DNA of 64,000 nucleotides, from contig LURR01000012.1 of NCBI GenBank assembly GCA_001628485.1, forward strand, positions 146,563-210,562, in the 5' to 3' direction. This document shows, one piece after another, positions 1 through 64,000 of the stretch; the first letter of the stretch is position 1, and the number at the start of each line of letters is the position of its first letter. The stretch comes from Marine group II euryarchaeote REDSEA-S11_B3N4 (GTDB lineage Archaea > Thermoplasmatota > Poseidoniia > Poseidoniales > Thalassarchaeaceae). The notes under the pieces were generated by a model that did no database searches, was not told the origin of the DNA, and worked only from the letters and a program-made list of their open reading frames with translations. A program made the translations under genes and the position numbers.

Positions 1-227
1 TCTCTGTTTGGTAGGAAAAGATAGCCATGGAACTCGGCATAATCATCAGGGCTACGAGTAGAAGAGATAGCCGACCCCTTACCGCGTTGCCACTGGACAT
101 AATCCTCCTACGTAGTAGGAGGACATTAAAATTGCCTAAAATTTTGATTTCTAAATTTGACAATCTGGCTTTCAGAATTAGATTTTATTAACACTGTTTT
201 GAAGCGAAATTTTAGACATAGTTTTCC

Positions 228-2378
228 GTGAAAAACATCACATACACTGTCCTTACTCGGCTGATTCCAATGGTTGAAAAAGACCTCTCTTCGACAGTCT
301 CTGAAGTAGACGAAAACATGGACAAGGTTGCATCTCATGATGCAGAATCAGAAGATAAGTTGGACCAAGAGTTGGATAGGATTAGGGATAGACGAGAGAA
401 TCCAGGAAAGAGCTTCTTGGTCAATACAGTCGTCCCTAAGACATTCGATGACTATACTCTGGTCTTCGGCGTGGTGACTGGCTTGGTTTTCTTCGGAATG
501 ATAACTCTGGCCTCATCTGGATTGGTTCTGGGTGACTCGATCATTATCGATGATACTCTATCCGGAACTCCTCTGGATCCGAATGACTGCGTGGATAGAA
601 GAGGCGAGGTTTGGATCAAGTCCTGGGTCCAGGGAGATGATCTAGAGATCGAGAGTCATAACTTGGAACCCTCTATGACATTCGGTATTCTTGTTGCAGT
701 CTGGAACGAGTCTTCTGTTGAGTCAGATGGAGGCGTGGGAGATCCAACATTGACGATGGGGGAATCGGGAACTGGCGACTTATCGATAGAATTGAACAGC
801 GACGGTTTGGAGGACGGCCATTACATTGTTAGAATCGGAATTTTGGCTTCAGATAGTGATTCAAGAGAATGGTCCGAAGAAGAAATAGTGGAGGCGGTTG
901 CGAGTCCCAGTGGTCTTATTTCGTTCAAGGAACTGGATATAGAATTGCATACCACTTCCTCATCCTCCCTGTTCGGGTCTGGGGAGACTCACAGGGAGAT
1001 GGAGAAGTCAGACGAGGAAACTAGAGCCTGTATGACTATTCAGGATATGGGGGTTTGGGGGTGGATCCTCATGGGAGCCGAGTGGGTCGGTGGCAGAGAG
1101 ACAGCAATGCTAACTGGCGGTAACGCAGAGGTTCCTCCTTGGTACATGGCAACGATATCTCTTGGGATGTCGGTATTTTTCCTATGCGTCCAGTACCCTC
1201 TGATGCACAGATTGTATCACAGGGAAACAGACGATCTTCTGACAAGCGAGCAAATGAACAGGCTTCTCGTTCGGACAATAGAAAAAGCATCGAAGAGACT
1301 TCACATCAAGCCAAATCTATCATCAATAAAGGTCCAGGATCGCGCTATTTCGGTAGATGTTTTCCTGCCCTACAATACCTCTAGGAAGACCATTGCCAGT
1401 CCCATCGATGTAAAAGGAACGATCATCAAGGACATCCTGAATGAGTTTCGAATATTCGGGGAAATGAGGCCCCTCCAAATCAAGACAGTATGCACGGACT
1501 CCGACATTGAATCAGAAGGAACGATAGATTTCAGTGAATTTGGCGAAATCAGACTATCTGACGATTACAGCTCCTTCTTCTCCTCAATGGGGCAGTTCGG
1601 TAAACTCGAAGAGGCATTCAGAGAGAGCATGTCTAGATGGTTCCGGAAGCACGACGTCGCTGACTACGGCTCAGCAATTTTGGCCGATGAGGATGCAGTA
1701 TTCGTCAGAGTGATTTACAGGCCTGTGACTAGGTTTGCATACTTCCTGTTCAAGCCAACCTATCAGCACCTTCAAGGAGATCTAAGGAAGCATCTGGGAA
1801 ATGACCTAGAGTCCCTATTGCAAGGTCGGACACTTGTTGTGAGCGCGAGGAACGAAAAATCAACCCTAGGAGATAGAGCCGTTGCAGGCAGAGTCGAGCA
1901 GGGGACCGAAGAACACGAAGGGGAGGCAATGGTGGCAAAGAGAGGAGGAATCCCGGGGGCTCTTCTCCAGAATCCATTCATGGGAGACATCCTCTCGTCC
2001 GTGGAGTATGTTGCTCATAAGAACAGGAAGAGAATCGACAAGTACGGGTTCTGGGGGCTAATCGTTTTCGTTTGGATCCCATTCATGGCGAGCGGGGTAC
2101 TAGTAGGCGCCATGCTGGGCTTGGTTGCAAGGATGAGATTCCAGAGGGTTCTGGCTGCATGCTTCATCGGCGGAACAGCAGCCTCTATCACGTGGGCATA
2201 TACGGCTAGAGGGATAATCGAGGTAATGCACAAGTACCACGCAGAGGCATTCATCCCTTTCATCCTCTTGCTAGCAATTGGTTTCACGTGGCTCAAGATC
2301 AGGGACAACAAGAGGTTCAGGAGGGAGGAACTATTCAAGGACTCAATGGCCTTTTTCGCTGGCGCTTCGGATACATAG
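228..2378 (+). CDS. Polytopic membrane protein of unknown function: one N-terminal TM, a large extracytoplasmic middle region and a C-terminal 4-TM block resembling the COG2426 'small multidrug export-like' domain. GTG start.
   Basis: Long ORF with hydrophobic segments at ~aa 75-100, ~300-330 and ~620-700 (WIPFMASGVLVGAMLGLVARMRF...GGTAASITWAY). Sits 48 bp upstream of an ABC ATPase in the same orientation. No catalytic motifs recognised. Confidence 0.4.
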   Translation: MKNITYTVLTRLIPMVEKDLSSTVSEVDENMDKVASHDAESEDKLDQELDRIRDRRENPGKSFLVNTVVPKTFDDYTLVFGVVTGLVFFGMITLASSGLVLGDSIIIDDTLSGTPLDPNDCVDRRGEVWIKSWVQGDDLEIESHNLEPSMTFGILVAVWNESSVESDGGVGDPTLTMGESGTGDLSIELNSDGLEDGHYIVRIGILASDSDSREWSEEEIVEAVASPSGLISFKELDIELHTTSSSSLFGSGETHREMEKSDEETRACMTIQDMGVWGWILMGAEWVGGRETAMLTGGNAEVPPWYMATISLGMSVFFLCVQYPLMHRLYHRETDDLLTSEQMNRLLVRTIEKASKRLHIKPNLSSIKVQDRAISVDVFLPYNTSRKTIASPIDVKGTIIKDILNEFRIFGEMRPLQIKTVCTDSDIESEGTIDFSEFGEIRLSDDYSSFFSSMGQFGKLEEAFRESMSRWFRKHDVADYGSAILADEDAVFVRVIYRPVTRFAYFLFKPTYQHLQGDLRKHLGNDLESLLQGRTLVVSARNEKSTLGDRAVAGRVEQGTEEHEGEAMVAKRGGIPGALLQNPFMGDILSSVEYVAHKNRKRIDKYGFWGLIVFVWIPFMASGVLVGAMLGLVARMRFQRVLAACFIGGTAASITWAYTARGIIEVMHKYHAEAFIPFILLLAIGFTWLKIRDNKRFRREELFKDSMAFFAGASDT

Positions 2379-2426
2379 CCCAGAAGTCATTTTGAAGGCC
2401 TGCCGACTCGAAAAACTGGGTATAAC

Positions 2427-3143
2427 ATGGCACTCGTGAAAATCAGTGGATTGGAGAGGCACTACCAAATGGCCTCAGAGACAGTAAGAGCTCTGGATGG
2501 GGTTGATCTGGAGATAAATGAAGGTGAAAGAATCATACTTCTGGGACCATCTGGTTCTGGAAAGACCACGCTTCTCAACTGCTTATCTGCATTGGACAGC
2601 CCGACATCCGGAGAATACCAATTCTCGGGCAACAAGGTCCCAAAGAACGAATCAGAGGCCATGACTACATTCAGAAGAGAGAACATTGGATACGTTTTCC
2701 AATTCTTCAATTTACTACAGGACCTTACTGTTTTGGAGAACCTACTGCTAATTCAGGAGTTGGCAGGAAGCAGAGACGAAGATAGGGCTCGTAATCTACT
2801 AGCACTTGTAGGACTCGAAGGCGAGGTCGACCGATTTCCAGCAGAGATCAGTGGTGGCCAGCAGCAGAGAGTAGCCATTGCTAGGAGCCTAGCAAAGAGG
2901 CCCAGGCTTCTTCTTGGGGACGAGTTGACGGGGAATCTTGATTCATGGACATCATCAGTTGTGATGGAAGTCCTAGTCAAGGCGTGCGACTCAGAGGGGA
3001 TCACATGTGTATTCGTCACTCATGACGAGTCTCTGGTGCAATATGCTACCAGAGTCATTAGGATCGATAGCGGCAAAATCATCTCCGATGAAAGCGGAGG
3101 GGCGAATGTCCCCTCCTCAACTCCAAAACACATTGTAGGATAG
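2427..3143 (+). CDS. ABC transporter ATP-binding protein (MacB/LolD-like)
   Basis: Walker A LLGPSGSGKTTLLN, ABC signature LSGGQQQRVAIARSL, Walker B LLLGDELTGNLD, H-loop VTHD. Confidence 0.9.
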   Translation: MALVKISGLERHYQMASETVRALDGVDLEINEGERIILLGPSGSGKTTLLNCLSALDSPTSGEYQFSGNKVPKNESEAMTTFRRENIGYVFQFFNLLQDLTVLENLLLIQELAGSRDEDRARNLLALVGLEGEVDRFPAEISGGQQQRVAIARSLAKRPRLLLGDELTGNLDSWTSSVVMEVLVKACDSEGITCVFVTHDESLVQYATRVIRIDSGKIISDESGGANVPSSTPKHIVG

Positions 3144-3145
3144 GT

Positions 3146-5608
3146 GTGAGAATGCTCATCCTACTGAACAAGCGTCTGGCAAGGAGCATGATGAGGTCAA
3201 AGATCAGACTCATTGCAGTGATAGCCATGGTAGTAGTGGCAGTATTTGCCGGGGTATCGTTCGCAGCTTACGCGCATACCGTCTCCGGCATGTATGACGA
3301 AATCTACGAGGACTCCGAGAATGCGGTTAATCTTCCAGATTTGTGGGTGGAGAACCCAAGTGGCACTTGGGATGGAGAAACCTCAGCCTCTCTTTGCGAG
3401 GATATCGCCAGTAATTGGCCAGATTCCGTTTTGGTCCTCAACGAATGCGAGCCTAGATTGAGGCTAGATGGAACGATGTTCTACGAAACGTCAGAGGCAG
3501 GGGAAAGGAAAGAGAAACCCGTCCCAGCCGTCTGGCACGGAATCGACGAGGGATCCGTAGACCGCGTGTGGATGCCTAGCCATCATTGCTGTTCCGGGAG
3601 GGTGGCCACAGGGGAATCCGAGATAGTCATCGATGCCCGCGTCGCAACCGGGATGGAGATATCCTTGGGCGATTCCGTGACCATAGGTGCCGGGAACGGT
3701 AGAATGAACTTCACAGTAGTGGGGATCGGTCTCCACTCAAACCATCTTTACTACGCACAAGACGGAGATCTATTCCCCGCTGAGCCAGGTACCTTTGCCA
3801 CAGGGTACCTCTCATCAGAGGGTCTGGAGAGATTGGCCAACATGAGCAGCGGCTCTTCGAACCTCCTCCTGATAGACATCTTGGGCACCCCGGATTACAA
3901 TCTCCCGTCCACAGATGAGGACGATGGCCCCGCACTCACCCTTGTCACTCAAGCAATGGATGAAATAATTTCAAGCTCAGTAGACTCGCCTTCTCTAATT
4001 TACGACCGCTCACAAGTTTTCTCAGTGGAAATATTACGCGCCGACGCCGAAGGGGCTATGCTGTTCTACATCCCGATAACAGGGATGATAGCTGCCATCG
4101 CTGGAATCACACTATTCCTTAGTCTTCAGAGGCTAGTCCAGTCCCAGTCCCGGGAGATAGCGATTCTGAGAACACTCGGCGTCCCAAGATGGGCAATCAT
4201 GCCATCCTATGTCATCATGCCACTAGGAATTGGAATCGCTGGATCTTTGCTCGGAGCGATTCTGGGTGTTTATCTGGGGACGCCCGCCATGTTGACCTTC
4301 TATGAGGACTTCATGGGCATACCCATTCTCCAATCAGCGGAACTCGGACAAATTGTAATGCAGATTGTAGTGGTTACAACAGCCGTCGTACTTTTCTCGG
4401 GGATACTTCCAGCCGTTCAAGCATCTAGGCTCCAGCCTCTAGAGGTAATGAGGGGGGAGCATGAGGTCAGAATTTCCTCTAGGAAGATACAGAAGATAAC
4501 TTCCAGACTTCCCGCAACTGCGGGCTTGACCATCAGATCTAGCATCAGGAAACCAGCGAGATTGACCTTCACATTCCTAGCAGTAGGACTCTCCATGTTG
4601 CTGTTCGGAAGCACGACTCTAATGATGTCATCAATGGAAGAAATGACCGTGGGATCAGTAGAAGATGATCAGAACTGGGACATCCAGGCCAATGTGTTGT
4701 TCGGAGGCGAGGATGAAGTGATACAATGGGTGGATGACAAGAGCGGCTATCACGAGAGAATCATTACCTTCCCAGCAAATCCAGTCAATGACTCACGAGT
4801 AATTTCGGCCAATGGAATGGAAGTCTTGTCGACGGAAAGCAGCGCACTAATCCAACTAGACCTAAAGGAAGGCAAGCTCCCCGAAGCAGGTCTTCAGACT
4901 AATCAGATTCTAATCGACGAAGGTCTGAACCACTTCCTAGGATGGGAGACAGGAGAAATCCAGACTCTCGTGTTCGGGTCAACCCCCGCGACCGTTGAGA
5001 TTGTTGGAATTACTCAGGGGGAAATGAGTAGAACCGTCTACTTCCACAGATCAGACCTGGCAAAGATAGTGGGGGTGGAAGCAACAGCCGTTCTGATAGA
5101 CCTCCCAGAGGGAGTATCTGCAGATAGTGACCTTGGCAACGTCTCACTAGTGATAATAGAAAAGCAGGACCTGATATCTTCGTACGAGTCAATTCTAGAG
5201 CAGCAGCAGGGCTTCTTGGGCTCCATTCTGTTTCTCGGAATCCTGATCGCAATAGTGGTGCTATTCAATACACTGATAATCAACCTCTCAGAAAGAGATA
5301 GGGAAATTGCAACGCTAAGGGTTCTGGGAGCCCCAATGAACAGGCTTGGCTGGATGATGTTCGGCGAGCACTTGGCGATAGGCCTGATTGGAGGGGTTCT
5401 GGCGTTCATGTTCACTTTGGTCGGAACTCAAGCAATGGTCTCGTCTTTCGTACAGTGGTCATTTTACATGACCGTATCAGCAGATCCGGTAGTAGCAATG
5501 CAACTAATCGGGATTGTTGTGTTCATCTCTGTCATCCTGACCCCATATGGTATGAGGAGGATCAGAAAGATGGATCTAGTCGAGAAGGTCAAAGACCTAT
5601 CGCAGTAG
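3146..5608 (+). CDS. ABC transporter permease, FtsX/MacB family, with duplicated 4-TM FtsX modules and large extracytoplasmic domains
   Basis: 820 aa. N-terminal TM, a large soluble domain, then TM clusters around aa 270-400 and 700-800, as in MacB/FtsX permeases. Start lies 3 nt after the ATPase stop. Confidence 0.8.
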   Translation: MRMLILLNKRLARSMMRSKIRLIAVIAMVVVAVFAGVSFAAYAHTVSGMYDEIYEDSENAVNLPDLWVENPSGTWDGETSASLCEDIASNWPDSVLVLNECEPRLRLDGTMFYETSEAGERKEKPVPAVWHGIDEGSVDRVWMPSHHCCSGRVATGESEIVIDARVATGMEISLGDSVTIGAGNGRMNFTVVGIGLHSNHLYYAQDGDLFPAEPGTFATGYLSSEGLERLANMSSGSSNLLLIDILGTPDYNLPSTDEDDGPALTLVTQAMDEIISSSVDSPSLIYDRSQVFSVEILRADAEGAMLFYIPITGMIAAIAGITLFLSLQRLVQSQSREIAILRTLGVPRWAIMPSYVIMPLGIGIAGSLLGAILGVYLGTPAMLTFYEDFMGIPILQSAELGQIVMQIVVVTTAVVLFSGILPAVQASRLQPLEVMRGEHEVRISSRKIQKITSRLPATAGLTIRSSIRKPARLTFTFLAVGLSMLLFGSTTLMMSSMEEMTVGSVEDDQNWDIQANVLFGGEDEVIQWVDDKSGYHERIITFPANPVNDSRVISANGMEVLSTESSALIQLDLKEGKLPEAGLQTNQILIDEGLNHFLGWETGEIQTLVFGSTPATVEIVGITQGEMSRTVYFHRSDLAKIVGVEATAVLIDLPEGVSADSDLGNVSLVIIEKQDLISSYESILEQQQGFLGSILFLGILIAIVVLFNTLIINLSERDREIATLRVLGAPMNRLGWMMFGEHLAIGLIGGVLAFMFTLVGTQAMVSSFVQWSFYMTVSADPVVAMQLIGIVVFISVILTPYGMRRIRKMDLVEKVKDLSQ

Positions 5609-5611
5609 CGC

Positions 5612-6400
5612 ATGTACATGCGAGTCGTAACTTGGAATCTGAATGGTATCCGAGCAGCCCACAGAAAGGGGCTCGATGATTTCATCGAGAGGATAGATGC
5701 CGACGTAATGCTATTCCAAGAAGTTAGGGCTCTACCCGAGCAGATGCCCAAAGAATGGTCCGAGCCGGAGGGATACGAGGTGATTTGGCATCCTGCCCAG
5801 AAGAAGGGTTACTCTGGCGTAATGTCATGCTCAAGAGTCGGGATGGTCGAGATTGGGAGGGGCATAGATACGGATCTTGATGAGACTAGAGACCCCGAAG
5901 GCAGGGTACTAGTGACGAAGCATGGCAATCTGAGTTGCGTCAACATGTATCTTCCAAATGGATCAGCAAGACAAGAGCGTCAGGACTACAAGGATCAATG
6001 GCTCGAAGACATGCTAGTCTGGAGTCAGCAGTTCCTAGACTCCGATGAACCCGCTCTTCTCTGCGGTGATCTGAATATCGCGCACACGGAGGATGATATT
6101 TGGGATCCAGCCGGAAATAAGCGCACCTCGGGTTTCTTGGAGCATGAGAGGGAGTGGTTCGATAGAATGCTCGCATCTGGTTGGTCGGACCTCCTACGTA
6201 TTCACGTGGGAGAGGTCAAGGGCCCCTATTCGTGGTGGTCCAACTTCCGCCGAGCAAGGGAGAGGGATAGGGGTTGGAGGATTGACTACATCCTAGCAAA
6301 CAAGGCCGCAAGGCCCCTGATGAAATCTGCAGAGATAATGAGGGAGGGAGGGCTTGTCGTTTCCGACCATGCCCCTGTTATAGTGGACTTGGAGATGTGA
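5612..6400 (+). CDS. xth: Exodeoxyribonuclease III / AP endonuclease (Xth family)
   Basis: N-terminus MRVVTWNLNGIRAA, LFQEV, catalytic-type motifs LCGDLNIAHTEDDIWDP and SDHAPV at the C-terminus. Confidence 0.85.
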   Translation: MYMRVVTWNLNGIRAAHRKGLDDFIERIDADVMLFQEVRALPEQMPKEWSEPEGYEVIWHPAQKKGYSGVMSCSRVGMVEIGRGIDTDLDETRDPEGRVLVTKHGNLSCVNMYLPNGSARQERQDYKDQWLEDMLVWSQQFLDSDEPALLCGDLNIAHTEDDIWDPAGNKRTSGFLEHEREWFDRMLASGWSDLLRIHVGEVKGPYSWWSNFRRARERDRGWRIDYILANKAARPLMKSAEIMREGGLVVSDHAPVIVDLEM

Positions 6401-6434
6401 CTCCAATTCGGTTTTTTGTCTAGGAAAGAGGCAA

Positions 6435-7268
6435 ATGGTACCCTTCAAGAGAGGGGAACATAGGCGATTAATCATGACAGATGCCCTTGCAGGCCGTTTG
6501 GAAACGATTCTGCCGAACGGAAGAGGGGTTTGGGTCCCAATGGACCACAGCGCATCTTACTTCCCCGAACATGGTTTGTTAGACTCGGATAAAGCTGTAG
6601 ATGCAGTCATCGAAGGAGGGGCAGATGCAATAGTAATGCAGAAGGGCCCTATCTCCCATCACTCCATCAGGACGTCATGGGGACGCTTCGTCTGCCATGC
6701 ATCCTTGTCCACAATCCATGGGGGCGACCGTTCTCAAGACAAGGTCCTGGTTGCTACTCCTTCCGAGGGTCTAGATAGGGGAGCAGTTGCAATGTCGGCA
6801 CAAGTAAATCTCGGAGATCCGGCAGAGCCGGAGATGATACAGAGGATGGCTAGGATAACCACGGATTCTCATGAGAAATCAATCCCGGTATTGGGGATGT
6901 TCTATCCTAGGGGGAGGAACCTGATTTTGGATGATTCAGACTCAACTTCAGGGGTCGCTCATGCTGCTAGACTTGCTTGGGAGTTGGGGTGCAACGTCGT
7001 CAAGGTTCCTTGGACTGGGTCCGAGGAGTCATTCGGGATAGTAACCTCCTCTGTCCCGATTCCGGTACTGGTTTCTGGAGGTCCCAAGGACGATGACTTC
7101 GGTAAAGTTCTGGAATTAGTCGAGAAGTCAATCAATGCAGGGGGTTCCGGGGTTTGTATGGGGAGAAACGTATTCTCCTCCGAGGATCCAGCTTCCCGAA
7201 TCAGAGCATTGAGGGCCATTGTTCATGACGGAGTCAATGCAGAAGAGGCTTCCAGGCATCTGAGGTGA
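6435..7268 (+). CDS. aroA': Class I aldolase of the DhnA family; by context 2-amino-3,7-dideoxy-D-threo-hept-6-ulosonate synthase (AroA')
   Basis: ~270-aa DhnA-type aldolase pattern (PMDHSASYFPEHGL..., GADAIVMQKG, VVKV). Lies directly upstream of a DHQ synthase II-like gene and shikimate pathway genes. Confidence 0.55.
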   Translation: MVPFKRGEHRRLIMTDALAGRLETILPNGRGVWVPMDHSASYFPEHGLLDSDKAVDAVIEGGADAIVMQKGPISHHSIRTSWGRFVCHASLSTIHGGDRSQDKVLVATPSEGLDRGAVAMSAQVNLGDPAEPEMIQRMARITTDSHEKSIPVLGMFYPRGRNLILDDSDSTSGVAHAARLAWELGCNVVKVPWTGSEESFGIVTSSVPIPVLVSGGPKDDDFGKVLELVEKSINAGGSGVCMGRNVFSSEDPASRIRALRAIVHDGVNAEEASRHLR

Positions 7269-7272
7269 GAGG

Positions 7273-8208
7273 ATGCAGATATGGGTAGAGAATGAAGATG
7301 ACTTGGACCCGAATCAAAATTTCATCTCCCGCGTGTGGACTGGTTCTTCCCCTGATGTGGTAGAAGTCTCAATTGACGCTCCCTCTGATCAGGACGAGGC
7401 AATCTCTCTCATTGGACTTGTGCCGTGGATATTGGTCAGATGCTCGGATTGGACGATGATACCCCTCGAGAATCTAATTGCATCTTCCAGAGGGACCCAG
7501 ACAAGAATCGCCGCAGCAATAGATAGAGAGATAGAAATTTCCGGAGCAGCATTTGCACTTGGAGGGGGTGTCGATGCTATCCTTATCCCAGGACTTTTGG
7601 TAGACGACGCGATCAAGTTTTTGGGAGACAGATGGACGAAGGAAAACCCTCCAGAGAATGCAGAAATCAACCCCACAGAGGCAAGAATCCTATCCACTGA
7701 GGGTGCAGGAGTTGGTGAGAGAGTATGTATAGATCTGACAAGAAGGATCAAGGAAGGGCAAGGGGCAGCGACTGGCTCTATTTCAGGAAAGTTATGCCTA
7801 ATACATGGCGAAACTATTTCCTCAGAATATGTCCCCAATAGGCCATTCAGGATAAATGCTGGAGCGATTCACTCTTACATCCTAATGGCAGATGGAAGAA
7901 CGAAGTACATGAGCGAATTAGAAACTGGTGACGAAATAGCAATCCTGTCATCGCCCGGATATATCGAAACTGCCGTTATAGGACGGTTGAAGATCGAAAT
8001 ACGTCCACTTCTCGTTGTCAGATTCGAGATTTCTGGAGAAGAGGGTCAGACAGTAGTTCAGCAAGCAGAGACGGTTAGATTTGTTTCCCCAACGGGGAAA
8101 GCCGTTTCAGTGACGGATGCAAAGGCCGGAGACAAAATAACGGTATTCACAGACGATAGAGTCAGGCACATAGGAATCGCACTTGATGGGGGGATGGTGG
8201 AGAAGTGA
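7273..8208 (+). CDS. aroB': 3-dehydroquinate synthase type II (archaeal AroB')
   Basis: 311-aa protein between the aldolase and the archaeal shikimate kinase. Size and operon position match the DHQS-II family. Assignment is by context and general resemblance, not verified by alignment. Confidence 0.5.
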   Translation: MQIWVENEDDLDPNQNFISRVWTGSSPDVVEVSIDAPSDQDEAISLIGLVPWILVRCSDWTMIPLENLIASSRGTQTRIAAAIDREIEISGAAFALGGGVDAILIPGLLVDDAIKFLGDRWTKENPPENAEINPTEARILSTEGAGVGERVCIDLTRRIKEGQGAATGSISGKLCLIHGETISSEYVPNRPFRINAGAIHSYILMADGRTKYMSELETGDEIAILSSPGYIETAVIGRLKIEIRPLLVVRFEISGEEGQTVVQQAETVRFVSPTGKAVSVTDAKAGDKITVFTDDRVRHIGIALDGGMVEK

Positions 8209-9059
8209 AGGTGCTAGGGGAGGGCGAATCGAACGGCGCGATATCCATCCTCCACGCTCTGGGACTGGGTAGGGGGTGCTCTATCGGCATCCAACTAACA
8301 ACCAAGGTTCAGATAGTAGAAGATGCGGTTGAAATCAAAAATGATAGAAACGGGCTTCTCGCTGCAGTAGAGAAATGCTGGAGGGATAGGGGCCTCCCAA
8401 CCCCAGACCAATTCGGATGGAAGGTGGACAGCTCAATCCCTATTGGCCAAGGGCTAAAATCGAGCTCAGCATTGTCTTGTGCAGCTCTCAGAGCCCTCAA
8501 TTCATGTGCTTGGGCCGGTCTTTCTAACTCTGAGATTGCGGATATCGCAGCTAAATCACAACTCATTTCGAACTGTGCTAAGACTGGTAGCATGGACGAT
8601 AATTGGGCGTCATTGGAACCGGGCTGGAAGCTAGTTGACCCCGCCCTATCTGCATCTGAGTCAATAATCCTCGAAGGGGATATTGATCCTAACCTTTCGA
8701 TCCTTGTACTACTAAGGGGGAAAAGAACAGTGGAAATTTCAGCTGAGGCCTTTTCGCAGCATGAGCAGATATTCGAGAGGTCACTGGCTTCCGTAATGAG
8801 AGGATCAATTCTAGACGCATTGTCATCAAATGGAATGGCCGTTGCAGCAGCAACCGATGATCAAGAAGCCCTGAGAATTTGCAATTTGAGCATCGCATCC
8901 GGAGCCATTGCAGCCGGTATTAGTGGATCCGGCCCATCAATTGCAATCGTATGCTACCAGGAAGATTCGACATCACTTTCCAAGCTATTTTCCGAATCTG
9001 GATTGGAGGTTATTTCAACAGGCATTTATGTGAAGGATGAGATTTCAGAGGTGCAATGA
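8205..9059 (+). CDS. aroK: Archaeal-type shikimate kinase (GHMP kinase superfamily)
   Basis: GHMP motif PIGQGLKSSSALSCAAL. N-terminus GESNGAISILHALGLGRGCSIGIQL resembles archaeal SK. 4-nt overlap with neighbours on both sides. Confidence 0.7.
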   Translation: MKVLGEGESNGAISILHALGLGRGCSIGIQLTTKVQIVEDAVEIKNDRNGLLAAVEKCWRDRGLPTPDQFGWKVDSSIPIGQGLKSSSALSCAALRALNSCAWAGLSNSEIADIAAKSQLISNCAKTGSMDDNWASLEPGWKLVDPALSASESIILEGDIDPNLSILVLLRGKRTVEISAEAFSQHEQIFERSLASVMRGSILDALSSNGMAVAAATDDQEALRICNLSIASGAIAAGISGSGPSIAIVCYQEDSTSLSKLFSESGLEVISTGIYVKDEISEVQ

Positions 9060-10153
9060 TGGGGATGGGCCTTGGTGAGCATCTGAAAGTCACGCTATTT
9101 GGGGAAAGTCACGGCAAGTGTGTAGGTGCGCTATTCGAGGGAATTCCTCCAGGAACAGAAATTGACTTGGATGCTCTTGTGAACGACTTATCTCTCAGAA
9201 AACCTGGAAGAAGAGGAATGTCAGCCAGATTGGAGACCGACGAATGCGAGATTCTGTCAGGAGTGCATGAGGGAAAGGCAACAGGTTGGCCGTTGCTAAT
9301 GATCGCTAGAAACTCAGATGCGCGGTCTTCTGACTATAGTTTCCTCCCCGATCACCCACGCCCTGGCCATGCTGACATGGTTGAGGAAATAAGATCCAGT
9401 GGATCCAACGATCCCCGAGGAGGAGGGTCGCAGTCTGCCAGGCTCACTCTTGGATTAGTGGCAGCTGGAAGCCAGGTCAGGAAGATGCTGGACGAAGCAG
9501 GTTGGTCCTGTCACGCCCATCTAAGCAGGGTAGGGGACATCACCGCCAGGCCATTGATCCATCTCGATATTTCCAAGGCACTCGAAGAGGGAACGGAGAT
9601 GTCCAGGCTAAACTGCAGAGATCCCGACGCAGCAGTAAGAATGGGAGAATCGATAAGAAAAATCCGAAGGGAGAAAGACTCAATTGGTTCGGTGGTAGAG
9701 TTGTTGATTCTCGGACTTCCCATTGGTGTAGGGGAACCATGGTTCGACGGACTGGAGCCGTCTCTTGCAAGGGCACTCATGGCAATTCCTGGAGCTAGGG
9801 CAATAGAGTTCTCTAATGGCACCGAGGCATCAAGGATGAGAGGTTCAGAGAATAATGACATGTGGGGACCAGGTGATAAAGTGCCCGAATTGGAAGGGGC
9901 CAAGACTGGAGATGCGGATGGAGCCCTAGGAGGCAGATCGACAGGGGCACCGTTAAGGGTGTTGGTGCATTTCAAACCACCAAGCAGCCTACCGAGGGAG
10001 CAATTCACTTTGCATCTTCCGAGTAACAAGAAACAGTCACTAAAGGTAGGCGGAAGGCACGATCCAGTGATTGGCCCGAGAGCAGCACCTGTTGTCGAGG
10101 CGGTGGCAATGTTGGTCGTCGCAGATCTGGGAATTGCCGGCGGATTCCTTTAG
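9056..10153 (+). CDS. aroC: Chorismate synthase
   Basis: LFGESHGKCVGALFEGIPPG signature, RKPGRRGMS, HPRPGHAD motifs. Confidence 0.9.
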   Translation: MMGMGLGEHLKVTLFGESHGKCVGALFEGIPPGTEIDLDALVNDLSLRKPGRRGMSARLETDECEILSGVHEGKATGWPLLMIARNSDARSSDYSFLPDHPRPGHADMVEEIRSSGSNDPRGGGSQSARLTLGLVAAGSQVRKMLDEAGWSCHAHLSRVGDITARPLIHLDISKALEEGTEMSRLNCRDPDAAVRMGESIRKIRREKDSIGSVVELLILGLPIGVGEPWFDGLEPSLARALMAIPGARAIEFSNGTEASRMRGSENNDMWGPGDKVPELEGAKTGDADGALGGRSTGAPLRVLVHFKPPSSLPREQFTLHLPSNKKQSLKVGGRHDPVIGPRAAPVVEAVAMLVVADLGIAGGFL

Positions 10154-11076
10154 CCGGATTGACTTTCTAAATACTGCTGAATCCTGAGAGGGAGGTTAAT
10201 TGCGAACATTCCTGCTATCACGATGAATACCAGGATAGTCCCCAATGCGACGCCGTAAACGCTAGTCAACTCCACGCTCTCCTCGAGACGATTTGCAGCA
10301 ACTGAGTCGAAAATTCCTACGAATAGGGGAACGAAGAAATTGATGAACAGAGTCAGTGTTGCTACCAATGCTGCAACCACAGGGGTGTATCCAAGTGCCC
10401 TGTTGTATCTGTCCGTGATGCTCTTGACGTTCATCACGTAGACCTCTCCGGTTCTTATTGAGGTATCGAGCATGGAGAAACGGATTACCGCGCTTGAGAC
10501 TTCGATGTATACGACTAGGAAGACTGCGTACAATATTAGTAGCAATTTCTGCATTATTTCGTTCTCTGGCAAAAAGCTCAGTCCAAACTCAACCTTGCTT
10601 CCAGCGAACCTGATAGTGACCAGAATTAGCATTACGTAAGACAGCAAAATCGCCCTTTGGTCCCTCTGCCAAACCCCCCAGAAACCAGATATCAGTCCAA
10701 TAATAATCATCAGTAGATGGAGCCATAGGCCAAGGAAGCCAAATCCGATCATGTTTGATATCGCGAACCATGCAGTTCCGGATACTGGCGTGAGCATGAA
10801 AGTAAGGAACCCGAGGACTAAGAGCGAGCCTATTGCCCCCATCTGAAGGTTCAGAACCATTTTGTTTGGCGATACGAACTCTCTATTGACCAGAATTGGG
10901 CCTCCGAAGATCGCATCTATCCAACTTGGTATGGCGACATCTGGAACCGCATCATCAGGTATGCCGCTGTCCGCCTTCAGTGTTCCAGCTGCCCTTTTCC
11001 TGCTAGGGGCAGATGAGCGAACTACCTTGCCCTCATACAGATGGGATGTGTCGACCGGACCCTTGCCTTCTTCCAT
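10150..11076 (-). CDS. Polytopic membrane protein (last gene of MoxR/DUF58 operon)
   Basis: 308 aa with ≥6 hydrophobic helices. Co-directional with and immediately downstream of the DUF58 gene. Confidence 0.5.
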   Translation of the reverse strand: MEEGKGPVDTSHLYEGKVVRSSAPSRKRAAGTLKADSGIPDDAVPDVAIPSWIDAIFGGPILVNREFVSPNKMVLNLQMGAIGSLLVLGFLTFMLTPVSGTAWFAISNMIGFGFLGLWLHLLMIIIGLISGFWGVWQRDQRAILLSYVMLILVTIRFAGSKVEFGLSFLPENEIMQKLLLILYAVFLVVYIEVSSAVIRFSMLDTSIRTGEVYVMNVKSITDRYNRALGYTPVVAALVATLTLFINFFVPLFVGIFDSVAANRLEESVELTSVYGVALGTILVFIVIAGMFAINLPLRIQQYLESQSG

Positions 11077-11085
11077 AATTACGCC

Positions 11086-12405
11086 TCAGAATCCCCTTGC
11101 CCCGGCTAGGGCCGTGAATAGTAGCATATCCGGCTCCCAGTCCATCACATACGCACCAAGTCCTCTTAGCTCGGTCATCAGAATGTCTCTCTCTGTTTTC
11201 AGCACCTCGTAGCCTGTTCTGTCTATTCTTCTCGCATCGAATTCGAACTCCAAGCTGCTCGGTGAAAGTACTGTGACCTCGAAGTTCCTAGCCCTAAGGT
11301 CCCTAACTGCATCGACTATTGTCGGATCGTCCTCCAACGGTGACAGGATGATGATGGGGCTGCCTCTGTGAATGTGAGGCATGATTCGGGTAGTCACAAT
11401 CTTCAGCGGAGTGTTCCCTTTCGCCATAGCGCCCGCAAGTTTTGTCAGTATCACGTACAACTGCTTCTTACCTGTATCCCTGTCCACCGAGACAATTTCG
11501 TCCCCATAGACCACGAGCCCTACGGAGTCACGCCTTGATAGGAAGTGCTGGGTGAGGCTCGCTGCTGCTCTAGTGCTGTAAACCAGAGAGTTTCTACTCA
11601 CTGGTCCAGTTTCACTCACCGCCCTACTGTCAACTAGAATAATTACATCGCTTACAGCGTCCCTCTCAAATTCGTTAACCATCATCTTGCCATCCTGTCT
11701 GGCAGTCGCTTTCCAGTTTACTTTCCTTATCGGGTCGCCTGGCAAGTACTCTCTAAGGTTGTAGAAGTTCGAACCCTCGCCGGGGTTTCTGATATTCACT
11801 GCTCCAGTGAAAATCTTTGGAACCCTACTCTTGATCATCGCATCTTTGATATCCTCCATCTTCGGGAAGACAAGGAAATCGTCGTAGAGTTGCACCTCTT
11901 TCTCATTGTGGAACAGCCCTAACTCATCTTGAACCCTAATGCAAACCGGGCCTATGGTGTAGAAACCTCTCAAGGGGGTCTCTATTGTGTAGGAGATCTC
12001 AGTCTCTCGTTTCGGTCCTATTTCCATCAGCACGTAATTCGCACCTTTCTTGATTCTCATGACCTCAGGAACCCTATCCCTGACCTCCAAGACCTTTGCA
12101 ATTGCAGATCTATTCTGAATCCTGAGGGTGACGTCTATCTCGCCATCCTCGAAAACTCTGGATGTAGAGGTCTTCCTCATGGCCACAATACTCTGAAGTT
12201 GTATTCCCTCGTCCAGAACAGCTTCCTCGAGCCTCCTGCCCGAGGAGGCTACATCTCCGTGCGCCGTCCTAAGAGCCGCCCAAGTTAGGAATGAAAGAAG
12301 AACTACCGCTACCGTTACTAGCTGTTGGTTCCGAAGCACTAGTCCTAGCAGGTACATCGCAACCGAAAGAGATGCGAACATCGCAGACTTTCGGCTCCAG
12401 GCCAC
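11086..12405 (-). CDS. DUF58-family protein (vWA-like, MoxR partner)
   Basis: Two N-terminal TM helices. Central region VNWKATARQDGKMMVNEFERD and VILVDSRAVS typical of DUF58 proteins encoded next to MoxR ATPases. Confidence 0.7.
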   Translation of the reverse strand: MAWSRKSAMFASLSVAMYLLGLVLRNQQLVTVAVVLLSFLTWAALRTAHGDVASSGRRLEEAVLDEGIQLQSIVAMRKTSTSRVFEDGEIDVTLRIQNRSAIAKVLEVRDRVPEVMRIKKGANYVLMEIGPKRETEISYTIETPLRGFYTIGPVCIRVQDELGLFHNEKEVQLYDDFLVFPKMEDIKDAMIKSRVPKIFTGAVNIRNPGEGSNFYNLREYLPGDPIRKVNWKATARQDGKMMVNEFERDAVSDVIILVDSRAVSETGPVSRNSLVYSTRAAASLTQHFLSRRDSVGLVVYGDEIVSVDRDTGKKQLYVILTKLAGAMAKGNTPLKIVTTRIMPHIHRGSPIIILSPLEDDPTIVDAVRDLRARNFEVTVLSPSSLEFEFDARRIDRTGYEVLKTERDILMTELRGLGAYVMDWEPDMLLFTALAGARGF

Positions 12406-12421
12406 CTTTACACCTCAAAAT

Positions 12422-13495
12422 TCAGACCGTGGGGACATTCGCGGCATTCTTACCATGCAGAATATCTCGAATGACCTCGCCGGTCTCGAGTCCCTTAATC
12501 TGGTGCTCTGGCTTCAGAATAATCCTGTGAGCCACTGCCAGTTCTGCAATCGCCTTCACGTCGTCTGGTGTCACGAAGTCCCTTCCTCGCATGGCCGCAA
12601 CAGCCCTGCTGGTCTTCAGGAGGGCTTGAGAACCTCTCGGGGAAGAACCCACGAGAACTCTCGGATCTTCCCTCGTCCTAGCAACGATATCCACCATGTA
12701 CTCTCTGACAGACCTGTCAACGTAGACTTCCTCGCATGACTTCTGCATCTTGACCACAATACTTGGGTCGGTGATACTGTTCACCTCGACCTCGTCAGTC
12801 TTTCTGTCAATCCTCCTCTGAAGGATCTCGTTCTCATCTGCTCTGTCCGGGTATCCGACCATCATCTTCATCATGAAACGGTCAAGTTGTGCCTCTGGAA
12901 GCGGGTAAGTTCCCTCCTGCTCCACTGGGTTCTGGGTTGCCATGGTTAGGAAAGGAGAGGGTAGCTTGTGTGTAACCACGCCGATCGTGACCTGCTTCTC
13001 CTGCATCGCCTCTAGAAGAGCAGCCTGTGTCTTCGGGGGCGCTCTGTTAATCTCGTCAGACAGGAGGAGATTACAGAAAATGGGACCGGGCTTGAAGGTG
13101 AACTCTCCCTTCTTAGCGTCGTAAATATTAGTCCCAGTTATGTCCGCTGGAAGAAGATCTGGAGTGAATTGAACTCTCTTGAAGTCACACCCAAGGGCAT
13201 CTGCGAACGTATTTGTCATCAGCGTCTTTGCCAATCCGGGAAAATCCTCGAACAATAGGTTTCCATTCGAAAGAATGTCCACCATTACGTTATCAATAAC
13301 GTGTGACTTTCCTATGATTACCTTCTGTACCTCAGTACTGATTGCCTGTCCCATGGCACCTGTTGCAGCCAAAACCTCGTCTACCTTGCTCGATCCACGG
13401 GCTTCCTGCGCTTTCTTCGCTAAAGCCGCGTCATGTGTGCCAGTATTCGGCGTTTGCATCCCTTTTGGTGGTCCTGTTTCACTCATTTTTTTCAC
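12422..13495 (-). CDS. MoxR-family AAA+ ATPase
   Basis: MoxR signature GKSHVIDNVMVDILSNGNLLFEDFPGLAKT (Walker A variant), DEINRAPPKTQAALLEAMQE (Walker B/sensor), FMVMATQNP. Confidence 0.9.
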   Translation of the reverse strand: MKKMSETGPPKGMQTPNTGTHDAALAKKAQEARGSSKVDEVLAATGAMGQAISTEVQKVIIGKSHVIDNVMVDILSNGNLLFEDFPGLAKTLMTNTFADALGCDFKRVQFTPDLLPADITGTNIYDAKKGEFTFKPGPIFCNLLLSDEINRAPPKTQAALLEAMQEKQVTIGVVTHKLPSPFLTMATQNPVEQEGTYPLPEAQLDRFMMKMMVGYPDRADENEILQRRIDRKTDEVEVNSITDPSIVVKMQKSCEEVYVDRSVREYMVDIVARTREDPRVLVGSSPRGSQALLKTSRAVAAMRGRDFVTPDDVKAIAELAVAHRIILKPEHQIKGLETGEVIRDILHGKNAANVPTV

Positions 13496-13504
13496 TCCAT
13501 TTTA

Positions 13505-15115
13505 TTAGTTATTTTTTCCCCAGCGGCGAATAGCTTGCATCAACTTGCGCAACTCTTGTGGCGTGTACGTCCGGCTTTGGCTATAAGCCAATTCCACGAG
13601 ACGAGGATCCCCGATCATCGCCTGAACTTCAGGCGGGGGAGTCATCGCCATCTCATCTCTGGTGAGGTCATGATGTATCCTAACCTTCGTCAGCAGCGAT
13701 TTCCTAACCCTATCCCTATATGTGGCAGGGTCGAGTTTCTCCGGACGCTGGTTGAATTTGGTCAGATCAAAGACGTGCCTCCAGTTCTCCTTTTCAGGTA
13801 CTACCATCATAGCAACGAGGAGGAGAAGGGTGACATTCAGAACCACTAGCCACTTCAGGAATTGATTTGAAGTAAGCAGGACGACAGTCCCCATGGTCTG
13901 AACGAATGGTTCGGAGACGACTCCAGTTACGTGCCTGCTCTCGTCGAAAACGACTTGGAAGTTCGAAGGATCGCTTCGTATAGGAGCATTCAGATTTACA
14001 TTATCGAACTCCATCATATCATACACAAGTAGTCTGAAGTATCTCTCATTCCCGTCCCATTCGTTGTTGTTGAGGATCTCTTGGGTCCAACAATTATTTC
14101 GCGTGTAATCGCCAATCGCGGAGCAGTCTTGGCTGAGCCCTTGATCCTTTGCGACTGCTAGCTCCCAAAGCATGTTCGAGAAAGCCTCGTCGTCTGCTAC
14201 GAACACAATACTTCCGGTGACTTCCAACTCGCCTACACCAGCTGAAAAAGCCCCTCTTCCTTCGTCCGCCACTTTGTCCAGGACCTTTATCCCAGGGTAA
14301 TCGAACCTCATCATTAGCCTCAGATCACCAGTGGCCGGGTTAGCCGGATTGGTAGGGTCACCATCTCCGGCCCTGTCAATGAATGCAGAGGGAGAGGCGG
14401 CACCCAGTGTCATTATGTCCCTATGATCTGGATTTTCGATATCTTTGTCCGTTGGTTCGAACATCATTCCTGTAGGGCCCCTGTACATTACTGGAAGTCT
14501 GCAGTCGTTCAGACCGTCCGGATTCTGAATTTGGAATGCAGTACAACCTTGCATCAGTGCTCCAGGGGACATATCTCCAATGTCCTGATTTACCGGTGAT
14601 GCGCTCCAAACATTGCCCCAGTCGACTTCTTGTTGACCCTGTTGCGTGTATACCCAATGCTGCTTATCGTCCAGCAGGGGTGCGTCCATGTATCTGACTC
14701 CGAATAGTATTGCCAGATTATGTGCCTGAGTATTGTCAGCAGCTACGATTACCTTGCCGCCTTTCTCAGTGACGAATCTGAAAATTTCGTCTGCCTCGGT
14801 CTGATCGATCGGTTTTTCAGGAGCAATGATGGTCAGCAGTGTTCGATGAGGGTCCTTCCAATCATTAACGAGCATTGGTGTGGACATAGTATTCGCAACG
14901 TAGTAACCAGAGTCCCTATTCTCAACATACTCTCCCTCGAAACTATCTCTCATATCGGACAACTGGCCCAAGCCATCCGTATCGTAAGCAGAGTAATTTG
15001 ACGATTTTCCGACAACGAAGAACATAGGCATCACTAGGAGTAATATTGACGTAATTACTAGGGAATACAAAACGTTCCTGTTGAATCTCGCTTCACTATC
15101 CATGTCAATTGCCAT
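13505..15115 (-). CDS. Membrane-anchored protein with large extracytoplasmic domain (possibly DUF4350-like, MoxR-operon associated)
   Basis: N-terminal TM (LYSLVITSILLLVMPMFFVV), a ~430-aa soluble domain, a second TM near the C-terminus and a basic tail. First gene of the minus-strand MoxR module. Confidence 0.4.
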   Translation of the reverse strand: MAIDMDSEARFNRNVLYSLVITSILLLVMPMFFVVGKSSNYSAYDTDGLGQLSDMRDSFEGEYVENRDSGYYVANTMSTPMLVNDWKDPHRTLLTIIAPEKPIDQTEADEIFRFVTEKGGKVIVAADNTQAHNLAILFGVRYMDAPLLDDKQHWVYTQQGQQEVDWGNVWSASPVNQDIGDMSPGALMQGCTAFQIQNPDGLNDCRLPVMYRGPTGMMFEPTDKDIENPDHRDIMTLGAASPSAFIDRAGDGDPTNPANPATGDLRLMMRFDYPGIKVLDKVADEGRGAFSAGVGELEVTGSIVFVADDEAFSNMLWELAVAKDQGLSQDCSAIGDYTRNNCWTQEILNNNEWDGNERYFRLLVYDMMEFDNVNLNAPIRSDPSNFQVVFDESRHVTGVVSEPFVQTMGTVVLLTSNQFLKWLVVLNVTLLLLVAMMVVPEKENWRHVFDLTKFNQRPEKLDPATYRDRVRKSLLTKVRIHHDLTRDEMAMTPPPEVQAMIGDPRLVELAYSQSRTYTPQELRKLMQAIRRWGKNN

Positions 15116-15236
15116 GGTTTCTAACCCCCTTTTAGTTGGGCCGTAGGCCCAAGCAACATCCGTCCGACAATTAATTCACGGTTATATGTTGCTGAGCATA
15201 GTTCGCTAATCCTGTTGGAAGTGAAGATTGCACGTT

Positions 15237-16178
15237 TTAATCTTCAATCCTTTTGCTGTAGGCCAATGCTGCAAGCAATCCAATAGATAGCACACCTAAA
15301 CCCGGTGCAGAGAGGTTAGACTCTATCGAGTCATCCGTTTCGCTGACAACGTTATCCTGCCCTCCAGAGCCCTGATCTCCAGTTGGAGGCGGTTCCACCG
15401 TAACCCTGACTTCGTCTTCTGATGCGCCTGACGCTCCATTTCTCTTCGAAGTCACAGATACCGTGATGTCACAGTGTCTCTTCGGGTGGCTTTCTGATGC
15501 AGTAACCTTGAGGTCCGCGTCCTTGGCCCTTCCAGATTCTATATTGCCGCTTAGAAGGGCATCTAGTCCACTATCGGTCGTCAAGAGTGGGCAATCATCC
15601 CTGACGTCCACTTCGGCCACTCCATCCTGTGCGTTTCCATTGTTTCTCACTGTCACGGTTAGTATGGTGTCAGTGCCTGCGTTCATCGGCCCGAATGGCT
15701 CAGAAATATCCACGACTAAATCAAATATCGAGGGTATCTCTAAGTCTCCCTCTCTGTTCTGAGAAGAAGATAAAGGATCAGGAATACCTTGTCTAGAGGT
15801 TATCGTCGCAGTGATTGAGAATTTCTCTTTCTTTTCCGCGTCTTGGGATAGTACATCTATTCCGCTAATCTTCAGTTCAAACGTCTCGTTTGAACCAGAA
15901 GAAACGGACTCTTCCTCAGGACCGTCATGACTTCCTCCAAATGGGATATTGTACTCAAACTGCACCGTTATCTCCGTCAGTCCTGAATTTTCAACGAAGA
16001 ACTCAACTTTGGCCGAACCATCATCAGACAAGACGAAGGAATTGGTTGAATCCTCACCTGGATATTTTATTCCTAACTCCCAGGACTCTAAGTCCTGTCC
16101 CGATGCAGGGGGAACCGCCACAAGAGATGCAGCTAGAATGGTCCCAATAATCAAAGAGCGAACTCTCGAACCCATCAA
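15237..16178 (-). CDS. Secreted Thr/Ser/Asp-rich protein with C-terminal PGF-CTERM-like membrane anchor
   Basis: Signal peptide MMGSRVRSLIIGTILAASLVAVPPASG. C-terminus ...LSAPGLGVLSIGLLAALAYSKRIED (PG[FL] + hydrophobic + basic), resembling archaeosortase PGF-CTERM sorting signals. Confidence 0.5.
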   Translation of the reverse strand: MMGSRVRSLIIGTILAASLVAVPPASGQDLESWELGIKYPGEDSTNSFVLSDDGSAKVEFFVENSGLTEITVQFEYNIPFGGSHDGPEEESVSSGSNETFELKISGIDVLSQDAEKKEKFSITATITSRQGIPDPLSSSQNREGDLEIPSIFDLVVDISEPFGPMNAGTDTILTVTVRNNGNAQDGVAEVDVRDDCPLLTTDSGLDALLSGNIESGRAKDADLKVTASESHPKRHCDITVSVTSKRNGASGASEDEVRVTVEPPPTGDQGSGGQDNVVSETDDSIESNLSAPGLGVLSIGLLAALAYSKRIED

Positions 16179-17152
16179 CTCACCAGTAACTTCCTACACG
16201 CCCTTTTCGTTAAGACCTTCACCATTTTCCTTCTATAAGACGGGGAGAACCAAGTGTTCTGGACAGGCTTTACTGCCTTTCTAATCGACTCTGATAGAAT
16301 TTCGACGGTCTCAACTCCACTCCAATTCTCGAGTGCGCCCTTCGCTTCTTCTGAATGCAAGCTAGGAATAGACTCTAGGCCAGTGGTTGCTACTCTAAGA
16401 TTTGATGGGCCATCTCCCTCATCTCCTTTCCAGAGAACAGCTACGCCCGCTTCAGGGAAGTCCCAGGATTCACGCTGCCTCAACTTCTGATAGTCTCCGC
16501 TCCAATCCGATGCATCTTCAGGTAGAGTGATGTGGGTGACCATTTCTCCAGGTTCGAGTACATTTCTGGTCATTCCGTCTAGCTTGAAGAAATCACATAG
16601 TGACATGGAGCGCTTTCCTTTGGGTGATGCTAGGTGGATTGTGGCACCTAGGCACATCAGTACAGGAGCCAAATCTGCTTGATAGGTTGCAACGCACAGC
16701 GTGTTTTGGTTCGGAATTACTCTACAATCGGCCCCAGTGCCACAATCACATTTGTGACACCAGTCAATTGACTCCCTCCATGTTTCCGACTGATTGATCC
16801 AGTAGCACCTAGTATCCAGGCATATATTTCCTCCAACTGTCCCGGACCTTCTGATCATCACACTCGCAATTGAGTCTGCTGCCTTGGCTAACACAGGGTG
16901 GGTCGACTCGTGCTCGGCTAACTCGTTGATACTGACCATAGCGCCAATACTTTCCTCGCTTATCTCTCGCAGCTCGGCTATGGAAGAAAGCGAGATAACG
17001 TGCCTCTTCACATTGATGTGCCACTTGTAATTTGGAAGCAGATCGGTTCCTCCAGCGACCCAGTCGAACTCCTCTCCAGATTCTGAAAGCTCTCTAGACA
17101 TTGTTAGCGCCTCATCCAAACTCTTCGGCGAAAGAACACGGAAGGGGGGCAT
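16175..17152 (-). CDS. Molybdenum hydroxylase FAD-binding medium subunit (CoxM/XdhB family)
   Basis: VAGGTDLLPNYKWHINVKRHVISLSSIAELREI (FAD-binding PCMH-type). Start trimmed to MPPFRV to remove overlap with the large-subunit gene; the long ORF runs to 17197. Confidence 0.8.
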   Translation of the reverse strand: MPPFRVLSPKSLDEALTMSRELSESGEEFDWVAGGTDLLPNYKWHINVKRHVISLSSIAELREISEESIGAMVSINELAEHESTHPVLAKAADSIASVMIRRSGTVGGNICLDTRCYWINQSETWRESIDWCHKCDCGTGADCRVIPNQNTLCVATYQADLAPVLMCLGATIHLASPKGKRSMSLCDFFKLDGMTRNVLEPGEMVTHITLPEDASDWSGDYQKLRQRESWDFPEAGVAVLWKGDEGDGPSNLRVATTGLESIPSLHSEEAKGALENWSGVETVEILSESIRKAVKPVQNTWFSPSYRRKMVKVLTKRACRKLLVS

Positions 17153-17154
17153 CC

Positions 17155-19944
17155 TCATTTTTGACCCTCCGCATGCCTTCTTTCTGTATGCTTCCAAGCA
17201 CTACCTGCGAGTCTAGGAGACTTCAGATATTCCTCCTCAGGAGTTACTCTCACTGACCACCTAGGGTCAACTTCGTCCGGAGGAATTGTGGGGTCCAGAC
17301 CGAATAATGCACCATTGTGATAATCCGACCTACCCTCATCCAGTCTCCTATCCTTGTCCCTTATCCGATGTTCCTTAGCTCTGTTTTCTAGAACTCCTTG
17401 GAGAGATGAGTGTTGAAGGGATGGGCTAGGGAGATTATTCGGATCCGATACCTCTTCCTCTCTGCAACGCTTCTCGATCATTTTGTGCACCTTCTCTGGA
17501 GACATCGGTAACTCAGAGGTCCTGATCCCTATTGCATCGTAGACGGCGTTGCAAACAGAAGGCAGAATCGGAAGAAGAGGGCCTTCTCCGGCCTCTTTAG
17601 CTCCAAATGGACCCTCTGGATCGTTCGATTCCACTATTATGGGAATTACTTCCGGCATTTCGTGAATGCTCGGGATCTTGTAATCTAGGAGATCGGGATT
17701 CATCAGATTTCCACTTCTACCATATCTCATCTCTTCCGATAGAACTTGGCCCATGCCCATGTGGCAAGACCCGATTATCTGCCCCTTTACAGCCAATGGG
17801 TTCAGAGCCTTTCCACAGTCGTGAGCTGCCCATACCTTGTCAACTTTGATTTGACCAGTTTCCACATCGACAGAAACTTCTGTCACATAAGCAGAGAAAG
17901 AGTATGCTGGAGCTAGTCCAGCCGCTGCTCCCTTGTGCATTTTCCCCATAGGGGGGGTCCTGTATGCCCCAGAGGCGACTAAAGCTCCCCTGTCTTCTTG
18001 CGATTTGTGAAGAGCTTCGAGGTAGGATACCCCAACCGCTGGGTCCTTTTTTAGGAAGATTCTCCTATCCCCAATAATCAATCCGCTTCTTTCCGCCCCT
18101 GTGATTTCAACCGTAGCATCTAGCAACTCCTCCCTGATTTGCATGGCTGCCGAAATAGCCGCGTTGGCGTTCATGAAGGTCACTCTGGAGGAGTAAGAGC
18201 CCAAGTCCACCGGAGAGGTATCAGAATCTCTCGATTTCACTCTGATCATATCTAGCGGGAGCCCGAGTACCTCTGCCACGGATTGGGCTACGACTGTATC
18301 AGAACCTTGCCCTATGTCTGCGGCTCCTGTGTGGATTGTGACCCCGCCATCCATATCGATCTTCAGATGAACGGTTGCATGTGGGAACTTATTCGGATCC
18401 CAGTGGATGGGTAGGCCACTTCCTGAAATGAAGAAACCACATCCAATGCCGATTCCCTTCCCAAGAGGAAGTTTACGGAATTTTTTATTCCAGCCACTTT
18501 CTTCTCTAACCCTCTCTAGACATTCCCTCATCCCTATGCTTGTTACTCTGAATCCGGTAATTGTGGCCGAGTGCGGAGGGAGTAGATTCGCTAAACGCAA
18601 TGATATCGGGTCTACGCTCAACTTCTCCGCCAAGTCATCCAGGCCTACTTCTACTGCGCATCTAGAATTCACCGCTCCATGGCCCCGCATAGCCCCACTG
18701 GCAGGCTTGTTCGTCCAAACCCTGGCTCCAGTGTAGTGGAAAGCACCAATTTCGTAGGGAGCAGTGTGGAGGACCCCGTTGTAGTAGGTTGTCACGTGTC
18801 CGAAAGAGGCGAATGCCCCCCCATCTATCAGAGCATCAGTCTCGATTCCACATATTCTCCCTTCGTCATCAGCATGTAGGTTCATCTCAATCCGCGAAGG
18901 ATGGCGACCTCTATTTACCCAGTAAACCTCTTCTCTATCGAAAGTTATGCGAACAGGTTTTCCGGACTTTCTTGCGAGAATCGCAGCACACATTTCGTGT
19001 GGGAATGGGTCCGACTTTCCACCGAAACCTCCTCCAACAAAGGTCCTATGCACATTGATTTGATGCATTGGAATCTCCAATACATCAGCTAGCGCCCTGT
19101 GTACGTAGTGTGGAACCTGCTGGGGAGTATACAGCGTAAGCCTTCCAGTTGGGTCCCAGTGTGCCACTACTGCGTGTGGCTCAGTGAATGCGTGGTTAAC
19201 TCCGGCGAAAATCCAATTCTTTTTATGGCTAGCAACAGAGTTTTCTATCATTCCTTCTACGTCTCCGAATTCTTGGAAAACCCTCTTTTGGACGTTTGAC
19301 TCTCCTATGTGGTAGTCCCCTCTGTCATGTATGGGCTCTCCACTGTCTTCGAGCCCTTCCCTCATGTCATGAATCGGATCAATCAACTCATACTCCACTT
19401 GGATCAGCCTCTCCGCCTCCCTAGCCGTAGCCTCGTCAATTGCTGCAACGCATGCAACAAGATCGCCTGCATGCCGAACCTTCTCTACAGCCATCGCGTG
19501 CTCGTCCTTTGTCACAGGTAGAACTCCGAACCTATTCTTCGCATCATCGCCGGTTGCAACTGCAACTACACCGGGCAACTCTAGGGCCTTAGTGCAATCA
19601 ATAGATAGAACTCTGGCATAGTGATGAGGCGAACGAACAATCCGTCCAATCAACTCTCCAGGTAGCCTGACATCGTCTCCGTAATGCGCTTGCCCCGTTA
19701 CCTTCCAAGAACTATCCACAAGCGCAGTAGATTTGCCAACCACTCTACCACTAATGAGTTCGTCGTGCCTATGTGGGCCCCATTCCTGAGCAAGCTTCCC
19801 TCCCTGGGATTCAGGAATCATTTCTTGATCCGTAGACTCTGAGAATTTTCCTTTCCCTCCAGACCCAGGTCTGGAAAAGGGGAGTTTTCCGGGTTGTTGC
19901 CTATACCCCACTATCTCCTTAGGAGCATCCTCTTTTTCAGACAT
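17155..19944 (-). CDS. Xanthine dehydrogenase / CO-dehydrogenase-family molybdopterin-binding large subunit (CoxL/XdhA-like, generic or form-II type), with N- and C-terminal extensions
   Basis: 929 aa. Aldehyde-oxidase/XDH 'hammerhead' and MoCo-binding regions (GGGFGGK, SGAMRGHGAVNS). No form-I CODH VAYRCSFR motif. ~125-aa charged C-terminal tail beyond the usual end. Confidence 0.85.
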   Translation of the reverse strand: MSEKEDAPKEIVGYRQQPGKLPFSRPGSGGKGKFSESTDQEMIPESQGGKLAQEWGPHRHDELISGRVVGKSTALVDSSWKVTGQAHYGDDVRLPGELIGRIVRSPHHYARVLSIDCTKALELPGVVAVATGDDAKNRFGVLPVTKDEHAMAVEKVRHAGDLVACVAAIDEATAREAERLIQVEYELIDPIHDMREGLEDSGEPIHDRGDYHIGESNVQKRVFQEFGDVEGMIENSVASHKKNWIFAGVNHAFTEPHAVVAHWDPTGRLTLYTPQQVPHYVHRALADVLEIPMHQINVHRTFVGGGFGGKSDPFPHEMCAAILARKSGKPVRITFDREEVYWVNRGRHPSRIEMNLHADDEGRICGIETDALIDGGAFASFGHVTTYYNGVLHTAPYEIGAFHYTGARVWTNKPASGAMRGHGAVNSRCAVEVGLDDLAEKLSVDPISLRLANLLPPHSATITGFRVTSIGMRECLERVREESGWNKKFRKLPLGKGIGIGCGFFISGSGLPIHWDPNKFPHATVHLKIDMDGGVTIHTGAADIGQGSDTVVAQSVAEVLGLPLDMIRVKSRDSDTSPVDLGSYSSRVTFMNANAAISAAMQIREELLDATVEITGAERSGLIIGDRRIFLKKDPAVGVSYLEALHKSQEDRGALVASGAYRTPPMGKMHKGAAAGLAPAYSFSAYVTEVSVDVETGQIKVDKVWAAHDCGKALNPLAVKGQIIGSCHMGMGQVLSEEMRYGRSGNLMNPDLLDYKIPSIHEMPEVIPIIVESNDPEGPFGAKEAGEGPLLPILPSVCNAVYDAIGIRTSELPMSPEKVHKMIEKRCREEEVSDPNNLPSPSLQHSSLQGVLENRAKEHRIRDKDRRLDEGRSDYHNGALFGLDPTIPPDEVDPRWSVRVTPEEEYLKSPRLAGSAWKHTERRHAEGQK

Positions 19945-20577
19945 CTAATCTCCCCCGAAACCTGGATGAGGGTCACTCTTTGATAGGGTCGAGTCGCTCA
20001 CTGCTTGGCCCGAGACTAGGATATCCGAAGCGGCTTTGACTGAGTCAACTATCTGCTGGAATCCAGTACAACGACATAGGTTGCCCTCTATTGCTTGCTT
20101 TATCTCCTGGTCGTTAGGTTTGCTGTTTTCAGACAGTAATGCCGAAATTACCACCAAGAAACCGGGCGTGCAGAACCCGCATTGACTGCCACCACACTCC
20201 GCGAATGTCTGCTGTATCGGATGGAGATGATGACCATCAGCTAATCCTTCTACTGTTGTGATATCGGCTTGCTCAGTATCTACAGCTAGAGTAAGACAAG
20301 ACAACCTCGGCTCTCCATTGATTAGTACAGAACAGCATCCACATGTCCCCATATCGCATCCACGTTTGGTCCCGAGGCTCCCGACACGGTCCCTAAGCAC
20401 GTCAAGAAGAATCGCATTGCTCTCAATAATTATGGATACTTCTTCGTCATTTACTTTGGCATTCCACTCAACCCCATCGGAAGGGGGTAGCATAGGTAGC
20501 CGGAACTGCACCACATTACGACCAATCGAACCCATCCTTTGAGCATTCGGTTCCCCGTGATGTCTATTGGAAATCAT
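19945..20577 (-). CDS. Molybdenum hydroxylase 2Fe-2S small subunit (CoxS/XdhC-iron-sulfur family)
   Basis: Two [2Fe-2S] motifs CDMGTCGCCSV and CGFCTPG...CRCTGFQQIV. Stop abuts the large-subunit start. ~50-aa N-terminal extension, so the true start may be internal. Confidence 0.9.
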   Translation of the reverse strand: MISNRHHGEPNAQRMGSIGRNVVQFRLPMLPPSDGVEWNAKVNDEEVSIIIESNAILLDVLRDRVGSLGTKRGCDMGTCGCCSVLINGEPRLSCLTLAVDTEQADITTVEGLADGHHLHPIQQTFAECGGSQCGFCTPGFLVVISALLSENSKPNDQEIKQAIEGNLCRCTGFQQIVDSVKAASDILVSGQAVSDSTLSKSDPHPGFGGD

Positions 20578-21208
20578 TGACGGCTCTTTTTAGAACCTCA
20601 GACTCGGCCCTCTTCAGATGCTCTCCTGTGGTGCTTCTTGCTATTCCAAGCTCATCAGCGAGTTGCTTCAATGTTACCTCTGCTCCATCTTCGTAGTATC
20701 CTCTATTCACAGCCAGTTCTAGCACTTCTCTCTGCTTTTCTGTTAGGAAATCGAGATCCTTAGAAGATCCGTTCTTCACTGTCTGTACACTAATTGTGTC
20801 TGGTGGCATTACTTCTCTGACTAACTCCAAGAAACTTCGTATGGAGCTTGAAATCCCGAAGATTCTGAACTCCAGGCCGCTCTTAGAATCGATTCCGTAG
20901 GGGGGGTAAACATAGATGTTCGACAACTCTAACGCAGAAAGTGCTAGAGGGTGAGTGCAACGAATGCTAACTAACACGCCGCGCTCATCCTCTTCATGCG
21001 TTTCAATAACATCAAAACTCTCCAAATCCGAGATTTCAGATAGACGCCGTCCTCTGTTAATCCCCAATTCTACCAGTTGGGTAACTCCTTCCTTATCGGT
21101 AGAAAGGTGACCAAGAACCTCTATCCTATGACAAATTTCCATCAGTTTGTCGATCTCATCTATCCCGGAAAGAGAGGAAACCTTCCACCTAAGGAGAACC
21201 TTCCTCAT
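20564..21208 (-). CDS. HTH_10 (bacterio-opsin activator-type) transcriptional regulator
   Basis: C-terminal LTEKQREVLELAVNRGYYEDGAEVTLKQLADELGIARSTTGEHLKRAESEVL is a classic HTH_10 DNA-binding domain. Heads the molybdoenzyme operon. Confidence 0.6.
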   Translation of the reverse strand: MRKVLLRWKVSSLSGIDEIDKLMEICHRIEVLGHLSTDKEGVTQLVELGINRGRRLSEISDLESFDVIETHEEDERGVLVSIRCTHPLALSALELSNIYVYPPYGIDSKSGLEFRIFGISSSIRSFLELVREVMPPDTISVQTVKNGSSKDLDFLTEKQREVLELAVNRGYYEDGAEVTLKQLADELGIARSTTGEHLKRAESEVLKRAVNDFQ

Positions 21209-21244
21209 AGTCTTGGAATCTCTTCTTAATATTTAGAGAACACC

Positions 21245-22459
21245 CTAGTTCCAATATGCTTCCCTAATCTCCTGATTGGACTCCATACAGAGTTCCACAT
21301 CGAAGGGCCTCTGGGCCATCGAACTGCTCCCATTCAGGTGCTCAATGATTGGGAGGACATTGCTTTCGTTCACTACTCCCCATCCAACCTGTGTGCATGG
21401 CGCCATAGGCGAAATTGGAGTTGTTCCCGAAAGTGGGTCCCAACTGGAAAATGAGGGATACCATGCTGAGAGGTTCAAAGCATCTCTGATGTCATCGTTG
21501 GTGAGCGTGAAATTCGATCCGTTCACTATTAGCCCCATCCTATCTATGGGGTCTGCACCTGAGGAAAAATCCCCGAATTCCGATCTTAGAGAGACGAGTA
21601 CTTTGGAGAGCAGTCCTGCGGTCCTTGGCGTTGCAAACGAGGTCCCTGAAGTCTGATGATACCCGTCAATATCGTCATGGTTGGGAAGCATTTGAGTCCA
21701 GTCGGCGGCTATATCGGGGTAAGAACCGCTCATGGTCTCTTTCTGATCGTCATCCTCTTCAGCATAACCCGAAACCCCAATGCTCCACGGAGGTCCGGCC
21801 GTTGAGTCTTGAATGGCAGGAGAAGGAGAGTTATCTGCAGCACCAGTGTGAATCTTCTTTTCTTCAACAACTGCGACTTTCGTGGCATCCTCAATTCCAG
21901 GGACCGGCACCGAAAGTATGGGTCCAAAGCTAGTTGTGATCAAATCCACCAGAGGTTGGTTCGCAGCAGCAAGAACAGCTGCATCACTGAAACCCTCGAC
22001 GAAGAAAATCACCGCTTCCGGGTTCGCGTCAATAACCGCACCTGTTACTGCGGTACCATGCCCATCGCTAGGATCGTCGAGGATTGGTATGTCCGTATTG
22101 TCATCGGGAGTAGTGCCAATTATTCTCGAACCCTTGAACCATACAATGTCGCCGGAACCAATCACGTCCCAGCAATCTTCCCTATCCGATTCGTAGCGCT
22201 CTTCCCAAGTTCCGTTTTTGCTAATTTCACAAACCTTGTTTACTCCTAGTTGATCCAGCAGCCACTGCGGGTAAGACTCGTTCATTGAGAAGTGATTATG
22301 ATACACGTTAATCCCGGTATCGATCGGAGCTACGACACTGAAAGCCCCGAAAGAGTCGTCTACTACGGCAACGTCTTCCTTCTCCTCACTCCCTCCCATA
22401 CATCCGACTAAGCTCGCGGAAATGACCAATATGGAAGTCAGAGCCGACAGAACCTTCAT
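21245..22459 (-). CDS. Subtilisin-like (S8) serine peptidase, lipoprotein
   Basis: Lipoprotein-like N-terminus (hydrophobic signal helix then Cys: LVISASLVGCMGGSE). Catalytic-triad motifs in correct order: APIDTGINVYH (Asp), SDGHGTAVTGAV (His), TSGTSFATPRTAG (Ser). Confidence 0.65.
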   Translation of the reverse strand: MKVLSALTSILVISASLVGCMGGSEEKEDVAVVDDSFGAFSVVAPIDTGINVYHNHFSMNESYPQWLLDQLGVNKVCEISKNGTWEERYESDREDCWDVIGSGDIVWFKGSRIIGTTPDDNTDIPILDDPSDGHGTAVTGAVIDANPEAVIFFVEGFSDAAVLAAANQPLVDLITTSFGPILSVPVPGIEDATKVAVVEEKKIHTGAADNSPSPAIQDSTAGPPWSIGVSGYAEEDDDQKETMSGSYPDIAADWTQMLPNHDDIDGYHQTSGTSFATPRTAGLLSKVLVSLRSEFGDFSSGADPIDRMGLIVNGSNFTLTNDDIRDALNLSAWYPSFSSWDPLSGTTPISPMAPCTQVGWGVVNESNVLPIIEHLNGSSSMAQRPFDVELCMESNQEIREAYWN

Positions 22460-22490
22460 GACTCCCCGAATTTAACACCCAATTTGATAC

Positions 22491-23330
22491 TTAGGTAGCC
22501 CCGTTCTTCCTTTCAAGAGATAGAACTTCTGCACAAACTGCAATTGCAATTTCTTCCGGAGTATCTGCCCCTATATCGAGGCCAATAGGGCACCTTACCG
22601 AGTCTATCAGCCACTTCTCCACCCCACTTTCAATAGCCTTCTTCTCGAAAGCTGACCATTTCTTCTTCGATCCGATAGCCCCAATACGAGGCCTACTTCC
22701 TGCTCTGCGTAATTGTAGTAATCCGACCAGCATCTCTTCATCAACCGACCAATCATGACTCAACAGTAGAATGTCTGAAAAACGAGCCAAAGAATCCTCA
22801 CTTTCGCCCTTGAGAAAATCGTCGACAGATGAACAGAAATTCCCCTCAGAGTTTGGATAACGCTTTTGGTTGCAATATTCCTCTCTGATATCGAATACGC
22901 TATACGGCCATTCCAGAGAATCACACACCCTTGAAATCGAGAGACCAACGTGTCCCCCGCCCGCAATCAAGATGTGAGGTCGCGGGGTAATCACTTCCAT
23001 AGCTACTGTCACCCGTCCCCCGCATAGACTGTCGAGGGCAGATGCCTCTTTTCCTTTGCCATCTCTATTTAGAAGGAATTCCTCAACTTCACCTCCTTTT
23101 TTTCTTAGGTCAGACAAATCCCGGAACAGAATTTCTTGAAGCTCCTTCTCCACCGTTAACTCCAATCCTGCTCCACCGATAGTTCCGAACTTTTCACCCG
23201 AGGAGCTGATCGCTAGCCTCGCTCCTGGTTTCCCAGGAACGCTCCCGCTAGCCCTGACCACCGATGCAATGGCGACTCTTTCTCCAGCCTCTACCCTCTT
23301 GATGGCCCAGTTTAGGACTGCGACGGTCAC
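22491..23330 (-). CDS. xdhC: XdhC/CoxI-family molybdenum cofactor insertion chaperone
   Basis: N-terminal XdhC_CoxI region (VAIASVVRASGSVPGKPGARLAI) and C-terminal Rossmann-like domain (HILIAGGGHVG). Adjacent to the Mo-hydroxylase operon. Confidence 0.75.
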   Translation of the reverse strand: MTVAVLNWAIKRVEAGERVAIASVVRASGSVPGKPGARLAISSSGEKFGTIGGAGLELTVEKELQEILFRDLSDLRKKGGEVEEFLLNRDGKGKEASALDSLCGGRVTVAMEVITPRPHILIAGGGHVGLSISRVCDSLEWPYSVFDIREEYCNQKRYPNSEGNFCSSVDDFLKGESEDSLARFSDILLLSHDWSVDEEMLVGLLQLRRAGSRPRIGAIGSKKKWSAFEKKAIESGVEKWLIDSVRCPIGLDIGADTPEEIAIAVCAEVLSLERKNGAT

Positions 23331-23398
23331 AAAGACCCGTCGGGGTGTCGACCTTTGGAGTTGTGTAGATGTTCAGATACGTTCGAGTACCCTCGGGA

Positions 23399-24709
23399 TT
23401 AGAAAGATACGTCCAGAATCATTAGCGCTAGCCCCAAAATTAGGGCAGGAATAGTTGTATGTAGCGTGGCCCAGAGGCTAGCTAGCCTGTGTCTAACTAA
23501 AAGTGGAAAAAGAGCATCTCCGTCTTGGCTAATCGCATTCGCAGCCAAAGCCGGGAATGAGATCAGGTCCTTTGTGTAGGCGGTAATGGCAATAATCTGA
23601 GGTCCGCAACCGGGTATTAATCCAATGAAAGAAGCGACTACAACCGCAATAATCCCATCACCATACTTGGCTAAGTCTGCTTCGTTGGTCCCCGAGAATA
23701 ACATGGTAAACTCGAAAATCAGGTAAGCAGACATGACCCAGAACGTGACAAATGCAGTTTCACTTGCAGAGTGTATTAATGTCTCTCTCATCGAATAGAG
23801 TTTGTCCCCAATAGAAGCTTCTGTATCGTCACGAATCCAGGTTTTCTGAGACAGATACAGGATTATTGACAAAGTTGTACCTATCAAACCTATCCAAGTT
23901 ATGAAACCATGCAACGTAAATGGGTTATATTTTATCGAAAGCTCAAAATCAGGGTCTTGAGAACTCCAAAAAAGTAACAATACTGCGAATACCAATCCAA
24001 TTGAGGTAACTATCCACCACAGGGTGTAACCTTGGTGAAGAAGGAAATAACCCGGGCCGCTTTCCTCCTCTCTTCCAAGATCATCAAAGACTGTTTGCTT
24101 ATCTTCCGAATCCCCTAATTTGGATATTTCCTGATCCTTCGCCGGCTCGGAACTATGTAACAATCCGCCCAAAGGGCTCTGTGGAGTGATACTCATTCCA
24201 TCTATTAGGTAGCCCCATGTAACTCCTGTCACGAAGGAGATGACATGTACCGCAACTGCGGGAGCCACGAAAGAGGAGTCAGTGAGAGCAGCACCAATCA
24301 AGACGAACGCAGCATCCCCGAGGGTTGCGATCAGAGTGGCTATTACGGTTCCATAGCTGACGAAGCCCCTAGTGTACATTGGCATTATTACAATGGCTCC
24401 GCCACAACCAGGAGTGATGCCCATAATGGCACCGATCACAGGCTGCCATCGCCTTTTCGTTCGAATCACGTCTACAAACCTTCCAGCGGTAACGTACTGC
24501 AACCAACTGAACAGCAGAACCATCGAAGCAACAAATACGGTCACGGCTAGAAAGGCATCTCGCATGCTCACAACTACCACTTCGATTACTTCAGCAGAGG
24601 TTGGCATCACACATTCCACTCCAAGTTTGTATAAATCATTTGACATCTTAGCAAGGAGGAATACGATACTCCATTTTCCCGATTTTGAAATACGACTCAT
24701 CAAACTCAA
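23399..24709 (-). CDS. Polytopic membrane permease with internal duplication and two conserved PGCG motifs (possible metal/metalloid transporter)
   Basis: ≥10 TM segments. Repeated motif GITPGCGGAIVIMPMY / GLIPGCGPQIIAITAY in the two halves, with a hydrophilic acidic loop in the middle. Confidence 0.4.
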   Translation of the reverse strand: MSLMSRISKSGKWSIVFLLAKMSNDLYKLGVECVMPTSAEVIEVVVVSMRDAFLAVTVFVASMVLLFSWLQYVTAGRFVDVIRTKRRWQPVIGAIMGITPGCGGAIVIMPMYTRGFVSYGTVIATLIATLGDAAFVLIGAALTDSSFVAPAVAVHVISFVTGVTWGYLIDGMSITPQSPLGGLLHSSEPAKDQEISKLGDSEDKQTVFDDLGREEESGPGYFLLHQGYTLWWIVTSIGLVFAVLLLFWSSQDPDFELSIKYNPFTLHGFITWIGLIGTTLSIILYLSQKTWIRDDTEASIGDKLYSMRETLIHSASETAFVTFWVMSAYLIFEFTMLFSGTNEADLAKYGDGIIAVVVASFIGLIPGCGPQIIAITAYTKDLISFPALAANAISQDGDALFPLLVRHRLASLWATLHTTIPALILGLALMILDVSF

Positions 24710-24749
24710 TCAGTTCAGAATCCAGGATTAGAAATGGGTAATTTCTGGT

Positions 24750-25346
24750 CTATTCATTGACCAATTTCAGTTTCTCTTGAAGATTAATTATATCCTCTGG
24801 GGTATCTATGTTCAGTTCTAGAAATCTGTCTAGAACCTCGAATCTACTTGTCTCGATTACTTCCCTCAATGGTGAATTTGCCGGACTATTTCTTACCTTG
24901 TCGACATCTTCGAAAGTCAGCACTAGGGGGTGACCGCCCCTGCCTTCCTTCATAGGACAGCAGGTCTCTTCTGAACAAATTAGACGATCCAGCGTGGAAT
25001 CTGAGAATCCCGGTCGATCTACTGGAACAACAAGCAATCTGTAATTGTTTAACCCCGAGGAATCAATACTTTCAATCCCCACTTTCAGAGAGCCTGTTCT
25101 CCCTTCATGTGGATTCCGGTTTAGAATTACATTCACATCGCTCACAGTTTTGGAAATTTCCGCAAAATTTGACTCATTTGCAACTATGGTGATATTTGCC
25201 AACCGACTCGATAATCTTCTTGAAATCCAACTGATGAGTGTCTGAGAACCGACATCAACCAATGCCTTATCCATGCCAAGCCTACTGCTTGAACCAGCCG
25301 CGAGAATCACGCACTCCACACTATCGCTCCTAAAACTCATTAGCAT
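24750..25346 (-). CDS. mocA: Molybdenum cofactor nucleotidyltransferase (MocA/MobA-like)
   Basis: N-terminal VILAAGSSSRLGMDKALV nucleotidyltransferase motif, ~200 aa. Adjacent to xdhC. Confidence 0.8.
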   Translation of the reverse strand: MLMSFRSDSVECVILAAGSSSRLGMDKALVDVGSQTLISWISRRLSSRLANITIVANESNFAEISKTVSDVNVILNRNPHEGRTGSLKVGIESIDSSGLNNYRLLVVPVDRPGFSDSTLDRLICSEETCCPMKEGRGGHPLVLTFEDVDKVRNSPANSPLREVIETSRFEVLDRFLELNIDTPEDIINLQEKLKLVNE

Positions 25347-25352
25347 ATCTCG

Positions 25353-26312
25353 CTAAAATAATCCGTCTAGGAAACCACCGAGATATGTCATGTAGAATAG
25401 GTAAGTTATGATCATCATAGTTCCAATATTTTTGGTGAACTCCTTTCCAGATATGAGCATCCATACCACGAATCCCGATGTTGCCATTACCACTAATATG
25501 TCCCTCTGAAACTCTACATCGACAGGAATCCCACTCCCAACAATACTCGCTATCCCAATTATCCCCATGATGTTCATAACATTGGAACCTAGTACGTTTC
25601 CTACGGCAACCCCTCCTTGCCCCCTAATCCCAGCTACTAGTGTAACAGCCAGTTCGGGCAATGAAGTCCCCAGTGCTACCACGGTCAGACCAATAACGGC
25701 CTCCGAGACCCCGAAAGTCTCAGCAATACCAGTTGATCCAATTACAAGTAACTCAGCACCATACCATATCATCCCACCACCAATGACACAGAAGGGGATA
25801 GCAATGGACATTTTGTTTGGTAGCCATGAGTCTTCGAACTCATACTCATCTTCCGCCGATATTGCAACTGTGTAGGTGTAGTAGTAGTAAATTATCAGAC
25901 ATGTCAACATCACGACGCCCCCTAGAAGGGGAACTTCTCCAAAATAAACGAATATTGCCATGAAGAGAGTGGCTACCATTACTGCCATCGCATCCCTGTT
26001 TACCCCTTTTTCTACGTCAGATTTTGCCCCTAAGACAGCTGCAGCACCCAAGACCAACATCACGTTTGCGACGTTAGAACCTAGGACTCCTCCAACTGCA
26101 ATATTTGGTACGCCACTATCAATAGCCTCAATCGCAACAGCCAGTTCGGGTAGTGATGTTCCAATTGCTACGACTGTGAATCCCACTACCAGGGGGGATA
26201 CGCTTAGGATCTGGGATATCCTTGTAGCTCCTTGAACAAGAGCCTCCCCTCCGAACATTAGCAAAGCAAAACCGATTAGGACGAAACCAACGTCAACTAC
26301 GACCTCATCCAT
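25353..26312 (-). CDS. CaCA-family Na+/Ca2+ (cation/Ca2+) exchanger
   Basis: Two alpha-repeat signatures GTSLPELAVAI and GTSLPELAVTL, ~10 TM. Confidence 0.85.
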   Translation of the reverse strand: MDEVVVDVGFVLIGFALLMFGGEALVQGATRISQILSVSPLVVGFTVVAIGTSLPELAVAIEAIDSGVPNIAVGGVLGSNVANVMLVLGAAAVLGAKSDVEKGVNRDAMAVMVATLFMAIFVYFGEVPLLGGVVMLTCLIIYYYYTYTVAISAEDEYEFEDSWLPNKMSIAIPFCVIGGGMIWYGAELLVIGSTGIAETFGVSEAVIGLTVVALGTSLPELAVTLVAGIRGQGGVAVGNVLGSNVMNIMGIIGIASIVGSGIPVDVEFQRDILVVMATSGFVVWMLISGKEFTKNIGTMMIITYLFYMTYLGGFLDGLF

Positions 26313-26367
26313 ATTCTAGTCCTGAGACATTTCACAATTTACTCTTTTCCAGACATTTCGTTGGATT

Positions 26368-29286
26368 TCATTTTGTACATGCTCTCTCGATATGCCTTGA
26401 AACTACCTCGACACTTGGTATGGTGTGGTCCTCAAGTGTTGGTGAGAAAGGGACAGGAGTATCCAATGCTCCAATCACTACGGGGGGGGTTTCTAACCTC
26501 CAAAACGACTCTTCGATAATCCTGCTCGAGACTGTATGGCCAAAACCACCAGTCCACTGGGACTCTTGCAGAACGATTAGTCTACCAGTCTTGAGAACCG
26601 AGTTGATACATGTCCCAGAGTCTAAGGGAACGAGAGTTCTCAGATCCACAACTTCGACTTCAATCCCCCTATTCGACACACTCTCTGCTGCATCAAGAGC
26701 AACGTGTACCATGGCACCCCAGGTGACAATTGTGAGATCTGCGCCCCCCCTGACTACTATTGCCTTGCCAATCGAACTATCTCCATTTTCTAGCCTATTC
26801 ATTACAGCCTCTGTATCCACTATTTGATTGATTGATTTGCCCCAGCCAGTTATGCCTCCTCTAAGTCCATACAGCCCAATATGCTCTAGATAGACAACAG
26901 GATCTGGAAGATGGTGTGACTCAATAAGCAGGTCATAAGCATCCTGAGGATTACTTGGAGTCACAATGATCAATCCTGGATCATTTGTAAGCCATGATTC
27001 AATCATGTTAGCATGAAATGGCCCACTCCTAGTCTTCGCTCCTAGTGGAATTCGCACTGTCATAGGTACCTCTGCACCCCATCTCCATCTCAACTGGGCC
27101 GCATTGTTGACTAGAGGGTTCATTGCTAGTGCTGCAAATCCTCCAAACTGTATCTCTGCAAGTGGCCTCATCCCTCCCAGGGCCGCCCCTGTCGCTGAGT
27201 GGATAATTATGGCCTCAGATAATGGCATATCGAGAAGTTTTGATTGATGACCCTTAGCCTTGAGTCCTAGATTCATTCCGAATGCACCTGCTACTTCCAT
27301 ATCCTCGCCCATGAACACCATTTGATCGCCGAATTGGTCTGCAAGTGCTGCCATTCCATTCTGAATCGCTCTACTGTAACTCCAAGAATTGGGAGCATCG
27401 GAGAACTCTATTGAGAGGCCACCAGAATCTAGACTGGTACTCGAATTAGCTCCTGACCCGTCAATTCTCCGTAGTTGCTTCTCGTGACTTGGTGCGTCCG
27501 AGATTGATGTAACTCCTTTGACAACTGAATTTCCCTCCGGCCATTCCATTTTTTCCAATTGGCTCCTGGCTAACTCCACCTTGCCTTCTTCTTCCATCTG
27601 AATGCGGTTGAGTTTTTGTTCTCCCACTCCGAGTTTAATCAATAACTCCCTATGGTTTGGGAGCGGATCTTTCTCGGACCAGTATCGCAGTAACTCCCTA
27701 TCAACATAACCCGGGGGGTTGCCGCTCGATGCTCCAAGATACAAATCATCATGGTGATGAGCGTGCCCACAACCTCTCATTGTTTCCACGTGGATCAGCG
27801 TTGCTCCGCATCCATCCTTGGCGAACTCCTTAGCAACTGCAGTAGATGCATAGAATAGCGCTGGATCAGATCCATCAATAGTCCAGGCGGGGATCCCCAT
27901 CGCATGCCCTTTGTCACCGAATGTCTCTGCTCCTGATTGAGCAGAATTGATTGTATCAAGTGCTATCTGATTATTCTGAATCATGAAGCAAATCGGCAAA
28001 CCACGAACCCCAGCGAAATTCATTGCCTCCCAGAACTCTCCGCTACTGCTACAACCCTCTCCTACAGGGGCTAAGTGGAATCTACTAACTCCTAGCCTAC
28101 TTGCAGCCAGTGCCACTCCCGTGGTTGTTGCACTTGCAATAGGCAATGGTGCAGTAGGAGGCAGGATTCCTTTCTCCCAGTTTCCAATATGCAGGTCTCT
28201 ACCGCCGCTTCCTTGAATTCCACCGTCCATGTAGGACTCTGCCTTGCCCATTTGGGCAGAAAAAACCTCGAGCGGGGTCTGTCCCATTGCAAGTGCTAGG
28301 CCCATATCTCTAATCATTGGGGCTACAATGTCTGCATTGTGACGGTTTTCTTCCGGCAAATCAACTGCACGCGTCATAGCTGTTGCACAAGCCACCACTC
28401 CTTCCTGCCAGGTTGATCTGAAACCCTTTCCACCAAAACTACCTCCATCCGGGGTGGGCAAACCATTCGTAAAGAGGTCCTTCAACTCCTCATCCACTAA
28501 CCTAGTCCGAATCATTCGCCTCTGCCATTCTATTCTATTTTCCACAGTAATCGAAGCATAATGTGCAATTCTTCTCATGCAAAGTGTCAGATCAATTAGC
28601 AGTCTCTCCAATCTCCTTTTTAGGAACACTTCACCCTGCCTCATCGGTATGATTTCTGATTTCACGAGCCCATATAGTTCGGGCTCTAACGTCCTTTCCA
28701 GGTATCTTTCCTCAACTACTCTCATGAATTCCTTAGAGAATTCATGAAACTCTTCCCCGGTCATTTTCTCTTTACATTTCATTGAATCCCAACATTCCGA
28801 AACAGAATTTAGATGCCCATCGTGTCTCTCTGCTACAAATTCTAGCAAACTTTTCTTGGCTCTTTTTGACTTCAGCTTTGATGGAAAAGTCAATGCATTT
28901 GGAGGAATCCACCCTACTCCCCAAATTTTAGGAAAATTAGACTGCAGCTCCTCATTTTCATCATTATTTACGGCTGCGACGGAATCTGCAATAGCACCCT
29001 CATTCCTTCTTCGCGCCTCTTCTTCTAGAGCTGCCCAATCCCCTGGATTCCTTTCCCAAATTTCCACATTTCGCAGTCTACCCTTCCCTGAAGCAGACCT
29101 ATCGAGGGTCGTTCGAACCCTTTTCCCACATCCCGTGCACTTACGATCTAATTTTTTTGACTTATGTGACCTAGTCTTCCAGGTTTGGTGAAGTTGGCAT
29201 TCTGGACACTTCCAAACTCCTACTCTCGCCATATTGTTTTGAATTACGAATGAGCCTAGTACAACAATATTGGCCTGGATTTTCAA
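26368..29286 (-). CDS. Fused TPP-dependent 2-oxoacid dehydrogenase E1 alpha+beta subunits with a ~200-aa N-terminal Zn-ribbon-containing extension
   Basis: N-terminus CPECQ...CTGCGK (Cys4 ribbon). E1-alpha core (GDGATNQG-like GEGCSSSGEFWEAMNFAGVRGLPICFMIQNNQIA; TMRGCGHAHHHDD). E1-beta core (LDMPLSEAIIIHSATGAALGGMRPLAEIQFGGF; C-terminal transketolase-C-like domain). Confidence 0.75.
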   Translation of the reverse strand: MKIQANIVVLGSFVIQNNMARVGVWKCPECQLHQTWKTRSHKSKKLDRKCTGCGKRVRTTLDRSASGKGRLRNVEIWERNPGDWAALEEEARRRNEGAIADSVAAVNNDENEELQSNFPKIWGVGWIPPNALTFPSKLKSKRAKKSLLEFVAERHDGHLNSVSECWDSMKCKEKMTGEEFHEFSKEFMRVVEERYLERTLEPELYGLVKSEIIPMRQGEVFLKRRLERLLIDLTLCMRRIAHYASITVENRIEWQRRMIRTRLVDEELKDLFTNGLPTPDGGSFGGKGFRSTWQEGVVACATAMTRAVDLPEENRHNADIVAPMIRDMGLALAMGQTPLEVFSAQMGKAESYMDGGIQGSGGRDLHIGNWEKGILPPTAPLPIASATTTGVALAASRLGVSRFHLAPVGEGCSSSGEFWEAMNFAGVRGLPICFMIQNNQIALDTINSAQSGAETFGDKGHAMGIPAWTIDGSDPALFYASTAVAKEFAKDGCGATLIHVETMRGCGHAHHHDDLYLGASSGNPPGYVDRELLRYWSEKDPLPNHRELLIKLGVGEQKLNRIQMEEEGKVELARSQLEKMEWPEGNSVVKGVTSISDAPSHEKQLRRIDGSGANSSTSLDSGGLSIEFSDAPNSWSYSRAIQNGMAALADQFGDQMVFMGEDMEVAGAFGMNLGLKAKGHQSKLLDMPLSEAIIIHSATGAALGGMRPLAEIQFGGFAALAMNPLVNNAAQLRWRWGAEVPMTVRIPLGAKTRSGPFHANMIESWLTNDPGLIIVTPSNPQDAYDLLIESHHLPDPVVYLEHIGLYGLRGGITGWGKSINQIVDTEAVMNRLENGDSSIGKAIVVRGGADLTIVTWGAMVHVALDAAESVSNRGIEVEVVDLRTLVPLDSGTCINSVLKTGRLIVLQESQWTGGFGHTVSSRIIEESFWRLETPPVVIGALDTPVPFSPTLEDHTIPSVEVVSRHIERACTK

Positions 29287-29463
29287 ACTTTACCACAATT
29301 AGTAATATTATGTGGTGTTAGATAATTATAGATGGAATTATTACCATAATTAAAAAGGATATTATGTATATATTCACCACATATATTGAATAAATATTAG
29401 ATTAAACAATATTTATGGATAATTACCATAATAAAAAGTCATACTATGATGATATATGCCACA
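29287..29463. repeat. AT-rich (~80% AT) intergenic island with reiterated motifs (ATTACCATAAT(T)AAAAAG x2; CCACA(A/T) x4 including an inverted copy)
   Basis: Direct reading of sequence. Flanking coding DNA is ~50% GC. Lies between two convergently arranged minus-strand genes, upstream of the E1 fusion start. Confidence 0.5.
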
Positions 29464-30630
29464 TTAATATTTGACAACGTTAGGATCTACCTCATCCGAC
29501 CAGGCATTTATACCTCCCAATAGGTTGTAAATCATGCCATTGAACAATCCGGAATCCACAATGAACCTGGCTACGGCATCAGACCTCTGTCCACTTCGGC
29601 AATAAACTACAATATCGCCTTGCGAGGGCAGCTCTTCCAATCTGGAAGGTATTTCTAGATGCATTATTCTAGAATCAGTGCCCTCAATTGACGAGATTTG
29701 TTCTTCATGGGACCTTCTAACATCTAGTAGGAATGGGGCCCAACCCTTATTTCTTCTTTCGGCGAATTCCTTAGCACCTATCTCAGAAAACCCCTTCTCT
29801 TGCTTCTCAGAGAGAGATGTTACCTTTTCTCGATCGGCGTTCAAGGAAAACTCAAGTTTCCTGAAATCCATGGTCAAGGCATCGATTACTAGCAATTCTC
29901 CGGACAGACAGTTTCCAATACCAAGAATGATTTTAATCGCCTCGGTAGCTTGGATAGTTCCGACAATTCCTGGGAGAATTCCAAGAACTCCTGCCTCCGA
30001 GCAATTTGGCGCTAATTCTGGTGGTGGAGGCGATGGAAACAAATCCCGGTAGTTGGGGCCGTCCTTGAAATTGAATGATGAAACCTGTCCCTCAAATCTG
30101 TGAATACTACCAAAAATCCACGGTTTACCCAGAATCTCACATGAGTCACCAATCAGATATCGCGACTCAAAATTGTCTGTACCGTCAATAACCACGTCAT
30201 ATTTGGAAATTATCTCAATCGAATTTTCACTAGTTAGTTTCTCTTCAATTTCCTCTATCACTATATCTGGATTTAACTCAGAAATCCGATTCGATGCAGA
30301 CTTAACTTTCGCACTTCCGATTGAAGAAGTACTGTGAATTATCTGCCTCTGCAAATTCGATGAACTTACTTTATCATTGTCAACAATTCCGATTCTGCCC
30401 ACACCAGCAGCGGCCAAGTACATCAATGCTGGAGATCCAAGACCCCCTGCTCCTACAACAAGAACTGATGATTTCAGCAATTTCTCCTGTCCCTCAGAAC
30501 CAACATCCGGAAGGACCAGGTGTCGAGCATATCTCTCCCTTTGTTCCGGACTAAGATGGCGCGACATTGTCGTTGTGAAAGGGAGTCCAATCAAGGTACC
30601 TTCGGTCCTCAATCTTGCTCTTCCAACCAT
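29464..30630 (-). CDS. moeB: MoeB/ThiF-type E1-like adenylyltransferase fused to a C-terminal rhodanese domain (MOCS3-like sulfur carrier activating enzyme)
   Basis: ThiF nucleotide-binding VLVVGAGGLGSPALMYLAAAGVGRIGIVDNDKV...SNLQRQ. C-terminal rhodanese with active-site VVYCRSGQRS. Confidence 0.85.
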   Translation of the reverse strand: MVGRARLRTEGTLIGLPFTTTMSRHLSPEQRERYARHLVLPDVGSEGQEKLLKSSVLVVGAGGLGSPALMYLAAAGVGRIGIVDNDKVSSSNLQRQIIHSTSSIGSAKVKSASNRISELNPDIVIEEIEEKLTSENSIEIISKYDVVIDGTDNFESRYLIGDSCEILGKPWIFGSIHRFEGQVSSFNFKDGPNYRDLFPSPPPPELAPNCSEAGVLGILPGIVGTIQATEAIKIILGIGNCLSGELLVIDALTMDFRKLEFSLNADREKVTSLSEKQEKGFSEIGAKEFAERRNKGWAPFLLDVRRSHEEQISSIEGTDSRIMHLEIPSRLEELPSQGDIVVYCRSGQRSDAVARFIVDSGLFNGMIYNLLGGINAWSDEVDPNVVKY

Positions 30631-31538
30631 TTTTCTGCATCAATCGCAGCTTGGCACCCCATGCCAGCAGCCGTAATCGCTTGACGATACCTTTTGTCGA
30701 CAACATCCCCTGCAGCAAAAACTCCAGGAACCTCAGTCATTGTATTCTCCTTGTGGACTATGTATCCCTCGGAGTCAGTCTCAATCTGGTCTTCGAGGAA
30801 TTCAGTAATTGGTTTGTGACCTATGGCAATAAATGCACCAGCGCAACTAATCTCCTCCTCCGATCCATCTCGTGGATCCTCCAGTAAAGCCCCAGTAAGG
30901 CCTTGCTCGCCTGCAATCCATTTTTTCACTTGCCTAAATGGCTTGATTTCTATTTTAGGATGCTTCTCTGCTCTTTCGTACATTACCTTTGACGCCTTGA
31001 ACACATCTCTCCGGTGGATGACAGTAACCTTACTCGCAAACCTAGTCAGGAAAGTAGCCTCTTCCATTGCTGAATCGCCTCCTCCAACAACAATGATTTC
31101 CTCGTCTCGGAAGAAAGCTCCATCACATGTGGCACATGTGGAAATCCCACGTCCTTTCTGCTCCTCCTCACCCTCTGCTCCAAGCCAAATTGCTTCTGCA
31201 CCTGTGCAAATAATCAGTGAATGAGCCCTGAATTCCTCTCCTTCGACCCAGACTCGAAAGGGTCGTTCGGAAAGATCGACTCTTTCGACGTTCTTGTCAT
31301 GAACCTCCAAACCGAACCTTTCGGCTTGCTCCCTCATATCGATCATCATTTCAGGCCCGCCAATTCCCTTGGGGTATCCGGGGAAATTCTCAACATCTGA
31401 TGTTAGCATCAGTTGACCCCCGGACATGTAACCAGCGAACATCAATGGATCCAGCAGGGCTCTAGCCGTGTATAGGCCTGCAGTGTATCCCGCAGGGCCA
31501 GAACCAACAATGATTACACTTCTGACTTCCTCTCCCAT
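30609..31538 (-). CDS. trxB: Thioredoxin-disulfide reductase
   Basis: FAD motif IIVGSGPAGYTAGLY, redox CATCDGAFF, NADPH motif VVGGGDSAMEEA. Confidence 0.85.
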   Translation of the reverse strand: MGEEVRSVIIVGSGPAGYTAGLYTARALLDPLMFAGYMSGGQLMLTSDVENFPGYPKGIGGPEMMIDMREQAERFGLEVHDKNVERVDLSERPFRVWVEGEEFRAHSLIICTGAEAIWLGAEGEEEQKGRGISTCATCDGAFFRDEEIIVVGGGDSAMEEATFLTRFASKVTVIHRRDVFKASKVMYERAEKHPKIEIKPFRQVKKWIAGEQGLTGALLEDPRDGSEEEISCAGAFIAIGHKPITEFLEDQIETDSEGYIVHKENTMTEVPGVFAAGDVVDKRYRQAITAAGMGCQAAIDAEKWLEEQD

Positions 31539-31649
31539 AGGTTACCGAGGTGTAAGGCATCCTTTGAATCTTGACAGTCAGAAATCCCGCTCGATTTTGA
31601 TAAAATAGAGAAAGAAATCGTAATATAACAACCATCAAGCGATTGATAT

Positions 31650-31970
31650 ATGCCAAAATACATGTATTCTGGAAACTACACTAAGGAAGGTGCCGCTGGC
31701 CTACTAAAAGACGGGGGCAAGGCAAGAAAGGAAGAAGCGATGAGGATAGTTGAAGCCATGGGAGGGTCACTAGAAGCCTACTATTGGTCGTTCGGCGAGA
31801 TGGATTTCATGATGATTGCCGATATCCCCCAGGCAATGGCAGTGAAGTTCTCTCTCCACGTCGGAGCATCTGGAGTCTTCAATGGAAAGCTGACACCTCT
31901 CATCACCGTAGAGGATATGGACCAAGCCACTTCGACTGAATTGCCTTCTATGAGCCTTCCCGGCGAGTGA
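31650..31970 (+). CDS. GYD-domain protein
   Basis: MPKYMYSGNYTKEGAAGLLKDGG...GGSLEAYYWSFGEMDFMMIADIP matches the GYD family pattern (~100 aa). Confidence 0.6.
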   Translation: MPKYMYSGNYTKEGAAGLLKDGGKARKEEAMRIVEAMGGSLEAYYWSFGEMDFMMIADIPQAMAVKFSLHVGASGVFNGKLTPLITVEDMDQATSTELPSMSLPGE

Positions 31971-31979
31971 AACCTTCTC

Positions 31980-32375
31980 TCACTCAGACATTGCCGCTAC
32001 TGCGCCAACCGCCGATCGGGCATGAGGCTCAAGTCGCGGCTCGATATGCTCCGGCTCCGCCCCTGGACCTATGATCCCCAATCCTATTGGCTTGTTATGC
32101 TTGATTTGAAGTTCGATCACGGACTTGGTGACCGACTGCCCCATCACTAGGCCATGGTCAGTCTCCCCCCTCTCGATAATTCCCAACACTACTGCCCCTT
32201 GTACTTCGGTACTCTGGAGCATCCTATCTATTGCCAGGGGGGCTTCCATCGATCCAGGCACCCATACGACTTCAGAAACTTCCCAATTTTTCGAAACAGC
32301 CTCATCAATCGCATATTTCAGCATCCTCTCAACTTGTTCCCTGTGGAAAGAACCGCAGACAATACCTAGATTCAA
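31980..32375 (-). CDS. ribH: 6,7-dimethyl-8-ribityllumazine synthase (or archaeal RibC-like paralogue)
   Basis: ~130-aa flavodoxin-like lumazine-synthase-size protein, directly downstream of and co-directional with ribE. LGIVCGSFHREQVERML resembles the RibH N-terminal strand/helix. Confidence 0.55.
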   Translation of the reverse strand: MNLGIVCGSFHREQVERMLKYAIDEAVSKNWEVSEVVWVPGSMEAPLAIDRMLQSTEVQGAVVLGIIERGETDHGLVMGQSVTKSVIELQIKHNKPIGLGIIGPGAEPEHIEPRLEPHARSAVGAVAAMSE

Positions 32376-32974
32376 GATTCAACACCCATTCTCATCATTG
32401 CCTCTACCACTGCCTGTGTCCTAGAGTCTATCTCTATGTTAACCAAATCTCCCTCAGATTTATTCCCAATGCTCGTTATCCTGAGTGTCTCAGGGATTAT
32501 GTGCAGGAAGAAACCGCCTTCATCGCATTTTCCTACCGTCAGAGACATCCCATCAACTGCGATGTAACCCTTCTCTAGAACAAATTGGTCACACCCTTCT
32601 GGAATGGAGATCAGGAAATCAACTCCATCCCCCACCTCTTCTCTTTTCAGAATCTCTGCTGTACCAATAATGTGTCCTGAGAGGATGTGACCGCCCAACT
32701 CATCTCCAAGACGTAGCGATCTTTCCACATTCAGCAAATCTCCAACCCGCCTTTTGGAAAGCGTAGTTCTGCTCAATGTCTCATAAATCGCATCAAATGA
32801 GACTATCCCGTTATCTAAACTCACCACCGTCATACAAACTCCGTCTAAAGACACGCTTGCACCTATTTCCAGACCAGTATCGAATCCGTTTAGATCCACA
32901 GAAAATGTACGTACTGAATCGTCACCACCAATCTCCACTATGGGAGCAGTTCCTGCAACAATTCCGGTAAACAT
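32372..32974 (-). CDS. ribE: Riboflavin synthase alpha chain, eubacterial type
   Basis: MFTGIVAGTAPIV N-terminal signature and duplicated lumazine-binding halves (second half HILSGHIIGTAEI), 200 aa. Confidence 0.8.
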   Translation of the reverse strand: MFTGIVAGTAPIVEIGGDDSVRTFSVDLNGFDTGLEIGASVSLDGVCMTVVSLDNGIVSFDAIYETLSRTTLSKRRVGDLLNVERSLRLGDELGGHILSGHIIGTAEILKREEVGDGVDFLISIPEGCDQFVLEKGYIAVDGMSLTVGKCDEGGFFLHIIPETLRITSIGNKSEGDLVNIEIDSRTQAVVEAMMRMGVES

Positions 32975-32975
32975 C

Positions 32976-33473
32976 CTAATCTTCCTCGTAAGGTCCGCCC
33001 TCTGTTCCGGGCCACAGATCCAGGATTCTTGCGATAATCTTCCTGGTCCCGTCTAGATCGTCAGATAGTCCTTCTACCCGTGTCACTTCTACGTGTTCGA
33101 AACCATGTTTATCCAATCCTTTCCTAATTGCATCGATAGAGTGCTTCTGGTCATACCCTAGTGCGATTAAACCCGGATTTATCTGCTTTAGAATCTCGAA
33201 AATAGGAACCCCGGGGGGGTTTCCAATTATTGCCTTGTCCACCGGTTTCAGGCCTTCTACCATCCTTCTCCTTAAGTCCTGACCTGTCACTGGCTCGTGC
33301 TTCTGCTTTCTCACCGTTTCATCATGCGCGATTACGACAACTAGCTCCTCTCCAAGCGATTTCGCTTGCTCTACATAGTGCAGATGGCCTGCATGTAGTA
33401 GATCGAAGATACCGACTGCCATCACCCTAGTCATCATCCATCCTCCTCTGATGCCTCGCCTAATCTTTTTCAT
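32976..33473 (-). CDS. ribL: Archaeal FAD synthetase (RibL-type cytidylyltransferase-fold nucleotidyltransferase)
   Basis: VMAVGIFDLLHAGHLHYVEQAK ((H/T)xGH nucleotidyltransferase motif), ~150-aa core, in the riboflavin cluster. Confidence 0.6.
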   Translation of the reverse strand: MKKIRRGIRGGWMMTRVMAVGIFDLLHAGHLHYVEQAKSLGEELVVVIAHDETVRKQKHEPVTGQDLRRRMVEGLKPVDKAIIGNPPGVPIFEILKQINPGLIALGYDQKHSIDAIRKGLDKHGFEHVEVTRVEGLSDDLDGTRKIIARILDLWPGTEGGPYEED

Positions 33474-34191
33474 TGAAAATTTTAGAAATCTGCTCGCCGG
33501 TTATCATCGGAATCCCATGCCTTTTCGCGTATGTTCTCGCACCTTCCACCGACAGAGCGCCGTCTCCATCCGGTTCGAGCATCTCTGCTCCGATCGTGCA
33601 AGCCGTCAAACCAGCCAATCTCGCAATTGAAACGGCAAGCTCTGTATGGCCCTGGCGCGTCTTTAGACCACCGGGAGACTCTCTGCATACGGGGATATGG
33701 CCAGGAGTCCTGAATTCCTTCCCGAGCCTTTCCTTCGCCCTAGCTCCATCTTCCCCTTTTACAATCAGTTCTTCAGATAATTCTCCAAATCTTCTCGTTG
33801 TTAGGGATCTGTCTCTATCTGTAATTCCCGTGTAAGTCTCCCTATGGTTAAGAGAAAGGGTGAATGCCGATCTTGAGTCATACTGGAGGTCATTTGTTAC
33901 TAGATGTCCTAGAACAGGATTTTCTTCCACCAAGGACTTGTGAGAGTGAATGTCTTGTAACCAGGGAAGGCCGAACATTTCTCCAATTTCGTTACCTATG
34001 GCAAGGAACAGGAGGCCCCCACAGTCGTTTCTCAGCCTTCTAATCACTTCTGGAGTCGCTGCTGCTGCATGCCAAAGAAGATCAGTTTCCATCTCTCTGT
34101 AGTCCGAATCGTATATCATCACAGGTCTTCCAGATTTGAAGGCAGATATTGCCTCTCTCACCTCATTGTCCATGTCACGCGGAGGAGTCAT
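33460..34191 (-). CDS. ribB: 3,4-dihydroxy-2-butanone 4-phosphate synthase
   Basis: VMIYDSDYREMETDLLWHAAAATPE...GHTELAVSIARLAGLTACTIGAEML matches RibB. Start set at MTPPRD (ATG ending 34191) to avoid a 100-bp antisense overlap; the long ORF runs to 34320. Confidence 0.75.
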   Translation of the reverse strand: MTPPRDMDNEVREAISAFKSGRPVMIYDSDYREMETDLLWHAAAATPEVIRRLRNDCGGLLFLAIGNEIGEMFGLPWLQDIHSHKSLVEENPVLGHLVTNDLQYDSRSAFTLSLNHRETYTGITDRDRSLTTRRFGELSEELIVKGEDGARAKERLGKEFRTPGHIPVCRESPGGLKTRQGHTELAVSIARLAGLTACTIGAEMLEPDGDGALSVEGARTYAKRHGIPMITGEQISKIFNEKD

Positions 34192-34220
34192 AGATACCCG
34201 ACATTTTCGGTCTAGAAAAA

Positions 34221-35120
34221 GTGATGTCTTCGAGCCCCTCGCATGATCCTGTGAGCGGCTTCTCAGAATCTTCTGCCCCATTGAGGGTGGATTTGGCGGG
34301 AGGATGGACCGATGTTCCACCCTATCCTACAGATTTTGGAGGGGAGGTAGTAAATTTCGCAATAAATCACAGAGTTAGTGTAAAGAAACGTGAGGAAGCG
34401 AAAGATTCTGATTTAGAATTCGACTTCCCAGTTCCTCGTGGTTCTGGCCTGGGAACCAGTTCAGCGATGAACGTTGCACTGGCAGCGCTAAATTCGTCCA
34501 GCCAATTAGAGAACCTCGATGAAATAGCCGAACAGGCATTCCTTTCAGAGTCAAAAGAGAATCGCTGTGGAAGGCAAGATCATTGGGCCTCTGCATTTGG
34601 TGGTTTCAATCACCTTCTGTTTATTGGAGACTCGGTAGAGAGAATGCCCTTCGAGCCTATGAAGTCCTCATTGAATTGGCTGAAGAAGCATCTGGTGATT
34701 GCTTACTCGGGAAGGAGCAGGAATTCAGGGGAAATCCAGGAATCGGTATGGTCCAGTTTCTCAAATGGGGGCGAGGGAGTAATCCAAGGTTTACACAAGA
34801 TAAGGAGTTCCGCGAGAGAAATGGCAAACGGTTTGCAACAGGATAGGAGAGATTTGGTAGTTTCTTCATTGAGGGGAGTCTGCGAGGGAGTCGATATGAT
34901 CGACCCCACTATACACGATCCGTTTCGTGGTGTAATCATGCCTCTGATTGAGTCAGGATCGATTGTGGCTTGGAAGGCGCTAGGGGCCGGTGGAGGGGGG
35001 TGCTCAGCTTTGCTTTGCTCACCTTCTGGCAAGGAATATGCCACTCAGCGCATCGAGGACGAGGGTTGGCAAATTCTGGATTGGGACTTCGATAATCAAG
35101 GGGTACAGCTTACTCGATGA
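34221..35120 (+). CDS. GHMP-family kinase of undetermined substrate
   Basis: APLRVDLAGGWTDVPPY N-terminal motif and GHMP phosphate-binding loop PRGSGLGTSSAMNVALAAL. Not mevalonate or shikimate kinase; both are present elsewhere in the window. Confidence 0.55.
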   Translation: MMSSSPSHDPVSGFSESSAPLRVDLAGGWTDVPPYPTDFGGEVVNFAINHRVSVKKREEAKDSDLEFDFPVPRGSGLGTSSAMNVALAALNSSSQLENLDEIAEQAFLSESKENRCGRQDHWASAFGGFNHLLFIGDSVERMPFEPMKSSLNWLKKHLVIAYSGRSRNSGEIQESVWSSFSNGGEGVIQGLHKIRSSAREMANGLQQDRRDLVVSSLRGVCEGVDMIDPTIHDPFRGVIMPLIESGSIVAWKALGAGGGGCSALLCSPSGKEYATQRIEDEGWQILDWDFDNQGVQLTR

Positions 35121-35166
35121 ATATTGTAGTCCTAAATCTCAAACATGACCATTTGTCCGCGGAACT

Positions 35167-38100
35167 ATGGCCGGACGCCGCTCGATGTTTTTGCCCCTGG
35201 CTCTATTGGTCCTAATTGCTCCCATGGCGTCTTCCTCTATCTGGGTGGAAGAAGTACCTAATGGCGGTTATGATGCCGAAGGAAAGTGGGCCCCATCAGT
35301 GGAGTCAGAGATACATTGGAAATGGTGGACACATTGGAGCAGAGACAAGGATTACAACTCCATTGACGACAGACTGGAATGGCTAATTGAGCAACCGGAG
35401 GAAGTCAAGAGGGATTGGTGGAGGCGAGCTCCGGAAGGACATGCCAGGATCTTCGTAGACTACGACCACCACCCAACTGATGCCGATATCTCTGCCTTGG
35501 AGTCACTAGGGGTCGAAGTTACTTTCAGGTTCGGATACCTAAATACTGTCTCAGCCACCTCGCCTGTATCTTCAATATTGGATGAAAATGGGATTAGATC
35601 ACTCAGTGGGGTTGTGATGATTGAGGACCTCGGACTAGCTGAGACAAATATGAACGAGGCCGTGCCAAATATGGCGGTTGACAATGTCTGGAATGACTTC
35701 GGACTAGACGGAACAGGCTCGGTAATTGCGGTTCTCGATACTGGAGTTCGTGGCGACCACGAGGGTCTAAACGACATGGACGACGATCCCTTCACCTGTA
35801 TCGACGACCCTCCGGACCCAGATCCACTGGATCCAGAGCCACAACCAATCCCTTCCGACTGCGATCCGAAGATTATCGCTTTCTTTGATGCCGTTTTCAC
35901 CGATGATGAACAAGATCCCTCCACGTCATACGATTCGGGCACCCATGGCACTCATGTCGCAGGAATTGCTGCCGGCTCGGGAGGGGGGCAGACAGACCCT
36001 GGAACCGGTGAGAGATATGTCGGTGCCGCGCCTGGAGCCTACCTGATAAACATCCTAGGGTGTTGCGATGGCGACATCGAGGATGTGATGCAAGGTGCCC
36101 AGTGGGCCATAGACAATAGGGACAAGTATGGAATCGACATAGTCACCTCTTCTTTGGGGGAACAGCAGTTCGAGGTTCACATCGACAATGACGGGAGCTC
36201 CGCTTGGAGCCGTCAGATGGACATGGTCGTTGAGGCCGGAATCATAACCACCCTCTCTGCGGGTAACGAGTTCGGTGGAGCGACCCTTGCTGGGTGCAAC
36301 ACAATCGACAGCCCGGGTGACGCTGAGCTACCTGTCACAGTGGCTAGCCTGGACAAGGACCTTGGTCTGGCGATTTACAGCAGTCGTGGGTACACCTCGG
36401 ACCTCCGAGTCAAGCCGGATGTCGCTGCTATTGGCTCAAACATAATGGCCCCTGACGCAGCGACTCAGGATGGGTACACGAGCAAGTCGGGCACTAGTAT
36501 GGCCACACCGCTTATGGCCGGAATCGCAGCACTGATGGTGCAAGCGAACCCCGATTTAACGCCGACAGAGTTCAAGGACATAATCTCCGCTCACTCCATT
36601 GAGAGAGATATCCAACTCTTGAACGATCCCGGATTCAACGACTGCAGCCTCCTGGAAACCCGTCCCGACAACGAGTTCGGTTTTGGTCAGGCAGACCCAA
36701 CTGCCTTTGTAGAGGCCGCTGGGAGTATAGACAGATCCCTGAACGTCTCAATGGGAGTCTCCACCCTGCAAGAAATAGGGAATGGTAGCTATGTCACAGG
36801 TACCTCCAGTGGAGCAGCCCCGGGCACTGGCTTGGTAGAGGTTAAGGTAGGCGGAGGCCTTTGGTCGGGAGCTGCCGATTTATCCAAGGACGGGGACTGG
36901 TCATCTTGGAGCATAAAACTAGATCCGCATGAAAAATCTGGGAACTCGACAATTTATGCGAGGTTGGTAGTTTCCGATGACAGCATTTCCCCAGTGGATG
37001 CAAGAAGGGTAATTCTGGTAGATGCCCAATTTTCCGGCTCATCGTCTTCCTCGGGATTGACCAACCTAGGCCCAATCGCCTTCTTCGTACCCTTCCTGCT
37101 AGCAATAGCCCTGGTTCTGTTCGTCGGTAGAAGGGAAGAATGGCTCCAAACCCCGATCTCCCAAAGCGACCAAACTAGCGAAGACGAGATTTCGCACGCA
37201 GAGCCAGAGGATGCATTGTCTTGGTCAGAAAGGATGTGGGAAAACGTGACCGAGCTAGGCAAGGGAGGGGCGATAACCGAGAACCCAATCAAGAGAGTAC
37301 TAACCCTTTGCCTTCTCTACTTCGCCCAAGGCCTCCCGTCGGGTTTCGCAAGCGTGACATTTGCGGCATATCTCGTAGCAAACGGGGTTTCAGTGCCCGA
37401 GATAGCGATTCTGTTCGCAACTGTCTCCCTCCCATGGACCTTCAAGTGGATATGGGGGCCTCTGGTTGACTCGGTTTACATCGAGAAGTATGGTCCTCGA
37501 AGGCAATGGATAGTGTTCGCTCAAACCGGAATGGCACTGACCCTTGGCTCCTTGCTTCTGGTTCCGGACTTGAACGGGCAGATCGATTTAGTTGCTAGAA
37601 TCCTATTCCTCCACAACATATTCTCGTCGTTGCAGGACGTGGCAACCGATGCTCTCGCAGTGGAGGTTCTCGAGCCCGATGAGGTAGCCAGGGTAAACGG
37701 GCTTATGTTCGCCGCAAAGAGGGTCGGAATCATCTTCGGTGGGGCGGTCCTGGGGGTGTTAATCACCAAGATAGGGATATCCGGAGTAATCGCAGCGCAA
37801 TTAGTGATGCTCGCATTCATCATAACGGTGCCACTTTTCATGGTCGAGAAGCCAGGCGTTCAACTGTTCCCATGGTCAAGAACTTCGGTTGACACCGACT
37901 CGCAGGATTCAAGGACCGAATCCGGTGCATTGGTCGCAGAGCCGGTGGAGGACTCAGAAGAGGCCCCATGGGAGGAAGAGGAAGAGTTCAGAGTAGCAAG
38001 AATAGTCGGCTACAGTATTGCCAACAAGCGAGTATCAGTCGCCTCCTTCCTAGCGGTTTCGGGAGCCTGTATCTGGCTGTTCGGCTTCGTGATGGACGTC

Positions 38101-39093
38101 TTTACGGTAGACTGGGCCTTCGGCAAGAACGTCAGAATAGGGTTCCCGGCACTAGAGGCAAAACAAACCTTCGGATTTGACCTCAGGCCGTGGTCTGGGA
38201 CGAATAGGATTAGCCTGGCGCTGATTCTTCTATCAGTAATTTCGTGGGGGAGGTCAAGATTCATTTCACCACAATCCGGGGAATCTATGCCAAACCCGAT
38301 ATTACTTATCTTGGCTCCAATCGGCGCCCTATCCAATAGTCTGCCTGGAGGAGGTCGTTTCGATCCAGAGTCTGTCAGTAATACAATAGCAAGAACATCC
38401 TTCTATCTGACTAAGGCCTTCTCAGTCAGATCTGCCTTCCTGCTGGTTATAGCGGGTCTACTCGGTGAGCTGTATTACTTCACCAGCCCGATTTACGTTG
38501 ACATCTTCATCAATGAGGCTGGCTGGTCACAACAGAAGTACAATGGGATAGTCGGCGGCATCGCCTTGTTAGGGTCAGTTTCGGGGCAGATAATCGGTGG
38601 AGTCCTCGGAGACAAGTTCGGAATACGCAGAGTAGCGATGGTCTCGTTCTTGGTGCTGGCACTGGCGAATGCCACCTTTGCGTTCCTAGAGCCCATGTGG
38701 GGGAACACCTTGGTTATGACAATATATTTGATAGGCCAGTACTTCATTGCTGGAATCGCATTGATTTGCATTATTTCTCTGTGCATGAGGCTAACATGGA
38801 GCAAAGTAGGGGGAACCCAGTTCACAGCATACATGTCCATCCTGAATACCTCGGTCGTTTTCGCATACACGCTGACAGAGAGGATGATATCCGTCTTCAA
38901 CTACACATCTGCAATCTACATAGGCGCTGCTCTGACCCTCGTCACAACCTTCTTCCTACTTTTCATAGACGAGAATGAAACTGATCGCGTGCTCGAAGGT
39001 AGATGGGACGGTGCCGATGAATTCGATGACCTAGGGGAATCTCCCTGGTGGGATGCTGAAGAGGGGGGCGAGCAGCCTGTTGCGAGTGCATGA
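35167..39093 (+). CDS. Fusion protein: secreted subtilisin-like (S8) serine protease domain + TM linker + C-terminal AmpG/PAT-like MFS permease domain
   Basis: Signal peptide MFLPLALLVLIAPMASS. S8 triad VAVLDTGVRGDHEG / DSGTHGTHVAGIAAG / GTSMATPLMAG. TM at ~aa 630. The AmpG-like region is GLPSGF...WKWIWGPLVDSVYIEKYGPRRQWIVFAQ...LQDVATDALAVEVLEPDEVARVNG, followed by ~12 TM in total. Confidence 0.7.
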   Translation: MAGRRSMFLPLALLVLIAPMASSSIWVEEVPNGGYDAEGKWAPSVESEIHWKWWTHWSRDKDYNSIDDRLEWLIEQPEEVKRDWWRRAPEGHARIFVDYDHHPTDADISALESLGVEVTFRFGYLNTVSATSPVSSILDENGIRSLSGVVMIEDLGLAETNMNEAVPNMAVDNVWNDFGLDGTGSVIAVLDTGVRGDHEGLNDMDDDPFTCIDDPPDPDPLDPEPQPIPSDCDPKIIAFFDAVFTDDEQDPSTSYDSGTHGTHVAGIAAGSGGGQTDPGTGERYVGAAPGAYLINILGCCDGDIEDVMQGAQWAIDNRDKYGIDIVTSSLGEQQFEVHIDNDGSSAWSRQMDMVVEAGIITTLSAGNEFGGATLAGCNTIDSPGDAELPVTVASLDKDLGLAIYSSRGYTSDLRVKPDVAAIGSNIMAPDAATQDGYTSKSGTSMATPLMAGIAALMVQANPDLTPTEFKDIISAHSIERDIQLLNDPGFNDCSLLETRPDNEFGFGQADPTAFVEAAGSIDRSLNVSMGVSTLQEIGNGSYVTGTSSGAAPGTGLVEVKVGGGLWSGAADLSKDGDWSSWSIKLDPHEKSGNSTIYARLVVSDDSISPVDARRVILVDAQFSGSSSSSGLTNLGPIAFFVPFLLAIALVLFVGRREEWLQTPISQSDQTSEDEISHAEPEDALSWSERMWENVTELGKGGAITENPIKRVLTLCLLYFAQGLPSGFASVTFAAYLVANGVSVPEIAILFATVSLPWTFKWIWGPLVDSVYIEKYGPRRQWIVFAQTGMALTLGSLLLVPDLNGQIDLVARILFLHNIFSSLQDVATDALAVEVLEPDEVARVNGLMFAAKRVGIIFGGAVLGVLITKIGISGVIAAQLVMLAFIITVPLFMVEKPGVQLFPWSRTSVDTDSQDSRTESGALVAEPVEDSEEAPWEEEEEFRVARIVGYSIANKRVSVASFLAVSGACIWLFGFVMDVFTVDWAFGKNVRIGFPALEAKQTFGFDLRPWSGTNRISLALILLSVISWGRSRFISPQSGESMPNPILLILAPIGALSNSLPGGGRFDPESVSNTIARTSFYLTKAFSVRSAFLLVIAGLLGELYYFTSPIYVDIFINEAGWSQQKYNGIVGGIALLGSVSGQIIGGVLGDKFGIRRVAMVSFLVLALANATFAFLEPMWGNTLVMTIYLIGQYFIAGIALICIISLCMRLTWSKVGGTQFTAYMSILNTSVVFAYTLTERMISVFNYTSAIYIGAALTLVTTFFLLFIDENETDRVLEGRWDGADEFDDLGESPWWDAEEGGEQPVASA

Positions 39094-39343
39094 AATTCTG
39101 GAAGGTACGGATGAAGACTTCCTGGTCTTCACACAGACAATATGCCCATACTGCACTCGTGCTTTCAGAACCCTAGATTCCAAGGGGCTAACTTACTCCG
39201 AAGTGAATCTGGATAACTTCGAAGGCCTTCGAAAGGAAGTTGTGATGGAGACCGGTCACAGGACGGTCCCTGTGGTTTTCGATATGCGAGGAGACGCCCC
39301 CGTATTCGTAGGGGGTTCAGACAACCTTCTGGAATACCTCTAG
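39053..39343 (+). CDS. Glutaredoxin-like protein
   Basis: CPYC redox motif in VFTQTICPYCTRAFRTL...TVPVVF. Real start may be the GTG at 39086, which overlaps the upstream stop codon. Confidence 0.7.
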   Translation: MLKRGASSLLRVHEILEGTDEDFLVFTQTICPYCTRAFRTLDSKGLTYSEVNLDNFEGLRKEVVMETGHRTVPVVFDMRGDAPVFVGGSDNLLEYL

Positions 39344-40299
39344 AGTGTCCAGGACTGCGTGATTCCACCGGCAATTCTGACCCTCAGGAACGTCGATCCG
39401 CCCGTGAAGGTCGCAGTTAGGGTGTATTCGCCAGAAGGATAGGGTATGGTGCCCAGGGTACCCATCTCACTAGCTCCCGGACCCCAAATCCTCTCAAGTA
39501 CAGAGATTGACATATGGTCCCTCAGTGTAAAGGAAATGGATGAACCGGAACCACATTCTGCGTCCATGAAGTAGATCATCTCATCCCATTCCCCATCACT
39601 AGGATGGTCGCTGACGAGGAAAGTGTCCCTAAACTCAATGTCATTGCCCGGGTCTTCCCATGTTTCGCTGAAGAGGTCCCCCCCTCTAACGAAGTAGACG
39701 TCTCCAGTGTGCCCAGAACCCGAGTCCGACAACATCATCCTAAGGTTCGAGGTTCCCGAAGCATCCTTCCATGTGAATGACTGGAAGAATCCAATTTCGC
39801 TGTCGAAAACGTAATCCAGCCTAGAACCATCATCAGAGTTGGCGATTACTACTGCAGTACTGCCTGCTACATCGGAAACGAAAGCACTCCACTCCATTGA
39901 GAATAGGGTGAATGACCATGAGTCCCCCTGTTCCATTGGGAAACTGAGCACTTGCTGGGGAGCTCCGTTTTCGAAAGCACCTAGATCGGAGTGGGTAATC
40001 CTGCCAAGGAAAGGGTTGTGATTCAGTACGGCATGCCTCCTTGCTTCAGTCAAGCTAGAAATCGCTAACATGTATGCAGTCCCGTCTTCTTCGCTGGTAC
40101 TCGCTACAACTAGCCTTGCAGTATCGTCGCTGTAGTCCGGGGTTGAGAATGTGTACAGCCACCAGTCTCCCGTCTCCCATGTAGGCACCTCTATCTCGTT
40201 GGATCCATTGCTGCCTACTCCTGATGAACCTCCGGTGCATCCGGCGAGAGAGAACGAAAGAATCACCACGGTCATTGCCAACGCGCGATACGGGCCCAT
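39340..40299 (-). CDS. Secreted lipoprotein of unknown function
   Basis: Lipoprotein-like N-terminus (hydrophobic signal helix then Cys: MTVVILSFSLAGCTGGSS). Beta-rich, Ser/Thr/Asp-rich 319-aa protein. Confidence 0.5.
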   Translation of the reverse strand: MGPYRALAMTVVILSFSLAGCTGGSSGVGSNGSNEIEVPTWETGDWWLYTFSTPDYSDDTARLVVASTSEEDGTAYMLAISSLTEARRHAVLNHNPFLGRITHSDLGAFENGAPQQVLSFPMEQGDSWSFTLFSMEWSAFVSDVAGSTAVVIANSDDGSRLDYVFDSEIGFFQSFTWKDASGTSNLRMMLSDSGSGHTGDVYFVRGGDLFSETWEDPGNDIEFRDTFLVSDHPSDGEWDEMIYFMDAECGSGSSISFTLRDHMSISVLERIWGPGASEMGTLGTIPYPSGEYTLTATFTGGSTFLRVRIAGGITQSWTL

Positions 40300-40350
40300 G
40301 CCCTACGCTGGGGCCGACCTATCAAGAGTCTGACGCTCTTTAGTTTCGTC

Positions 40351-42438
40351 TCAAAGGGTCCCCAGTTCCCCGCTCTTTGTCAGCATTCCAGCGATAACAA
40401 CGCTGACTATGCTCATCAGCTTGATCAGTATGTTCAGAGATGGGCCGCTAGTGTCCTTGAATGGGTCTCCGATGGTATCTCCCACTACAGCAGCACTGTG
40501 GGCTTCATCGCCCTTTGCAGCACCTTGTATGTGCCCTTGCTCTATTGCCTTCTTGGCGTTGTCCCATGCTCCTCCTGCGTTTGCCATGAATAGTGCCATC
40601 AGGACGCCGCTAGCAGTAGCCCCTGCCAGAGTTCCACCCAGTGCTGCGCTACCTAGTAGCAAACCAATGACTACAGGACTAGATACGGCCACTACGCCCG
40701 GCATCACCATCTCCCTAAGCGCCGCCTTGGTGGAGATGTCCACGCAGGTTGCACTGTCTGGCTCAACTCCCTCGCGACCCTCCAGAAGACCGTCGATTTC
40801 CTTGAACTGCCTCCTAATCTCGGTTATCATGTCCTCGGCTGCTCTCCCAACTGACTTCATGGTCATGGCTGCAACAACGAAAGGAAGAGCAGCCCCGATT
40901 AGGAGCCCGATTACCACCATTGGCTCGGTCAGGCTCAAGTCTGCTGCCTCAAGATTAGCACTGGTCTTGAATGCGGCAAAGAGAGCCAGGGCAGTCAAAG
41001 CAGCACTTCCTATCGCGAACCCCTTACCGATTGCTGCGGTTGTGTTACCAATCGAATCGAGCCCATCTGTGATCTCCCTTACATCATCGCCTAGACCGGA
41101 CATTTCTGCAATTCCGCCGGCGTTATCTGCTACAGGGCCATAGGCATCCACTGTCATGGTAACGCCAACTGTGCCCAGCATCCCCATAGCCGCCATTGCT
41201 ATCCCGTACAATCCTGCATCCCCACCGTCCATCACATGGTTGGCTCCGAAGATTCCTGCAGCCATCAGTAACACCGGGATGAATACCGATTGCATCCCTA
41301 CGGCTAATCCTGCGATGGCGTTGGTAGCGCTCCCGGTCTTGCTTGCTTCCCCGATGTAAGGGATGGCCTGTACTTTGAAGAAGAACACATCTTCTATTCC
41401 AGTGTAGTATTCGGTGACTAGTCCAATTAGAATGCCGACAAGAGAACCTATTGCCACAGCTTGGATTACCTTCGTGGGCAAATCAAGGAAGTCCAGGGCA
41501 AAGTATCCTCCAACGATGAAAAGTCCAGCGGCTATGAAGGTGGTATTCCTCAATGCTGCCCCCGGATCCATGTTCTGCATTGCAGTAATGGAGAATACGC
41601 CAATGATGGAAGCAATGTAACCAACTACTGCCAGAACGATTGGAATCATCACATAGTCAGGGCCAAGGAGATCTTCACTTGCCGCTGCGATCACCATTGC
41701 TGCGATAATGCTTCCAACGAATGACTCGAAGATATCGGCGCCCATTCCCGCGACATCTCCGACGTTGTCCCCGACGTTGTCTGCAATCACGCCCGGGTTT
41801 CTGGGGTCGTCCTCGGGAATTCCCGCCTCAACCTTTCCAACAAGGTCCGCACCAACGTCTGCTGCCTTGGTGTAAATGCCGCCTCCAACTCTCGCGAACA
41901 GTGCTATCGAAGATGCTCCCATGCCGAATCCTGCAATGTTATCCACCGTTAGGAACGGTTCGGGTCCGGCTTGGGTAAGGTAGTACATCAGAGAGATGCC
42001 GGCTAGACCAAGCCCTCCTACGGCTAGACCCATCACTGCACCTCCATTGTATGAAGTGGTCAGTGCGGCTGATTGGCCACCATCGGCTGCAGCCTGTGCA
42101 GTTCGACCGTTCGCACTAGTCGCAGATCGCATTCCGGAGAATCCTGCGGCTACGCTGCATATCGCCCCAATGATGAATGCGACCATGGTTTCAAACCCGA
42201 GGCCGTTTTGTTCTCCCCCTAGGAGAAGGGCTATTGCAACGACTACAATGAATCCGGATAGCAACCTGTATTCAGCCCACAGGAACGCCATCGCACCATC
42301 ATAGATTCGCCCAGTGATTTTCGCCACCGTCTCGTTCTCGATCTTTATTGAATTCACCTTGTTGTATAGGAAAAATGCGACTAAAAGTCCGAAAAGACCC
42401 GCTGCAATCCCTATCATACCTAGTTGTTCTCCATCCAT
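40351..42438 (-). CDS. hppA: Membrane-bound proton-translocating pyrophosphatase (V-type H+-PPase), K+-dependent subtype
   Basis: Signature [19 protein letters not shown]. Also DNVGDNVGD, and [21 protein letters not shown] (Ala at the K+-dependence position). 695 aa, ~16 TM. Confidence 0.95.
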
Positions 42439-42515
42439 AGTTACACCATTAGTTCGGCTCGCCGAATCGAGTGCTCTATTTAATCCAAATCCAATCGTAA
42501 AACTGCCTCTGCTGT

Positions 42516-43439
42516 TTAGTCAATATTTGCGTGAACAACCGAGGCAAACGAATTCAGAACCCCAGCTCCGTCGTGTTCACGTTGGAATGCAACCATTTCT
42601 TCCTCAGAAATATGGCCCCAACTGAAGGCTCTTTCCACCCTCGCTTTGGCTGCTTCGGGATGGAACTGAACCCCCCATGCAGGAAGCTCCCTGCCATTAT
42701 CTCCCATTACCCGAACCGCGGTAACTCTGTTGTGTTCAGCCGAGCCAAGTAGCAAACAACTCTCCGGAACGGTCGTAACATGATCTTGGTGGGAATATAA
42801 CGCAACGATGGCCCCTCCCTCACCGCTTCCTCTGCTGGCAAACAATTCGTCAGAGGAGCCACGCGAATTGAGTGTAAGCTCCCAGACTCCGCTGGACATT
42901 GACTCTGCTCTTTCTACGCTAGCTCCAAGGGCGTGGCATAGGAGTTGATGGCCGAAGCAGATTCCGAGCGTGGGAATGCCCATTCTCGATGAGCACCTCA
43001 TCAGCGACCCCCCGCCTCTCATCCAATCTTCCCACATTGTCACGTTTCTTCTGGAGCCGCTGCAGACTACGGCATCTGGCTCAATGGCACGAACCCAGTC
43101 CCGAGTCATTTCATCGTCTCCATGCAATGGCATTGCTATCCTCCTGAAGACCACCTCATTCCCATGCATCTCCATGCTGCACTCTTCCCAGAATGGATAC
43201 TCATAGTCCCAGTTAGGTACGTCTTTCTCTGAGATTTCGACTAGCCCTTGCTCTTGAGCGCGTAAACCAGCTTCCTCGGACTGCATCTGCGGAGTCACCA
43301 GGAGAACCTCCACAGCACTACTCTCTGCAATAGGCTGAATCACCTCTTGATTGCCGCCATGACCGAACTCCGATCTTTCGACAAGGAGGTCGATTAGGAT
43401 GACTCGCGTAACTCTTCTCACGACACTCCGAGGAGGCAA
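42516..43439 (-). CDS. Class I glutamine amidotransferase-like protein
   Basis: GATase1 catalytic Cys context [10 protein letters not shown] and C-terminal HPE motif (GVQFHPEAA). Confidence 0.65.
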
Positions 43440-43477
43440 TTCTTTGAAAGACCCCCGCCCCTCAAGGGGATAACAAC

Positions 43478-43753
43478 ATGGTCGACAAACAACTCATCCT
43501 TGACTCCGTCGGGCCCGTACAGGCCGTTCTAGACGCCCATGATGGAGTGGTAAACGTCGTAGATACCACTGATGGGGTGATAATGATCTCATTGGAGGGC
43601 GGATGCACCGGTTGCAGCGCCACTCCTATGACCGCCATGCAGATTTTCTACTCTCTGATGAAACTAGATGAGGTTCAGGATGTAGTTTTCGTAAACGGAG
43701 AATTGCCAGACTACATGCGTTCTTTCATTAACGACAAACTAAATTCAGAGTGA
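43478..43753 (+). CDS. NifU/Nfu-type Fe-S cluster scaffold domain protein
   Basis: ISLEGGCTGCSATPMTAMQI (GGCxGC motif of the NifU C-terminal domain), 91 aa. Confidence 0.7.
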   Translation: MVDKQLILDSVGPVQAVLDAHDGVVNVVDTTDGVIMISLEGGCTGCSATPMTAMQIFYSLMKLDEVQDVVFVNGELPDYMRSFINDKLNSE

Positions 43754-44086
43754 CTAGTCTTCGTCCCTTCTTGCCTTCATGATATTGTGAGGATTCGCCT
43801 CTCCTTGGACATCCTTTCCCTTTATGTTCATGACCGATGCTATTGCCATCGTTACCGCAATCACTGCAAATGGCCTTGCAATGTTCTTTGACCCCCATAT
43901 CTCTCCTCCAGAGTAGTGCAATGCGAAAAGAAGTGCGGCCGAAGACAGGCAAATCACAGAGATCAGCCTCTGAGCTAGTATCTCGCTTCTGGTTGTCTTG
44001 GACAGAGAACCTATGGCCATCCAGAGGAAAGTGGCAAGTCCACAAAGACTCAGAGAGGCAGCCTCAATCAACTCCAGATATTCCAT
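43754..44086 (-). CDS. Small membrane protein (3 TM)
   Basis: Hydrophobic 110-aa ORF. An alternative ORF in the same region, 43728..44045 (-), is less protein-like. Confidence 0.35.
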   Translation of the reverse strand: MEYLELIEAASLSLCGLATFLWMAIGSLSKTTRSEILAQRLISVICLSSAALLFALHYSGGEIWGSKNIARPFAVIAVTMAIASVMNIKGKDVQGEANPHNIMKARRDED

Positions 44087-44164
44087 GTTAGGCCCCTATG
44101 GGAGGTGGTTTGAGTATGTTATTATCTATCAACAAGCCAATATATTGTACTATTATGGGCATTT

Positions 44165-44554
44165 ATGGGGATATCGCCCAGATCTCGGTGGTCAAACCGC
44201 GATGAATCATCATACAAGGAGCAGAGATCAGGAACCAAATCAGGAATTAGACCTAGAACGAGTAAATGGGCCGAGCCATTCGCAGAAGCTTCTGCATCAA
44301 TGCTAATCATTGGACAGTTGACAAGCCTGTTAACATTGGTAATGATGCATGCAGGAAAATCTTCGGGATCAGGATCTTTTGAGACCAACTCATGGGCGCT
44401 GGGAGAATCGGCATTTCTGGTGACTGGAGGCTTCGGAATCGCCTCATTCCTCTTTTTGTTCAGAGTATCCTTTTCCCGAAAGGCCCCTAAGAGGCGGAAG
44501 AGGATGGCTAGAATTTGGCTACTATCATTCCTCCTTGCGACACAACTGACTTGA
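44165..44554 (+). CDS. Small membrane protein (hypothetical)
   Basis: Two predicted TM helices and a basic C-terminal tail. Competes with the antisense ORF 44122..44592 (-). Chosen on composition only. Confidence 0.25.
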   Translation: MGISPRSRWSNRDESSYKEQRSGTKSGIRPRTSKWAEPFAEASASMLIIGQLTSLLTLVMMHAGKSSGSGSFETNSWALGESAFLVTGGFGIASFLFLFRVSFSRKAPKRRKRMARIWLLSFLLATQLT

Positions 44555-44586
44555 GTGCCTAAGTACTCCGGGGTCTGATAACTACC

Positions 44587-45450
44587 ATGCATCCAGCAAC
44601 CAATGCGACTTTTGCAATCTCCGGATCTCTACTATTCATCGGAATCCTCTTCTTCGGTACCGGGACCCCAATTCCTCTTCTCGACTCTACTGATGACGAC
44701 CCGGAGGTACAGTTCTTCTTCTCTGGAACAGCGACAACACTATTGTTCGAGCAAACCGACTCCGGGTCCAACAATGGATGGGCAGTTTACACGTATGGGA
44801 TGTACAATGACTCGGATGGAGATGGTTTGTGGGACGATTGCTACTCAGTCGAGATTTCACTTCTGAATGAATCGGGAGTGGATTTCTATTACCCAGCTTG
44901 TGAAGTTTCCACTCAAAGGGAAGATGTAATTGATATGATATACATAGGCCAGTTTTGCTTTAATCCTAACAACTCTTCCTCCCCTGGTTGTACTGATGGC
45001 AACTACTCTATGGAGTCAAGCCGATACGTCAGAATCTCACAAGAGTTCGAAAAACCAGACGTTTCCGTATTGTCCTCATTTGCAAGCTGGATAAGAGACG
45101 GGCTAGTTTCAGGCGTTACCCTGATTTGTGGGGGTCTACTGTTGTTTTTACTCGCGATGGTGCTCGCCGTAGCCCTGCCGGAAAAGTCGGAGGAACCAGT
45201 GAAAAAGAAGAGAAGCGGGCCAACCGCCGAATGGCGGGCGTACTCCCTCTCTGGCCAGGAGAGGGGAGATGATGGCATGCCCAAGGCATTCAGCAGACAT
45301 TCCGAGAGGAAGGATATCTTCAGGAAGCCCAGGAAGGGAAATGTAATCGGTGGCGTGCATAAGTCGGGCGGATTGTATCTAGAGGGATGGAATTCGGAGG
45401 ACTCAGATGCTGCTTACAAGAAAAAGGTGGAAGACAGAAGGGGGAAATGA
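44587..45450 (+). CDS. Membrane-anchored protein with extracytoplasmic Cys-containing domain and basic cytoplasmic tail
   Basis: N-terminal TM (ISGSLLFIGILFFG), a ~170-aa domain with 6 Cys, a second TM (VTLICGGLLLFLLAMVLAVAL), and a Lys/Arg-rich tail. Confidence 0.45.
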   Translation: MHPATNATFAISGSLLFIGILFFGTGTPIPLLDSTDDDPEVQFFFSGTATTLLFEQTDSGSNNGWAVYTYGMYNDSDGDGLWDDCYSVEISLLNESGVDFYYPACEVSTQREDVIDMIYIGQFCFNPNNSSSPGCTDGNYSMESSRYVRISQEFEKPDVSVLSSFASWIRDGLVSGVTLICGGLLLFLLAMVLAVALPEKSEEPVKKKRSGPTAEWRAYSLSGQERGDDGMPKAFSRHSERKDIFRKPRKGNVIGGVHKSGGLYLEGWNSEDSDAAYKKKVEDRRGK

Positions 45451-45616
45451 CTCATAGGAGCAGAGGAACCAGCATCAGAAGTATACCCACCACCACAATT
45501 GCTCCTACTGATCTGATGAGAAGTCCGAATATCGAATCTAGAACCATGCCGCTGTATGGCCTTCGAGCCTTTCTCACGTAAATCGGAGAAACCTCTTCTT
45601 CCTCCATAACCTAGCC

Positions 45617-46393
45617 TCAATCATCCGGATACAATTTGAAAACTGGAATTGGGTCCATTTTGTGCGAATTCGATTTATTCAGACTCCGATAGATGTCCAA
45701 CACCTTCCTTTCGCGTTCAGACAAATCTGCTCTCTTCGGGCTGGCAGACTCTTTCATTGCCCACTCAATCTCGTCGTAAGTTGCCCCTATCTGGTCTTCG
45801 TCAGTCCTCCCGTCGTCCCACAGTCCGTCCGTTGGAGAAGCTTCCAGAACCTCTGCGATTACTCCCAGCTCTTCCCCAATCGCGTAAACATCGGATTTGT
45901 ACAAATCAGCAATTGGTGAGATATCTACTCCTCCATCTCCGTATTTAGTGTAGAAGCCGATTCCGAAGTCTTCTACCTTGTTTCCAGTCCCTACTACCAT
46001 CCCATTATTGGAACCCGCAACAGCAAACAGAGCGGTCATTCGCAGCCTTGCTCTAGAGTTAGCCAGGGATAATTCGGTCACTTTCTGGCTGTCCAAATCA
46101 GAACACAACTCGTCATAAGTATTCGATAGATCTATTTTCGATCTTTCCACATTTTCCCATTTTGACAATAACCACTCAATATGGAGGTTTGAGATTTCAT
46201 ACTGACCCTCATCCTGGTGGATGGGCATATTGACCACTATTGTCCTTATTCCCGTCATTGCAGAGAGTGTTGATGTGACTGCGGAATCTACTCCCCCAGA
46301 AACTCCGACAACTAGGGTTTCCAAACTATTTCTATGGGCGTAGTCGGATATCCAATCTGAAATGTCATTGGCAACTTTACCCCAGTCCACCAT
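45617..46393 (-). CDS. nadE: NH3-dependent NAD+ synthetase
   Basis: PP-loop VVGVSGGVDSAV and the typical NadE C-terminal region (GTGNKVEDFGIGFYTKYGDGGVD). Confidence 0.9.
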   Translation of the reverse strand: MVDWGKVANDISDWISDYAHRNSLETLVVGVSGGVDSAVTSTLSAMTGIRTIVVNMPIHQDEGQYEISNLHIEWLLSKWENVERSKIDLSNTYDELCSDLDSQKVTELSLANSRARLRMTALFAVAGSNNGMVVGTGNKVEDFGIGFYTKYGDGGVDISPIADLYKSDVYAIGEELGVIAEVLEASPTDGLWDDGRTDEDQIGATYDEIEWAMKESASPKRADLSERERKVLDIYRSLNKSNSHKMDPIPVFKLYPDD

Positions 46394-46402
46394 GCTGAAA
46401 CC

Positions 46403-47086
46403 TCAGTGACAGGCAACTCCGAATTTCTTAAGTCTCCAGTAATTGTAAGGCCAAGGTGTGAGAAAACCCGCGATGAGCATGGGTAAAATCACCCACCATG
46501 TCAACTTAGCACCACCCGTGAGTACGAAATCAGTCACATTCATTGCTGCCTCCATTGATATCATCGAAATAAGAGACATTCCAATTGCTACCCTAAATGC
46601 CTCATACAGAGGCATCTGGCTTAGAAGAATGAAGGTCTCTAGGGCTATTGAAGTCATAATCCCGTTGAACATCGCCAGTGCCATAATCATCATCGCACTC
46701 CACCCAGAATCTGTGAATATGAACTGGAAAGCCGCTATTGTTCCGAAGTCACCGATACTACATCCGATTAGGCACCACTTCGTATTGTTAGCAGACTGCC
46801 ACCAGACAGCAGAATCCCTCCAATGGAAGTCTTCTCCTTGACCATCAACGGTATATCCCACCGATCTCACGGCTGTACTTAGATCATCTCTGGAAACTCC
46901 CAAGTGGCTAATTTCAGCAATCCCGTCCTCGTGACTAACGTCGGCCGAGACCACTCCGGATAACGTCTCTAGAGATTCCTTAACCCTGTTTGAGCAGCCA
47001 TCGCAGGTCATCCCTCCGACATCTAGTCGAATAGTCTCTGCCATGATATTTACCAGCGCATTGGGCATTTGAAGTCTTGCAATCAA
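46403..47086 (-). CDS. Heavy-metal-associated (HMA) domain fused to a 4-TM membrane domain bearing a CxxxC motif
   Basis: HMA motif GMTCDGCSNRVKESL at the N-terminus. Membrane part contains WCLIGCSIGDFG. Architecture recalls MerP+MerT-type or copper-handling proteins. Confidence 0.55.
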   Translation of the reverse strand: MIARLQMPNALVNIMAETIRLDVGGMTCDGCSNRVKESLETLSGVVSADVSHEDGIAEISHLGVSRDDLSTAVRSVGYTVDGQGEDFHWRDSAVWWQSANNTKWCLIGCSIGDFGTIAAFQFIFTDSGWSAMMIMALAMFNGIMTSIALETFILLSQMPLYEAFRVAIGMSLISMISMEAAMNVTDFVLTGGAKLTWWVILPMLIAGFLTPWPYNYWRLKKFGVACH

Positions 47087-47150
47087 CGACCTTTCCTCTC
47101 CGACTAGCTCCCCCTCAAGTTCAAGACGAACTCACAGGTCCGAATGGCCG

Positions 47151-50100
47151 ATGACAGTCCCCTCATCCCCCGGAGAACTCGATCCAGTTTCACTGGAAAG
47201 TTCGCTCATGGAGGTCTGGGAGAAGGAGTCAACATTCTCCCAATCAATAGAATCCAGGAGGGAAAAGGACTCGCCATTCACATTCCTGGAAGGACCACCA
47301 ACCGCCAACGGCAGACCAGGAATTCATCACGTCCTATCCAGGCTATTCAAGGACATGGTATGTAGATGGAAATCTATGGAGGGGCACTTGGTGGAGAGAA
47401 AGGGCGGATGGGATACACACGGGCTTCCTGTAGAGATAGAGGTCCAGAAGCAGCTAGATCTTATGTCGAATGAGGCCATTGAAGAGTTTGGAATGGAGGA
47501 ATTCAACAAGAAATGCAAGGAGAGCGTTTGGACCTACGAAGAGGCATGGAGGGAGATGACCGAGAGGATGGGATTCTGGGTAGACATGGAGGACCCATAC
47601 GTCACTCTGCACGATGAATACATAGAATCGGCATGGTGGTCGCTTAAGCAGATGTTCGAGAAGGGACTATTGTTCCGTGGACACAAGGTGCTTCCTTATT
47701 GCCCTCAGACTGGAACGAGTTACTCCACTCACGAGGTCTCACAGGGATACAAGGAAGTCACGGAACCCGCAGTGTTCGTTAAGTTCAGACTAGAAGATGA
47801 CGATGCTTCAGTTCTCGCATGGACTACAACTCCGTGGACTCTTCCTGGGAACGTCGGATTGGCCGTTGGACCAGATGTGACATACTGCAGAGTGAGAATA
47901 ACTGAGCCGGCTTCCGAGTCATGGGAAGGACGTGGAGGGGGCGAAGTTGGCGAAGAACTGATATTGGCCAAGGACCTTATTGGGAACGTAATGAGAAATC
48001 ATGCCGACGTGATAGAGGAATTCCCGGGATCGGCTCTTGTCGGAAAGTCATATTCGCCCCTATTCCCGGGTGCAATTGACAAGGGGTCATCCGAGTCAGC
48101 CTGGACCATAGTGTCTGCGGACTTCGTCACCACCACCGATGGAACAGGGGTGGTACATACTGCTGTCATGTACGGGGAGGATGACTACAGGCTAGGGATG
48201 GAGGTCGGATTCCCGGCACAGCACACAGTCGGTATGGACGGGTCTTTCGTTTCCGGAGTTCATGAGAATCTAGACGGACGATACGTGAAGGACTGCGATG
48301 ACGAGATTATCAGCCTACTGGATGACCGGGGACTTTTGTACAGGGAGCATGATTACACTCATGACTATCCCCATTGCTGGAGGACAGACCACCCTCTTCT
48401 ATACTATGCAATGGACAGTTGGTTCGTCAGGATGACGGCTGTCAGGGACCAGATTCTTTCTCACAACTCTAGCGTCGAATGGGCCCCTGAGTGGACCGGG
48501 ACAAAGAGGATGGGCGAGTGGCTGTCCAACATCAAGGACTGGGCCATCAGCAGGGAGAGGTACTGGGGGACTCCAATTCCAGTATGGATCTGCCCCGATT
48601 GCGGGGCCGAGCACTGCGTCGGAAGCATCGAGGAGATGAATGCTATGAGTACCGAAGACTCCCCTACTCCACCGGAACTACACAGGCCATATGTCGATGA
48701 TGTGAAATTGGTGTGTACGAACAAAGAATGCTCGGGCGAGATGGTCAGGGAGCCCTATGTCATGGATTGCTGGTTTGATTCTGGATGTGCTTCGTTCGCA
48801 CAGTGGCACTATCCATTCGAGAACGAAGAATTGTTCGAAGGATCGTTCCCAGTAGACTACATCTGCGAGGCTGTAGATCAGACTAGAGGCTGGTTCTACT
48901 CGTTACTTGCGGTTGCAACCACGGTGTTCGATGAGCCTTGCTTCCGTAGATGCCTATCCTTGGGCCATATACTGGACAAGGACGGGAAGAAGATGAGCAA
49001 ATCAAGAGGAAACGTTGTGAACCCCTGGGACCACTTCAACAAGGAGGGAGCCGACTCCATCAGGTGGTACATGACCACACAAAGCGCACCGTGGTCCCCT
49101 ACCAATTTTGACCCCAATGGAGTTCGGGAGTCCTACGCAAAGATGTTCCTCACCCTCTGGAACGTCTACAGGTTCCATGCCGATTATGCTGCCCTGGATG
49201 GTTTCGATCCAGATGAAGAATCAGGCTTCGTTCCAGTTGGTGAAAGGAGTCCATTGGATCGTTGGATACTCTCCAAGGTCACCGAGATGGCCGATGGCTA
49301 TCACACGAACTTCGTCTCATGGGACTTCCATAAGGCAGGAAGGGGGTTGGAGGACTTCGTTGTCAACGATCTCTCAAATTGGTACGTCCGTAGATCGAGA
49401 AGGAGGCTATGGGATGAGGCAGATAGCAACGACAAGAGAGCGTGCCAGCACACCTTGCATGAGGTTCTGCTGGTGGTTTGCAGACTCATGGCACCGGTAT
49501 CCCCCTTCACACCAGATCACATCCACAGGAGCCTGACCGGCTCATCGGTCCATCTTGCTGACTGGCCGGTCGGCTCGGAGATAGTCGACAGATCACTGCC
49601 CGAAAGGGACTTCGGGCTTGAGCAGGAGATGTCTCTGGTGAGGTCCCTAGCAGAGGCAGGTAGACGGATCAGAGTGGATTCGAACAGGAGGCAGAGGCTT
49701 CCTTGCAGGACAGGATGGATAGTCGGGGGCCCAGATATTTCGCGCTTCGGCGAGATACTAGCAGAGGAACTCAATGTAGAGGTACTTTCCACAGAGAAGG
49801 ACCTCGATGCCTTCCAGAGAATAGTCCTTGAGCCGAATAGGAAGGTACTCGGTGCCAAGTGCCGTTCTGATCTCCCAGACGTTCTGGCTCAGCTAGAGAT
49901 GGCCGACCCCGAAGAACTGCTGCTCGAAATAGAGGCGGGAATAGCCGCACTGGCAGGATACGAGATCACTATGTCCGATATTGATATCAGGAGGGTCGAA
50001 AGGGACGGTTTCGCCGCGCAGACTCTATCCTTTGAGGAGGGCGACGTATCCATTGTCCTGGATATGCACACCGACTCAGACCTCCTATCGAAGGGATTGG

Positions 50101-50333
50101 CTAGGGACATTACAAGAAGGATCCAAGCCAAAAGAAAGGAGCTTGACTTGCAGGTAGAGTCTTCGATAGTACTGTCGGTTTGGATTGAAGGAATGGAATT
50201 AGAGGATAGGGATTGGCAGTATATTACATCGGAGACTAGAGCCGGAGAGTCCTCATTGAACGAAGGTGGACCCTCAGAAGAATCCGACAAATTCGAGGTC
50301 GATGGGACTATTGTTCACTTCCAAATTCGTTGA
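47151..50333 (+). CDS. ileS: Isoleucine--tRNA ligase
   Basis: HIGH-region PPTANGRPGIHHVLSR, KMSKS motif KMSKSRGN, a CxxC...CxxC zinc knuckle (CPDCGAEHC...CTNKECSGE). 1060 aa, typical archaeal IleRS length. Confidence 0.95.
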   Translation: MTVPSSPGELDPVSLESSLMEVWEKESTFSQSIESRREKDSPFTFLEGPPTANGRPGIHHVLSRLFKDMVCRWKSMEGHLVERKGGWDTHGLPVEIEVQKQLDLMSNEAIEEFGMEEFNKKCKESVWTYEEAWREMTERMGFWVDMEDPYVTLHDEYIESAWWSLKQMFEKGLLFRGHKVLPYCPQTGTSYSTHEVSQGYKEVTEPAVFVKFRLEDDDASVLAWTTTPWTLPGNVGLAVGPDVTYCRVRITEPASESWEGRGGGEVGEELILAKDLIGNVMRNHADVIEEFPGSALVGKSYSPLFPGAIDKGSSESAWTIVSADFVTTTDGTGVVHTAVMYGEDDYRLGMEVGFPAQHTVGMDGSFVSGVHENLDGRYVKDCDDEIISLLDDRGLLYREHDYTHDYPHCWRTDHPLLYYAMDSWFVRMTAVRDQILSHNSSVEWAPEWTGTKRMGEWLSNIKDWAISRERYWGTPIPVWICPDCGAEHCVGSIEEMNAMSTEDSPTPPELHRPYVDDVKLVCTNKECSGEMVREPYVMDCWFDSGCASFAQWHYPFENEELFEGSFPVDYICEAVDQTRGWFYSLLAVATTVFDEPCFRRCLSLGHILDKDGKKMSKSRGNVVNPWDHFNKEGADSIRWYMTTQSAPWSPTNFDPNGVRESYAKMFLTLWNVYRFHADYAALDGFDPDEESGFVPVGERSPLDRWILSKVTEMADGYHTNFVSWDFHKAGRGLEDFVVNDLSNWYVRRSRRRLWDEADSNDKRACQHTLHEVLLVVCRLMAPVSPFTPDHIHRSLTGSSVHLADWPVGSEIVDRSLPERDFGLEQEMSLVRSLAEAGRRIRVDSNRRQRLPCRTGWIVGGPDISRFGEILAEELNVEVLSTEKDLDAFQRIVLEPNRKVLGAKCRSDLPDVLAQLEMADPEELLLEIEAGIAALAGYEITMSDIDIRRVERDGFAAQTLSFEEGDVSIVLDMHTDSDLLSKGLARDITRRIQAKRKELDLQVESSIVLSVWIEGMELEDRDWQYITSETRAGESSLNEGGPSEESDKFEVDGTIVHFQIR

Positions 50334-50341
50334 AATTTTGA

Positions 50342-51760
50342 CTATAGGTATCGCTCGGGAATCAACATCTCAACCCCGAAGAGTGGGTCGGGATCGGTCG
50401 AGTCATGATATGCAATGAACGATCCTCCATCCGGGAGTATCCCCATACTGGCGAAGTCGAATCTAATGTCATTCCCCGCTCCAGAAGTTGAGTCAAGATC
50501 CCCCTGTCCGAGATAGGTAAGGACGTCAGGCTCCAGGCTCTGGGAGAACTCACGCACGTGATAGGCAACGTCAACGTCCGGCCCATCTGCGCTCTGGAAC
50601 CTAACGTTAAGCACGAATAGATCATGCGCCCCGCTAGAGTGGAATTCCCACTCCTCGATTTCAGTGGCTCTCTCTGAGAGGTTGTAAGTCTTGTTTTCCC
50701 ACGTCTCCCCGCCATCCCATGAGAGCATATGCACGAGAGAGGCTTGTCCCGAGCTTACGCAGTGCAGGGCAGTGGACGAGTCAAATGCGCAATACTGTGA
50801 CGGCAACGAGGAACCATTCAGCGTCACTCCCGTCCACCAATTGAGTGAAGTGTCCAAAAACGCGTCACTCCCATCTATGAAGTAGCTTGGAAAGTACAGG
50901 CCACCAGAGGGAACTGGAAAAGCCCTCATCTCTTTGTGAGGCTTAGTGAAGTCCCACTCTGGCCCTAGGCTTTCGGGACTCAGATCCACCTCCATAACGT
51001 CCAGGCTCTCATCTCTATCCGGGAAACCGAAATAATCGTAATTCAGACCGTCAGTTGATATCTGCCCTCCAACATTCTGGACTTGGTGCCAGAAATTGGA
51101 AATAACTAGGCTGGCCCAAGGCCCGTTGCCATATAGTCCGCCGTTTATCGGTCCCACTACCTCGACCTGCCAAGATCTATCATAGAATGGCTCTGGAGTC
51201 CTATTGAAGCACCAACTCCACTCCTGGTCCTCAGCGTCATAGAAGAAAGCGTAGAATTGGTCAGCCCCGCTTGTACTTGGGTAAGGGAACCATCCCATCG
51301 AGATAAGATCGCCATTAGTTGCCTGAACTATGCTTCCCTCCCCTAGTCCTTCCTGTCCGGGGACAGTAGGCTTTGGCTCAAGACATCCCAATTGGGAGAA
51401 AATAGTAGGCCTGTACTCCTGCCAAGTCAGACCTCTGTCCTCCGACCATGTCGGATATTCCCCGCCAAAGTTTAGGATCCACCCCTCCTTGGTCGCTGCT
51501 AGGTAATGCTCGCAGCAGTTTCCCCCATGCTCGTTCCCGAAAACCGTCCATGTGGCGTTCCCCCAAGTCTCATTTTCTACTGGATCTGCTACTACGAACA
51601 TACGCGGATCCTCGTGCCCGCTTGGGTCAATTAGCACATAGTCGCGATTCCAGTCAAACTCCTGTTCGCTCGAGGTTACCTCTTCCAGACAGCCCGGTAG
51701 GAGCATCATCAGAGCTAAAGCAAGAGATGCTATGATTCGACCCGACCTCATTGAGTACAC
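50342..51760 (-). CDS. Secreted BNR/Asp-box repeat lipoprotein (sialidase-like beta-propeller, probable glycoside hydrolase or glycan-binding protein)
   Basis: Lipoprotein-like N-terminus (hydrophobic signal helix then Cys: LALALMMLLPGCLEE). Asp-box motifs SEDRGLTW and SWDGGETW. Confidence 0.55.
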   Translation of the reverse strand: MYSMRSGRIIASLALALMMLLPGCLEEVTSSEQEFDWNRDYVLIDPSGHEDPRMFVVADPVENETWGNATWTVFGNEHGGNCCEHYLAATKEGWILNFGGEYPTWSEDRGLTWQEYRPTIFSQLGCLEPKPTVPGQEGLGEGSIVQATNGDLISMGWFPYPSTSGADQFYAFFYDAEDQEWSWCFNRTPEPFYDRSWQVEVVGPINGGLYGNGPWASLVISNFWHQVQNVGGQISTDGLNYDYFGFPDRDESLDVMEVDLSPESLGPEWDFTKPHKEMRAFPVPSGGLYFPSYFIDGSDAFLDTSLNWWTGVTLNGSSLPSQYCAFDSSTALHCVSSGQASLVHMLSWDGGETWENKTYNLSERATEIEEWEFHSSGAHDLFVLNVRFQSADGPDVDVAYHVREFSQSLEPDVLTYLGQGDLDSTSGAGNDIRFDFASMGILPDGGSFIAYHDSTDPDPLFGVEMLIPERYL

Positions 51761-51808
51761 GTACTTCCGTGATGACGGTATTATATCGCACTTTCATTGA
51801 ATTGATGA

Positions 51809-53242
51809 CTATTCAATTCTCCAACTAGCCCCGTTGGGGCCATCCTCGACTATTACTCCCATTCCCGTTAGCTCATCGCGAATTTCATCTGCTCTCGCCC
51901 AGTCCTTAGATTCCCTCGCTTCATCCCTCTCCAAAAGAAGACTCTCTACATGCTGGGAAATCTCATCCTTCGCAATCTCCTGACTCTGTATTTTGCCCAG
52001 AAGCTCAGAATCCTCGGGAAGAAGTCCTAGAACATCTCCAGCGTATTCAGAAATCCATCTCACGGCCCCAGCAATCTCTTCAGACTCTCCTCCGGAGTCC
52101 AGCAGGACCCTCATTCTCTTGGCCACTGACTGCACTTCCACAAGAGCGACTCTCGTATTGAAGTCGTCATCCATCCCCGACTCAAATCTACTAGTAGCTT
52201 CTTCCAACCAAGATAATCCCCGCCAGTCCGTGCTTCCTTTCTTTGCAAGACCCTCTCCGTAGCATGTTACAAGCCTGCGGTGATGAACCTCCGAGTCGTC
52301 AATCATCACCTGATTGAAGTCTACTGGCTGGCGATAGGGAGCGTTTATCAGAGTGTATCTCAATACAAGGGGGTCAACATTCTCCAACGCCTCGGATATT
52401 GTCCAGAAGTTACCCAATGACTTGCTCATTTTCTCCCCATCTACGTTCACCATGCCGTTATGGATCCAGTACTGCACCACTGGATCGTGACCCAGACAGC
52501 ATTCTGACTGGAAAATCTCGGCCTCATGGTGTGGGAAAATTAGATCGGAACCACCTCCATGGATGTCGAACCTTTCTCCAAGATGCTTGAGTGACATCGC
52601 AGAGCACTCGATATGCCAACCCGGCCTCCCGTCTCCCCAGGGGCTCTCCCACGAAGGCTCTCCAGGCTTCGCCATCTTCCATAGAGCGAAGTCCCTATGG
52701 TCCCTCTTTCCAGAACCGGTTTTGTCGACCCTCCCACCAGCTCCGGATCTGACCATTTCCAGGGTTTGGCCGGTGAGCTGTCCATACTTCTCTGGGGAAG
52801 TATCAATTTCGAAGTATACCCCATCCTCGGCTAGGTACGCATTGCCCTTCTCAATAAGCGACTCAACCATCTCGATTATTTCTGGAATGGTTTCGGTTAC
52901 TCTTGGGTATGCATCCGCTCTAATTACGTTAAGCGCATCCATGGATCTGAAGTAGTCCTCGATGTATCTATTGGAAATTTCTAGGAAGTCAACACCTTCT
53001 TCATTGGCAGCCGAGATAATCTTGTCATCAACATCCGTGAAATTCGTGATATAATTGACTGCAAAACCCCTCTTGCGTAGCCATCTTACTATGATATCGA
53101 ATGAAATAGCCTGTCTAGCATGACCAATGTGACTAGGCGAGTAAGGGGTAATCCCACAGGCATACAGGCCCACCTTCCCTTCTTCAAGGGTCACCAATTC
53201 CCTCTTTTTCCGAGATCGAGTGTCGAATAATCTGACTGCCAC
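51809..53242 (-). CDS. cysS: Cysteine--tRNA ligase
   Basis: HIGH motif PSHIGHARQ, KMSKS motif KMSKSLGN, zinc-binding Cys residues in conserved positions. Confidence 0.95.
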   Translation of the reverse strand: MAVRLFDTRSRKKRELVTLEEGKVGLYACGITPYSPSHIGHARQAISFDIIVRWLRKRGFAVNYITNFTDVDDKIISAANEEGVDFLEISNRYIEDYFRSMDALNVIRADAYPRVTETIPEIIEMVESLIEKGNAYLAEDGVYFEIDTSPEKYGQLTGQTLEMVRSGAGGRVDKTGSGKRDHRDFALWKMAKPGEPSWESPWGDGRPGWHIECSAMSLKHLGERFDIHGGGSDLIFPHHEAEIFQSECCLGHDPVVQYWIHNGMVNVDGEKMSKSLGNFWTISEALENVDPLVLRYTLINAPYRQPVDFNQVMIDDSEVHHRRLVTCYGEGLAKKGSTDWRGLSWLEEATSRFESGMDDDFNTRVALVEVQSVAKRMRVLLDSGGESEEIAGAVRWISEYAGDVLGLLPEDSELLGKIQSQEIAKDEISQHVESLLLERDEARESKDWARADEIRDELTGMGVIVEDGPNGASWRIE

Positions 53243-53268
53243 TAGCTAATGGCATGGCACTTCAGACA

Positions 53269-53958
53269 TCAACCCCTCGCTGCTTCAATAAGTGCAGAGA
53301 ATAGTACGTCATGTCCTTTCCTTTCTGGGTGCCATTGAACTCCAATGCAGAATTGCTTGTCCCTTCGCTCTACTCCCTCTATTAGGCCATCATGCTCCGC
53401 TCTCGCCGAAATCTCCAGGGTTCCAGAATCTGACACTCCCTGATGATGTAGAGAGTTGACTGTGAACGACTCCCCCATGATGCTCGCCAACAATGAATCC
53501 CTTTCCACTACTACTCCGTGCTCAGTCGACTTCCCAAAGAAACCACCGTGCCCTTCGTGTCCAGATGTCGTGTCCAGATGTTGATGCATTTTCCCGCCAT
53601 GTGCAACACTTAGTATCTGCATTCCCCTGCAAATGCCTAGGAAGGGCATGTCCATCTCTAGAGCCCCCTCGATTAGCCCCATCTCCGAAAAGTCCTGCTC
53701 AGGGTAGAATTCCGTGGTCATTGGCCCCGGCTCCTCTTTGTAAGTAGCCGGTGAGATATCTGGTCCTCCTGAGACGATCAACCCATCTATCGAATCCAGC
53801 AGACTGGTCATGTCTCCCGCAGGGGGGATGATCATAGGTACCCCTCCGGCCTTTTCAACCATTGAAACATACCCTGAAGGCAAGATTGCAGCATGCCTGA
53901 CAAAATCGCTGTACTGAGCCTCCCTCATGCAGCAGGTGATTCCAATGATTGGCTTCAT
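53269..53958 (-). CDS. Gamma-glutamyl-GABA hydrolase-like class I glutamine amidotransferase (peptidase C26 family)
   Basis: KPIIGITCC N-terminus, catalytic LGICRGMQIL, HHQ motif (NSLHHQGV). Start trimmed to MKPIIG; the long ORF runs to 54072. Confidence 0.7.
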   Translation of the reverse strand: MKPIIGITCCMREAQYSDFVRHAAILPSGYVSMVEKAGGVPMIIPPAGDMTSLLDSIDGLIVSGGPDISPATYKEEPGPMTTEFYPEQDFSEMGLIEGALEMDMPFLGICRGMQILSVAHGGKMHQHLDTTSGHEGHGGFFGKSTEHGVVVERDSLLASIMGESFTVNSLHHQGVSDSGTLEISARAEHDGLIEGVERRDKQFCIGVQWHPERKGHDVLFSALIEAARG

Positions 53959-54359
53959 TCTATCACCGAGGACTCCCTTTCTAGTCTGGCACTTCTGAAT
54001 GACATAATTCCCACGACCATGAAAGAGACTCCTACCAGAAGGAGGAGTAGATGGGAGACAATTCCAAGCCAAGACATCTCATCAAAAGTTGTGGCTATTC
54101 TAGACCCCCCCAATGCCATCAACAGCCCAAAAACCATGGATGCGTGCATGTAGTGATGCCTGTTGGCAGGATTTCTCACCGAAAGGAAACCAAGAGCGAG
54201 CATCGGCAGTCCAAAGAAGGCCGGAATCATCGCTGTGATAGATGGAGGGTCAGCACTCTGGATGGAATAAGCAATCACCCCCCATACGGATAGAATTGCA
54301 CCATCCATAATCGCAATCTGGGGAACGGTCATCCCGAACATCTTGAACTCTGAACTCAT
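53955..54359 (-). CDS. Small 4-TM membrane protein
   Basis: 134-aa hydrophobic ORF whose stop overlaps (ATGA) the trimmed start of the C26 amidotransferase. Confidence 0.45.
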   Translation of the reverse strand: MSSEFKMFGMTVPQIAIMDGAILSVWGVIAYSIQSADPPSITAMIPAFFGLPMLALGFLSVRNPANRHHYMHASMVFGLLMALGGSRIATTFDEMSWLGIVSHLLLLLVGVSFMVVGIMSFRSARLERESSVIE

Positions 54360-54428
54360 AGTTGCCGGCGAGTGTTAGGATTAATGATTGTCTCGACTAG
54401 AGAACCTGAATTCGAATAGAGAGTTCAG

Positions 54429-56417
54429 CTAAGTCTGGCCATGAATCTCTTTGTCCTTGGCCACAATCTGTTCCCAGAGCAGCTCTGCGACGTCCATCAC
54501 TTCCATCTCGGCTCCAACTGAATCCAGCCCATCCTTGACCATGATTGAGCAGAAAGGACAGCCCACGGCTACTGTATCGCAACCAGTCTCTGCGAGCTCT
54601 TTGGCCCTGATCTCGTTTACTCGCTTGTCTGCATCCTCCTCCATCCACATCTGCGCACCACCTGCACCACAGCAGAAGGAGTCCTTTCCACTCTTCTCAG
54701 TCTCTACATCTACTCCTCCAATCACACTCCTGGGCTCATCGATTATCCCCCCTATTCTTCCTAGGTAGCATGGGTCGTGGAAAGTAATGCTGCGACCATT
54801 CTTCTCAACCTCGGGGAGCTTACCCTCCTCCTGTAATTTTGCTAGAATCTCCGAATGGTGGAATACCTCCAATTCTTCTCCGCCATAGTCCCCGTACTCT
54901 TTTCCAAGTGTATGGAAGCAATGCGGGCAAGAGGCAATGATGCGCTTAACGCCTAACTCTTGGAAGGTCATCAAATTCGTCTCTGCTAGCATCTGGAACA
55001 GATATTCGTTCCCAGCTCTCCTTGCTGGATCTCCGGAGCAGCCCTCTTGCATACCTAGTATCCCAACATCTAGTCCAGCTTCCTTCAGAAGTGAGATTGT
55101 GGATCTAGCTACCTTCTGGTTCCGTTCATCAAAGCTGGCAGCACAACCCACGAAGTAGATGTACTCAGCAGGCTCTCCTATCTTGACATCCAGATCAGAG
55201 GCCCAATCTGCCCTCTCATGCTCTCCAAAACCATAAGGATTAGATGCAGATTCTATGTTCCCCATAGCAGTGTTTAGAATCTCTGGATATTCCATAGTCT
55301 CCATCATTGCGTTTCTCCTCAAGTCCGTTAGTTTCGGAACATGTTCTATGTAAAGCGGACAAACATCAACACAAGCATTGCACGTGGTGCACGCCCAAAC
55401 CGCCTCATCGGTAATCCGTTGCATCATCGTCTCATCGGGAGTCTCTCCTGAGAGGAGAATTGGAGCATGCTCGTTAGCGTAATCTCTGACATCATGAATT
55501 ACTTGCATTGGGTTCAGGCCCTTGCCTGAAGCGTAGGCTGGACACACGTCCTGACACCTAGCACAGGAGGTACAAGACCACCCGTCAATTAGTTGCCTCC
55601 AAGTGTATTGGGTGTATGTGCTCACCCCGAAAGAGTCTATGTCCAATTCCTCCAGTGGCACGGCTAGACCGTCCTCATCGGTAGCAAGGGGTCGCATCTT
55701 TGCAGAAGGCCCGGTATCATGGAAGAATACGTTAGGGACGGCCATCACCAGATGCATGTGCTTTGAAAGAGGGATCAGGAAAAGGAATACAGATATTGCC
55801 AACATGTGCAACCAATACGCGGCTACTACGGTACCATCTGCCAGACCATAGAGGCTGAATTGGTAGCCTATGGGCTCCCAGAATGCACTGGGATCTTCCT
55901 TCGACTCTATCATAAATGACGTTGAGGTGATTGTGAAAATTAGCAGTAGGATTACGTTTCCTTCCAACTGCGACTTACCTTTGAGCTTCTCAGGAGTGAA
56001 TACCAGACGACGAATCAATGCCGAAACACATCCAATAAGTGCCATCGTATAGCCAAGTTCTACCATCCCGTTCCAAGGTCCAACAAGGACATCAGGAAGC
56101 ATCTTTCCAGAGAATGCATTAGCTGTAGCCAGATCAAACATATCCGATGCTAGCATCAGGAAGCCCCAGAACATCAGAACGTGCATGGTCCCTGCAACAC
56201 GATCCCTCAGCACTTTCTTCTGTCCCAACCAACCTACGACAAATTCCCTGACCCTGGGTCCCCATGAGTCAAATCTCGAGTCCGGTGAACCAATCATCAC
56301 TAGACGCGTTGCCTTCTGTACCTGATAGACGAAGAATCCGATTGACAGACCGCCCATTAGGAGCAGAATCATCCAACCATCAAATGGCCCGTAAGTCTGC
56401 AAGAGGGGGTGCTTCAT
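54429..56417 (-). CDS. HdrD/GlpC-like Fe-S oxidoreductase (two 4Fe-4S ferredoxin motifs + two CCG domains) fused to an N-terminal NarI/HdrE-like 5-TM membrane domain
   Basis: Ferredoxin motifs CTSCARCQDVCP and CTTCNACVDVCP. CCG-domain cysteines (CAASFD...CPHCFHTL; FCCGAGG...CPFCSIMV). N-terminal ~230 aa has 5 TM helices with conserved His. Confidence 0.75.
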   Translation of the reverse strand: MKHPLLQTYGPFDGWMILLLMGGLSIGFFVYQVQKATRLVMIGSPDSRFDSWGPRVREFVVGWLGQKKVLRDRVAGTMHVLMFWGFLMLASDMFDLATANAFSGKMLPDVLVGPWNGMVELGYTMALIGCVSALIRRLVFTPEKLKGKSQLEGNVILLLIFTITSTSFMIESKEDPSAFWEPIGYQFSLYGLADGTVVAAYWLHMLAISVFLFLIPLSKHMHLVMAVPNVFFHDTGPSAKMRPLATDEDGLAVPLEELDIDSFGVSTYTQYTWRQLIDGWSCTSCARCQDVCPAYASGKGLNPMQVIHDVRDYANEHAPILLSGETPDETMMQRITDEAVWACTTCNACVDVCPLYIEHVPKLTDLRRNAMMETMEYPEILNTAMGNIESASNPYGFGEHERADWASDLDVKIGEPAEYIYFVGCAASFDERNQKVARSTISLLKEAGLDVGILGMQEGCSGDPARRAGNEYLFQMLAETNLMTFQELGVKRIIASCPHCFHTLGKEYGDYGGEELEVFHHSEILAKLQEEGKLPEVEKNGRSITFHDPCYLGRIGGIIDEPRSVIGGVDVETEKSGKDSFCCGAGGAQMWMEEDADKRVNEIRAKELAETGCDTVAVGCPFCSIMVKDGLDSVGAEMEVMDVAELLWEQIVAKDKEIHGQT

Positions 56418-56502
56418 CCGTGCTCACCTGGGTTTTCCTGAATCTGTCGCCTACAAACAAGACCTTGAAACAACCGCTAAAGAGGCCAACAATCATGTCC
56501 TA

Positions 56503-57492
56503 ATGTGTAGGCCCCAAGATATGCCCAGCGCATTCGCACCAGGCAAGTGCATCCTTTTCGGAGAGCATGCGGTAGTTTTCGGTCATCCTGCCGTAGCCGT
56601 GGCCATTGAGCAGGGAGTAAGAGTTAGTGTGCAAGGCTCCAATGAATGGCTTCTCGAGGGTCAGCCATTTGAGCCCTCCAAGCACCCGCATATTTCCCAC
56701 ATAATCCAGAATATCTTCCAGTACAACGGCCAACCTCTGGATATCGATGTACAATCCTCACTTTTCTCAGCAGCTGGGATGGGCTCTTCCGCGGCTCTAT
56801 CAAATGCCTTCGGGGCTGCTATGCACTCACATCTGAACCCCAGCACCCCCCTCGATCCGATTAGATTGGCGAAAATGGCTCACTCTGCGGAAGCAACAGC
56901 CCAGAAGGGCAGGGCCAGTCCGACAGATACAGCGACCAGCGCTCTTGGGGGGTGTGTCGTGGTTTCAGGACAACATGTTACAGGCACTAGGCACGTTTTC
57001 GATACCAGCTTGGAGACTCCTGAAGGATCGCGGAAGTGGGCGATTAATGTCGTCGACCTACCTGCAGATATTGATGATGCATGGCTAGTAGTGGGATACT
57101 CTGGTACCGGCTCTCCAACTGGTAGGATGGTGGCCAAAGTAGCTAGTCTAATCTCTGAGTCCCCACAGAGGATGGAGGAAATGGAGACGATTGCAAATAT
57201 TACGAGGGCGGGATTGACAGCACTCTCTGCTGGAAATCTGGAGGGCCTGGGAATAGCAATGGATGCTTGTCACGAAAGCCTCAGGAAGTTGGAAGTCAGT
57301 ACCAATAAGTTGGATCGCATGGTCAGTTCAGCAAGGCCCCATTCTCTAGGTGCAAAACTTACTGGTGCCGGTGGAGGGGGGTGCATGGTGGCACTCACCC
57401 AGGATCCGGATAGAGTTTCTGAGGCTATCGAGATTGCCGGGGGCAGGCCCCTAAAGACAAAATTAGGCTCACAAGGAGTAAGTATTCTGTAG
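56503..57492 (+). CDS. mvk: Mevalonate kinase
   Basis: APGKCILFGEHAVVFGHPAVAVAI N-terminal signature, GHMP loop SAAGMGSSAALSNAFGAAM, C-terminal KLTGAGGGGCMVAL. Likely true start at MPSAF (56521). Confidence 0.85.
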   Translation: MCRPQDMPSAFAPGKCILFGEHAVVFGHPAVAVAIEQGVRVSVQGSNEWLLEGQPFEPSKHPHISHIIQNIFQYNGQPLDIDVQSSLFSAAGMGSSAALSNAFGAAMHSHLNPSTPLDPIRLAKMAHSAEATAQKGRASPTDTATSALGGCVVVSGQHVTGTRHVFDTSLETPEGSRKWAINVVDLPADIDDAWLVVGYSGTGSPTGRMVAKVASLISESPQRMEEMETIANITRAGLTALSAGNLEGLGIAMDACHESLRKLEVSTNKLDRMVSSARPHSLGAKLTGAGGGGCMVALTQDPDRVSEAIEIAGGRPLKTKLGSQGVSIL

Positions 57493-57572
57493 TTGCAATT
57501 GAAAGGACACCGTCTCTAATTGTTCATGTTATTTATATTATCATTTATAAGAGGGAAGTCGACCGTCAACCT

Positions 57573-58289
57573 ATGCTCAGCGATGAAGAAAGACTTACTG
57601 TAGTGAATGTGGTGGCATCTACCAGGGTAGCGGAGGAACTGGACCTCCCAGACATAGCAATCCAGTTGAACTGCGAATACGAGCCAGAGCAGTTCCCAGG
57701 GGTCGTTTACAGGGTAGTCGATCCAAAGTTAGCAATTCTGATGTTCAGATCCGGAAGGGCGGTTTGTACTGGTGGTAAGAACGAGGACAACATCCAGACG
57801 GGTATAGAGAGGATGATTGGCGATCTAAGAAATGCCGGAATAGAGACTTGGGAACTAAAGGATGTTGAAATCGAGGTCCAGAATATGGTAGCAACGTACT
57901 CACTATTCTATCCCGAGGACTACGGAGAAGTCGCAAAGATGGACGACATCAACACGAAGGTTATCGATGAAGATGGCGGTGGAATCAGAGCAGCAACCGA
58001 CGAGGAAGTTGAAAACGAGGACCCCAGGATTAGGGGAATACTAGAGGGAGAGCCTTTGGCAGCCCTCCCAAGGAAACTCAATCTAAACAACCTGACCTTC
58101 CACCTTCCATTCGACAAGGTGGAATACGAGCCCGAGCAGTTCCCAGGCTTGATTTACAGGCTAGACTACCCTCGCGTGGTGTGTCTTATTTTCGGTAGTG
58201 GGAAGATGGTGATTACTGGAGCCAGACACAAGGATGAGATTCTTGAGGCAGTAGAGCAGATAAAAGACGAGCTAGCGGACCTCCTGTAG
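57573..58289 (+). CDS. tbp: TATA-box-binding protein with an atypical ~40-aa acidic insertion in the second repeat
   Basis: Both repeats present (NVVAST...YEPEQFPGVVYRV...SGRAVCTGGK and QNMVATYSL...YEPEQFPGLIYRL...SGKMVITGAR). 238 aa versus ~180-185 for typical archaeal TBP. The extra DDINTKVIDEDGGGIRAATDEEVENEDPRIRGILEGEPLAAL lies between S1' and the YEPEQFPG strand. Confidence 0.9.
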   Translation: MLSDEERLTVVNVVASTRVAEELDLPDIAIQLNCEYEPEQFPGVVYRVVDPKLAILMFRSGRAVCTGGKNEDNIQTGIERMIGDLRNAGIETWELKDVEIEVQNMVATYSLFYPEDYGEVAKMDDINTKVIDEDGGGIRAATDEEVENEDPRIRGILEGEPLAALPRKLNLNNLTFHLPFDKVEYEPEQFPGLIYRLDYPRVVCLIFGSGKMVITGARHKDEILEAVEQIKDELADLL

Positions 58290-58319
58290 GGTTCAACCAA
58301 CGTTATTGGGCAGACCTGC

Positions 58320-61300
58320 TTGCGTGATGCCATGCGCGCCGCATGCTTATCGGCAATGGCTGTAGCCATTCTTGCCTTCGCACAGTTTTCCTATTCGTTT
58401 TCACCCGATGATTTTCACATCAGAGACTCCAGTTCCCATGAGTCACATGTGCAGGCAATGACGACTACCGGGACTGCAGATGTTCCTATCTGGAGAGTGA
58501 ATGACAACTGGATGTACGATGGTTTCCTAGATGTGGGGGATTTCGTTGCAGACTCAGGGGTGTCCACAAATGTCGAGACCCTAGATGGGTCACTAGATCG
58601 AACGGTCGAAGACATCTACCTAATGGAAATAGACGGCAAGGAAACTCTGGTTTACAAGGTGGAATCGGTCGGAGAATACGAGTCGGACGGGGTAATACAA
58701 ATCGATGGGACAAGCGGCTGCCTCTATGTGGATATGCAGACAATAGAGATCATCAGAGTCTCTGATCTAGCAACCTATTCCCAGGAAGTAACAATTGACG
58801 TGTACTTCGATCCGCTATTCTTCGGATGCGCCGCTTGGCTGAGGCAGGATATCGGTGAGCTCGTCGTCGAGAACACATATGAGCCCCCATTGGAGAACTA
58901 TGACTTCCCGATCTCAGTAGGGGAGTCTTGGGGGATGGATTACGAACAAGCCACTAATTACAGCGGTTCTAGCAATTACGTCGACATACCGGAAGATTCG
59001 AGCGACTCGAACTCCACGAGTTGGTCTGTAGTCAGCCAGGGCAACTCCGGTGTTGCTTACCCCGGATGCTACCAGTCGTTCAACGTGACAGCATACGACT
59101 CAGACGGCGAGGAGACCGGATACAACTGGTTCTGTCCAGCCGTAAGAGGAGAGGTGAAGAGCACAATGGAACAGGCTTTCGGGTTCCTAGCAGTACACGA
59201 GCTAGTGAGCTATCAACCAGTCCAGAGGGGCAAGTTGGTTTCTATCGATGTCCAGTACCCCCTCTCTCCCACTGATATCGAGATATCCGCTTGGATTAAC
59301 GTAACTAATCAGGGACAGGGTGTATCTGGTCAAGAGATACAATTCAGGTATGAATCAGATGAACAGTTTCGGAATGTGACAACCGACGAAAACGGAACCT
59401 GCCACATAGTGTTCAATTCGGGGGATAATCCTGATGATACCGATGGACTCGGGGAGTTAGGAAGTCATGGACTAATCGCTTGGATTGGCGATGAGAGCAT
59501 TATCGGAGGCAGGACTCTTTCGATAGACTCCGAGATTCACGAGATTGACTTGGTTACTAGGTCATCGGCGGTTACCGTCCAGAGGTTCCGACCATCCACT
59601 GGGAACCAGTTGACTCTCGACTCATCTATCGGTTTCGCGGCAATCTCAGGAGATGTCCTGACCTTCTCCGTACCCGTATTAAATCGTGGACTAATTCAGT
59701 CCCCATACTCTACGATAGTGGTGAGCGCTCCTGATGGTACGGGAGTATCTGGAACAGTTCCTCCATTGGGGAGCCTGGAGGAATCTAGGGTTTTTGTGAA
59801 CTGGACAGTCCCCGAGTCCCAATCATTCGGAAACGTTTACCTTTACTTCGAGGTTGACCCTCAGGAGGAGATACCCGAGGATGGGAACAGGACCAACAAC
59901 CAAGGCTCCTTCGTATTGTATATCGGAGGGCTGCCTCTTGCCTTCCTCTCTCACCCCAACGAAATCCTAACCTATGAGGGGGCGACACTCGACGCCACCT
60001 CCTCATACGATTCCGATGGCGGAGAAATAGAATGCGAGTTCAATATCCAGAAAGTCGACGGCTCAACGTTCCAGACCATAGATGACGACTGTATCTTGGA
60101 ATGGTCTTGGCCAGACGACGGCTCATTCTCGGTTGAGGTATTAATTACCGATGGTGAGAGCGACAAGACCACTGCCCAGTCCACGATATCGATACTCAAT
60201 CGGCCTCCGGAGATTTCCATCGGAACCGACAACGATGACGTCGTTGTGACCAATCCGATCACCTTCTTCGTGACTAACAGCAGCGATATCGACACACTGA
60301 ACCCATCCGCACCAATAGAGATTCTTTGGGATGCAGGATGCTCGGAGGGCCAAGTAGGGCAATCGTGTACATTGACTCCGATAGTCGAGGGGAACCTGAC
60401 CGTTACAGTCATGGCGACCGATGATGACGGAGCCATCACGACGGCTCAGCACTCCGTTCATGTGACCAACATAGCCCCATCCAATCCGGTAGCTGAACTT
60501 TACATAGGTGAGACTAGGATTTTTCCCGATAGCAGAGGCGTGTTCATCGTACATGAGGGGGATGAAATCACGTTATGGGGCCAGGCCGACGACTCCTCAA
60601 ACGATCTCGAATCTCTAAATCACATCTGGAAGCCAGATGCAGAGGACCTCCCTGAACTGATTTTCTCTAGCTTCGGTGAGAGGAGTACTATTTCCGGGGT
60701 TTCCTACAATACCTCTGGGATGCACCTTGCAACCCTTCAGGTATTCGACGATGATGGCGAGTCAACTGAAGTCCTGATAGTGCCGATCCAAGTAGAAAAC
60801 GTAGCTCCTGTAATTTCCCCAATCACTACGACCTTGGGCCAGCTCGACGAGGATGAGGAATTCACCATTTCCCCCCAGGTAATCGAAACGGGAACCGACT
60901 CAGAGCGGCTGGTTCACTGCTTTGACCTGAACCCTGTCGACGACTCGGACTCCGATGGGCAGTCTGGAAACGATTGCGACGTCGAATCGCCTTCTCTTGT
61001 CCACTCATGGCCGGACTCAACTACTGCCCCAGAATCCCTCATCTTCCACGTTACGGATGATGATGGCGAATCGGCATCAATCGAGTTCTCGTTCTCCGTT
61101 GTGAACGCCCCTCCGGCTGCCTTCGCCTCTGCAAGTGTCTCAAATCCCACTGAGGGCGATTCAATCGTGCTTTCAGCCAATGGGACCGTGGACTCTCAAG
61201 CAGATATGGACTCGTTGCAGTTCCACTGGGACATCGACATCACCTCAGACTCGGACGGTGACGGAGATCCGGCTAACGATGTCGACTATACCGGCAGGTG

Positions 61301-61784
61301 GATCGAGTTCTCCTATGACTCGGGAGGTTCCAAGAAAGCGAAATTAACTGTCCTCGATGACAGTTCTAGCCATTCCGTGACTATGGATCTAGAAGTGGCA
61401 GATGCGCCCGTATCGTTCTCAGAAGAACTAACTTCCAACATCGTCCCGATAATCTTCACCTTGATCGTAGTCTCCGCAGGTGCTTGGGCATTATTTAGGA
61501 ACCCAAGTAAGAGTCGCTCGGAAGAGGAAAAGAAAGCATCAGATATCGATTTTGACGCAGCATTCGATGAACCAGAGACTCCTGTCATAGACCCCAATGA
61601 GATGTTCGCACCACCAGGGGAATCGCCACGGGAAGATGCGGCAATCCTGGATGGCTTGGACGAAGTTCTGGACGAGTTAGGATTGGGCAAGGAAGATTCT
61701 CCAGTAATCCCATCGGCACCTAGAATCGACGACGCAAACAGCAATCTTGACCCTGAGGATATCGAAGCCCTCTTTGAGGAGTAG
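58320..61784 (+). CDS. Large cell-surface protein with repeated PKD/Ig-like domains, C-terminal TM anchor and acidic cytoplasmic tail
   Basis: Signal peptide (AACLSAMAVAILAFAQFSYS). Recurring DDDG...V.V.N(A/R)(A/P)P repeat endings (VLITDGESDK...ILNRPP; VMATDDDGA...VTNIAPS; LQVFDDDGES...VENVAPV; VTDDDGESA...VVNAPPA). TM IVPIIFTLIVVSAGAWALF, followed by a D/E-rich tail. Confidence 0.6.
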   Translation: MRDAMRAACLSAMAVAILAFAQFSYSFSPDDFHIRDSSSHESHVQAMTTTGTADVPIWRVNDNWMYDGFLDVGDFVADSGVSTNVETLDGSLDRTVEDIYLMEIDGKETLVYKVESVGEYESDGVIQIDGTSGCLYVDMQTIEIIRVSDLATYSQEVTIDVYFDPLFFGCAAWLRQDIGELVVENTYEPPLENYDFPISVGESWGMDYEQATNYSGSSNYVDIPEDSSDSNSTSWSVVSQGNSGVAYPGCYQSFNVTAYDSDGEETGYNWFCPAVRGEVKSTMEQAFGFLAVHELVSYQPVQRGKLVSIDVQYPLSPTDIEISAWINVTNQGQGVSGQEIQFRYESDEQFRNVTTDENGTCHIVFNSGDNPDDTDGLGELGSHGLIAWIGDESIIGGRTLSIDSEIHEIDLVTRSSAVTVQRFRPSTGNQLTLDSSIGFAAISGDVLTFSVPVLNRGLIQSPYSTIVVSAPDGTGVSGTVPPLGSLEESRVFVNWTVPESQSFGNVYLYFEVDPQEEIPEDGNRTNNQGSFVLYIGGLPLAFLSHPNEILTYEGATLDATSSYDSDGGEIECEFNIQKVDGSTFQTIDDDCILEWSWPDDGSFSVEVLITDGESDKTTAQSTISILNRPPEISIGTDNDDVVVTNPITFFVTNSSDIDTLNPSAPIEILWDAGCSEGQVGQSCTLTPIVEGNLTVTVMATDDDGAITTAQHSVHVTNIAPSNPVAELYIGETRIFPDSRGVFIVHEGDEITLWGQADDSSNDLESLNHIWKPDAEDLPELIFSSFGERSTISGVSYNTSGMHLATLQVFDDDGESTEVLIVPIQVENVAPVISPITTTLGQLDEDEEFTISPQVIETGTDSERLVHCFDLNPVDDSDSDGQSGNDCDVESPSLVHSWPDSTTAPESLIFHVTDDDGESASIEFSFSVVNAPPAAFASASVSNPTEGDSIVLSANGTVDSQADMDSLQFHWDIDITSDSDGDGDPANDVDYTGRWIEFSYDSGGSKKAKLTVLDDSSSHSVTMDLEVADAPVSFSEELTSNIVPIIFTLIVVSAGAWALFRNPSKSRSEEEKKASDIDFDAAFDEPETPVIDPNEMFAPPGESPREDAAILDGLDEVLDELGLGKEDSPVIPSAPRIDDANSNLDPEDIEALFEE

Positions 61785-61798
61785 TCGCCGGCCGAGCC

Positions 61799-62269
61799 GT
61801 GGTCAATCTGTTCCGGCTCCTGGGTCTGCCCAATCCGAACACAACTCCGACGGCCACAAAAGGAGGGAGTCTGAGGGCGACTGAACCCGGGCCTAAGGCA
61901 GGAAACCGATTCCACGATCTCGGAGAGTCTAGGTGGTCCGAGAGGACAGAGAGGATAACCGAGAGGCCCTCCAGGAGAGTCATCTACATGGAGCCAGATG
62001 GCCTACACAGACTCCAATTGGAGGGGATAGAGGGGAATCTCTCCATGGGGGATATGGTAATCGTGGACCTCAGTTCACTGAATCATATGCCCAGCCAGCA
62101 ATCGGTATGCTCCAGGAGGGCCCAGGATCTCGGAGATCGAACGAACCTCCATGTATTTGCGTTGAACGAGGACGACACCCTACTGATGATCCCAGGTGCG
62201 AAGATGAGAGTTGACACGCACAAGCACATGCTCGGCTCGCCCTCACTGGACCGAGCGATAGAGAACTAG
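61799..62269 (+). CDS. sepF: SepF-like cell-division protein (DUF552)
   Basis: N-terminal amphipathic helix MVNLFRLLGL, a disordered linker, and a C-terminal core (GDMVIVDLSSLNHMP...DLGDRTNLHVFALNEDDTLLMIPGAKMRVD) resembling the SepF FtsZ-binding domain. Confidence 0.55.
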   Translation: MVNLFRLLGLPNPNTTPTATKGGSLRATEPGPKAGNRFHDLGESRWSERTERITERPSRRVIYMEPDGLHRLQLEGIEGNLSMGDMVIVDLSSLNHMPSQQSVCSRRAQDLGDRTNLHVFALNEDDTLLMIPGAKMRVDTHKHMLGSPSLDRAIEN

Positions 62270-62279
62270 ATTTCCTCCG

Positions 62280-62483
62280 CTATTCCTCTTCCAGCCATTG
62301 GTCGAGCTCGCCATTTGAGACTTCCATCACTGCATGCTCGGTGAAATCACGGTAATTCTCCCATTTCTCTATCTCTTCCTCTGAGTCTCCCCGATCCCTC
62401 TTTCTGTTAATGGAATCATCGGCGTATATCACGCATTTGCGTAGGAAGGAAGCCACCAGCGAACGTCGTTCTTCGAGGTCCAT
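62280..62483 (-). CDS. Small acidic hypothetical protein (67 aa)
   Basis: ORF with coding-like composition, ending 2 nt before the start of the Bcp gene. No recognisable motifs. Confidence 0.3.
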   Translation of the reverse strand: MDLEERRSLVASFLRKCVIYADDSINRKRDRGDSEEEIEKWENYRDFTEHAVMEVSNGELDQWLEEE

Positions 62484-62484
62484 T

Positions 62485-62964
62485 CTATCCTACCTTTAAC
62501 TCCTCAATCAAAGAATCAACATGTCCCTTGGTTTTCACTCCGTAACCAACCCAGGCTATTTTCCCGTCAACGCCTATTGCGAAGGTTGAACGCAATGTTC
62601 CCATGTATGTCTTGCCATACATGCTCTTCTCCCTCCAAGTGCCATAGGATTCGTGTAGGGCTGCATCCTCATCTACGATCAAATCGAATGGGAGCTCGTG
62701 CTTGTCGATGAACTTCTGATGAGACTTGGCACTATCCGTGGATACTCCAATGACCTTCCAAGAGCTATCTTCGAATCTCCCGAAGTTATCCCTGAAGTCA
62801 CATGCCTGGATGGTACATCCTGGTGTGTTGTCTCTAGGATAGAAGTACAGAATTACCCCTCTCCCGGTGGAAAGTATCTCCGAAAGAGAGACCTTTCCTC
62901 CATCCGTAACTTCGGCCTCGAAGCTCGGGGCCTCATCTCCAATAGCTAGTTCTACAGTTGCCAT
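62485..62964 (-). CDS. bcp: Peroxiredoxin, Bcp/PrxQ type (thiol peroxidase)
   Basis: FYPRDNTPGCTIQACDFRD, the peroxidatic/resolving Cys pair of Bcp-type 1-Cys/atypical 2-Cys peroxiredoxins. Confidence 0.85.
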   Translation of the reverse strand: MATVELAIGDEAPSFEAEVTDGGKVSLSEILSTGRGVILYFYPRDNTPGCTIQACDFRDNFGRFEDSSWKVIGVSTDSAKSHQKFIDKHELPFDLIVDEDAALHESYGTWREKSMYGKTYMGTLRSTFAIGVDGKIAWVGYGVKTKGHVDSLIEELKVG

Positions 62965-63001
62965 GCAATGGCGTGTCGAACTCGACTCATGAAGGCTACC
63001 A

Positions 63002-63574
63002 TCACTCGATATAACTCTTCAAAGATACCGAAGCAGGCATGGATGGTGGTTCGCTGAATCCGAAGCAAGCGTTAGTGGTGAAACTCTCGGATCCTCCAAG
63101 CTCATGACCATCGAAGCTCGCTTCAGCATTCAGAACTCTTGAGATCGATCTAATCGAGTACCACTCTCTTCTGTTGTTCTTGGTTCTGCCATGTGTCTTT
63201 GTGCCAAAAAGCACCCTTGCAAAAAATGCCTCTATAGTTGCGATGAACCACAATGGCCTCCAGATGGGGATGGGAAGGGATATCCCCCAAGAGATAACCA
63301 CTGAAAGGCCCCCTCCTTCGATAGAAATCCCTCTCCGAGTCCTTTCGACGGTAATATCGGTAATCTCCACACTCTCGAAGTTGTATAGTTCCGAGACGTA
63401 TTTCGCGTGGTCCTCGGAAGGGGACAGAAGGACTCTGGTCCCGTCCGGCTTGGCCCACATTATGTTAGTGAAACTACCAATTGGCGAATCATGCCAGTCT
63501 CCAATCACAATCCTGTCCCCACTCGAGAATCCGGTAGAGGTAATCCTGCCTGCGAAAATCTCCAAATCAACCAC
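63002..63574 (-). CDS. Hypothetical protein
   Basis: 190-aa ORF with coding-like composition. No motif recognised. 8-nt overlap with the nth stop region. Confidence 0.35.
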   Translation of the reverse strand: MVDLEIFAGRITSTGFSSGDRIVIGDWHDSPIGSFTNIMWAKPDGTRVLLSPSEDHAKYVSELYNFESVEITDITVERTRRGISIEGGGLSVVISWGISLPIPIWRPLWFIATIEAFFARVLFGTKTHGRTKNNRREWYSIRSISRVLNAEASFDGHELGGSESFTTNACFGFSEPPSMPASVSLKSYIE

Positions 63575-64000
63575 CCATCTCTTCCCTGATTCTCTTCTTA
63601 GTGGCCGCCCATGAGCAGATCGGGCACGATGTAAGATCGTGCCTCAATGACGGACAGTACTCTCTTCCGAAATATATGATTTGCAGATGCCTTCTATTCC
63701 ATGTTTCTTCGGCGAAGACAGCCTTCAGGTCTCTCTCCGTCTTTACTACGTTCCTGCCGTCAGAAAGGCCCCATCTGGCTGCCAGTCTGTGTATGTGGGT
63801 GTCTACTGGGAAGGCCGGTACTCCGAATGCTTGACTCATTACCACGCTTGCTGTCTTGTGACCCACTCCTGCTAATGACTCTAGGAACTCCCAATCAGGC
63901 CTCACCTCTCCTCCGTCTTCGAGAATCTGCTCTGCCATTCTGCGAAGGTTCTTGGCTTTGGTCGGGGCAAGCCCAATTTCTCTGATTATCTGACGAATCT
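63567..64000 (-). CDS. nth: Endonuclease III (Nth), partial - N-terminus beyond window end
   Basis: HhH-GPD (LESLAGVGHKTASVVMSQAFGVPAFPVDTHIHRLAARWGL) and a 4Fe-4S cluster loop (C-x6-C-x2-C-x5-C: CPSLRHDLTSCPICSW). The reading frame stays open upstream to the window edge (...IREIGLAPTKAKNLRRMAEQIL). Confidence 0.8.
   Translation of the reverse strand, partial: IRQIIREIGLAPTKAKNLRRMAEQILEDGGEVRPDWEFLESLAGVGHKTASVVMSQAFGVPAFPVDTHIHRLAARWGLSDGRNVVKTERDLKAVFAEETWNRRHLQIIYFGREYCPSLRHDLTSCPICSWAATKKRIREEMGG

Follow-up and report, generated by a model that had tools for sequence, protein, structure and literature searches.

A single-chain 2-oxoacid dehydrogenase E1 with an undescribed N-terminal extension in Marine Group II archaea

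The locus and its gene model

We analyzed a 64-kb stretch of DNA (the window) from a member of the Poseidoniales (Marine Group II or MGII). Its minus strand holds a complete gene (26368-29232; 954 codons and a stop codon, as indicated by the list of open reading frames, Pfam, and homologs) for the E1 component of a 2-oxoacid dehydrogenase, with the alpha and beta parts fused into one chain. The domain order is a Cys4 zinc ribbon, a linker, a four-helix module, E1 alpha, a second linker, and E1 beta. The flanking features in the preliminary description of this DNA are real: an AT-rich region with repeats lies upstream (29233-29463, minus strand), and a gene from the CaCA family (Na+/Ca2+ exchangers) lies 56 nt downstream on the same strand (25353-26312, minus strand; identified by Pfam and synteny). 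The CaCA gene always follows the fused E1, is the sole neighbor that is conserved in both MGIIa and MGIIb, and is possibly co-transcribed with it. In two lineages, the next gene after the E1-CaCA pair encodes an acyl-CoA dehydrogenase.

The protein had originally been described as having 972 amino acids. The open reading frame does extend that far (26368-29286, minus strand; 972 codons from a TTG), but translation almost certainly begins at the ATG at 29232 rather than at this TTG at 29286, and this start gives MARVGVWKCPEC and a protein of 954 amino acids. The orthologs begin 2-8 residues ahead of the first CxxC, and in one orthologous locus (L001), the block that corresponds by homology to these 18 additional codons lies in a different frame and ends with a stop. 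These 18 in-frame codons (29233-29286, minus strand) are noncoding. They form a block, GGCCAATATTGTTGTACTA, that is conserved at the DNA level and is probably a promoter or a 5' leader.

Over 900 homologs of the fused E1 were found, including full-length matches at 61-93% identity, and the list is saturated by MGII sequences. The reading frame is open across all of the aligned orthologs. About 30 clusters of homologs in the databases (889-902 amino acids) have a listed start just past the ribbon. In both of the cases that we examined, and in another lineage (P0132), the ribbon is nevertheless present immediately upstream, in the same frame and with no intervening stop. These ribbon-less starts (899-902 amino acids) are errors by gene callers, and about one quarter of the database entries for the fused E1 have this wrong start. 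An extra internal start may also yield an additional isoform that lacks the ribbon. A pseudogene was ruled out, since orthologs share about 80% identity in the core and none of the catalytic residues varies.

The fused enzyme and its relatives

Three Pfam domains lie on one stop-free chain, so alpha and beta are truly fused, as the preliminary description had claimed: E1_dh (3e-34, 118.8 bits versus a cut-off of 22), Transket_pyr (1e-18, 68.0 bits versus 27), and Transketolase_C (4e-33, 114.3 bits versus 25.9). An undetected stop between alpha and beta had been named beforehand as a test of the fusion, and we see a single uninterrupted open reading frame there. All of the orthologs that we compared have alpha and beta on a single chain.

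The E1 alpha core (residues 230-562; 27547-28545, minus strand) was delimited by Pfam's E1_dh and by alignment to 1UM9_A and 1W85_A. It includes the thiamin pyrophosphate (TPP) binding motif, which the preliminary description had left to be checked: GEG(391-393)-X26-NN(420-421), at residues 391-421 (27970-28062, minus strand). This motif aligns to the motif of 1W85 and 1UM9, has the general form G(D/E)G-X24-27-NN, and is invariant among orthologs. The alpha core also includes His490, within GHAHHHDD, which aligns with alpha H271 from G. stearothermophilus. A variable linker (residues 563-620; 27373-27546, minus strand), with no stop, low model confidence, and lower conservation, joins alpha to beta. 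The beta part (residues 621-954; 26371-27372, minus strand; from Pfam and alignment to 1W85_B) has a pyrimidine-binding domain with Glu673 and His740, followed by the transketolase C-terminal domain. Alignment to 1W85_B identifies Glu673, which activates the cofactor, with beta E59 from G. stearothermophilus, and His740 with beta H128. Glu673 and both histidines are invariant in orthologs. In characterized E1s, the two catalytic histidines take part in the half-reaction that acylates the lipoyl group.

We compared the fused E1 to alpha2beta2 E1s of known structure: pyruvate dehydrogenase (PDH) E1 from G. stearothermophilus (1W85), 2-oxoacid dehydrogenase E1 from T. thermophilus (1UM9), and the branched-chain 2-oxoacid dehydrogenase (BCKDH) E1s from P. 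putida and human (1QS0 and 1DTW). All share the same three Pfam domains, the glutamate, and both histidines, and the C-terminus of the beta part is of similar length. In contrast to these heterotetramers, the MGII protein has alpha and beta in one chain, has an N-terminal extension of 229 amino acids, is only about 30% identical, does not clearly belong to the PDH, BCKDH, or acetoin subfamily, and is not encoded beside E2 or E3. (MGIIb orthologs share about 80% identity in the core, and about 30% is the highest identity to any characterized E1.) Its TPP motif is in the GEG form, which is also found in BCKDH. None of the equivalog families in NCBIfam matched above its cut-off; the best scores were 195.6 bits versus a cut-off of 321 for the PDH beta subfamily and 133.5 versus 411 for PDH alpha. 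NCBIfam, scores against PDB entries (PDH versus BCKDH), and comparison to plasmid-borne E1s did not discriminate between the PDH, BCKDH, and acetoin subfamilies. With about 30% identity and scores below every NCBIfam cut-off, neither the substrate nor the partner can be read from homology. The AlphaFold model of the full-length protein, built from an alignment of 31 sequences, is poor (pLDDT of 51).

The fusion had been thought unusual in itself, but E1s that combine alpha and beta in one polypeptide are not new: they are cataloged in KEGG as K11381 (bkdA, unsplit E1). The protein is the ortholog of MG2_0557 in the Poseidoniales. We took the K11381 label for the MGII proteins from the published annotation of an ortholog (PMC9723583). 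In the supplement of that study, gene 1141 of the MGIIb metagenome-assembled genome SIMO Bin 19-2 is given as K11381 (bkdA) and as the ortholog of MG2_0557, and is followed by CaCA (PMC9723583). K11381 stands for activity on branched-chain 2-oxoacids (EC 1.2.4.4), for which the acyl-CoA dehydrogenase gene downstream in some lineages is at most a hint. At least 318 species-level genomes in GTDB encode a relative of the fused E1. The K11381 proteins, which are common in Bacteroidota and other groups, have the same single-polypeptide architecture, and in many cases no adjacent or cognate E2 is predicted for them. In contrast, only MGII sequences were found to have the helical module and the ribbon. 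Our searches for literature on the fused E1, or on 2-oxoacid dehydrogenases in MGII, yielded little.

The preliminary description called the enzyme an orphan. Locally this is correct: there are no genes for E2, E3, or lipoylation among essentially all of the open reading frames in the window, and no such gene adjoins the fused E1 in any of the more than 90 loci that we examined. It does not hold genome-wide, as MGII genomes contain a canonical operon elsewhere. SIMO Bin 19-2 separately encodes lipA, E1 alpha (MG2_0839), E1 beta (MG2_0838), E2 (MG2_0837/K09699), E3 (MG2_0836), and lipB (PMC9723583). The eggNOG seed genes MG2_0836 to MG2_0839 show that the MGIIa reference genome has this operon too. 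The fused gene belongs to the same enzyme superfamily, in the same phylum, as the genes of such archaeal four-gene operons. Thermoplasma acidophilum, for example, has a 2-oxoacid dehydrogenase operon of the form E1alpha-E1beta-E2-E3. Compared to MG2_0836-0839, the fused gene is a distinct paralog that lies elsewhere in the genome, and it is extended at its N-terminus.

The N-terminal extension and the upstream region

It is the N-terminus that is new. It comprises a helical domain and a small domain that is predicted to bind zinc, and both are undescribed: the N-terminal 229 or so amino acids matched no family in Pfam, NCBIfam, or PHROG. The extension with a Cys4 ribbon is as real as had been claimed, and the ribbon is in no family library. 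Orthologs with as little as 61% identity still conserve the CPxC...CxxC ribbon and the remainder of the extension. The claim needs one correction, in that the extension, which does start with the ribbon, is not a single unit. Instead, it consists of two modules with different histories: the helical module is found in all of the sampled MGII lineages, and the ribbon only in MGIIb.

The zinc-ribbon module (residues 1-79; 28996-29232, minus strand) has four putative cysteine ligands (C9, C12, C32, and C35), all of which are invariant or nearly so among orthologs. It has five predicted strands, a basic stretch (GKGRxR), an EIWER motif, and a helix (LEEExxRRN). The AlphaFold2 model of the ribbon has a pLDDT of 82-88, with strands at residues 4-8, 15-19, 27-31, and 38-42. 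This model has the generic features of a zinc ribbon, that is, two CxxC knuckles on beta hairpins that bring together four cysteines, and the ribbon is predicted to bind metal. The first 62 residues have a net charge of +12, and the weak matches to known folds are to ribbons that associate with nucleic acids. The ratio dN/dS for the ribbon, as compared to the ortholog in locus L002, is 0.07, which indicates strong purifying selection and implies that this region is translated and constrained. Together with its conservation in orthologs and its presence in frame upstream of the shorter database entries, this argues that the N-terminal region is not due to a mispredicted start. The ribbon is found only in MGIIb, where it persists down to 61% identity, and it was absent from 80 of the 80 MGIIa-type loci.

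A variable linker (residues 81-108; 28909-28992, minus strand), with 35% mean pairwise identity and predicted to be disordered (pLDDT of 36-47), connects the ribbon to the four-helix module (residues 109-229; 28546-28908, minus strand). This second module contains the motifs IWGxGWxP ... FIAERHDGHL ... EIIPRRxGE ... LCLRRIAHY. It is present in all of the MGII lineages that we sampled, in both MGIIa and MGIIb, and it has no match in Pfam and no fold match in PDB. In homodimeric E1p and E1o, the N-terminal regions bind E2. By analogy with those regions, which are a precedent for docking extensions and are only analogous, the four-helix module would most plausibly be a docking or assembly element for an extra E1.

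The ribbon is homologous to a family of standalone proteins of 100-180 amino acids (hhalign probability of 99.8%, E = 1.7e-28 over 77 columns; hmmsearch E-values of 5e-15 to 1e-4 in a search of the whole library; Foldseek probability of 1.00). Both share the pattern M-R-x-G-I-W-x-C-P-x-C ... L-D-R-x-C-x-x-C-G-x-R-x-R ... GRGRxR ... E-x-x-x-R-N, but the standalone proteins have an acidic C-terminal tail in place of the enzyme. Marine metagenomes contain uncharacterized circular elements, about 4.6-4.8 kb in size, of which the standalone protein is a hallmark, and two viral proteins from BFVD (A0A345N471 and A0A345N4I4) also belong to its family. On these elements, the only matches to PHROGs were to a DNA methyltransferase and to one unknown family. 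A pattern scan of IMG/VR gave no confirmed relative of the standalone family, and tblastn and blastn against the INPHARED phages gave no match. The most likely account, based on these similarities, is that the MGIIb-only ribbon was recruited from a protein family that is typical of small circular mobile elements.

The upstream region (29233-29463) contains two 46-nt direct repeats (29337-29382 and 29419-29464), TTATGGTAAT boxes, and WTKTGGYR boxes that start at 29291, 29310, 29375, and 29457, of which the first two form an inverted pair. This is the densest cluster of WTKTGGYR in the window, and its density was reached in 0 of 5000 shuffles, but a stricter pattern (ATRTGGTRA) is not enriched. 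The array is conserved in L001 and L002. It is not found upstream of the ribbon-less orthologs, and MGIIa-type loci have neither ribbon nor boxes and an intergenic gap of just 33-60 nt. In distant MGIIb orthologs that do have the ribbon, the boxes fade (none in L010 and one in L011). No Rfam family matched the upstream region, so it does not contain a TPP riboswitch. From its sequence features, we think it is likely to be an array of binding sites for a transcription factor, along with a promoter.

A proposed second E1 and its alternatives

We propose that the fused protein is a second E1 of a 2-oxoacid dehydrogenase complex, with alpha and beta on a single chain, that feeds a shared lipoyl-E2/E3 (probability of roughly 55%). 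Two chains would form the usual alpha2beta2-like dimer, with TPP and Mg2+ in each active site, and would decarboxylate a 2-oxoacid; branched-chain 2-oxoacids and pyruvate are the candidate substrates. Reductive acylation would then load the acyl group onto the lipoyl arm of the E2 from the distant canonical operon. If so, the fused and split E1s would share E2 and E3, which would widen or split the substrate range of the complex. There is a functional precedent for an extra E1 without its own E2, although it is only an analogy: the actinobacterial enzymes OdhA and Kgd use the lipoyl domains of the PDH E2. In MGIIb, the ribbon, which is likely a regulatory or additional interaction handle, would have arrived together with the new upstream box region. 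That the distal E2 is used, which substrate is taken, and what the two N-terminal modules do are inferred, whereas the architecture, its conservation, the catalytic residues, the distribution, the homology of the ribbon, and the distal E2/E3 operon are observed. As no gene for E2, E3, or lipoylation is nearby, the case for partnership with E2 comes down to the catalytic residues and the presence of an E2 elsewhere in the genome.

The preliminary description had left two alternatives, a stand-alone activity or recruitment to a distant E2. We favor the latter because of the canonical operon elsewhere in MGII genomes. A stand-alone TPP enzyme, that is, a decarboxylase or carboligase (acyloin synthase), or an oxidoreductase with another acceptor, that does not use a lipoyl-E2 is a less likely explanation, though one to be taken seriously. 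The N-terminal modules would then substitute for the missing complex. This would fit with the gene never adjoining E2 or E3 in any locus that we saw, with the divergence of the core (about 30% identity and under all curated cut-offs), and with the complete split E1 that already serves the E2 of MGII. Also, many gut bacteria are predicted to have fused E1s of the K11381 type but no cognate E2 (inferred with PICRUSt2; PMC11815872), which leaves room for a role that is independent of E2. On the other hand, both of the histidines for reductive acylation and the entire C-terminal domain of the beta part are strictly conserved, which would be unexpected if the half-reaction with E2 had been dropped, and the genome has E2, E3, and lipoylation genes.

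Another idea, which is compatible with either catalytic scenario, is that in MGIIb the enzyme is a trigger enzyme, as are PutA and BirA, which regulate their own expression. The basic ribbon would bind the upstream WTKTGGYR boxes or its own mRNA, and expression would respond to the load of substrate or cofactor. The ribbon's charge, the weak matches to nucleic-acid-associated folds, and its relatives among small proteins of mobile elements are all suggestive, as are the exceptional density of the boxes, their conservation in L001 and L002, and the co-occurrence of ribbon and boxes in MGIIb, with both missing from all MGIIa-type loci. Yet we consider this doubtful, as L010 and L011 keep the ribbon with no box or one box, and the standalone ribbon genes have no repeated motif in common in their upstream regions. 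(Nor did we find a motif that was common to those regions and the region upstream of the fused E1.) The boxes could instead be the target of a separate transcription factor, and basic ribbons also mediate contacts between proteins.

A bolder and somewhat more speculative version of this idea is that an E1 in MGIIb captured the DNA- or RNA-binding ribbon of a circular virus or plasmid, along with an operator-like region, and became a trigger enzyme, sensing the state of its own catalysis and controlling its own transcription or translation. If this long shot were true, a built-in regulator that binds nucleic acids would be known for the first time in a component of a 2-oxoacid dehydrogenase, and a protein from a mobile element would have been domesticated into the core metabolism of very abundant marine archaea.

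Finally, we consider it very improbable that we are misled by an annotation artifact, in which the ribbon does not belong to the enzyme (due to a wrong start or a separate small open reading frame) or the fusion hides a stop or a frameshift: the database clusters that begin right after the ribbon would fit with this, but the in-frame ribbon upstream of such entries, its low dN/dS, and the open frame in every aligned ortholog argue against it.

The Poseidoniales are among the most abundant archaea of the surface ocean and are still uncultured, and their oxidation of 2-oxoacids from amino acids and sugars is inferred only from annotation. Every lineage that we sampled has two E1s, one split and in an operon and the other fused and elsewhere, and metabolic models of these archaea can be refined accordingly. 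A textbook enzyme turns out to carry N-terminal domains that had not been described, and the ribbon ties a gene of core metabolism to unstudied circular elements. If the ribbon has a regulatory or docking role, then this would represent a new means of connecting an extra E1 to a 2-oxoacid dehydrogenase complex or of controlling the complex.

Gene model and N-terminal extension

The open reading frame of the fused E1 (alpha and beta subunits in one chain) begins at a TTG and covers 26368..29286 of the window on the reverse strand (972 codons). E1_dh, Transket_pyr, and Transketolase_C from Pfam all match this one chain at far above their gathering scores, the NCBIfam models for the alpha and beta subunits of PDH/BCKDH type both match it, and there are no stop codons in the stretch from alpha to beta, so the fusion that was proposed in the preliminary description is confirmed. 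The proposed length of 972 amino acids is not, as coding begins 18 codons later. The orthologs start 2-8 residues ahead of the first CxxC, and at L001 (a related locus on another contig), the counterpart of the upstream nucleotide block (GGCCAATATTGTTGTACTA) is in another frame and is closed by a stop. We therefore place the gene at 26368..29232 (954 amino acids, N-terminus MARVGVWKCPEC), and residue numbers are counted from this start. The first 18 codons of the longer frame, from the TTG onward, are non-coding.

We determined the layout of the protein from alignments of orthologs and from an AlphaFold prediction that covers residues 1-227 (pLDDT 75). The Cys4 zinc-ribbon module (residues 1-79) has five strands with C9, C12, C32, and C35; behind them are a GKGRxR stretch, the EIWER motif, and the helix LEEExxRRN. 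The net charge across its first 62 residues is +12. Next are a variable linker that is predicted to be disordered (81-108), the four-helix module (109-229), E1 alpha (230-562), a second variable linker (563-620), and E1 beta (621-954). Across 31 orthologs, mean pairwise identity is highest in the E1 parts (0.80-0.81), followed by the ribbon (0.67), the helical module (0.52), and the first linker (0.35). No family in Pfam or PHROG covers the ribbon, which is consistent with its original description as novel.

About 30 clusters of database proteins contain versions of the fused E1 that are 889-902 amino acids long and lack the ribbon. In the two short versions that we examined (clusters P0058 and P0010), and also in P0132 (61% identity), the ribbon is in frame directly upstream. 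We consider the ribbon-less versions of this length to be gene-caller errors, judging from these sequences. Public gene calls often begin at an internal GTG or ATG right behind the ribbon (P0010-P0014, P0058-P0061, and about 20 more clusters). The ribbons that were cut off lie in frame upstream of the called start at ~9830-10000 of L001, where the ribbon sits behind a GTG/TTG start, and at 5846-6000 of L002, another related locus. The ribbon has a dN/dS of 0.07 relative to L002 (dS ~1.1), so it is translated, and purifying selection on it is strong. Given this ratio, the in-frame ribbons, and the lack of a stop between alpha and beta, an annotation artefact is excluded, and the ribbon is a genuine part of the protein.

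Catalytic residues, partners, and likely role

Catalytic sites were located by alignment to solved E1 structures. The TPP motif is present as GEG-X26-NN (residues 391-421); the form with Glu is also found in the E1 alpha of BCKDH. Glu59 and His128 from the E1 beta of G. stearothermophilus align to beta Glu673 and beta His740, and His271 from its E1 alpha aligns to alpha His490. The motif and these three residues are all invariant across the orthologs. The core of the fused E1 scores below every NCBIfam cut-off, and it is ~30% identical to plasmid-borne pairs of split alpha and beta E1s. Its scores against the PDB do not separate PDH from BCKDH, so homology does not give a substrate. By these comparisons, the core is far from every characterised E1.

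Among essentially all of the ORFs in the 64-kb window, Pfam identified no lipoyl/E2, E3, or lipoate-ligase domains. Genes for a ThiF-rhodanese protein and thioredoxin reductase, along with riboflavin genes, flank the fused E1 on one side. On the opposite flank are the CaCA (Na+/Ca2+ exchanger family) gene (25353-26312; downstream, as first described, and on the same strand), a MobA-like protein, ArsP_2, XdhC, a subtilase, an HTH_10 regulator, and a CoxSLM-like molybdenum hydroxylase. Orthologous loci from MGIIb (Thalassarchaeaceae) preserve this gene order, and at every MGIIa (Poseidoniaceae) and MGIIb locus that we saw, the fused E1 is followed by the CaCA gene in the same orientation. The molybdenum-cofactor related genes lie on both sides (16175-25346 and 29464-30630) and are the CoxS/L/M-like hydroxylase (2Fe-2S, a 929-aa MoCoBD subunit, and FAD_binding_5), XdhC, the MobA-like transferase, and the ThiF/MoeB-rhodanese protein, accompanied by the HTH_10 regulator and the ArsP_2 permease; no functional tie to the fused E1 is evident. 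An unusual protease-transporter fusion of 1308 amino acids, with a subtilase (Peptidase_S8) and a MFS/BT1/Acatn-type transporter, is at 35167-39093 (+). L001 shares this fusion (1248 aa), while the homolog at L011 is the transporter only (892 aa). Sizeable ORFs of 258-536 amino acids had no Pfam family (E <= 1e-3/1e-4) at 50342-51760, 13505-15115, 39340-40299, and 10150-11076 (all on the - strand) and at 44587-45450 (+).

For the MGIIb genome SIMO Bin 19-2, Damashek et al. 2021 give an annotation in their supplement (PMC9723583). Its gene 1141 is a "dehydrogenase E1 component" (COG0022 and COG1071, ortholog MG2_0557, K11381 bkdA), and since a CaCA antiporter is directly behind it, this is the fused E1. 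Another contig contains lipA, E1 alpha (MG2_0839), E1 beta (MG2_0838), E2 (MG2_0837, K09699), E3 (MG2_0836), and lipB (PMC9723583). MGII therefore has a canonical complex with a split E1, along with lipoylation genes, and the fused E1 is an extra paralog: it is an orphan within the window but not within the genome. Gene 363 from this bin is listed as a third large TPP enzyme (~897 aa, labelled aceE/K00163, with weak transketolase matches; PMC9723583), and MGII may have three E1-like proteins. Because K11381 is the KEGG group for unsplit E1, the fusion was already catalogued; in gut bacteria, K11381 is often predicted to lack a cognate E2 (PMC11815872).

We propose, with a probability of roughly 0.55, that the fused E1 acts as a second E1, which would dock on the same E2/E3 core as the split E1 and add a 2-oxoacid specificity of its own. 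It would be a working E1, with its TPP site and with His490 and His740 for the lipoyl step. The basis for this is that the TPP site and both histidines are conserved and that E2, E3, LipA, and LipB are present elsewhere in the genome, and it agrees with one suggestion in the preliminary description, recruitment to a distant E2. The other suggestion, a stand-alone decarboxylase or carboligase, would fit with the fused-E1 gene never being linked to E2 and with the bacterial fused E1s that are predicted to be without one, but the lipoyl-step residues are conserved, so we think it unlikely. The helical module may be the docking element, by analogy with homodimeric E1s, whose E2-binding regions are at the N-terminus. 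In two lineages (L011 and L013), the next gene after E1-CaCA is an acyl-CoA dehydrogenase, which hints at acyl-CoA production from branched-chain substrates.

Distribution and origin of the ribbon

Over 900 database proteins match the fused E1, the full-length ones at 61-93% identity. Only a few have a named source, which is Candidatus Poseidoniales, Thalassarchaeaceae, or Thermoplasmatota. Accordingly, the window belongs to a Marine Group II archaeon, most likely a member of Thalassarchaeaceae (MGIIb). When one genome from each GTDB species was scanned with a pattern, at least 318 genomes encoded a relative, and the best 80 of the 318 are almost all Poseidoniaceae (MGIIa), including the reference MG-II chromosome CM001443.1. 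In CM001443.1, the fused E1 has 871 amino acids (N-terminus MSQGDLPAIHGSEW) and begins 33 nt behind its upstream neighbour; its Guaymas_26 counterpart has 878. None of these 80 MGIIa-type loci has an in-frame CxxC...CxxC upstream. Thus, the helical module is common to all of the MGII lineages that were sampled, and the ribbon is an addition in MGIIb. The two families have the same gene (CaCA) downstream and different genes upstream, which makes the 5' end of the fused E1 a rearrangement point.

A HMMER search of 1.8 billion representative proteins with a profile of residues 1-229 gave only 116 matches, mostly fragments of the same E1. Some were E1 fragments with the helical module and without the ribbon, which we traced to genomes as MGIIa-type orthologs. 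Others were standalone proteins of 100-180 amino acids that match only the ribbon module, many of which end in an acidic tail; they, too, fall outside every Pfam and PHROG family. They share with the E1 ribbon the motif M-R-x-G-I-W-x-C-P-x-C ... L-D-R-x-C-x-x-C-G-x-R-x-R ... GRGRxR ... E-x-x-x-R-N, and a profile-profile comparison linked the two with 99.8% probability (E = 1.7e-28, 77 columns). The standalone genes are on contigs of ~4.6-4.9 kb with overlapping termini (L003, L008/L009, and L093-L097), which represent circular elements of ~4.6-4.8 kb; L008 and L009, which were assembled from independent samples, are a single 4781-bp circle in two rotations. In a Foldseek comparison to BFVD, two viral proteins matched the ribbon (probability 1.00). 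We therefore consider the ribbon to belong to a protein family that is typical of small, uncharacterised circular mobile elements or viruses. The circles have small unannotated ORFs and Dam or C5 DNA methylases in common, their GC content is 36 to 60%, and they had no match in INPHARED or in a pattern scan of IMG/VR. These elements, which are from marine metagenomes, look like small viruses or plasmids of a family that has yet to be described.

The AT-rich repeat island that had been noticed upstream is a 231-nt gap (29233-29463) with two 46-nt direct repeats, TTATGGTAAT boxes, and four WTKTGGYR boxes. Two of the WTKTGGYR boxes are arranged as an inverted pair, 60-85 nt ahead of the ATG. With 4 boxes in 250 nt, versus 36 in the entire window (both strands), this is the densest cluster, and none of 5000 shuffles reached this density. 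Rfam identified no RNA family in the gap. The upstream blocks are kept in L001 and L002 and are weaker in both L011 and L010; the ribbon-less orthologs lack them, and in MGIIa, the gap is 33-60 nt. The boxes probably form an operator array. Since ribbon and boxes co-occur, the fused E1 could be a trigger enzyme whose basic ribbon binds the boxes or mRNA, which would be compatible with the other roles, but no motif common to the upstream regions of the standalone ribbon genes was found, and we consider this quite improbable.

Overall, the orphan fused E1 is a known kind of gene, which already carried the label K11381 in this clade and exists alongside a canonical complex encoded at another site, and what is new is its two-module N-terminal extension. 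The notable part is a zinc ribbon, specific to MGIIb and of mobile-element ancestry, along with an operator-like array that arrived with it.

What the first reader, a model, noticed from the sequence alone, without database searches (positions are those of the whole stretch)
35167..39093. Single 1308-aa ORF fusing a secreted S8 subtilase to an AmpG/PAT-like MFS permease
Domain order and embedded glutaredoxin:
- The N-terminal 600 aa is a signal-peptide-bearing subtilisin (Asp/His/Ser triad motifs in canonical order).
- A single TM helix and a ~50-aa linker follow.
- A complete ~12-TM MFS domain is the closest match to the AmpG muropeptide / acetyl-CoA (PAT) transporter family (WKWIWGPLVDS...GPRRQWI...LQDVATDALAVEVLEPDE).
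- A CPYC glutaredoxin gene starts inside or overlapping the stop codon, so the three functions appear translationally coupled.

An extracellular protease physically tethered to an importer would couple substrate cleavage to uptake of the products, for example peptides or glycopeptide fragments. I do not recognise this architecture as described.
Basis: partly seen in the sequence, partly recalled or inferred. Interest (0 to 1): 0.75.

Follow-up and report, generated by a model that had tools for sequence, protein, structure and literature searches.

The report
Surface protease fused to membrane importer
A very common group of uncultured ocean archaea makes one long protein that joins an outward-facing protein-cutting enzyme to a membrane transporter; this probably lets the cell cut up dissolved protein and take in the pieces before they drift away.

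Summary
ORF 35167-39093 (+), 1308 aa, reads: signal peptide, pro-region, S8 subtilase (Asp191/His260/Asn367/Ser444 invariant in 50 homologues), beta-sandwich, one anchor helix (TM0), acidic cytoplasmic linker, PAT/AmpG-family MFS permease (12 TM plus 2 inserted TM). A CPYC glutaredoxin gene overlaps the stop codon.

It is not a read-through artefact. The full-length fusion occurs in more than 120 protein clusters and about 64 species-level genomes of Marine Group II archaea (Poseidoniales), and in Marine Group III.

New findings:
- At the same syntenic locus, other lineages carry an M28 aminopeptidase-MFS gene or an unknown ~230-aa ectodomain-MFS gene. The ectodomain is exchangeable on a constant MFS.
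- N-lobe PAT residues (AmpG K62, D125, D129, R153) are conserved. AmpG's C-lobe substrate and proton residues (D238, E326, R365) are not. It belongs to the family but is not an AmpG orthologue.
- The glutaredoxin follows in 73/73 MGII loci, is convergent at the M28 locus and absent in MGIII. It is linked to the MFS, not the protease.

Best explanation, inferred and not shown: a tethered peptidase that passes its products to its own proton-coupled importer. I found no paper describing the fusion. I class it as a new variant of a known kind; interest about 0.7.

The parts
35167..39093 (+). Whole gene: 1308-aa S8 subtilase - TM anchor - PAT-family MFS fusion protein (stop TGA at 39091-39093)
   Evidence: ORF list; Pfam and NCBIfam hits; full-length homologues in more than 120 clusters and in species-representative Poseidoniales genomes
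35167..35241 (+). N-terminal signal peptide (aa 1-25, MAGRRSMFLPLALLVLIAPMASSSI). The n-region Arg-Arg is conserved in S8-type homologues.
   Evidence: Hydropathy peak at aa 7-25; consensus MxGRRxALAS...PLASS in 50 homologues. Sec versus Tat export was not resolved.
35242..35709 (+). Pro-region (aa 26-181), probable intramolecular-chaperone/inhibitor propeptide
   Evidence: No Pfam hit. AF2 gives beta-alpha-beta-beta at about aa 92-133, pLDDT 64-77. 45% identical to the MGIII fusion's pro-region. The nearest solved relative, Tk-SP, aligns weakly from aa 142.
35710..36687 (+). S8 subtilase catalytic domain (aa 182-507): Asp191 (35737-35739), His260 (35944-35946), oxyanion Asn367 (36265-36267), Ser444 (36496-36498)
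   Evidence: Pfam PF00082, E 6e-44 over the whole profile. All four residues invariant in 50 sequences. Best solved relative is the Thermococcus kodakarensis subtilisin-like protease 3afg, E 3.6e-39. 76-98% identical across MGII, the most conserved part of the protein.
36742..37017 (+). Post-catalytic beta-sandwich domain (aa 526-617)
   Evidence: Seven predicted strands, pLDDT about 70-80. No Pfam hit. 61-97% identical across MGII and 29% to MGIII.
37018..37134 (+). Short Ser-rich tether (aa 618-636) and anchor helix TM0 (aa 637-656, ending in Arg-Arg on the cytoplasmic side)
   Evidence: Strongest hydropathy peak in the protein; helix with pLDDT about 91 in the model. The juxtamembrane/TM0 segment is homologous between the M28-, X- and cupredoxin-type relatives.
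37135..37284 (+). Acidic, mostly disordered cytoplasmic linker (aa 657-706) with one amphipathic helix (aa 686-698)
   Evidence: pLDDT below 50 for aa 665-682; 13 Asp/Glu against 2 Lys/Arg; poorly conserved
37285..37839 (+). MFS N-lobe, TM1-6 (aa 707-891), with PAT-family signature residues Lys760, Asp824, Asp828, Arg852 and motif A (GPLVDSVYIEKYGPRR)
   Evidence: Pfam MFS_1/Acatn/BT1; AmpG-family TIGR00901, E 1.5e-33; residue mapping to AmpG K62/D125/D129/R153
37840..38364 (+). Inter-lobe insertion (aa 892-1066): disordered acidic loop plus two extra TM helices (aa 958-980 and 1008-1032)
   Evidence: AF2 model. Variable: by protein length and sequence it appears absent in the M28-type and in the X-type P0274, and present in the X-type L074. 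Poorly conserved.
38365..38958 (+). MFS C-lobe, TM7-12 (aa 1067-1264). Glu1101 in TM7. AmpG D238, E326 and R365 correspond to Tyr1104, Gln1191 and Val1230.
   Evidence: Family profile aligns to AmpG over both lobes, E 1.3e-44; residue mapping; model pLDDT 85-95
38959..39090 (+). Acidic, disordered cytoplasmic C-terminal tail (aa 1265-1308)
   Evidence: pLDDT below 50 from aa 1280; 15 Asp/Glu against 2 Lys/Arg
39053..39343 (+). CPYC glutaredoxin gene in the +1 frame, overlapping the stop codon of the fusion gene (alternative GTG start at 39086)
   Evidence: Pfam Glutaredoxin, E 4.9e-14. Present directly downstream in 73/73 MGII loci with a visible 3' end. On the opposite strand at the M28-type locus. 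Absent at MGIII loci.

Best explanation
The gene encodes a single-polypeptide 'digest-and-import' device of planktonic Poseidoniia archaea.

Proposed mechanism:
1. After export, and (inferred) autocatalytic removal of the pro-region, an active Tk-SP-like subtilase with its beta-sandwich domain is held about 19 residues above the membrane by helix TM0.
2. TM0 crosses to the cytoplasm, so the following PAT/AmpG-family MFS keeps its normal N-in topology.
3. The protease cuts dissolved or particle-bound protein at the cell surface.
4. The resulting peptides, or modified peptides, are released next to the outward-facing mouth of the permease.
5. They are taken up by proton symport before they diffuse away.
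6. In most MGII lineages a translationally coupled glutaredoxin is made alongside in the cytoplasm. It may reduce disulfide-containing cargo; this step is weakly supported.

The same MFS chassis occurs with other ectodomains (M28 aminopeptidase, an unknown Cys-containing domain, cupredoxin). The general principle would be an exchangeable extracellular module feeding or serving one transporter.

Shown: architecture, conservation, intact catalytic residues, family membership, alternative ectodomains at the same locus.
Inferred: protease activity, direction of transport, nature of the substrate, and the coupling itself.
For: - Real and ancient fusion: more than 120 clusters at 60-95% identity, about 64 S8-type loci among 80 species-representative genomes, and an MGIII version with 58% S8 and about 43% MFS identity.
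- Protease under strong constraint: the triad and oxyanion Asn are invariant. The S8 domain is 79-90% identical between lineages whose MFS is only 54-71% identical.
- A second, unrelated peptidase on the same transporter: M28-MFS in about 57 clusters. It sits in the same synteny block, with H+-PPase 87% and the 319-aa neighbour 59% identical to the window's. The His/Asp zinc-ligand motifs align to Aeromonas aminopeptidase. A further M28 fusion to a divergent PAT-like MFS exists.
- Pocket residues vary with ectodomain type: the Arg153 equivalent and a TM7 acidic residue are present in the S8-type and its X-type derivatives, and absent in the M28- and cupredoxin-types.
- Topology is consistent: signal peptide, one extra TM, and homology over both lobes to solved AmpG.
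- The PAT family already carries peptide-containing cargo toward the cytosol: muropeptides (PMC12214514) and GSSG (PMC12889552).
- An AmpG homologue that physically recruits the hydrolase producing its substrate is published (PMC13507758).
- S08A and M28 are the dominant, highly transcribed 'extracellular peptidases' of MG-II/III (PMC4660358, PMC6864105).
- Other hydrolase fusions occur in the wider clade (glycoside hydrolase P0229, 3-keto-disaccharide-hydrolase-like P0152).
Against: - No experiment or structure shows coupling. The 1200-aa AF2 model was too poor (pLDDT 58; S8 region 20-40) to show any ectodomain-MFS contact.
- Thirteen of 80 species loci carry a protease-less orthologue with an unknown ectodomain at the same position, and its MFS is closer to the window's (70-77%) than most S8-type MFS are. 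The MFS therefore works without the protease.
- A cupredoxin-type relative is not a hydrolase.
- No PAT-family member is known to carry plain oligopeptides.
- AmpG's proton-relay residues D238 and E326 are not conserved, so even proton coupling is uncertain.
- TM0 alone would be enough to anchor the protease, so the fusion could reflect co-expression or anchoring rather than substrate channelling.
Confidence: 0.5

Rival explanations
1. Anchoring only. The MFS is an independent housekeeping transporter that happens to serve as a membrane anchor and co-expression partner for various surface modules. There is no functional hand-over of protease products.
For: - Very different ectodomains (S8, M28, unknown X-domain, cupredoxin) sit on the same MFS clade.
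- Protease-less orthologues occupy the same locus.
- The S8 and MFS parts have discordant similarity groupings, as expected for freely exchangeable modules.
Against: - TM0 alone would anchor the enzyme, yet the 15-TM fusion is kept from MGII to MGIII.
- Two of the ectodomain types, including the most widespread one, are peptidases.
- Pocket residues change with ectodomain type.
- The tether between the ectodomain and TM0 is short, about 19 aa.
Confidence: 0.25
2. Scavenging of bacterial cell-wall fragments. The MFS is a true AmpG-like importer of muropeptides or glycopeptides from seawater, and the peptidase trims the peptide stems.
For: - AmpG is the best solved sequence and Foldseek match.
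- The AmpG sugar-contacting N-lobe residues K62, D125 and R153 are conserved. R153 is conserved specifically in the S8- and X-type fusions and not in stand-alone relatives.
Against: - AmpG residues needed for muropeptide binding and proton relay (D238, E326, R365) and Y152 are replaced.
- K62, D125 and D129 are also conserved in SLC33A1, so they are family signatures and not sugar-specific.
- TIGR00901 scores 116 bits against a 350-bit cut-off.
- No peptidoglycan-recycling genes lie in the neighbourhood.
- Subtilases are not known to cleave D-amino-acid stem peptides (general knowledge).
Confidence: 0.08
3. Thiol/disulfide cargo. The MFS imports disulfide-linked peptides (GSSG-like or cystine-containing protease products), and the coupled glutaredoxin reduces them in the cytoplasm.
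For: - A Grx lies directly downstream in 73/73 MGII loci, usually overlapping the stop codon, including protease-less loci.
- The PAT-family member SLC33A1 transports GSSG from lumen to cytosol (PMC12889552; PDB 9mun among the fold matches).
Against: - The Grx is on the opposite strand at the M28-type locus and absent from MGIII S8-MFS loci.
- The whole block (rib genes to H+-PPase) is syntenic across the order, so adjacency may be inherited gene order.
- SLC33A1 Tyr225 and Asn229 correspond to Ile and Gly here (my reading of the alignment).
Confidence: 0.1
4. Sequencing or assembly read-through artificially joining two adjacent genes.
For: None found. One species genome (L065) has the S8 part split over two frames.
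Against: - The same uninterrupted frame occurs in more than 120 clusters, in SAGs and in MAGs from many projects, down to 57% identity.
- The junction (beta-sandwich, tether, TM0, linker) is itself conserved.
- The junction DNA is unremarkable.
Confidence: 0.01

Closest known systems
AmpG anhydromuropeptide permease (E. coli / Yokenella regensburgei; PAT family, TC 2.A.1.25; PDB 8zgz, 9j9z, 9c3f)
   Same: - The family profile aligns over both lobes (E 1.3e-44), and AmpG is the top Foldseek hit.
- K62, D125, D129 and R153 equivalents are conserved.
- Motif A is present.
- Some AmpGs also carry two extra helices (PMC12214514).
   Different: - D238, E326, R365 and Y152 are replaced.
- The two extra helices lie between the lobes.
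- It has an N-terminal 640-aa ectodomain plus TM0.
- The host is an archaeon without murein, and there is no peptidoglycan-recycling context.
- It scores below the curated TIGR00901 cut-off.
Acinetobacter baumannii AmpG1 with its periplasmic domain that binds the lytic transglycosylase Slt (PMC13507758)
   Same: Both are PAT-family permeases carrying an extracytoplasmic domain, and in AmpG1 that domain is reported to couple substrate-generating hydrolysis to import.
   Different: - In AmpG1 the hydrolase is a separate protein recruited non-covalently, and the substrate is muropeptide.
- Here the hydrolase is part of the same polypeptide and is a protease.
SLC33A1 / AT-1 (acetyl-CoA and GSSG transporter of the ER; PDB 9m0s, 9mun)
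   Same: - It moves a disulfide-linked peptide toward the cytosol (PMC12889552), which recalls the Grx linkage here.
   Different: - Only the N-lobe aligns by sequence.
- The GSSG-contacting Tyr225 and Asn229 are not conserved.
- SLC33A1 has no ectodomain.
Tk-SP, subtilisin-like serine protease of Thermococcus kodakarensis (PDB 3afg)
   Same: - It is the best solved relative of the S8 part (E 3.6e-39).
- It shares the layout propeptide - subtilase - C-terminal beta domain (the Tk-SP layout is from my own knowledge).
   Different: - Tk-SP is a soluble secreted enzyme.
- Here the beta domain continues into TM0 and a 14-TM permease.
Peptidase-containing ABC transporters (PCATs; C39 peptidase fused to a bacteriocin exporter) - from my own knowledge
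   Same: Both join a peptidase and a membrane transporter covalently, so that cleavage and transport of the same molecule are coupled.
   Different: - In PCATs the peptidase is cytoplasmic, the transporter is an ATP-driven exporter and the cargo is a dedicated precursor.
- Here the peptidase is extracellular, the transporter is a secondary carrier and the inferred direction is import.

Membership tests
Subtilase family S8 (Pfam PF00082) | Profile match above the curated threshold | tested here: met
   150.9 bits against a 21.8-bit cut-off, covering profile positions 1-288 of 288
Subtilase family S8 (Pfam PF00082) | Catalytic Asp-His-Ser in that order, plus the oxyanion-hole Asn | tested here: met
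   Asp191 (VLDTG), His260 (HGTHVAG), Asn367 (SAGNE) and Ser444 (GTSMATP) are all invariant in 50 homologues
Subtilase family S8 (Pfam PF00082) | N-terminal propeptide (I9-type) removed autocatalytically | tested here: inconclusive
   A 155-aa conserved pro-region has a predicted beta-alpha-beta-beta unit but no Pfam hit. Processing is not testable here.
Subtilase family S8 (Pfam PF00082) | Proteolytic activity | not testable with these tools
   Needs expression and an enzyme assay
Major facilitator superfamily | Two six-helix bundles, the canonical MFS fold | tested here: met
   [not shown]
Major facilitator superfamily | Motif A (G-x-x-x-D-x-x-G-R-R) in the TM2-TM3 loop | tested here: met
   GPLVDSVYIEKYGPRR at aa 764-778. 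G, D, G and RR are invariant across the family and align with AmpG SPVMDRYTPPFLGRRR.
PAT family (TC 2.A.1.25; AmpG / SLC33A1) | Sequence-profile homology to family members | tested here: met
   Family profile against AmpG chains, E 1.3e-44 over both lobes; against SLC33A1, E about 1e-19 over the N-lobe. Pfam Acatn, E 3.7e-13.
PAT family (TC 2.A.1.25; AmpG / SLC33A1) | Signature Lys in TM2 (F-K-x-x-W-x-P) and Q-D-x-x-x-D in TM4 | tested here: met
   Lys760, Asp824 and Asp828 are invariant in 19 fused and 29 stand-alone relatives
AmpG muropeptide permease (orthologue in the strict sense) | Score above the curated NCBIfam cut-offs (TIGR00901, PRK11010, PRK11902) | tested here: not met
   116 bits against 350; 44.6 against 756; 62.4 against 656
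AmpG muropeptide permease (orthologue in the strict sense) | Substrate-binding residues K62, D125, Y152, R153 and R365 (PMC12214514) | tested here: not met
   K62, D125 and R153 are conserved, but Y152 is Lys and R365 is Val/Gly/Ala
AmpG muropeptide permease (orthologue in the strict sense) | Proton-relay acidic residues D238 and E326 | tested here: not met
   D238 corresponds to Tyr1104 (an acidic Glu1101 lies one helical turn earlier). E326 corresponds to Gln/Arg/Lys.
AmpG muropeptide permease (orthologue in the strict sense) | Peptidoglycan-recycling genomic or physiological context | tested here: not met
   Neighbours are riboflavin genes, a sugar-kinase-like GHMP kinase, Grx, a lipoprotein-like protein and H+-PPase. 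Whole genomes were not searched.
Glutaredoxin (neighbouring gene) | Thioredoxin-fold profile match and a CxxC active site | tested here: met
   Pfam PF00462, 52.7 bits against 22.9; CPYC motif present. Below the equivalog cut-offs for Grx3 and NrdH.

The most novel reading that the evidence does not exclude
Poseidoniia archaea use a modular family of single-chain 'ectoenzyme-permease' machines. One PAT-type MFS chassis at a fixed genomic locus exchanges its extracellular head (S8 endopeptidase, M28 aminopeptidase, an unknown Cys-containing domain, cupredoxin). The head generates or captures the substrate that the chassis imports, with pocket residues co-adapting to the head. In MGII a translationally coupled glutaredoxin processes the cargo. 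This would be a previously unrecognised strategy for using dissolved protein in the ocean, built on a transporter family not known to carry peptides.
Probability: 0.35. Interest if true: 0.85.

Novelty: new variant of a known kind. Interest (0 to 1): 0.7.

Why it matters
Marine Group II archaea are among the most abundant heterotrophs of the surface ocean and have never been cultured. How they gain access to high-molecular-weight dissolved protein is an open question.

Published surveys count their S8 and M28 genes as free 'extracellular peptidases' (PMC4660358, PMC6864105). This analysis shows that a core, order-wide S8 gene, and a widespread M28 gene, are membrane-tethered and covalently joined to a transporter. 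That changes how those counts should be read: the enzyme is cell-bound and its products are kept by the cell, rather than released as public goods.

It also gives a concrete test. A single gene could be expressed heterologously to ask what MGII import.

Finally, it extends the PAT/AmpG family to archaea that lack murein. It provides a covalent counterpart to the recently described AmpG1-Slt hydrolase-permease coupling.

Tried and rejected
- AF2 model of aa 70-1269: pLDDT 58, with the S8 region at 20-40, probably because the alignment is shallow and nearly invariant there. It is unusable for ectodomain-MFS geometry.
- Positive-inside rule on model helices: not discriminating (Lys/Arg 7.0% inside against 5.6% outside), because the inside loops are long and acidic. 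Topology is argued from homology and the odd TM count instead.
- Pfam on the pro-region, the beta-sandwich and the X-domain: no hits. The database search with the X-domain returned only fragments of the same family.
- My first reading of L088 as carrying a 'decayed' Grx was wrong. tblastn and frame inspection show an intact CPYC Grx without a canonical start codon.
- A +1 frameshift fusion of Grx to the MFS tail was considered and judged unlikely. No slippery motif lies at the stop (ACA-TGA, GCA-TGA, TCA-TGA), and the Grx is convergent at the M28 locus.
- Neighbourhoods of stand-alone relatives: one lies near proline racemase, DAO and beta-lactamase-fold amidohydrolase genes, a weak hint of amino-acid or peptide catabolism. 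The other is uninformative.
- The bacterial promoter/terminator scan, Rfam and the tRNA scan gave nothing useful.
- Literature searches found no paper describing the fusion. The library excludes most subscription journals.

Full report
**1. The observation**

The window contains one uninterrupted ORF on the + strand, 35167-39093, ATG start, 1308 codons.

Domain hits:
- Pfam places a complete Peptidase_S8 domain at aa 182-507 (E 6e-44).
- MFS_1, Acatn (acetyl-CoA transporter) and BT1 hits start at aa 713-721.
- NCBIfam's best model for the C-terminal half is the AmpG-family TIGR00901 (E 1.5e-33). At 116 bits it is far below the 350-bit curated cut-off.

A 96-codon CPYC glutaredoxin ORF (39053-39343, Pfam E 4.9e-14) overlaps the stop codon. 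It lies in the +1 frame relative to the large gene.

**2. Artefact or real gene**

The full-length protein has more than 120 cluster-level homologues of 1223-1330 aa at 60-95% identity. All of them carry PF00082 + PF07690 + PF13000, and they come from ENA, JGI, NCBI, Tara and Logan assemblies.

A scan of one genome per GTDB species returned 109 loci, of which 80 were kept. Their titles are Poseidoniales, Marine Group II, Thalassarchaeaceae, or unspecific 'Euryarchaeota/Methanobacteriota/Thermoplasmatota archaeon' MAGs and SAGs. The window is 94-95% identical to SAGs AG-343-E09 and AG-422-I18 and to MAG REDSEA-S42_B7.

In about 64 of these loci the S8 and MFS parts lie in one stop-free frame. 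The junction DNA is unremarkable. A read-through artefact is excluded.

**3. Anatomy**

- Catalytic residues: alignment of 50 homologues shows Asp191, His260, Asn367 (oxyanion hole) and Ser444 invariant.
- Closest solved protease: the Thermococcus kodakarensis subtilisin-like protease 3afg (E 3.6e-39).
- Pro-region: a conserved 155-aa region without a Pfam match lies upstream of the catalytic domain.
- Beta-sandwich: a seven-strand domain at aa 526-617 lies downstream of the catalytic domain.
- Tether and anchor: a 19-residue Ser-rich tether leads to TM0 (aa 637-656), the most hydrophobic segment of the protein. TM0 ends in Arg-Arg.

The AF2 model of aa 625-1308 (pLDDT 75.8, pTM 0.75) shows, in order:
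- TM0
- a disordered acidic linker
- TM1-6
- a disordered acidic loop
- two additional TM helices (aa 958-980 and 1008-1032)
- TM7-12
- a disordered acidic tail

The permease therefore has 14 TM, not 12, and the protein has 15 TM in all.

Topology was inferred, not measured:
- Solved PAT-family transporters have cytoplasmic N-termini.
- Motif A (GPLVD...GPRR) marks the cytoplasmic TM2-3 loop.
- The single extra helix TM0 therefore puts everything N-terminal of it outside, which agrees with the signal peptide.
- Charge counting did not help.

**4. Which transporter family**

I mapped the residues shown experimentally to matter in AmpG (PMC12214514) onto the alignment:

| AmpG residue | Window residue | Conservation in relatives |
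|---|---|---|
| K62 | Lys760 | invariant in all relatives |
| D125 | Asp824 | invariant in all relatives |
| D129 | Asp828 | invariant in all relatives |
| R153 | Arg852 | invariant in S8-type and syntenic X-type fusions; Tyr in stand-alone relatives; Leu in M28-type; Met in cupredoxin-type |
| Y152 | Lys851 | replaced |
| D238 | Tyr1104 | replaced, but a conserved Glu1101 lies one helical turn earlier; the MGIII fusion has Glu in the D238 column |
| E326 | Gln1191 | Gln/Arg/Lys |
| R365 | Val1230 | Gly/Ala/Val |

The protein is a PAT-family member. It fails the residue tests for an AmpG orthologue, so its substrate cannot be read off from AmpG.

**5. Relatives: the main new result**

An exhaustive HMMER search with the MFS half alone found the fused cluster, then several other N-terminally extended proteins. 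After those came hundreds of 420-470-aa stand-alone MFS proteins at about 35% identity.

The extended relatives are:
- A second S8-MFS of 1156-1176 aa, labelled Marine Group III / Poseidoniia: S8 58%, pro-region 45%, MFS about 43% identical to the window.
- A Peptidase_M28-MFS of about 870 aa.
- Proteins of 715-885 aa whose ectodomain is an about 230-aa Cys-containing domain without a Pfam match (the 'X-domain').
- A cupredoxin-MFS of 660 aa.
- C-terminal fusions to a 3-keto-disaccharide-hydrolase-like domain, to FG-GAP repeats, and to an MGH1-like glycoside hydrolase with a galactose-binding domain.

The M28-MFS family:
- It is itself large: about 57 clusters at 55-100% identity.
- Its His-x-Asp and Asp-Asp zinc-ligand motifs align to Aeromonas leucyl aminopeptidase. 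By eye, the Glu-Glu, Asp and His motifs are also present.
- A further set of about 885-aa M28 proteins from Thalassarchaeaceae has a C-terminal half that is a divergent PAT-like MFS (hhalign probability 97.6%, E 2.7e-12). Its Q-D...D motif has degenerated.

**6. One locus, several heads**

In the window the gene order is ribB, ribL-like, GHMP kinase, S8-MFS, Grx, a 319-aa lipoprotein-like protein, H+-PPase. Other loci compare as follows:

| Locus | Gene type | Neighbourhood |
|---|---|---|
| L001 | S8-type, 61% identical | same block |
| L074 | X-type, 884 aa | same block |
| L088 | X-type, 770 aa | same block |
| L084 | M28-type | same downstream block: Grx, alpha/beta hydrolase, 320-aa protein, H+-PPase, GATase, NifU |

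For L084, the H+-PPase is 87% and the 320-aa protein 59% identical to the window's. These genes are therefore positional orthologues carrying different heads.

Thirteen of the 80 species loci (L069, L071-L082) are X-type. The MGIII S8-MFS, a second X-type (L089) and the cupredoxin-type (L090) lie in unrelated contexts.

The S8 domain is much more conserved than the MFS: 79-90% against 54-71% between lineage clusters. The two parts also group the lineages differently:
- The window's MFS clusters with the L020 group (S8 only 77% identical) and with the protease-less X-type.
- The window's S8 clusters with lineages whose MFS is 56-63% identical.

This points to exchange of modules or whole genes at the locus, or to strong rate shifts. 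I did not separate these possibilities.

**7. The glutaredoxin**

- A Grx follows within 400 nt in 73 of 73 MGII loci whose 3' end is visible. Its frame overlaps the stop codon in most of them. This includes the protease-less loci.
- At the M28 locus the Grx is adjacent but convergent.
- At MGIII loci the Grx is absent.
- The Grx is therefore linked to the MFS and to the locus, not to the protease, and the coupling is not universal.
- SLC33A1, another PAT member, has recently been shown to move GSSG toward the cytosol (PMC12889552). That makes a thiol/disulfide cargo worth testing, but SLC33A1 Tyr225 and Asn229 are not conserved here (alignment).

**8. How it most likely works**

The best-supported reading, confidence about 0.5, is a tethered endopeptidase that delivers its products to its own importer. 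This makes sense for a free-living cell in dilute seawater, where products of a released enzyme are mostly lost.

Support:
- The fusion has persisted from MGII to MGIII.
- The protease is under extreme constraint.
- An unrelated aminopeptidase has independently been placed on the same chassis at the same locus.
- Pocket residues differ according to head type.
- The tether is short.
- Published results cover this transporter family. Its members carry peptide-containing cargo inward (PMC12214514, PMC12889552), and one member recruits the hydrolase that makes its substrate (PMC13507758).

Against:
- Protease-less and cupredoxin heads exist.
- There is no precedent for plain peptide transport in the family.
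- AmpG's proton-relay residues are not conserved.
- There is no structural or experimental evidence for hand-over.

Rivals, with my confidence in each:
- anchoring or co-expression only: 0.25
- thiol/disulfide cargo with Grx: 0.10
- muropeptide scavenging: 0.08
- artefact: 0.01

**9. Novelty**

Databases already hold these sequences. JGI names some 'subtilisin family serine protease/MFS family permease' or 'PAT family ... AmpG'.

The MGII literature I could read treats S8 and M28 as extracellular peptidases and does not mention a transporter fusion (PMC4660358, PMC6864105). Seven searches found no paper on the architecture; the library lacks most subscription journals.

Both parts belong to known families, and enzyme-transporter coupling is a known principle. 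Examples are AmpG1-Slt and, from my own knowledge, peptidase-containing ABC exporters. I therefore rate this a new variant of a known kind.

The surprising elements are the following:
- an extracellular protease is covalently joined to a secondary carrier;
- the head is exchangeable at a fixed locus;
- the gene is a core gene of one of the ocean's most abundant archaeal groups.

Noticed in passing
L088:7293-7560 and L010:8830-8950 (compare window 39053-39343): In two loci the glutaredoxin frame is intact (CPYC present) and overlaps the MFS stop, but it has no ATG, GTG or TTG between the upstream in-frame stop and the active site. Elsewhere the candidate start is not positionally conserved. This suggests near-cognate initiation or termination-reinitiation; a frameshift fusion seems unlikely.
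   Followed up: partly
window 39340-40299 (-): This 319-aa protein has a lipobox-like N-terminus (SLAGCTGG) and no Pfam or NCBIfam hit. It is conserved (59-68% identity) next to the Grx/MFS gene in S8-, X- and M28-type loci, always between it and the H+-PPase. It could be a surface partner of the system, or simply syntenic.
   Followed up: partly
L074:4383-5150; P0121, P0274, P0126, P0302 N-termini: An uncharacterised ~230-aa Cys-containing extracellular domain (motifs MYFWGDE, ECWNHFD, GYGEIEFPEG, FRMYYS) replaces the protease in some orthologues. In a database search it was found only in this protein family.
   Followed up: partly
L065:4782-8887: In MAG UBA8684 (Thalassarchaeaceae) the S8 part is split over two overlapping frames. 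This is either an assembly frameshift or a pseudogenised protease domain.
   Followed up: no
L046 (NZWI01000049.1): A typical S8-MFS locus (S8 90% identical to the window) sits in a MAG labelled Candidatus Neomarinimicrobiota bacterium NAT51. The contig is probably mis-binned.
   Followed up: no
L020 and L021 (TMED192, two contigs): The same MAG carries two near-identical copies of the S8-MFS gene on different contigs. This is either a real duplication or redundant assembly.
   Followed up: no
P0423-P0438 (about 885 aa, Thalassarchaeaceae): These M28 peptidases are fused to a very divergent PAT-like MFS in which the family's Q-D...D motif has degenerated. Pfam sees only the M28 domain, so they are annotated as plain 'M28 family peptidase'.
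   Followed up: partly
window 35167-35241: The signal peptide's n-region Arg-Arg (MAGRRSMF; consensus MxGRR) is conserved in S8-type proteins but absent from the M28- and X-type heads. This recalls the Tat-dependent export of haloarchaeal subtilases. Sec versus Tat export was not resolved.
   Followed up: no
window 1-64000: The whole 64-kb window has no Rfam family hit at gathering thresholds and no tRNA gene.
   Followed up: no
window 34221-35120 (+): The conserved upstream GHMP-family kinase resembles sugar-1-kinases (heptose-7-phosphate kinase HddA, fucokinase) only weakly. Its function is unclear. It is co-directional with the fusion gene and ends 46 nt before it.
   Followed up: partly

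Follow-up and report, generated by a model that had tools for sequence, protein, structure and literature searches.

How does a protein whose core hardly changes between archaea and eukaryotes accommodate a large insertion inside one of its two repeats, and what could such an insertion do? The question is raised by a gene for a TATA-binding protein (TBP) of 238 aa in a 64,000-nucleotide stretch of a marine archaeal genome, which we analysed at its full length and refer to as the window. TBP is among the most conserved archaeal and eukaryotic proteins and, to our knowledge, its core of about 180 residues is regarded as architecturally near-invariant, with terminal tails as the only known additions. 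Judged by its sequence, the gene is the TBP of Candidatus Poseidoniales, family Thalassarchaeaceae (MGIIb). Few archaeal groups of the surface ocean are as abundant as the Poseidoniales, of which we know no cultured member.

The translated open reading frame matches the 238-aa protein as first quoted, and the first-pass annotation of the DNA had recognised it as a TBP with both repeats, a claim borne out by two stretches of Pfam PF00352 (TBP; E 7.6e-52, 173.5 bits against a cut-off of 22.9). The best-ranked solved relative among PDB sequences was the M. jannaschii TBP 2z8u (phmmer, E 3.7e-44); the match falls into two parts, query 5-123 and query 178-235, and leaves the middle of the query uncovered. 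In the C-terminal repeat, strand S1' (EIEVQNMVATYSL) corresponds to IQNMVATADL of 2z8u and includes the central residue N104, and the H1' region aligns with NLDDIALM of 2z8u and with LNLIQLTMAL of the insert-free TBP P0131. A residue check found N12, F41, F58, T66, N104, F190, F207 and T215 all present; these are the established DNA-contact positions, two Phe pairs and a central Asn/Thr per repeat, and F190 is a DNA-kinking residue. Across a 116-sequence alignment N12 and F41 are invariant, and conservation is 90% or more at T66, N104, F58, F190 and F207. The N-terminal repeat, which holds N12, F41, F58 and T66, has a canonical, short S1-H1 loop, and the C-terminal tail (DELADLL) is short as well. 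The acidic residues C.L3.2 and C.L3.4 of the C-terminal stirrup, here E186 and E188, bind TFB/TFIIB (PMC7221094), and both TFB-contact glutamates are intact in the EYEPEQFPG motif. With both repeats, the saddle fold and the DNA- and TFB-contact residues kept, this TBP should recognise TATA boxes and bring in TFB as TBPs ordinarily do.

Table 1. Features of the TBP gene and its insertion; positions are those of the window.
Feature	Positions	Strand	Residues or sequence	Basis or remark
TATA box of the TBP gene	57544..57551	+	TTTATAAG	21 nt before ATG
TBP coding sequence	57573..58289	+	238 aa + stop codon	ORF list, sequence
N-terminal TBP repeat	57594..57857	+	~8-95	Pfam best stretch 8-87; invariant/near-invariant columns
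Strand S1' of C-terminal repeat	57867..57905	+	99-111, EIEVQNMVATYSL	model strand 100-110
Whole insertion	57906..58073	+	112-167 (F112-R167), FYPEDYGEVAKMDDINTKVIDEDGGGIRAATDEEVENEDPRIRGILEGEPLAALPR	alignment intervals
N-side flank of insertion	57906..57944	+	FYPEDYGEVAKMD	present in every length class, 23-73 aa
Nested variable module	57945..58043	+	125-157	model elements; motif recurrence
C-side flank of insertion	58044..58073	+	EGEPLAALPR	common to all length classes; near-invariant in 79 loci
Helix H1' region	58074..58103	+	KLNLNNLTFH	model helix 171-177; canonical TBP fold resumes
S2'/stirrup motif	58122..58148	+	EYEPEQFPG	E186, E188, F190; residue check

The insertion in the C-terminal repeat is larger than first thought and lies elsewhere. 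The first-pass annotation had counted about 40 extra residues and placed them on the convex face or at the stirrup; we find about 56 (54-56), since FYPEDYGEVAKM and PRK are also extra, and they sit in the S1'-H1' loop. The stirrup of the C-terminal repeat is the S2'-S3' loop, which retains E186/E188 here, and helix H1' (LNLNNLTFHL) and a short S2' stand between it and the insertion. Nor is this a variable loop of normal length, as had also been considered: canonical TBPs have only 3-5 residues at the site. The alignment interval that holds 56 residues here holds 5-7 in 72 canonical TBPs of the 116-sequence alignment, and S1' and YEPEQFPG are separated by 75-76 residues in the insert-bearing class versus 20-26 in sampled canonical TBPs. 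The annotation was right that the insertion is acidic and internal to the C-terminal repeat, with 16 D/E versus 6 K/R in 56 residues and a net charge of about -10. The TBP core is likewise acidic (32 D/E versus 18 K/R in 182 residues), so that the insert may owe its acidity simply to proteome composition. No Pfam family matched the 57-aa and 73-aa inserts.

Each repeat of the TBP saddle runs S1-H1-S2-S3-S4-S5-H2, and the two repeats form a ten-stranded antiparallel sheet. An AlphaFold2 model of the 238-aa protein, built with the 116-sequence alignment, reached a mean pLDDT of 92.6; a single-sequence run gave a mean of 38.5 and was set aside. Foldseek superposed the model on 2z8u with E 7.4e-19, an rmsd of 1.7 A and a TM score of 0.92 normalised to the target; normalised to the query the score was only 0.68, and no solved TBP chain covered the insertion. 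Within the insertion, pLDDT per 10-residue block was 88, 83, 89, 89, 92 and 89, with strands predicted at residues 129-132 and 138-140 and a helix at 143-147. The nested module is predicted to comprise a beta-hairpin (TKVI, a GGG turn, IRA), an acidic helix (TDEEV) and an RIRGI segment. The insertion is thus apparently folded, its elements being a beta-hairpin and a short acidic helix.

The first-pass annotation had supposed the insertion to be lineage-specific and had left open whether orthologues in related genomes share it. Both points are answered by its distribution: its named carriers belong to Ca. Poseidoniales, Thalassarchaeaceae and Poseidoniaceae, and every one of the 79 GTDB species loci with an extractable TBP has an insertion of 56 or 57 aa. 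GTDB species genomes yielded relatives in 468 stretches, the best 80 of which match over the entire query or almost all of it, with the insert, and the insertion is present in all of the best 120 metagenome proteins (87-100% identity). Its segments YPEDY, MDD.NT, RAATDEE, RIRG and GEPLA are near-invariant across the 79 species. The insertion evolves as protein under purifying selection, with a dN/dS of 0.058 versus 0.015-0.021 in the core, values that are rough because dS is saturated (~1.6).

Across the order, the S1'-H1' loop takes at least 14 lengths (23-73 aa) on TBP cores that are at least 85% identical. The length classes have the insertion flanks xYPEDYxG ... EPLAxxPRK in common; FYPEDYGEVAKMD belongs to this base insertion of all Poseidoniales-type TBPs, and EGEPLAALPR is its second half. 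From these comparisons the insertion is evidently two-layered, with an order-wide base of about 20 residues and a lineage-variable module nested at its tip. Most of the long-insert sequences listed have the motif R-x-(A/P)-T-(D/E)-(D/E)-E, with variants such as PADDEE and LILATDEQ, and the classes of 23-32 aa have neither the nested module nor this motif of it. Because some Poseidoniales possess only this base loop of 23-32 residues, the nested module is dispensable for core TBP function. The cores are too similar for their clustering to show which length classes arose first. Core positions co-varying with insert length revealed no docking site in a comparison confounded by phylogeny, and the core differences between long- and short-insert proteins fall only in the usual variable helices and the linker. 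Insertions also occur at a second place in the chain: a 452-aa Thalassarchaeaceae TBP (P0121/P0271) has about 215 additional residues in the inter-repeat linker, including a stretch that resembles phage structural proteins, P0121 carries both this and the S1'-H1' insertion, and the 257-aa protein P0217 has an insertion of about 70 aa in the linker. These proteins resemble the 238-aa TBP in tolerating large in-frame insertions while keeping both repeats, but their insertions lie in the linker and not in the S1'-H1' loop.

The octamer TTTATAAG is found at -29..-22 of the ATG in 76 of the 76 loci compared. The 21 nt between TATA box and ATG imply that the mRNA has no leader or almost none, and they settle the start codon; where database proteins have 252-283 aa, the start was called so early that the TATA box is translated, and their extra N-termini contain ..ILYK... 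The gene order of mevalonate kinase, TBP and a giant PKD/CARDB protein is conserved. By its promoter and neighbours, the insert-bearing gene is, as far as can be read from the genomes, the conserved, syntenic TBP of the order. In the Thalassarchaeaceae MAG SIMO Bin 19-2 the insert-type TBP gene carries the assignment K03120 and shows in situ transcription (PMC9723583 supplement).

We therefore favour, with moderate confidence, a conserved TBP that binds TATA and recruits TFB in the ordinary way and has gained a folded acidic module as an accessory surface. In TBP topology, the C-terminal end of S1' lies on the lateral edge that also bears the C-terminal stirrup, some four strands closer to the centre. 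Going by this strand topology, the module most likely forms a surface on the C-terminal lobe, at its lateral or upper edge, and shares that edge of the sheet with the stirrup that binds TFB. We infer from this common edge that contact with TFB or flanking DNA is plausible; the module could add or tune contact with TFB, another factor or flanking DNA, and would leave the basic TBP mechanism unchanged. An entire order carries an internal, apparently folded module in the C-terminal TBP repeat, whose length shifts between families while the core barely does. Contact of the module with TFB, DNA or another factor would mean that an archaeal general transcription factor has gained a built-in accessory surface, for which eukaryotes use separate proteins. 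The natural loop series of 3, ~23, ~31, ~56 and ~73 residues, with proteins of 211 and 255 aa among the natural forms, offers ready-made deletion variants for biochemistry.

The nested module may, however, have no specific partner, and a permissive S1'-H1' loop could have gathered in-frame indels that are harmless or solubilising. This we consider unlikely, albeit a possibility to be taken seriously: the many length classes on near-identical cores, the lineages with a base loop only, P0364, in which the module seems to have been cleanly deleted between RVI and (RG)IK, the 215-aa linker insertion tolerated in another lineage and the very acidic core itself would all fit such an expansion. Against it stand the length fixed at 56 or 57 aa in the Thalassarchaeaceae, the many insert positions that are invariant in 79 species despite saturated synonymous change (together with the low dN/dS), the confident predicted fold and the hairpin plus acidic-helix motif, which is kept between the MGIIa and MGIIb forms. 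The acidity could alternatively be the point of the module. As an intramolecular DNA mimic, helix and hairpin might fold onto the DNA-binding underside or shield DNA phosphates, and so lower non-specific DNA binding or make TATA binding dependent on TFB. The net charge of the insert, the T-(D/E)-(D/E)-E run as the best conserved feature across the long-insert classes, the shortness of the C-terminal tail and the anchoring of the loop at the centre of the saddle edge in the known topology would suit such a built-in regulator; we nevertheless regard it as improbable, as the model gives a compact, confident module and not a flexible tether, and short-insert lineages without the acidic run keep equally acidic cores. 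An artefact or a mobile insertion (misassembly, frame error, intein or intron) has virtually no claim on our belief. Frame error and misassembly had been raised in the first-pass annotation, but the insertion recurs in thousands of independent assemblies, its reading frame runs through without a break, the insert has a GC3 of 0.571 and the remainder of the gene one of 0.568, no repeats flank it, and it is under purifying selection as protein. Inteins start with Cys, Ser or Ala, end with His-Asn before a Cys, Ser or Thr, and contain Hint-domain blocks; the insertion starts with F112, ends with R167 before K168-L169, has no Pfam domain and, with 56 aa, is far too short, and in the model it is part of the mature fold.

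The accessory-surface reading has also to be weighed against a division of labour, in which the insert-bearing TBP would serve a subset of promoters or TFBs and a short TBP would do the general job. A search by tblastn and profile revealed no second TBP-like ORF in the window or in loci L001-L083. Among canonical-length TBPs, the cluster names of 20 representatives and the genomic context of two revealed none identifiable as a Poseidoniales paralogue, a check at cluster level in which small 90%-identity clusters could still contain one. The possibility of a second, canonical TBP, which the first-pass annotation had raised, thus found no support in these loci and some in a single MGIIb MAG: in SIMO Bin 19-2, Prokka annotated a tbp_1 (531 nt; GenBank VMDE00000000, contig 29, 20959-21490) besides tbp_2 (714 nt), the former between TatD-like and thioesterase genes and the latter adjoining mevalonate kinase (PMC9723583 supplementary file 4). 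With this putative second gene, the insert-bearing TBP may not be the only TBP of the cell. The same MAG has a gene labelled tfb_2 (PMC9723583 supplementary file 4), which suggests more than one TFB; a motif scan of the 64-kb window found no TFB gene. Both annotations would agree with a specialised paralogue, yet tbp_1 has no eggNOG or KEGG assignment and a lower transcript coverage than tbp_2 (PMC9723583), and the insert-bearing gene occurs order-wide with conserved synteny and promoter. We accordingly consider this division of labour very unlikely.

Canonical archaeal TBPs (2Z8U, 1MP9 of S. acidocaldarius and 1PCZ/1AIS/1D3U of P. woesei) share with the Poseidoniales TBP the two PF00352 repeats, the saddle fold, the Asn/Phe/Thr DNA-contact residues, the EPEQ stirrup glutamates and an upstream archaeal TATA promoter. 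They differ from it in their length (181-198 aa, as against 238 aa) and in an S1'-H1' loop of 3-5 residues, where the Poseidoniales protein has 56 that are predicted to be a small folded unit of their own. Acidic segments that act on TBP include TAF1 TAND1 and the Mot1 latch, and some archaeal TBPs have acidic C-terminal tails; a built-in acidic regulator would parallel all of these in its effect. Like the insert, they place an acidic segment near TBP that could compete with DNA or modulate other factors, but they are separate proteins or terminal tails, whereas the acidic helix described here would lie inside the fold. N-terminal extensions and paralogues of eukaryotic TBP likewise add lineage-specific sequence to a very conserved core, and are thought to add interaction capacity (PMC7221094, PMC3597702). 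These additions are terminal and mostly disordered or of low complexity, in contrast to the short, predicted folded insertion of an archaeal TBP, which is internal to the C-terminal repeat. The same papers on TBP evolution mention no insertion at the S1'-H1' site (PMC7221094, PMC3597702), and our literature searches found no description of one.

Finally, we see a small chance that lineage-specific pressure acts on the hypervariable module as a functional interface, which would be either a built-in cofactor or regulator of TBP-DNA-TFB assembly or a surface shaped by conflict with viruses. If the latter were true, the rapid length change on a near-frozen core would mark a discrimination between host and viral transcription machinery. 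A database search found the insert-bearing host-type TBP absent from IMG/VR. Marine archaeal virus-like contigs encode insert-free TBPs of their own, and these share the Poseidoniales-like motif LPFDK(T/V)EYEPEQFPG.

Judged by every TBP-family feature of sequence and modelled fold that we tested, the 238-aa product of the window gene, read from first ATG to stop, appears to be a competent TATA-binding protein (TBP), and the compact loop is the sole family habit tested that it breaks. PF00352 matched it in two stretches (Pfam, E 7.6e-52), and phmmer against PDB sequences returned 35 TBP chains, led by M. jannaschii 2z8u (E 3.7e-44), whose alignment falls into two parts, query 5-123 and 178-235, with no counterpart for the middle. 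Both repeats are thus present, as the first-pass annotation had recognised, and the extra sequence lies inside the second. A residue check found the DNA-contact positions N12, F41, F58, T66, N104, F190, F207 and T215 all kept, together with the stirrup glutamates E186 and E188. These two correspond to C.L3.2 and C.L3.4, the positions at which a conserved Arg and Thr of TFB/TFIIB are bound (PMC7221094).

The insert is placed between strand S1' and helix H1' (primes mark the C-terminal repeat), after which the repeat continues unchanged with H1', a short S2' and the stirrup motif. The nearest insert-free relative found is P0131, with 183 aa and 58% identity; its ATYNL-GVP-LNLIQLTMALSFEKVEYEPEQFPG corresponds to ATYSL-[56 residues]-KLNLNNLTFHLPFDKVEYEPEQFPG in the window TBP. 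The same interval of a 116-sequence alignment holds 5-7 residues in 72 canonical TBPs versus 56 in the window TBP, and the S1' motif lies 75-76 residues from YEPEQFPG in window-type TBPs versus 20-26 in the canonical TBPs sampled. Loop alignment and spacing together delimit an insert of about 54-56 residues; extra acidic sequence in this repeat had thus been correctly noticed at first pass, but its size had been underestimated at ~40 residues. The insert holds 16 D/E versus 6 K/R, and the remainder of the protein is likewise acidic (32 versus 18).

Coordinates of the TBP gene, its parts and related loci
Feature	Sequence	Position	Strand	Remark
TBP gene	window	57573-58289	+	238 aa
Insert	window	57906-58073	+	residues F112-R167, alignment with canonical TBPs
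TATA box TTTATAAG	window	57544-57551	+	21 nt before TBP start codon; same offset in L001-L083
EYEPEQFPG-coding stretches	window	57675-57724; 58122-58171		
Acidic 1,154-aa protein	window	58320-61784	+	directly 3' of TBP
Orthologues of 1,154-aa protein	L081; L082	7837-11616; 6402-9869		
452-aa TBP	L082; L083	5001-6359; 5001-6359		
P0143/P0407-type TBP	L084	8001-8573		170-kb contig
P0143/P0407-type TBP	L085			
P0143/P0407-type TBP	L088; L089	3001-3534; 3001-3537		IMG/VR

The AlphaFold2 model of the window TBP, built on the 116-sequence alignment, has a mean pLDDT of 92.6 and a pTM of 0.82, with means by 10-residue block of 88, 83, 89, 89, 92 and 89 over residues 111-170. Strands 129-132 and 138-140 of the insert are modelled as a hairpin around a GGG turn and TDEEV (143-147) as a helix, with short bridges at 154-155, 161 and 166; judging from this model, the insert is probably a small folded unit and not a disordered acidic linker. 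Foldseek of the model against the PDB recovered TBPs only, and for the top hit, 2z8u, a query-normalised TM of 0.68 versus a target-normalised 0.92 indicates that the insert is absent from every solved TBP.

Orthologues in related genomes, which the first-pass annotation had proposed to check, share the insert. A scan of GTDB species genomes returned 468 stretches that encode a relative of the window TBP; the protein could be extracted from 79 of the 80 loci kept, with an insert of 56 or 57 residues in those and a near-invariant pattern (xYPEDY..A(K/R)MDD.NT(K/R)VID..GGIRAATDEEVE.ED.RIRGI..GEPLAALPRK). By source name, insert carriers are Candidatus Poseidoniales, mainly Thalassarchaeaceae (MGIIb). 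Of 7,840 significant protein matches from metagenomes and genomes, the best 120 share 87-100% identity with the window TBP, and all measurable ones among these 120 keep an S1'-to-stirrup spacing of 75-76 residues. Across these GTDB species, dN/dS (Nei-Gojobori) is 0.058 for the insert, and the cores of the two repeats have 0.021 and 0.015. These values are rough, with dS saturated at about 1.6, but the insert is clearly under purifying selection. GC3 is 0.571 in the insert versus 0.568 in the rest of the gene, and we found neither flanking repeats nor intein-like junctions at the insert. Since the insert also recurs in independent assemblies, we regard an artefact as exceedingly improbable.

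Among 201 distinct Poseidoniales-type TBPs, whose cores share at least 85% pairwise identity, the S1'-H1' segment is 23, 24, 29, 31, 32, 56, 57, 58, 59, 62, 65, 66, 69 or 73 residues long. Common to all length classes are the flanks xYPEDYxG ... (E/D)PLAxxPRK, which form the base insertion; the 23-aa class is approximately these flanks alone (e.g. HYPEDYDGKDKFTGEPLAGEPRK), and one gene of this class has the same syntenic neighbours on a 3.0-Mb contig. Most long-insert sequences have an extra hairpin, then R-x-(A/P)-T-(D/E)-(D/E)-E, in the versions IRAATDEE, IRVPTEEE, LRQATDDE, LRIPTEEE and WRAPTEEE. By name, the 255-aa form belongs to Ca. Poseidoniaceae (MGIIa), one 211-aa form to Poseidoniaceae and the 237/238-aa forms to Thalassarchaeaceae. 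The divergent P0130 and P0158 (47-52% identical, lineage unassigned) carry the base insertion in a 21-23-aa version, which argues that this layer is older than the nested module, the variable tip at residues 125-157. Two single-lineage variants of the window-type insert bear on this tip: P0364 (213 aa) lacks exactly the nested module (..NTRVI followed directly by KQGEPLATMPRK), consistent with an in-frame deletion, and P0377 (250 aa) has about 12 more residues in the acidic helix region (stretch VWNAMTKEEQEKFGKFQ). They illustrate ongoing insertion and deletion, and the sequences point to an old base insertion whose tip gained and lost sequence repeatedly.

What we see is a normal TBP with, at one fixed site, an acidic addition that is constrained and probably folded. 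Each TBP repeat has the topology S1-H1-S2-S3-S4-S5-H2. Reasoning from known DNA contacts, we infer an antiparallel sheet with strand order 2-3-4-5-1; S1' and S2' would then run in the same direction, so that the C-terminal end of S1', from which the insert exits, would share a lateral edge with the S2'-S3' stirrup. The insert would leave the sheet on the very edge where TFB clamps the stirrup, approximately four strands or roughly 19 Å nearer the saddle centre, and a 56-residue module could from this anchor extend to the core domain of TFB, to the flank of the TATA DNA or to the top of the C-terminal lobe. We consider it on balance probable that the insert is an accessory contact surface tuning assembly with TFB or another factor, and are less confident of any specific partner. 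It could instead be a tolerated expansion segment of no specific role, in line with the existence of short-loop lineages and the general acidity of the proteome; the tight conservation of the insert within families speaks against this reading, which we find doubtful.

That the acidic insert acts as an intramolecular DNA mimic seems unlikely to us, and slightly less likely still is that the insert-bearing TBP is a specialised paralogue. The check for a second TBP gene proposed at first pass, by tblastn and TBP profile search, found none in the window or in loci L001-L083, the genomic stretches compared, but a short candidate is annotated elsewhere. In the Thalassarchaeaceae MAG SIMO Bin 19-2, the Prokka table lists tbp_1 (531 nt, contig 29, 20959-21490), between TatD-like and thioesterase genes, with no eggNOG/KEGG assignment and with transcript coverage below that of tbp_2 (PMC9723583); it is a candidate second TBP-like gene, a lead known from published annotation alone. 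The orthologue of the window gene is the 714-nt tbp_2, whose neighbours are genes for mevalonate kinase and a PKD protein; in this same context it is assigned K03120, and coastal metatranscriptomes give it transcript coverage (PMC9723583). The bin also has a gene labelled tfb_2 (PMC9723583), which suggests more than one TFB.

The window TBP is apparently expressed from a strong consensus TATA promoter as a predicted leaderless transcript. The box, at -29 to -22 of the ATG, is invariant in 76/76 loci compared, and its conserved position fixes the start codon and implies the leaderless transcript. Many database TBP entries of 252-283 aa have start calls that are too long, with the TATA box translated as ..ILYK... 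The gene order ferredoxin/CCG protein, mevalonate kinase, TBP, giant PKD/CARDB surface protein is kept in distant relatives. The last of these, which in the window is 1,154 aa long and very acidic, has a hydrophobic stretch close to its C-terminus, then an acidic tail; its orthologues show faint PKD/CARDB-type repeat matches, and its adjacency to TBP is conserved throughout Poseidoniales.

To our knowledge, known TBP additions are all terminal, namely N-terminal extensions in eukaryotes and acidic tails in archaea, whereas the window TBP insert is internal. PMC7221094 and PMC3597702, both on TBP evolution, do not describe an internal insertion at the S1'-H1' site, and in full-text searches we found no published description of a TBP insertion in Poseidoniales or Marine Group II; insert-bearing sequences are already public, under the plain annotation TBP. 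The insert is real and somewhat surprising in so conserved a factor, and the group that carries it is very abundant.

Other TBPs carry insertions elsewhere. A ~70-aa acidic inter-repeat linker insertion occurs in P0217, an unrelated archaeal TBP of 257 aa from an NCBI source that shares 35% identity with the window TBP; internal TBP insertions are thus not unique to Poseidoniales, though the site differs. One Thalassarchaeaceae lineage has a 452-aa TBP (P0121, P0271, P0272; partial P0431), read in independent samples on at least 24 contigs that reach 127 kb in length. It occupies the same syntenic locus between mevalonate kinase and the PKD/CARDB protein, and combines the 56-aa S1'-H1' insert with an in-frame ~215-aa inter-repeat linker insertion in place of ELKD. 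This linker insertion has no Pfam match and does not look like an intein. Over its residues ~79-134 it matches PHROG families of virion structural, head decoration and tail fibre proteins (best E 2.7e-10), and the sole other homologue found belongs to a further Thalassarchaeaceae TBP.

Among the closest canonical-length relatives are P0143/P0407 (about 50% identical to the window TBP, no insert), whose type occurs on a virus-like contig and in two IMG/VR viral genomes; the insert-bearing host form had no match in IMG/VR. Besides numerous small ORFs that lack annotation, the virus-like contig encodes an HTH_17 protein, methyltransferases and a PolD small-subunit-like protein, and the virus-associated TBPs share the Poseidoniales-like motif LPFDK(T/V)EYEPEQFPG. 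In the window gene itself, the two EYEPEQFPG-coding stretches have 82% DNA identity over 50 nt, an unusually high similarity between two halves of one TBP gene.
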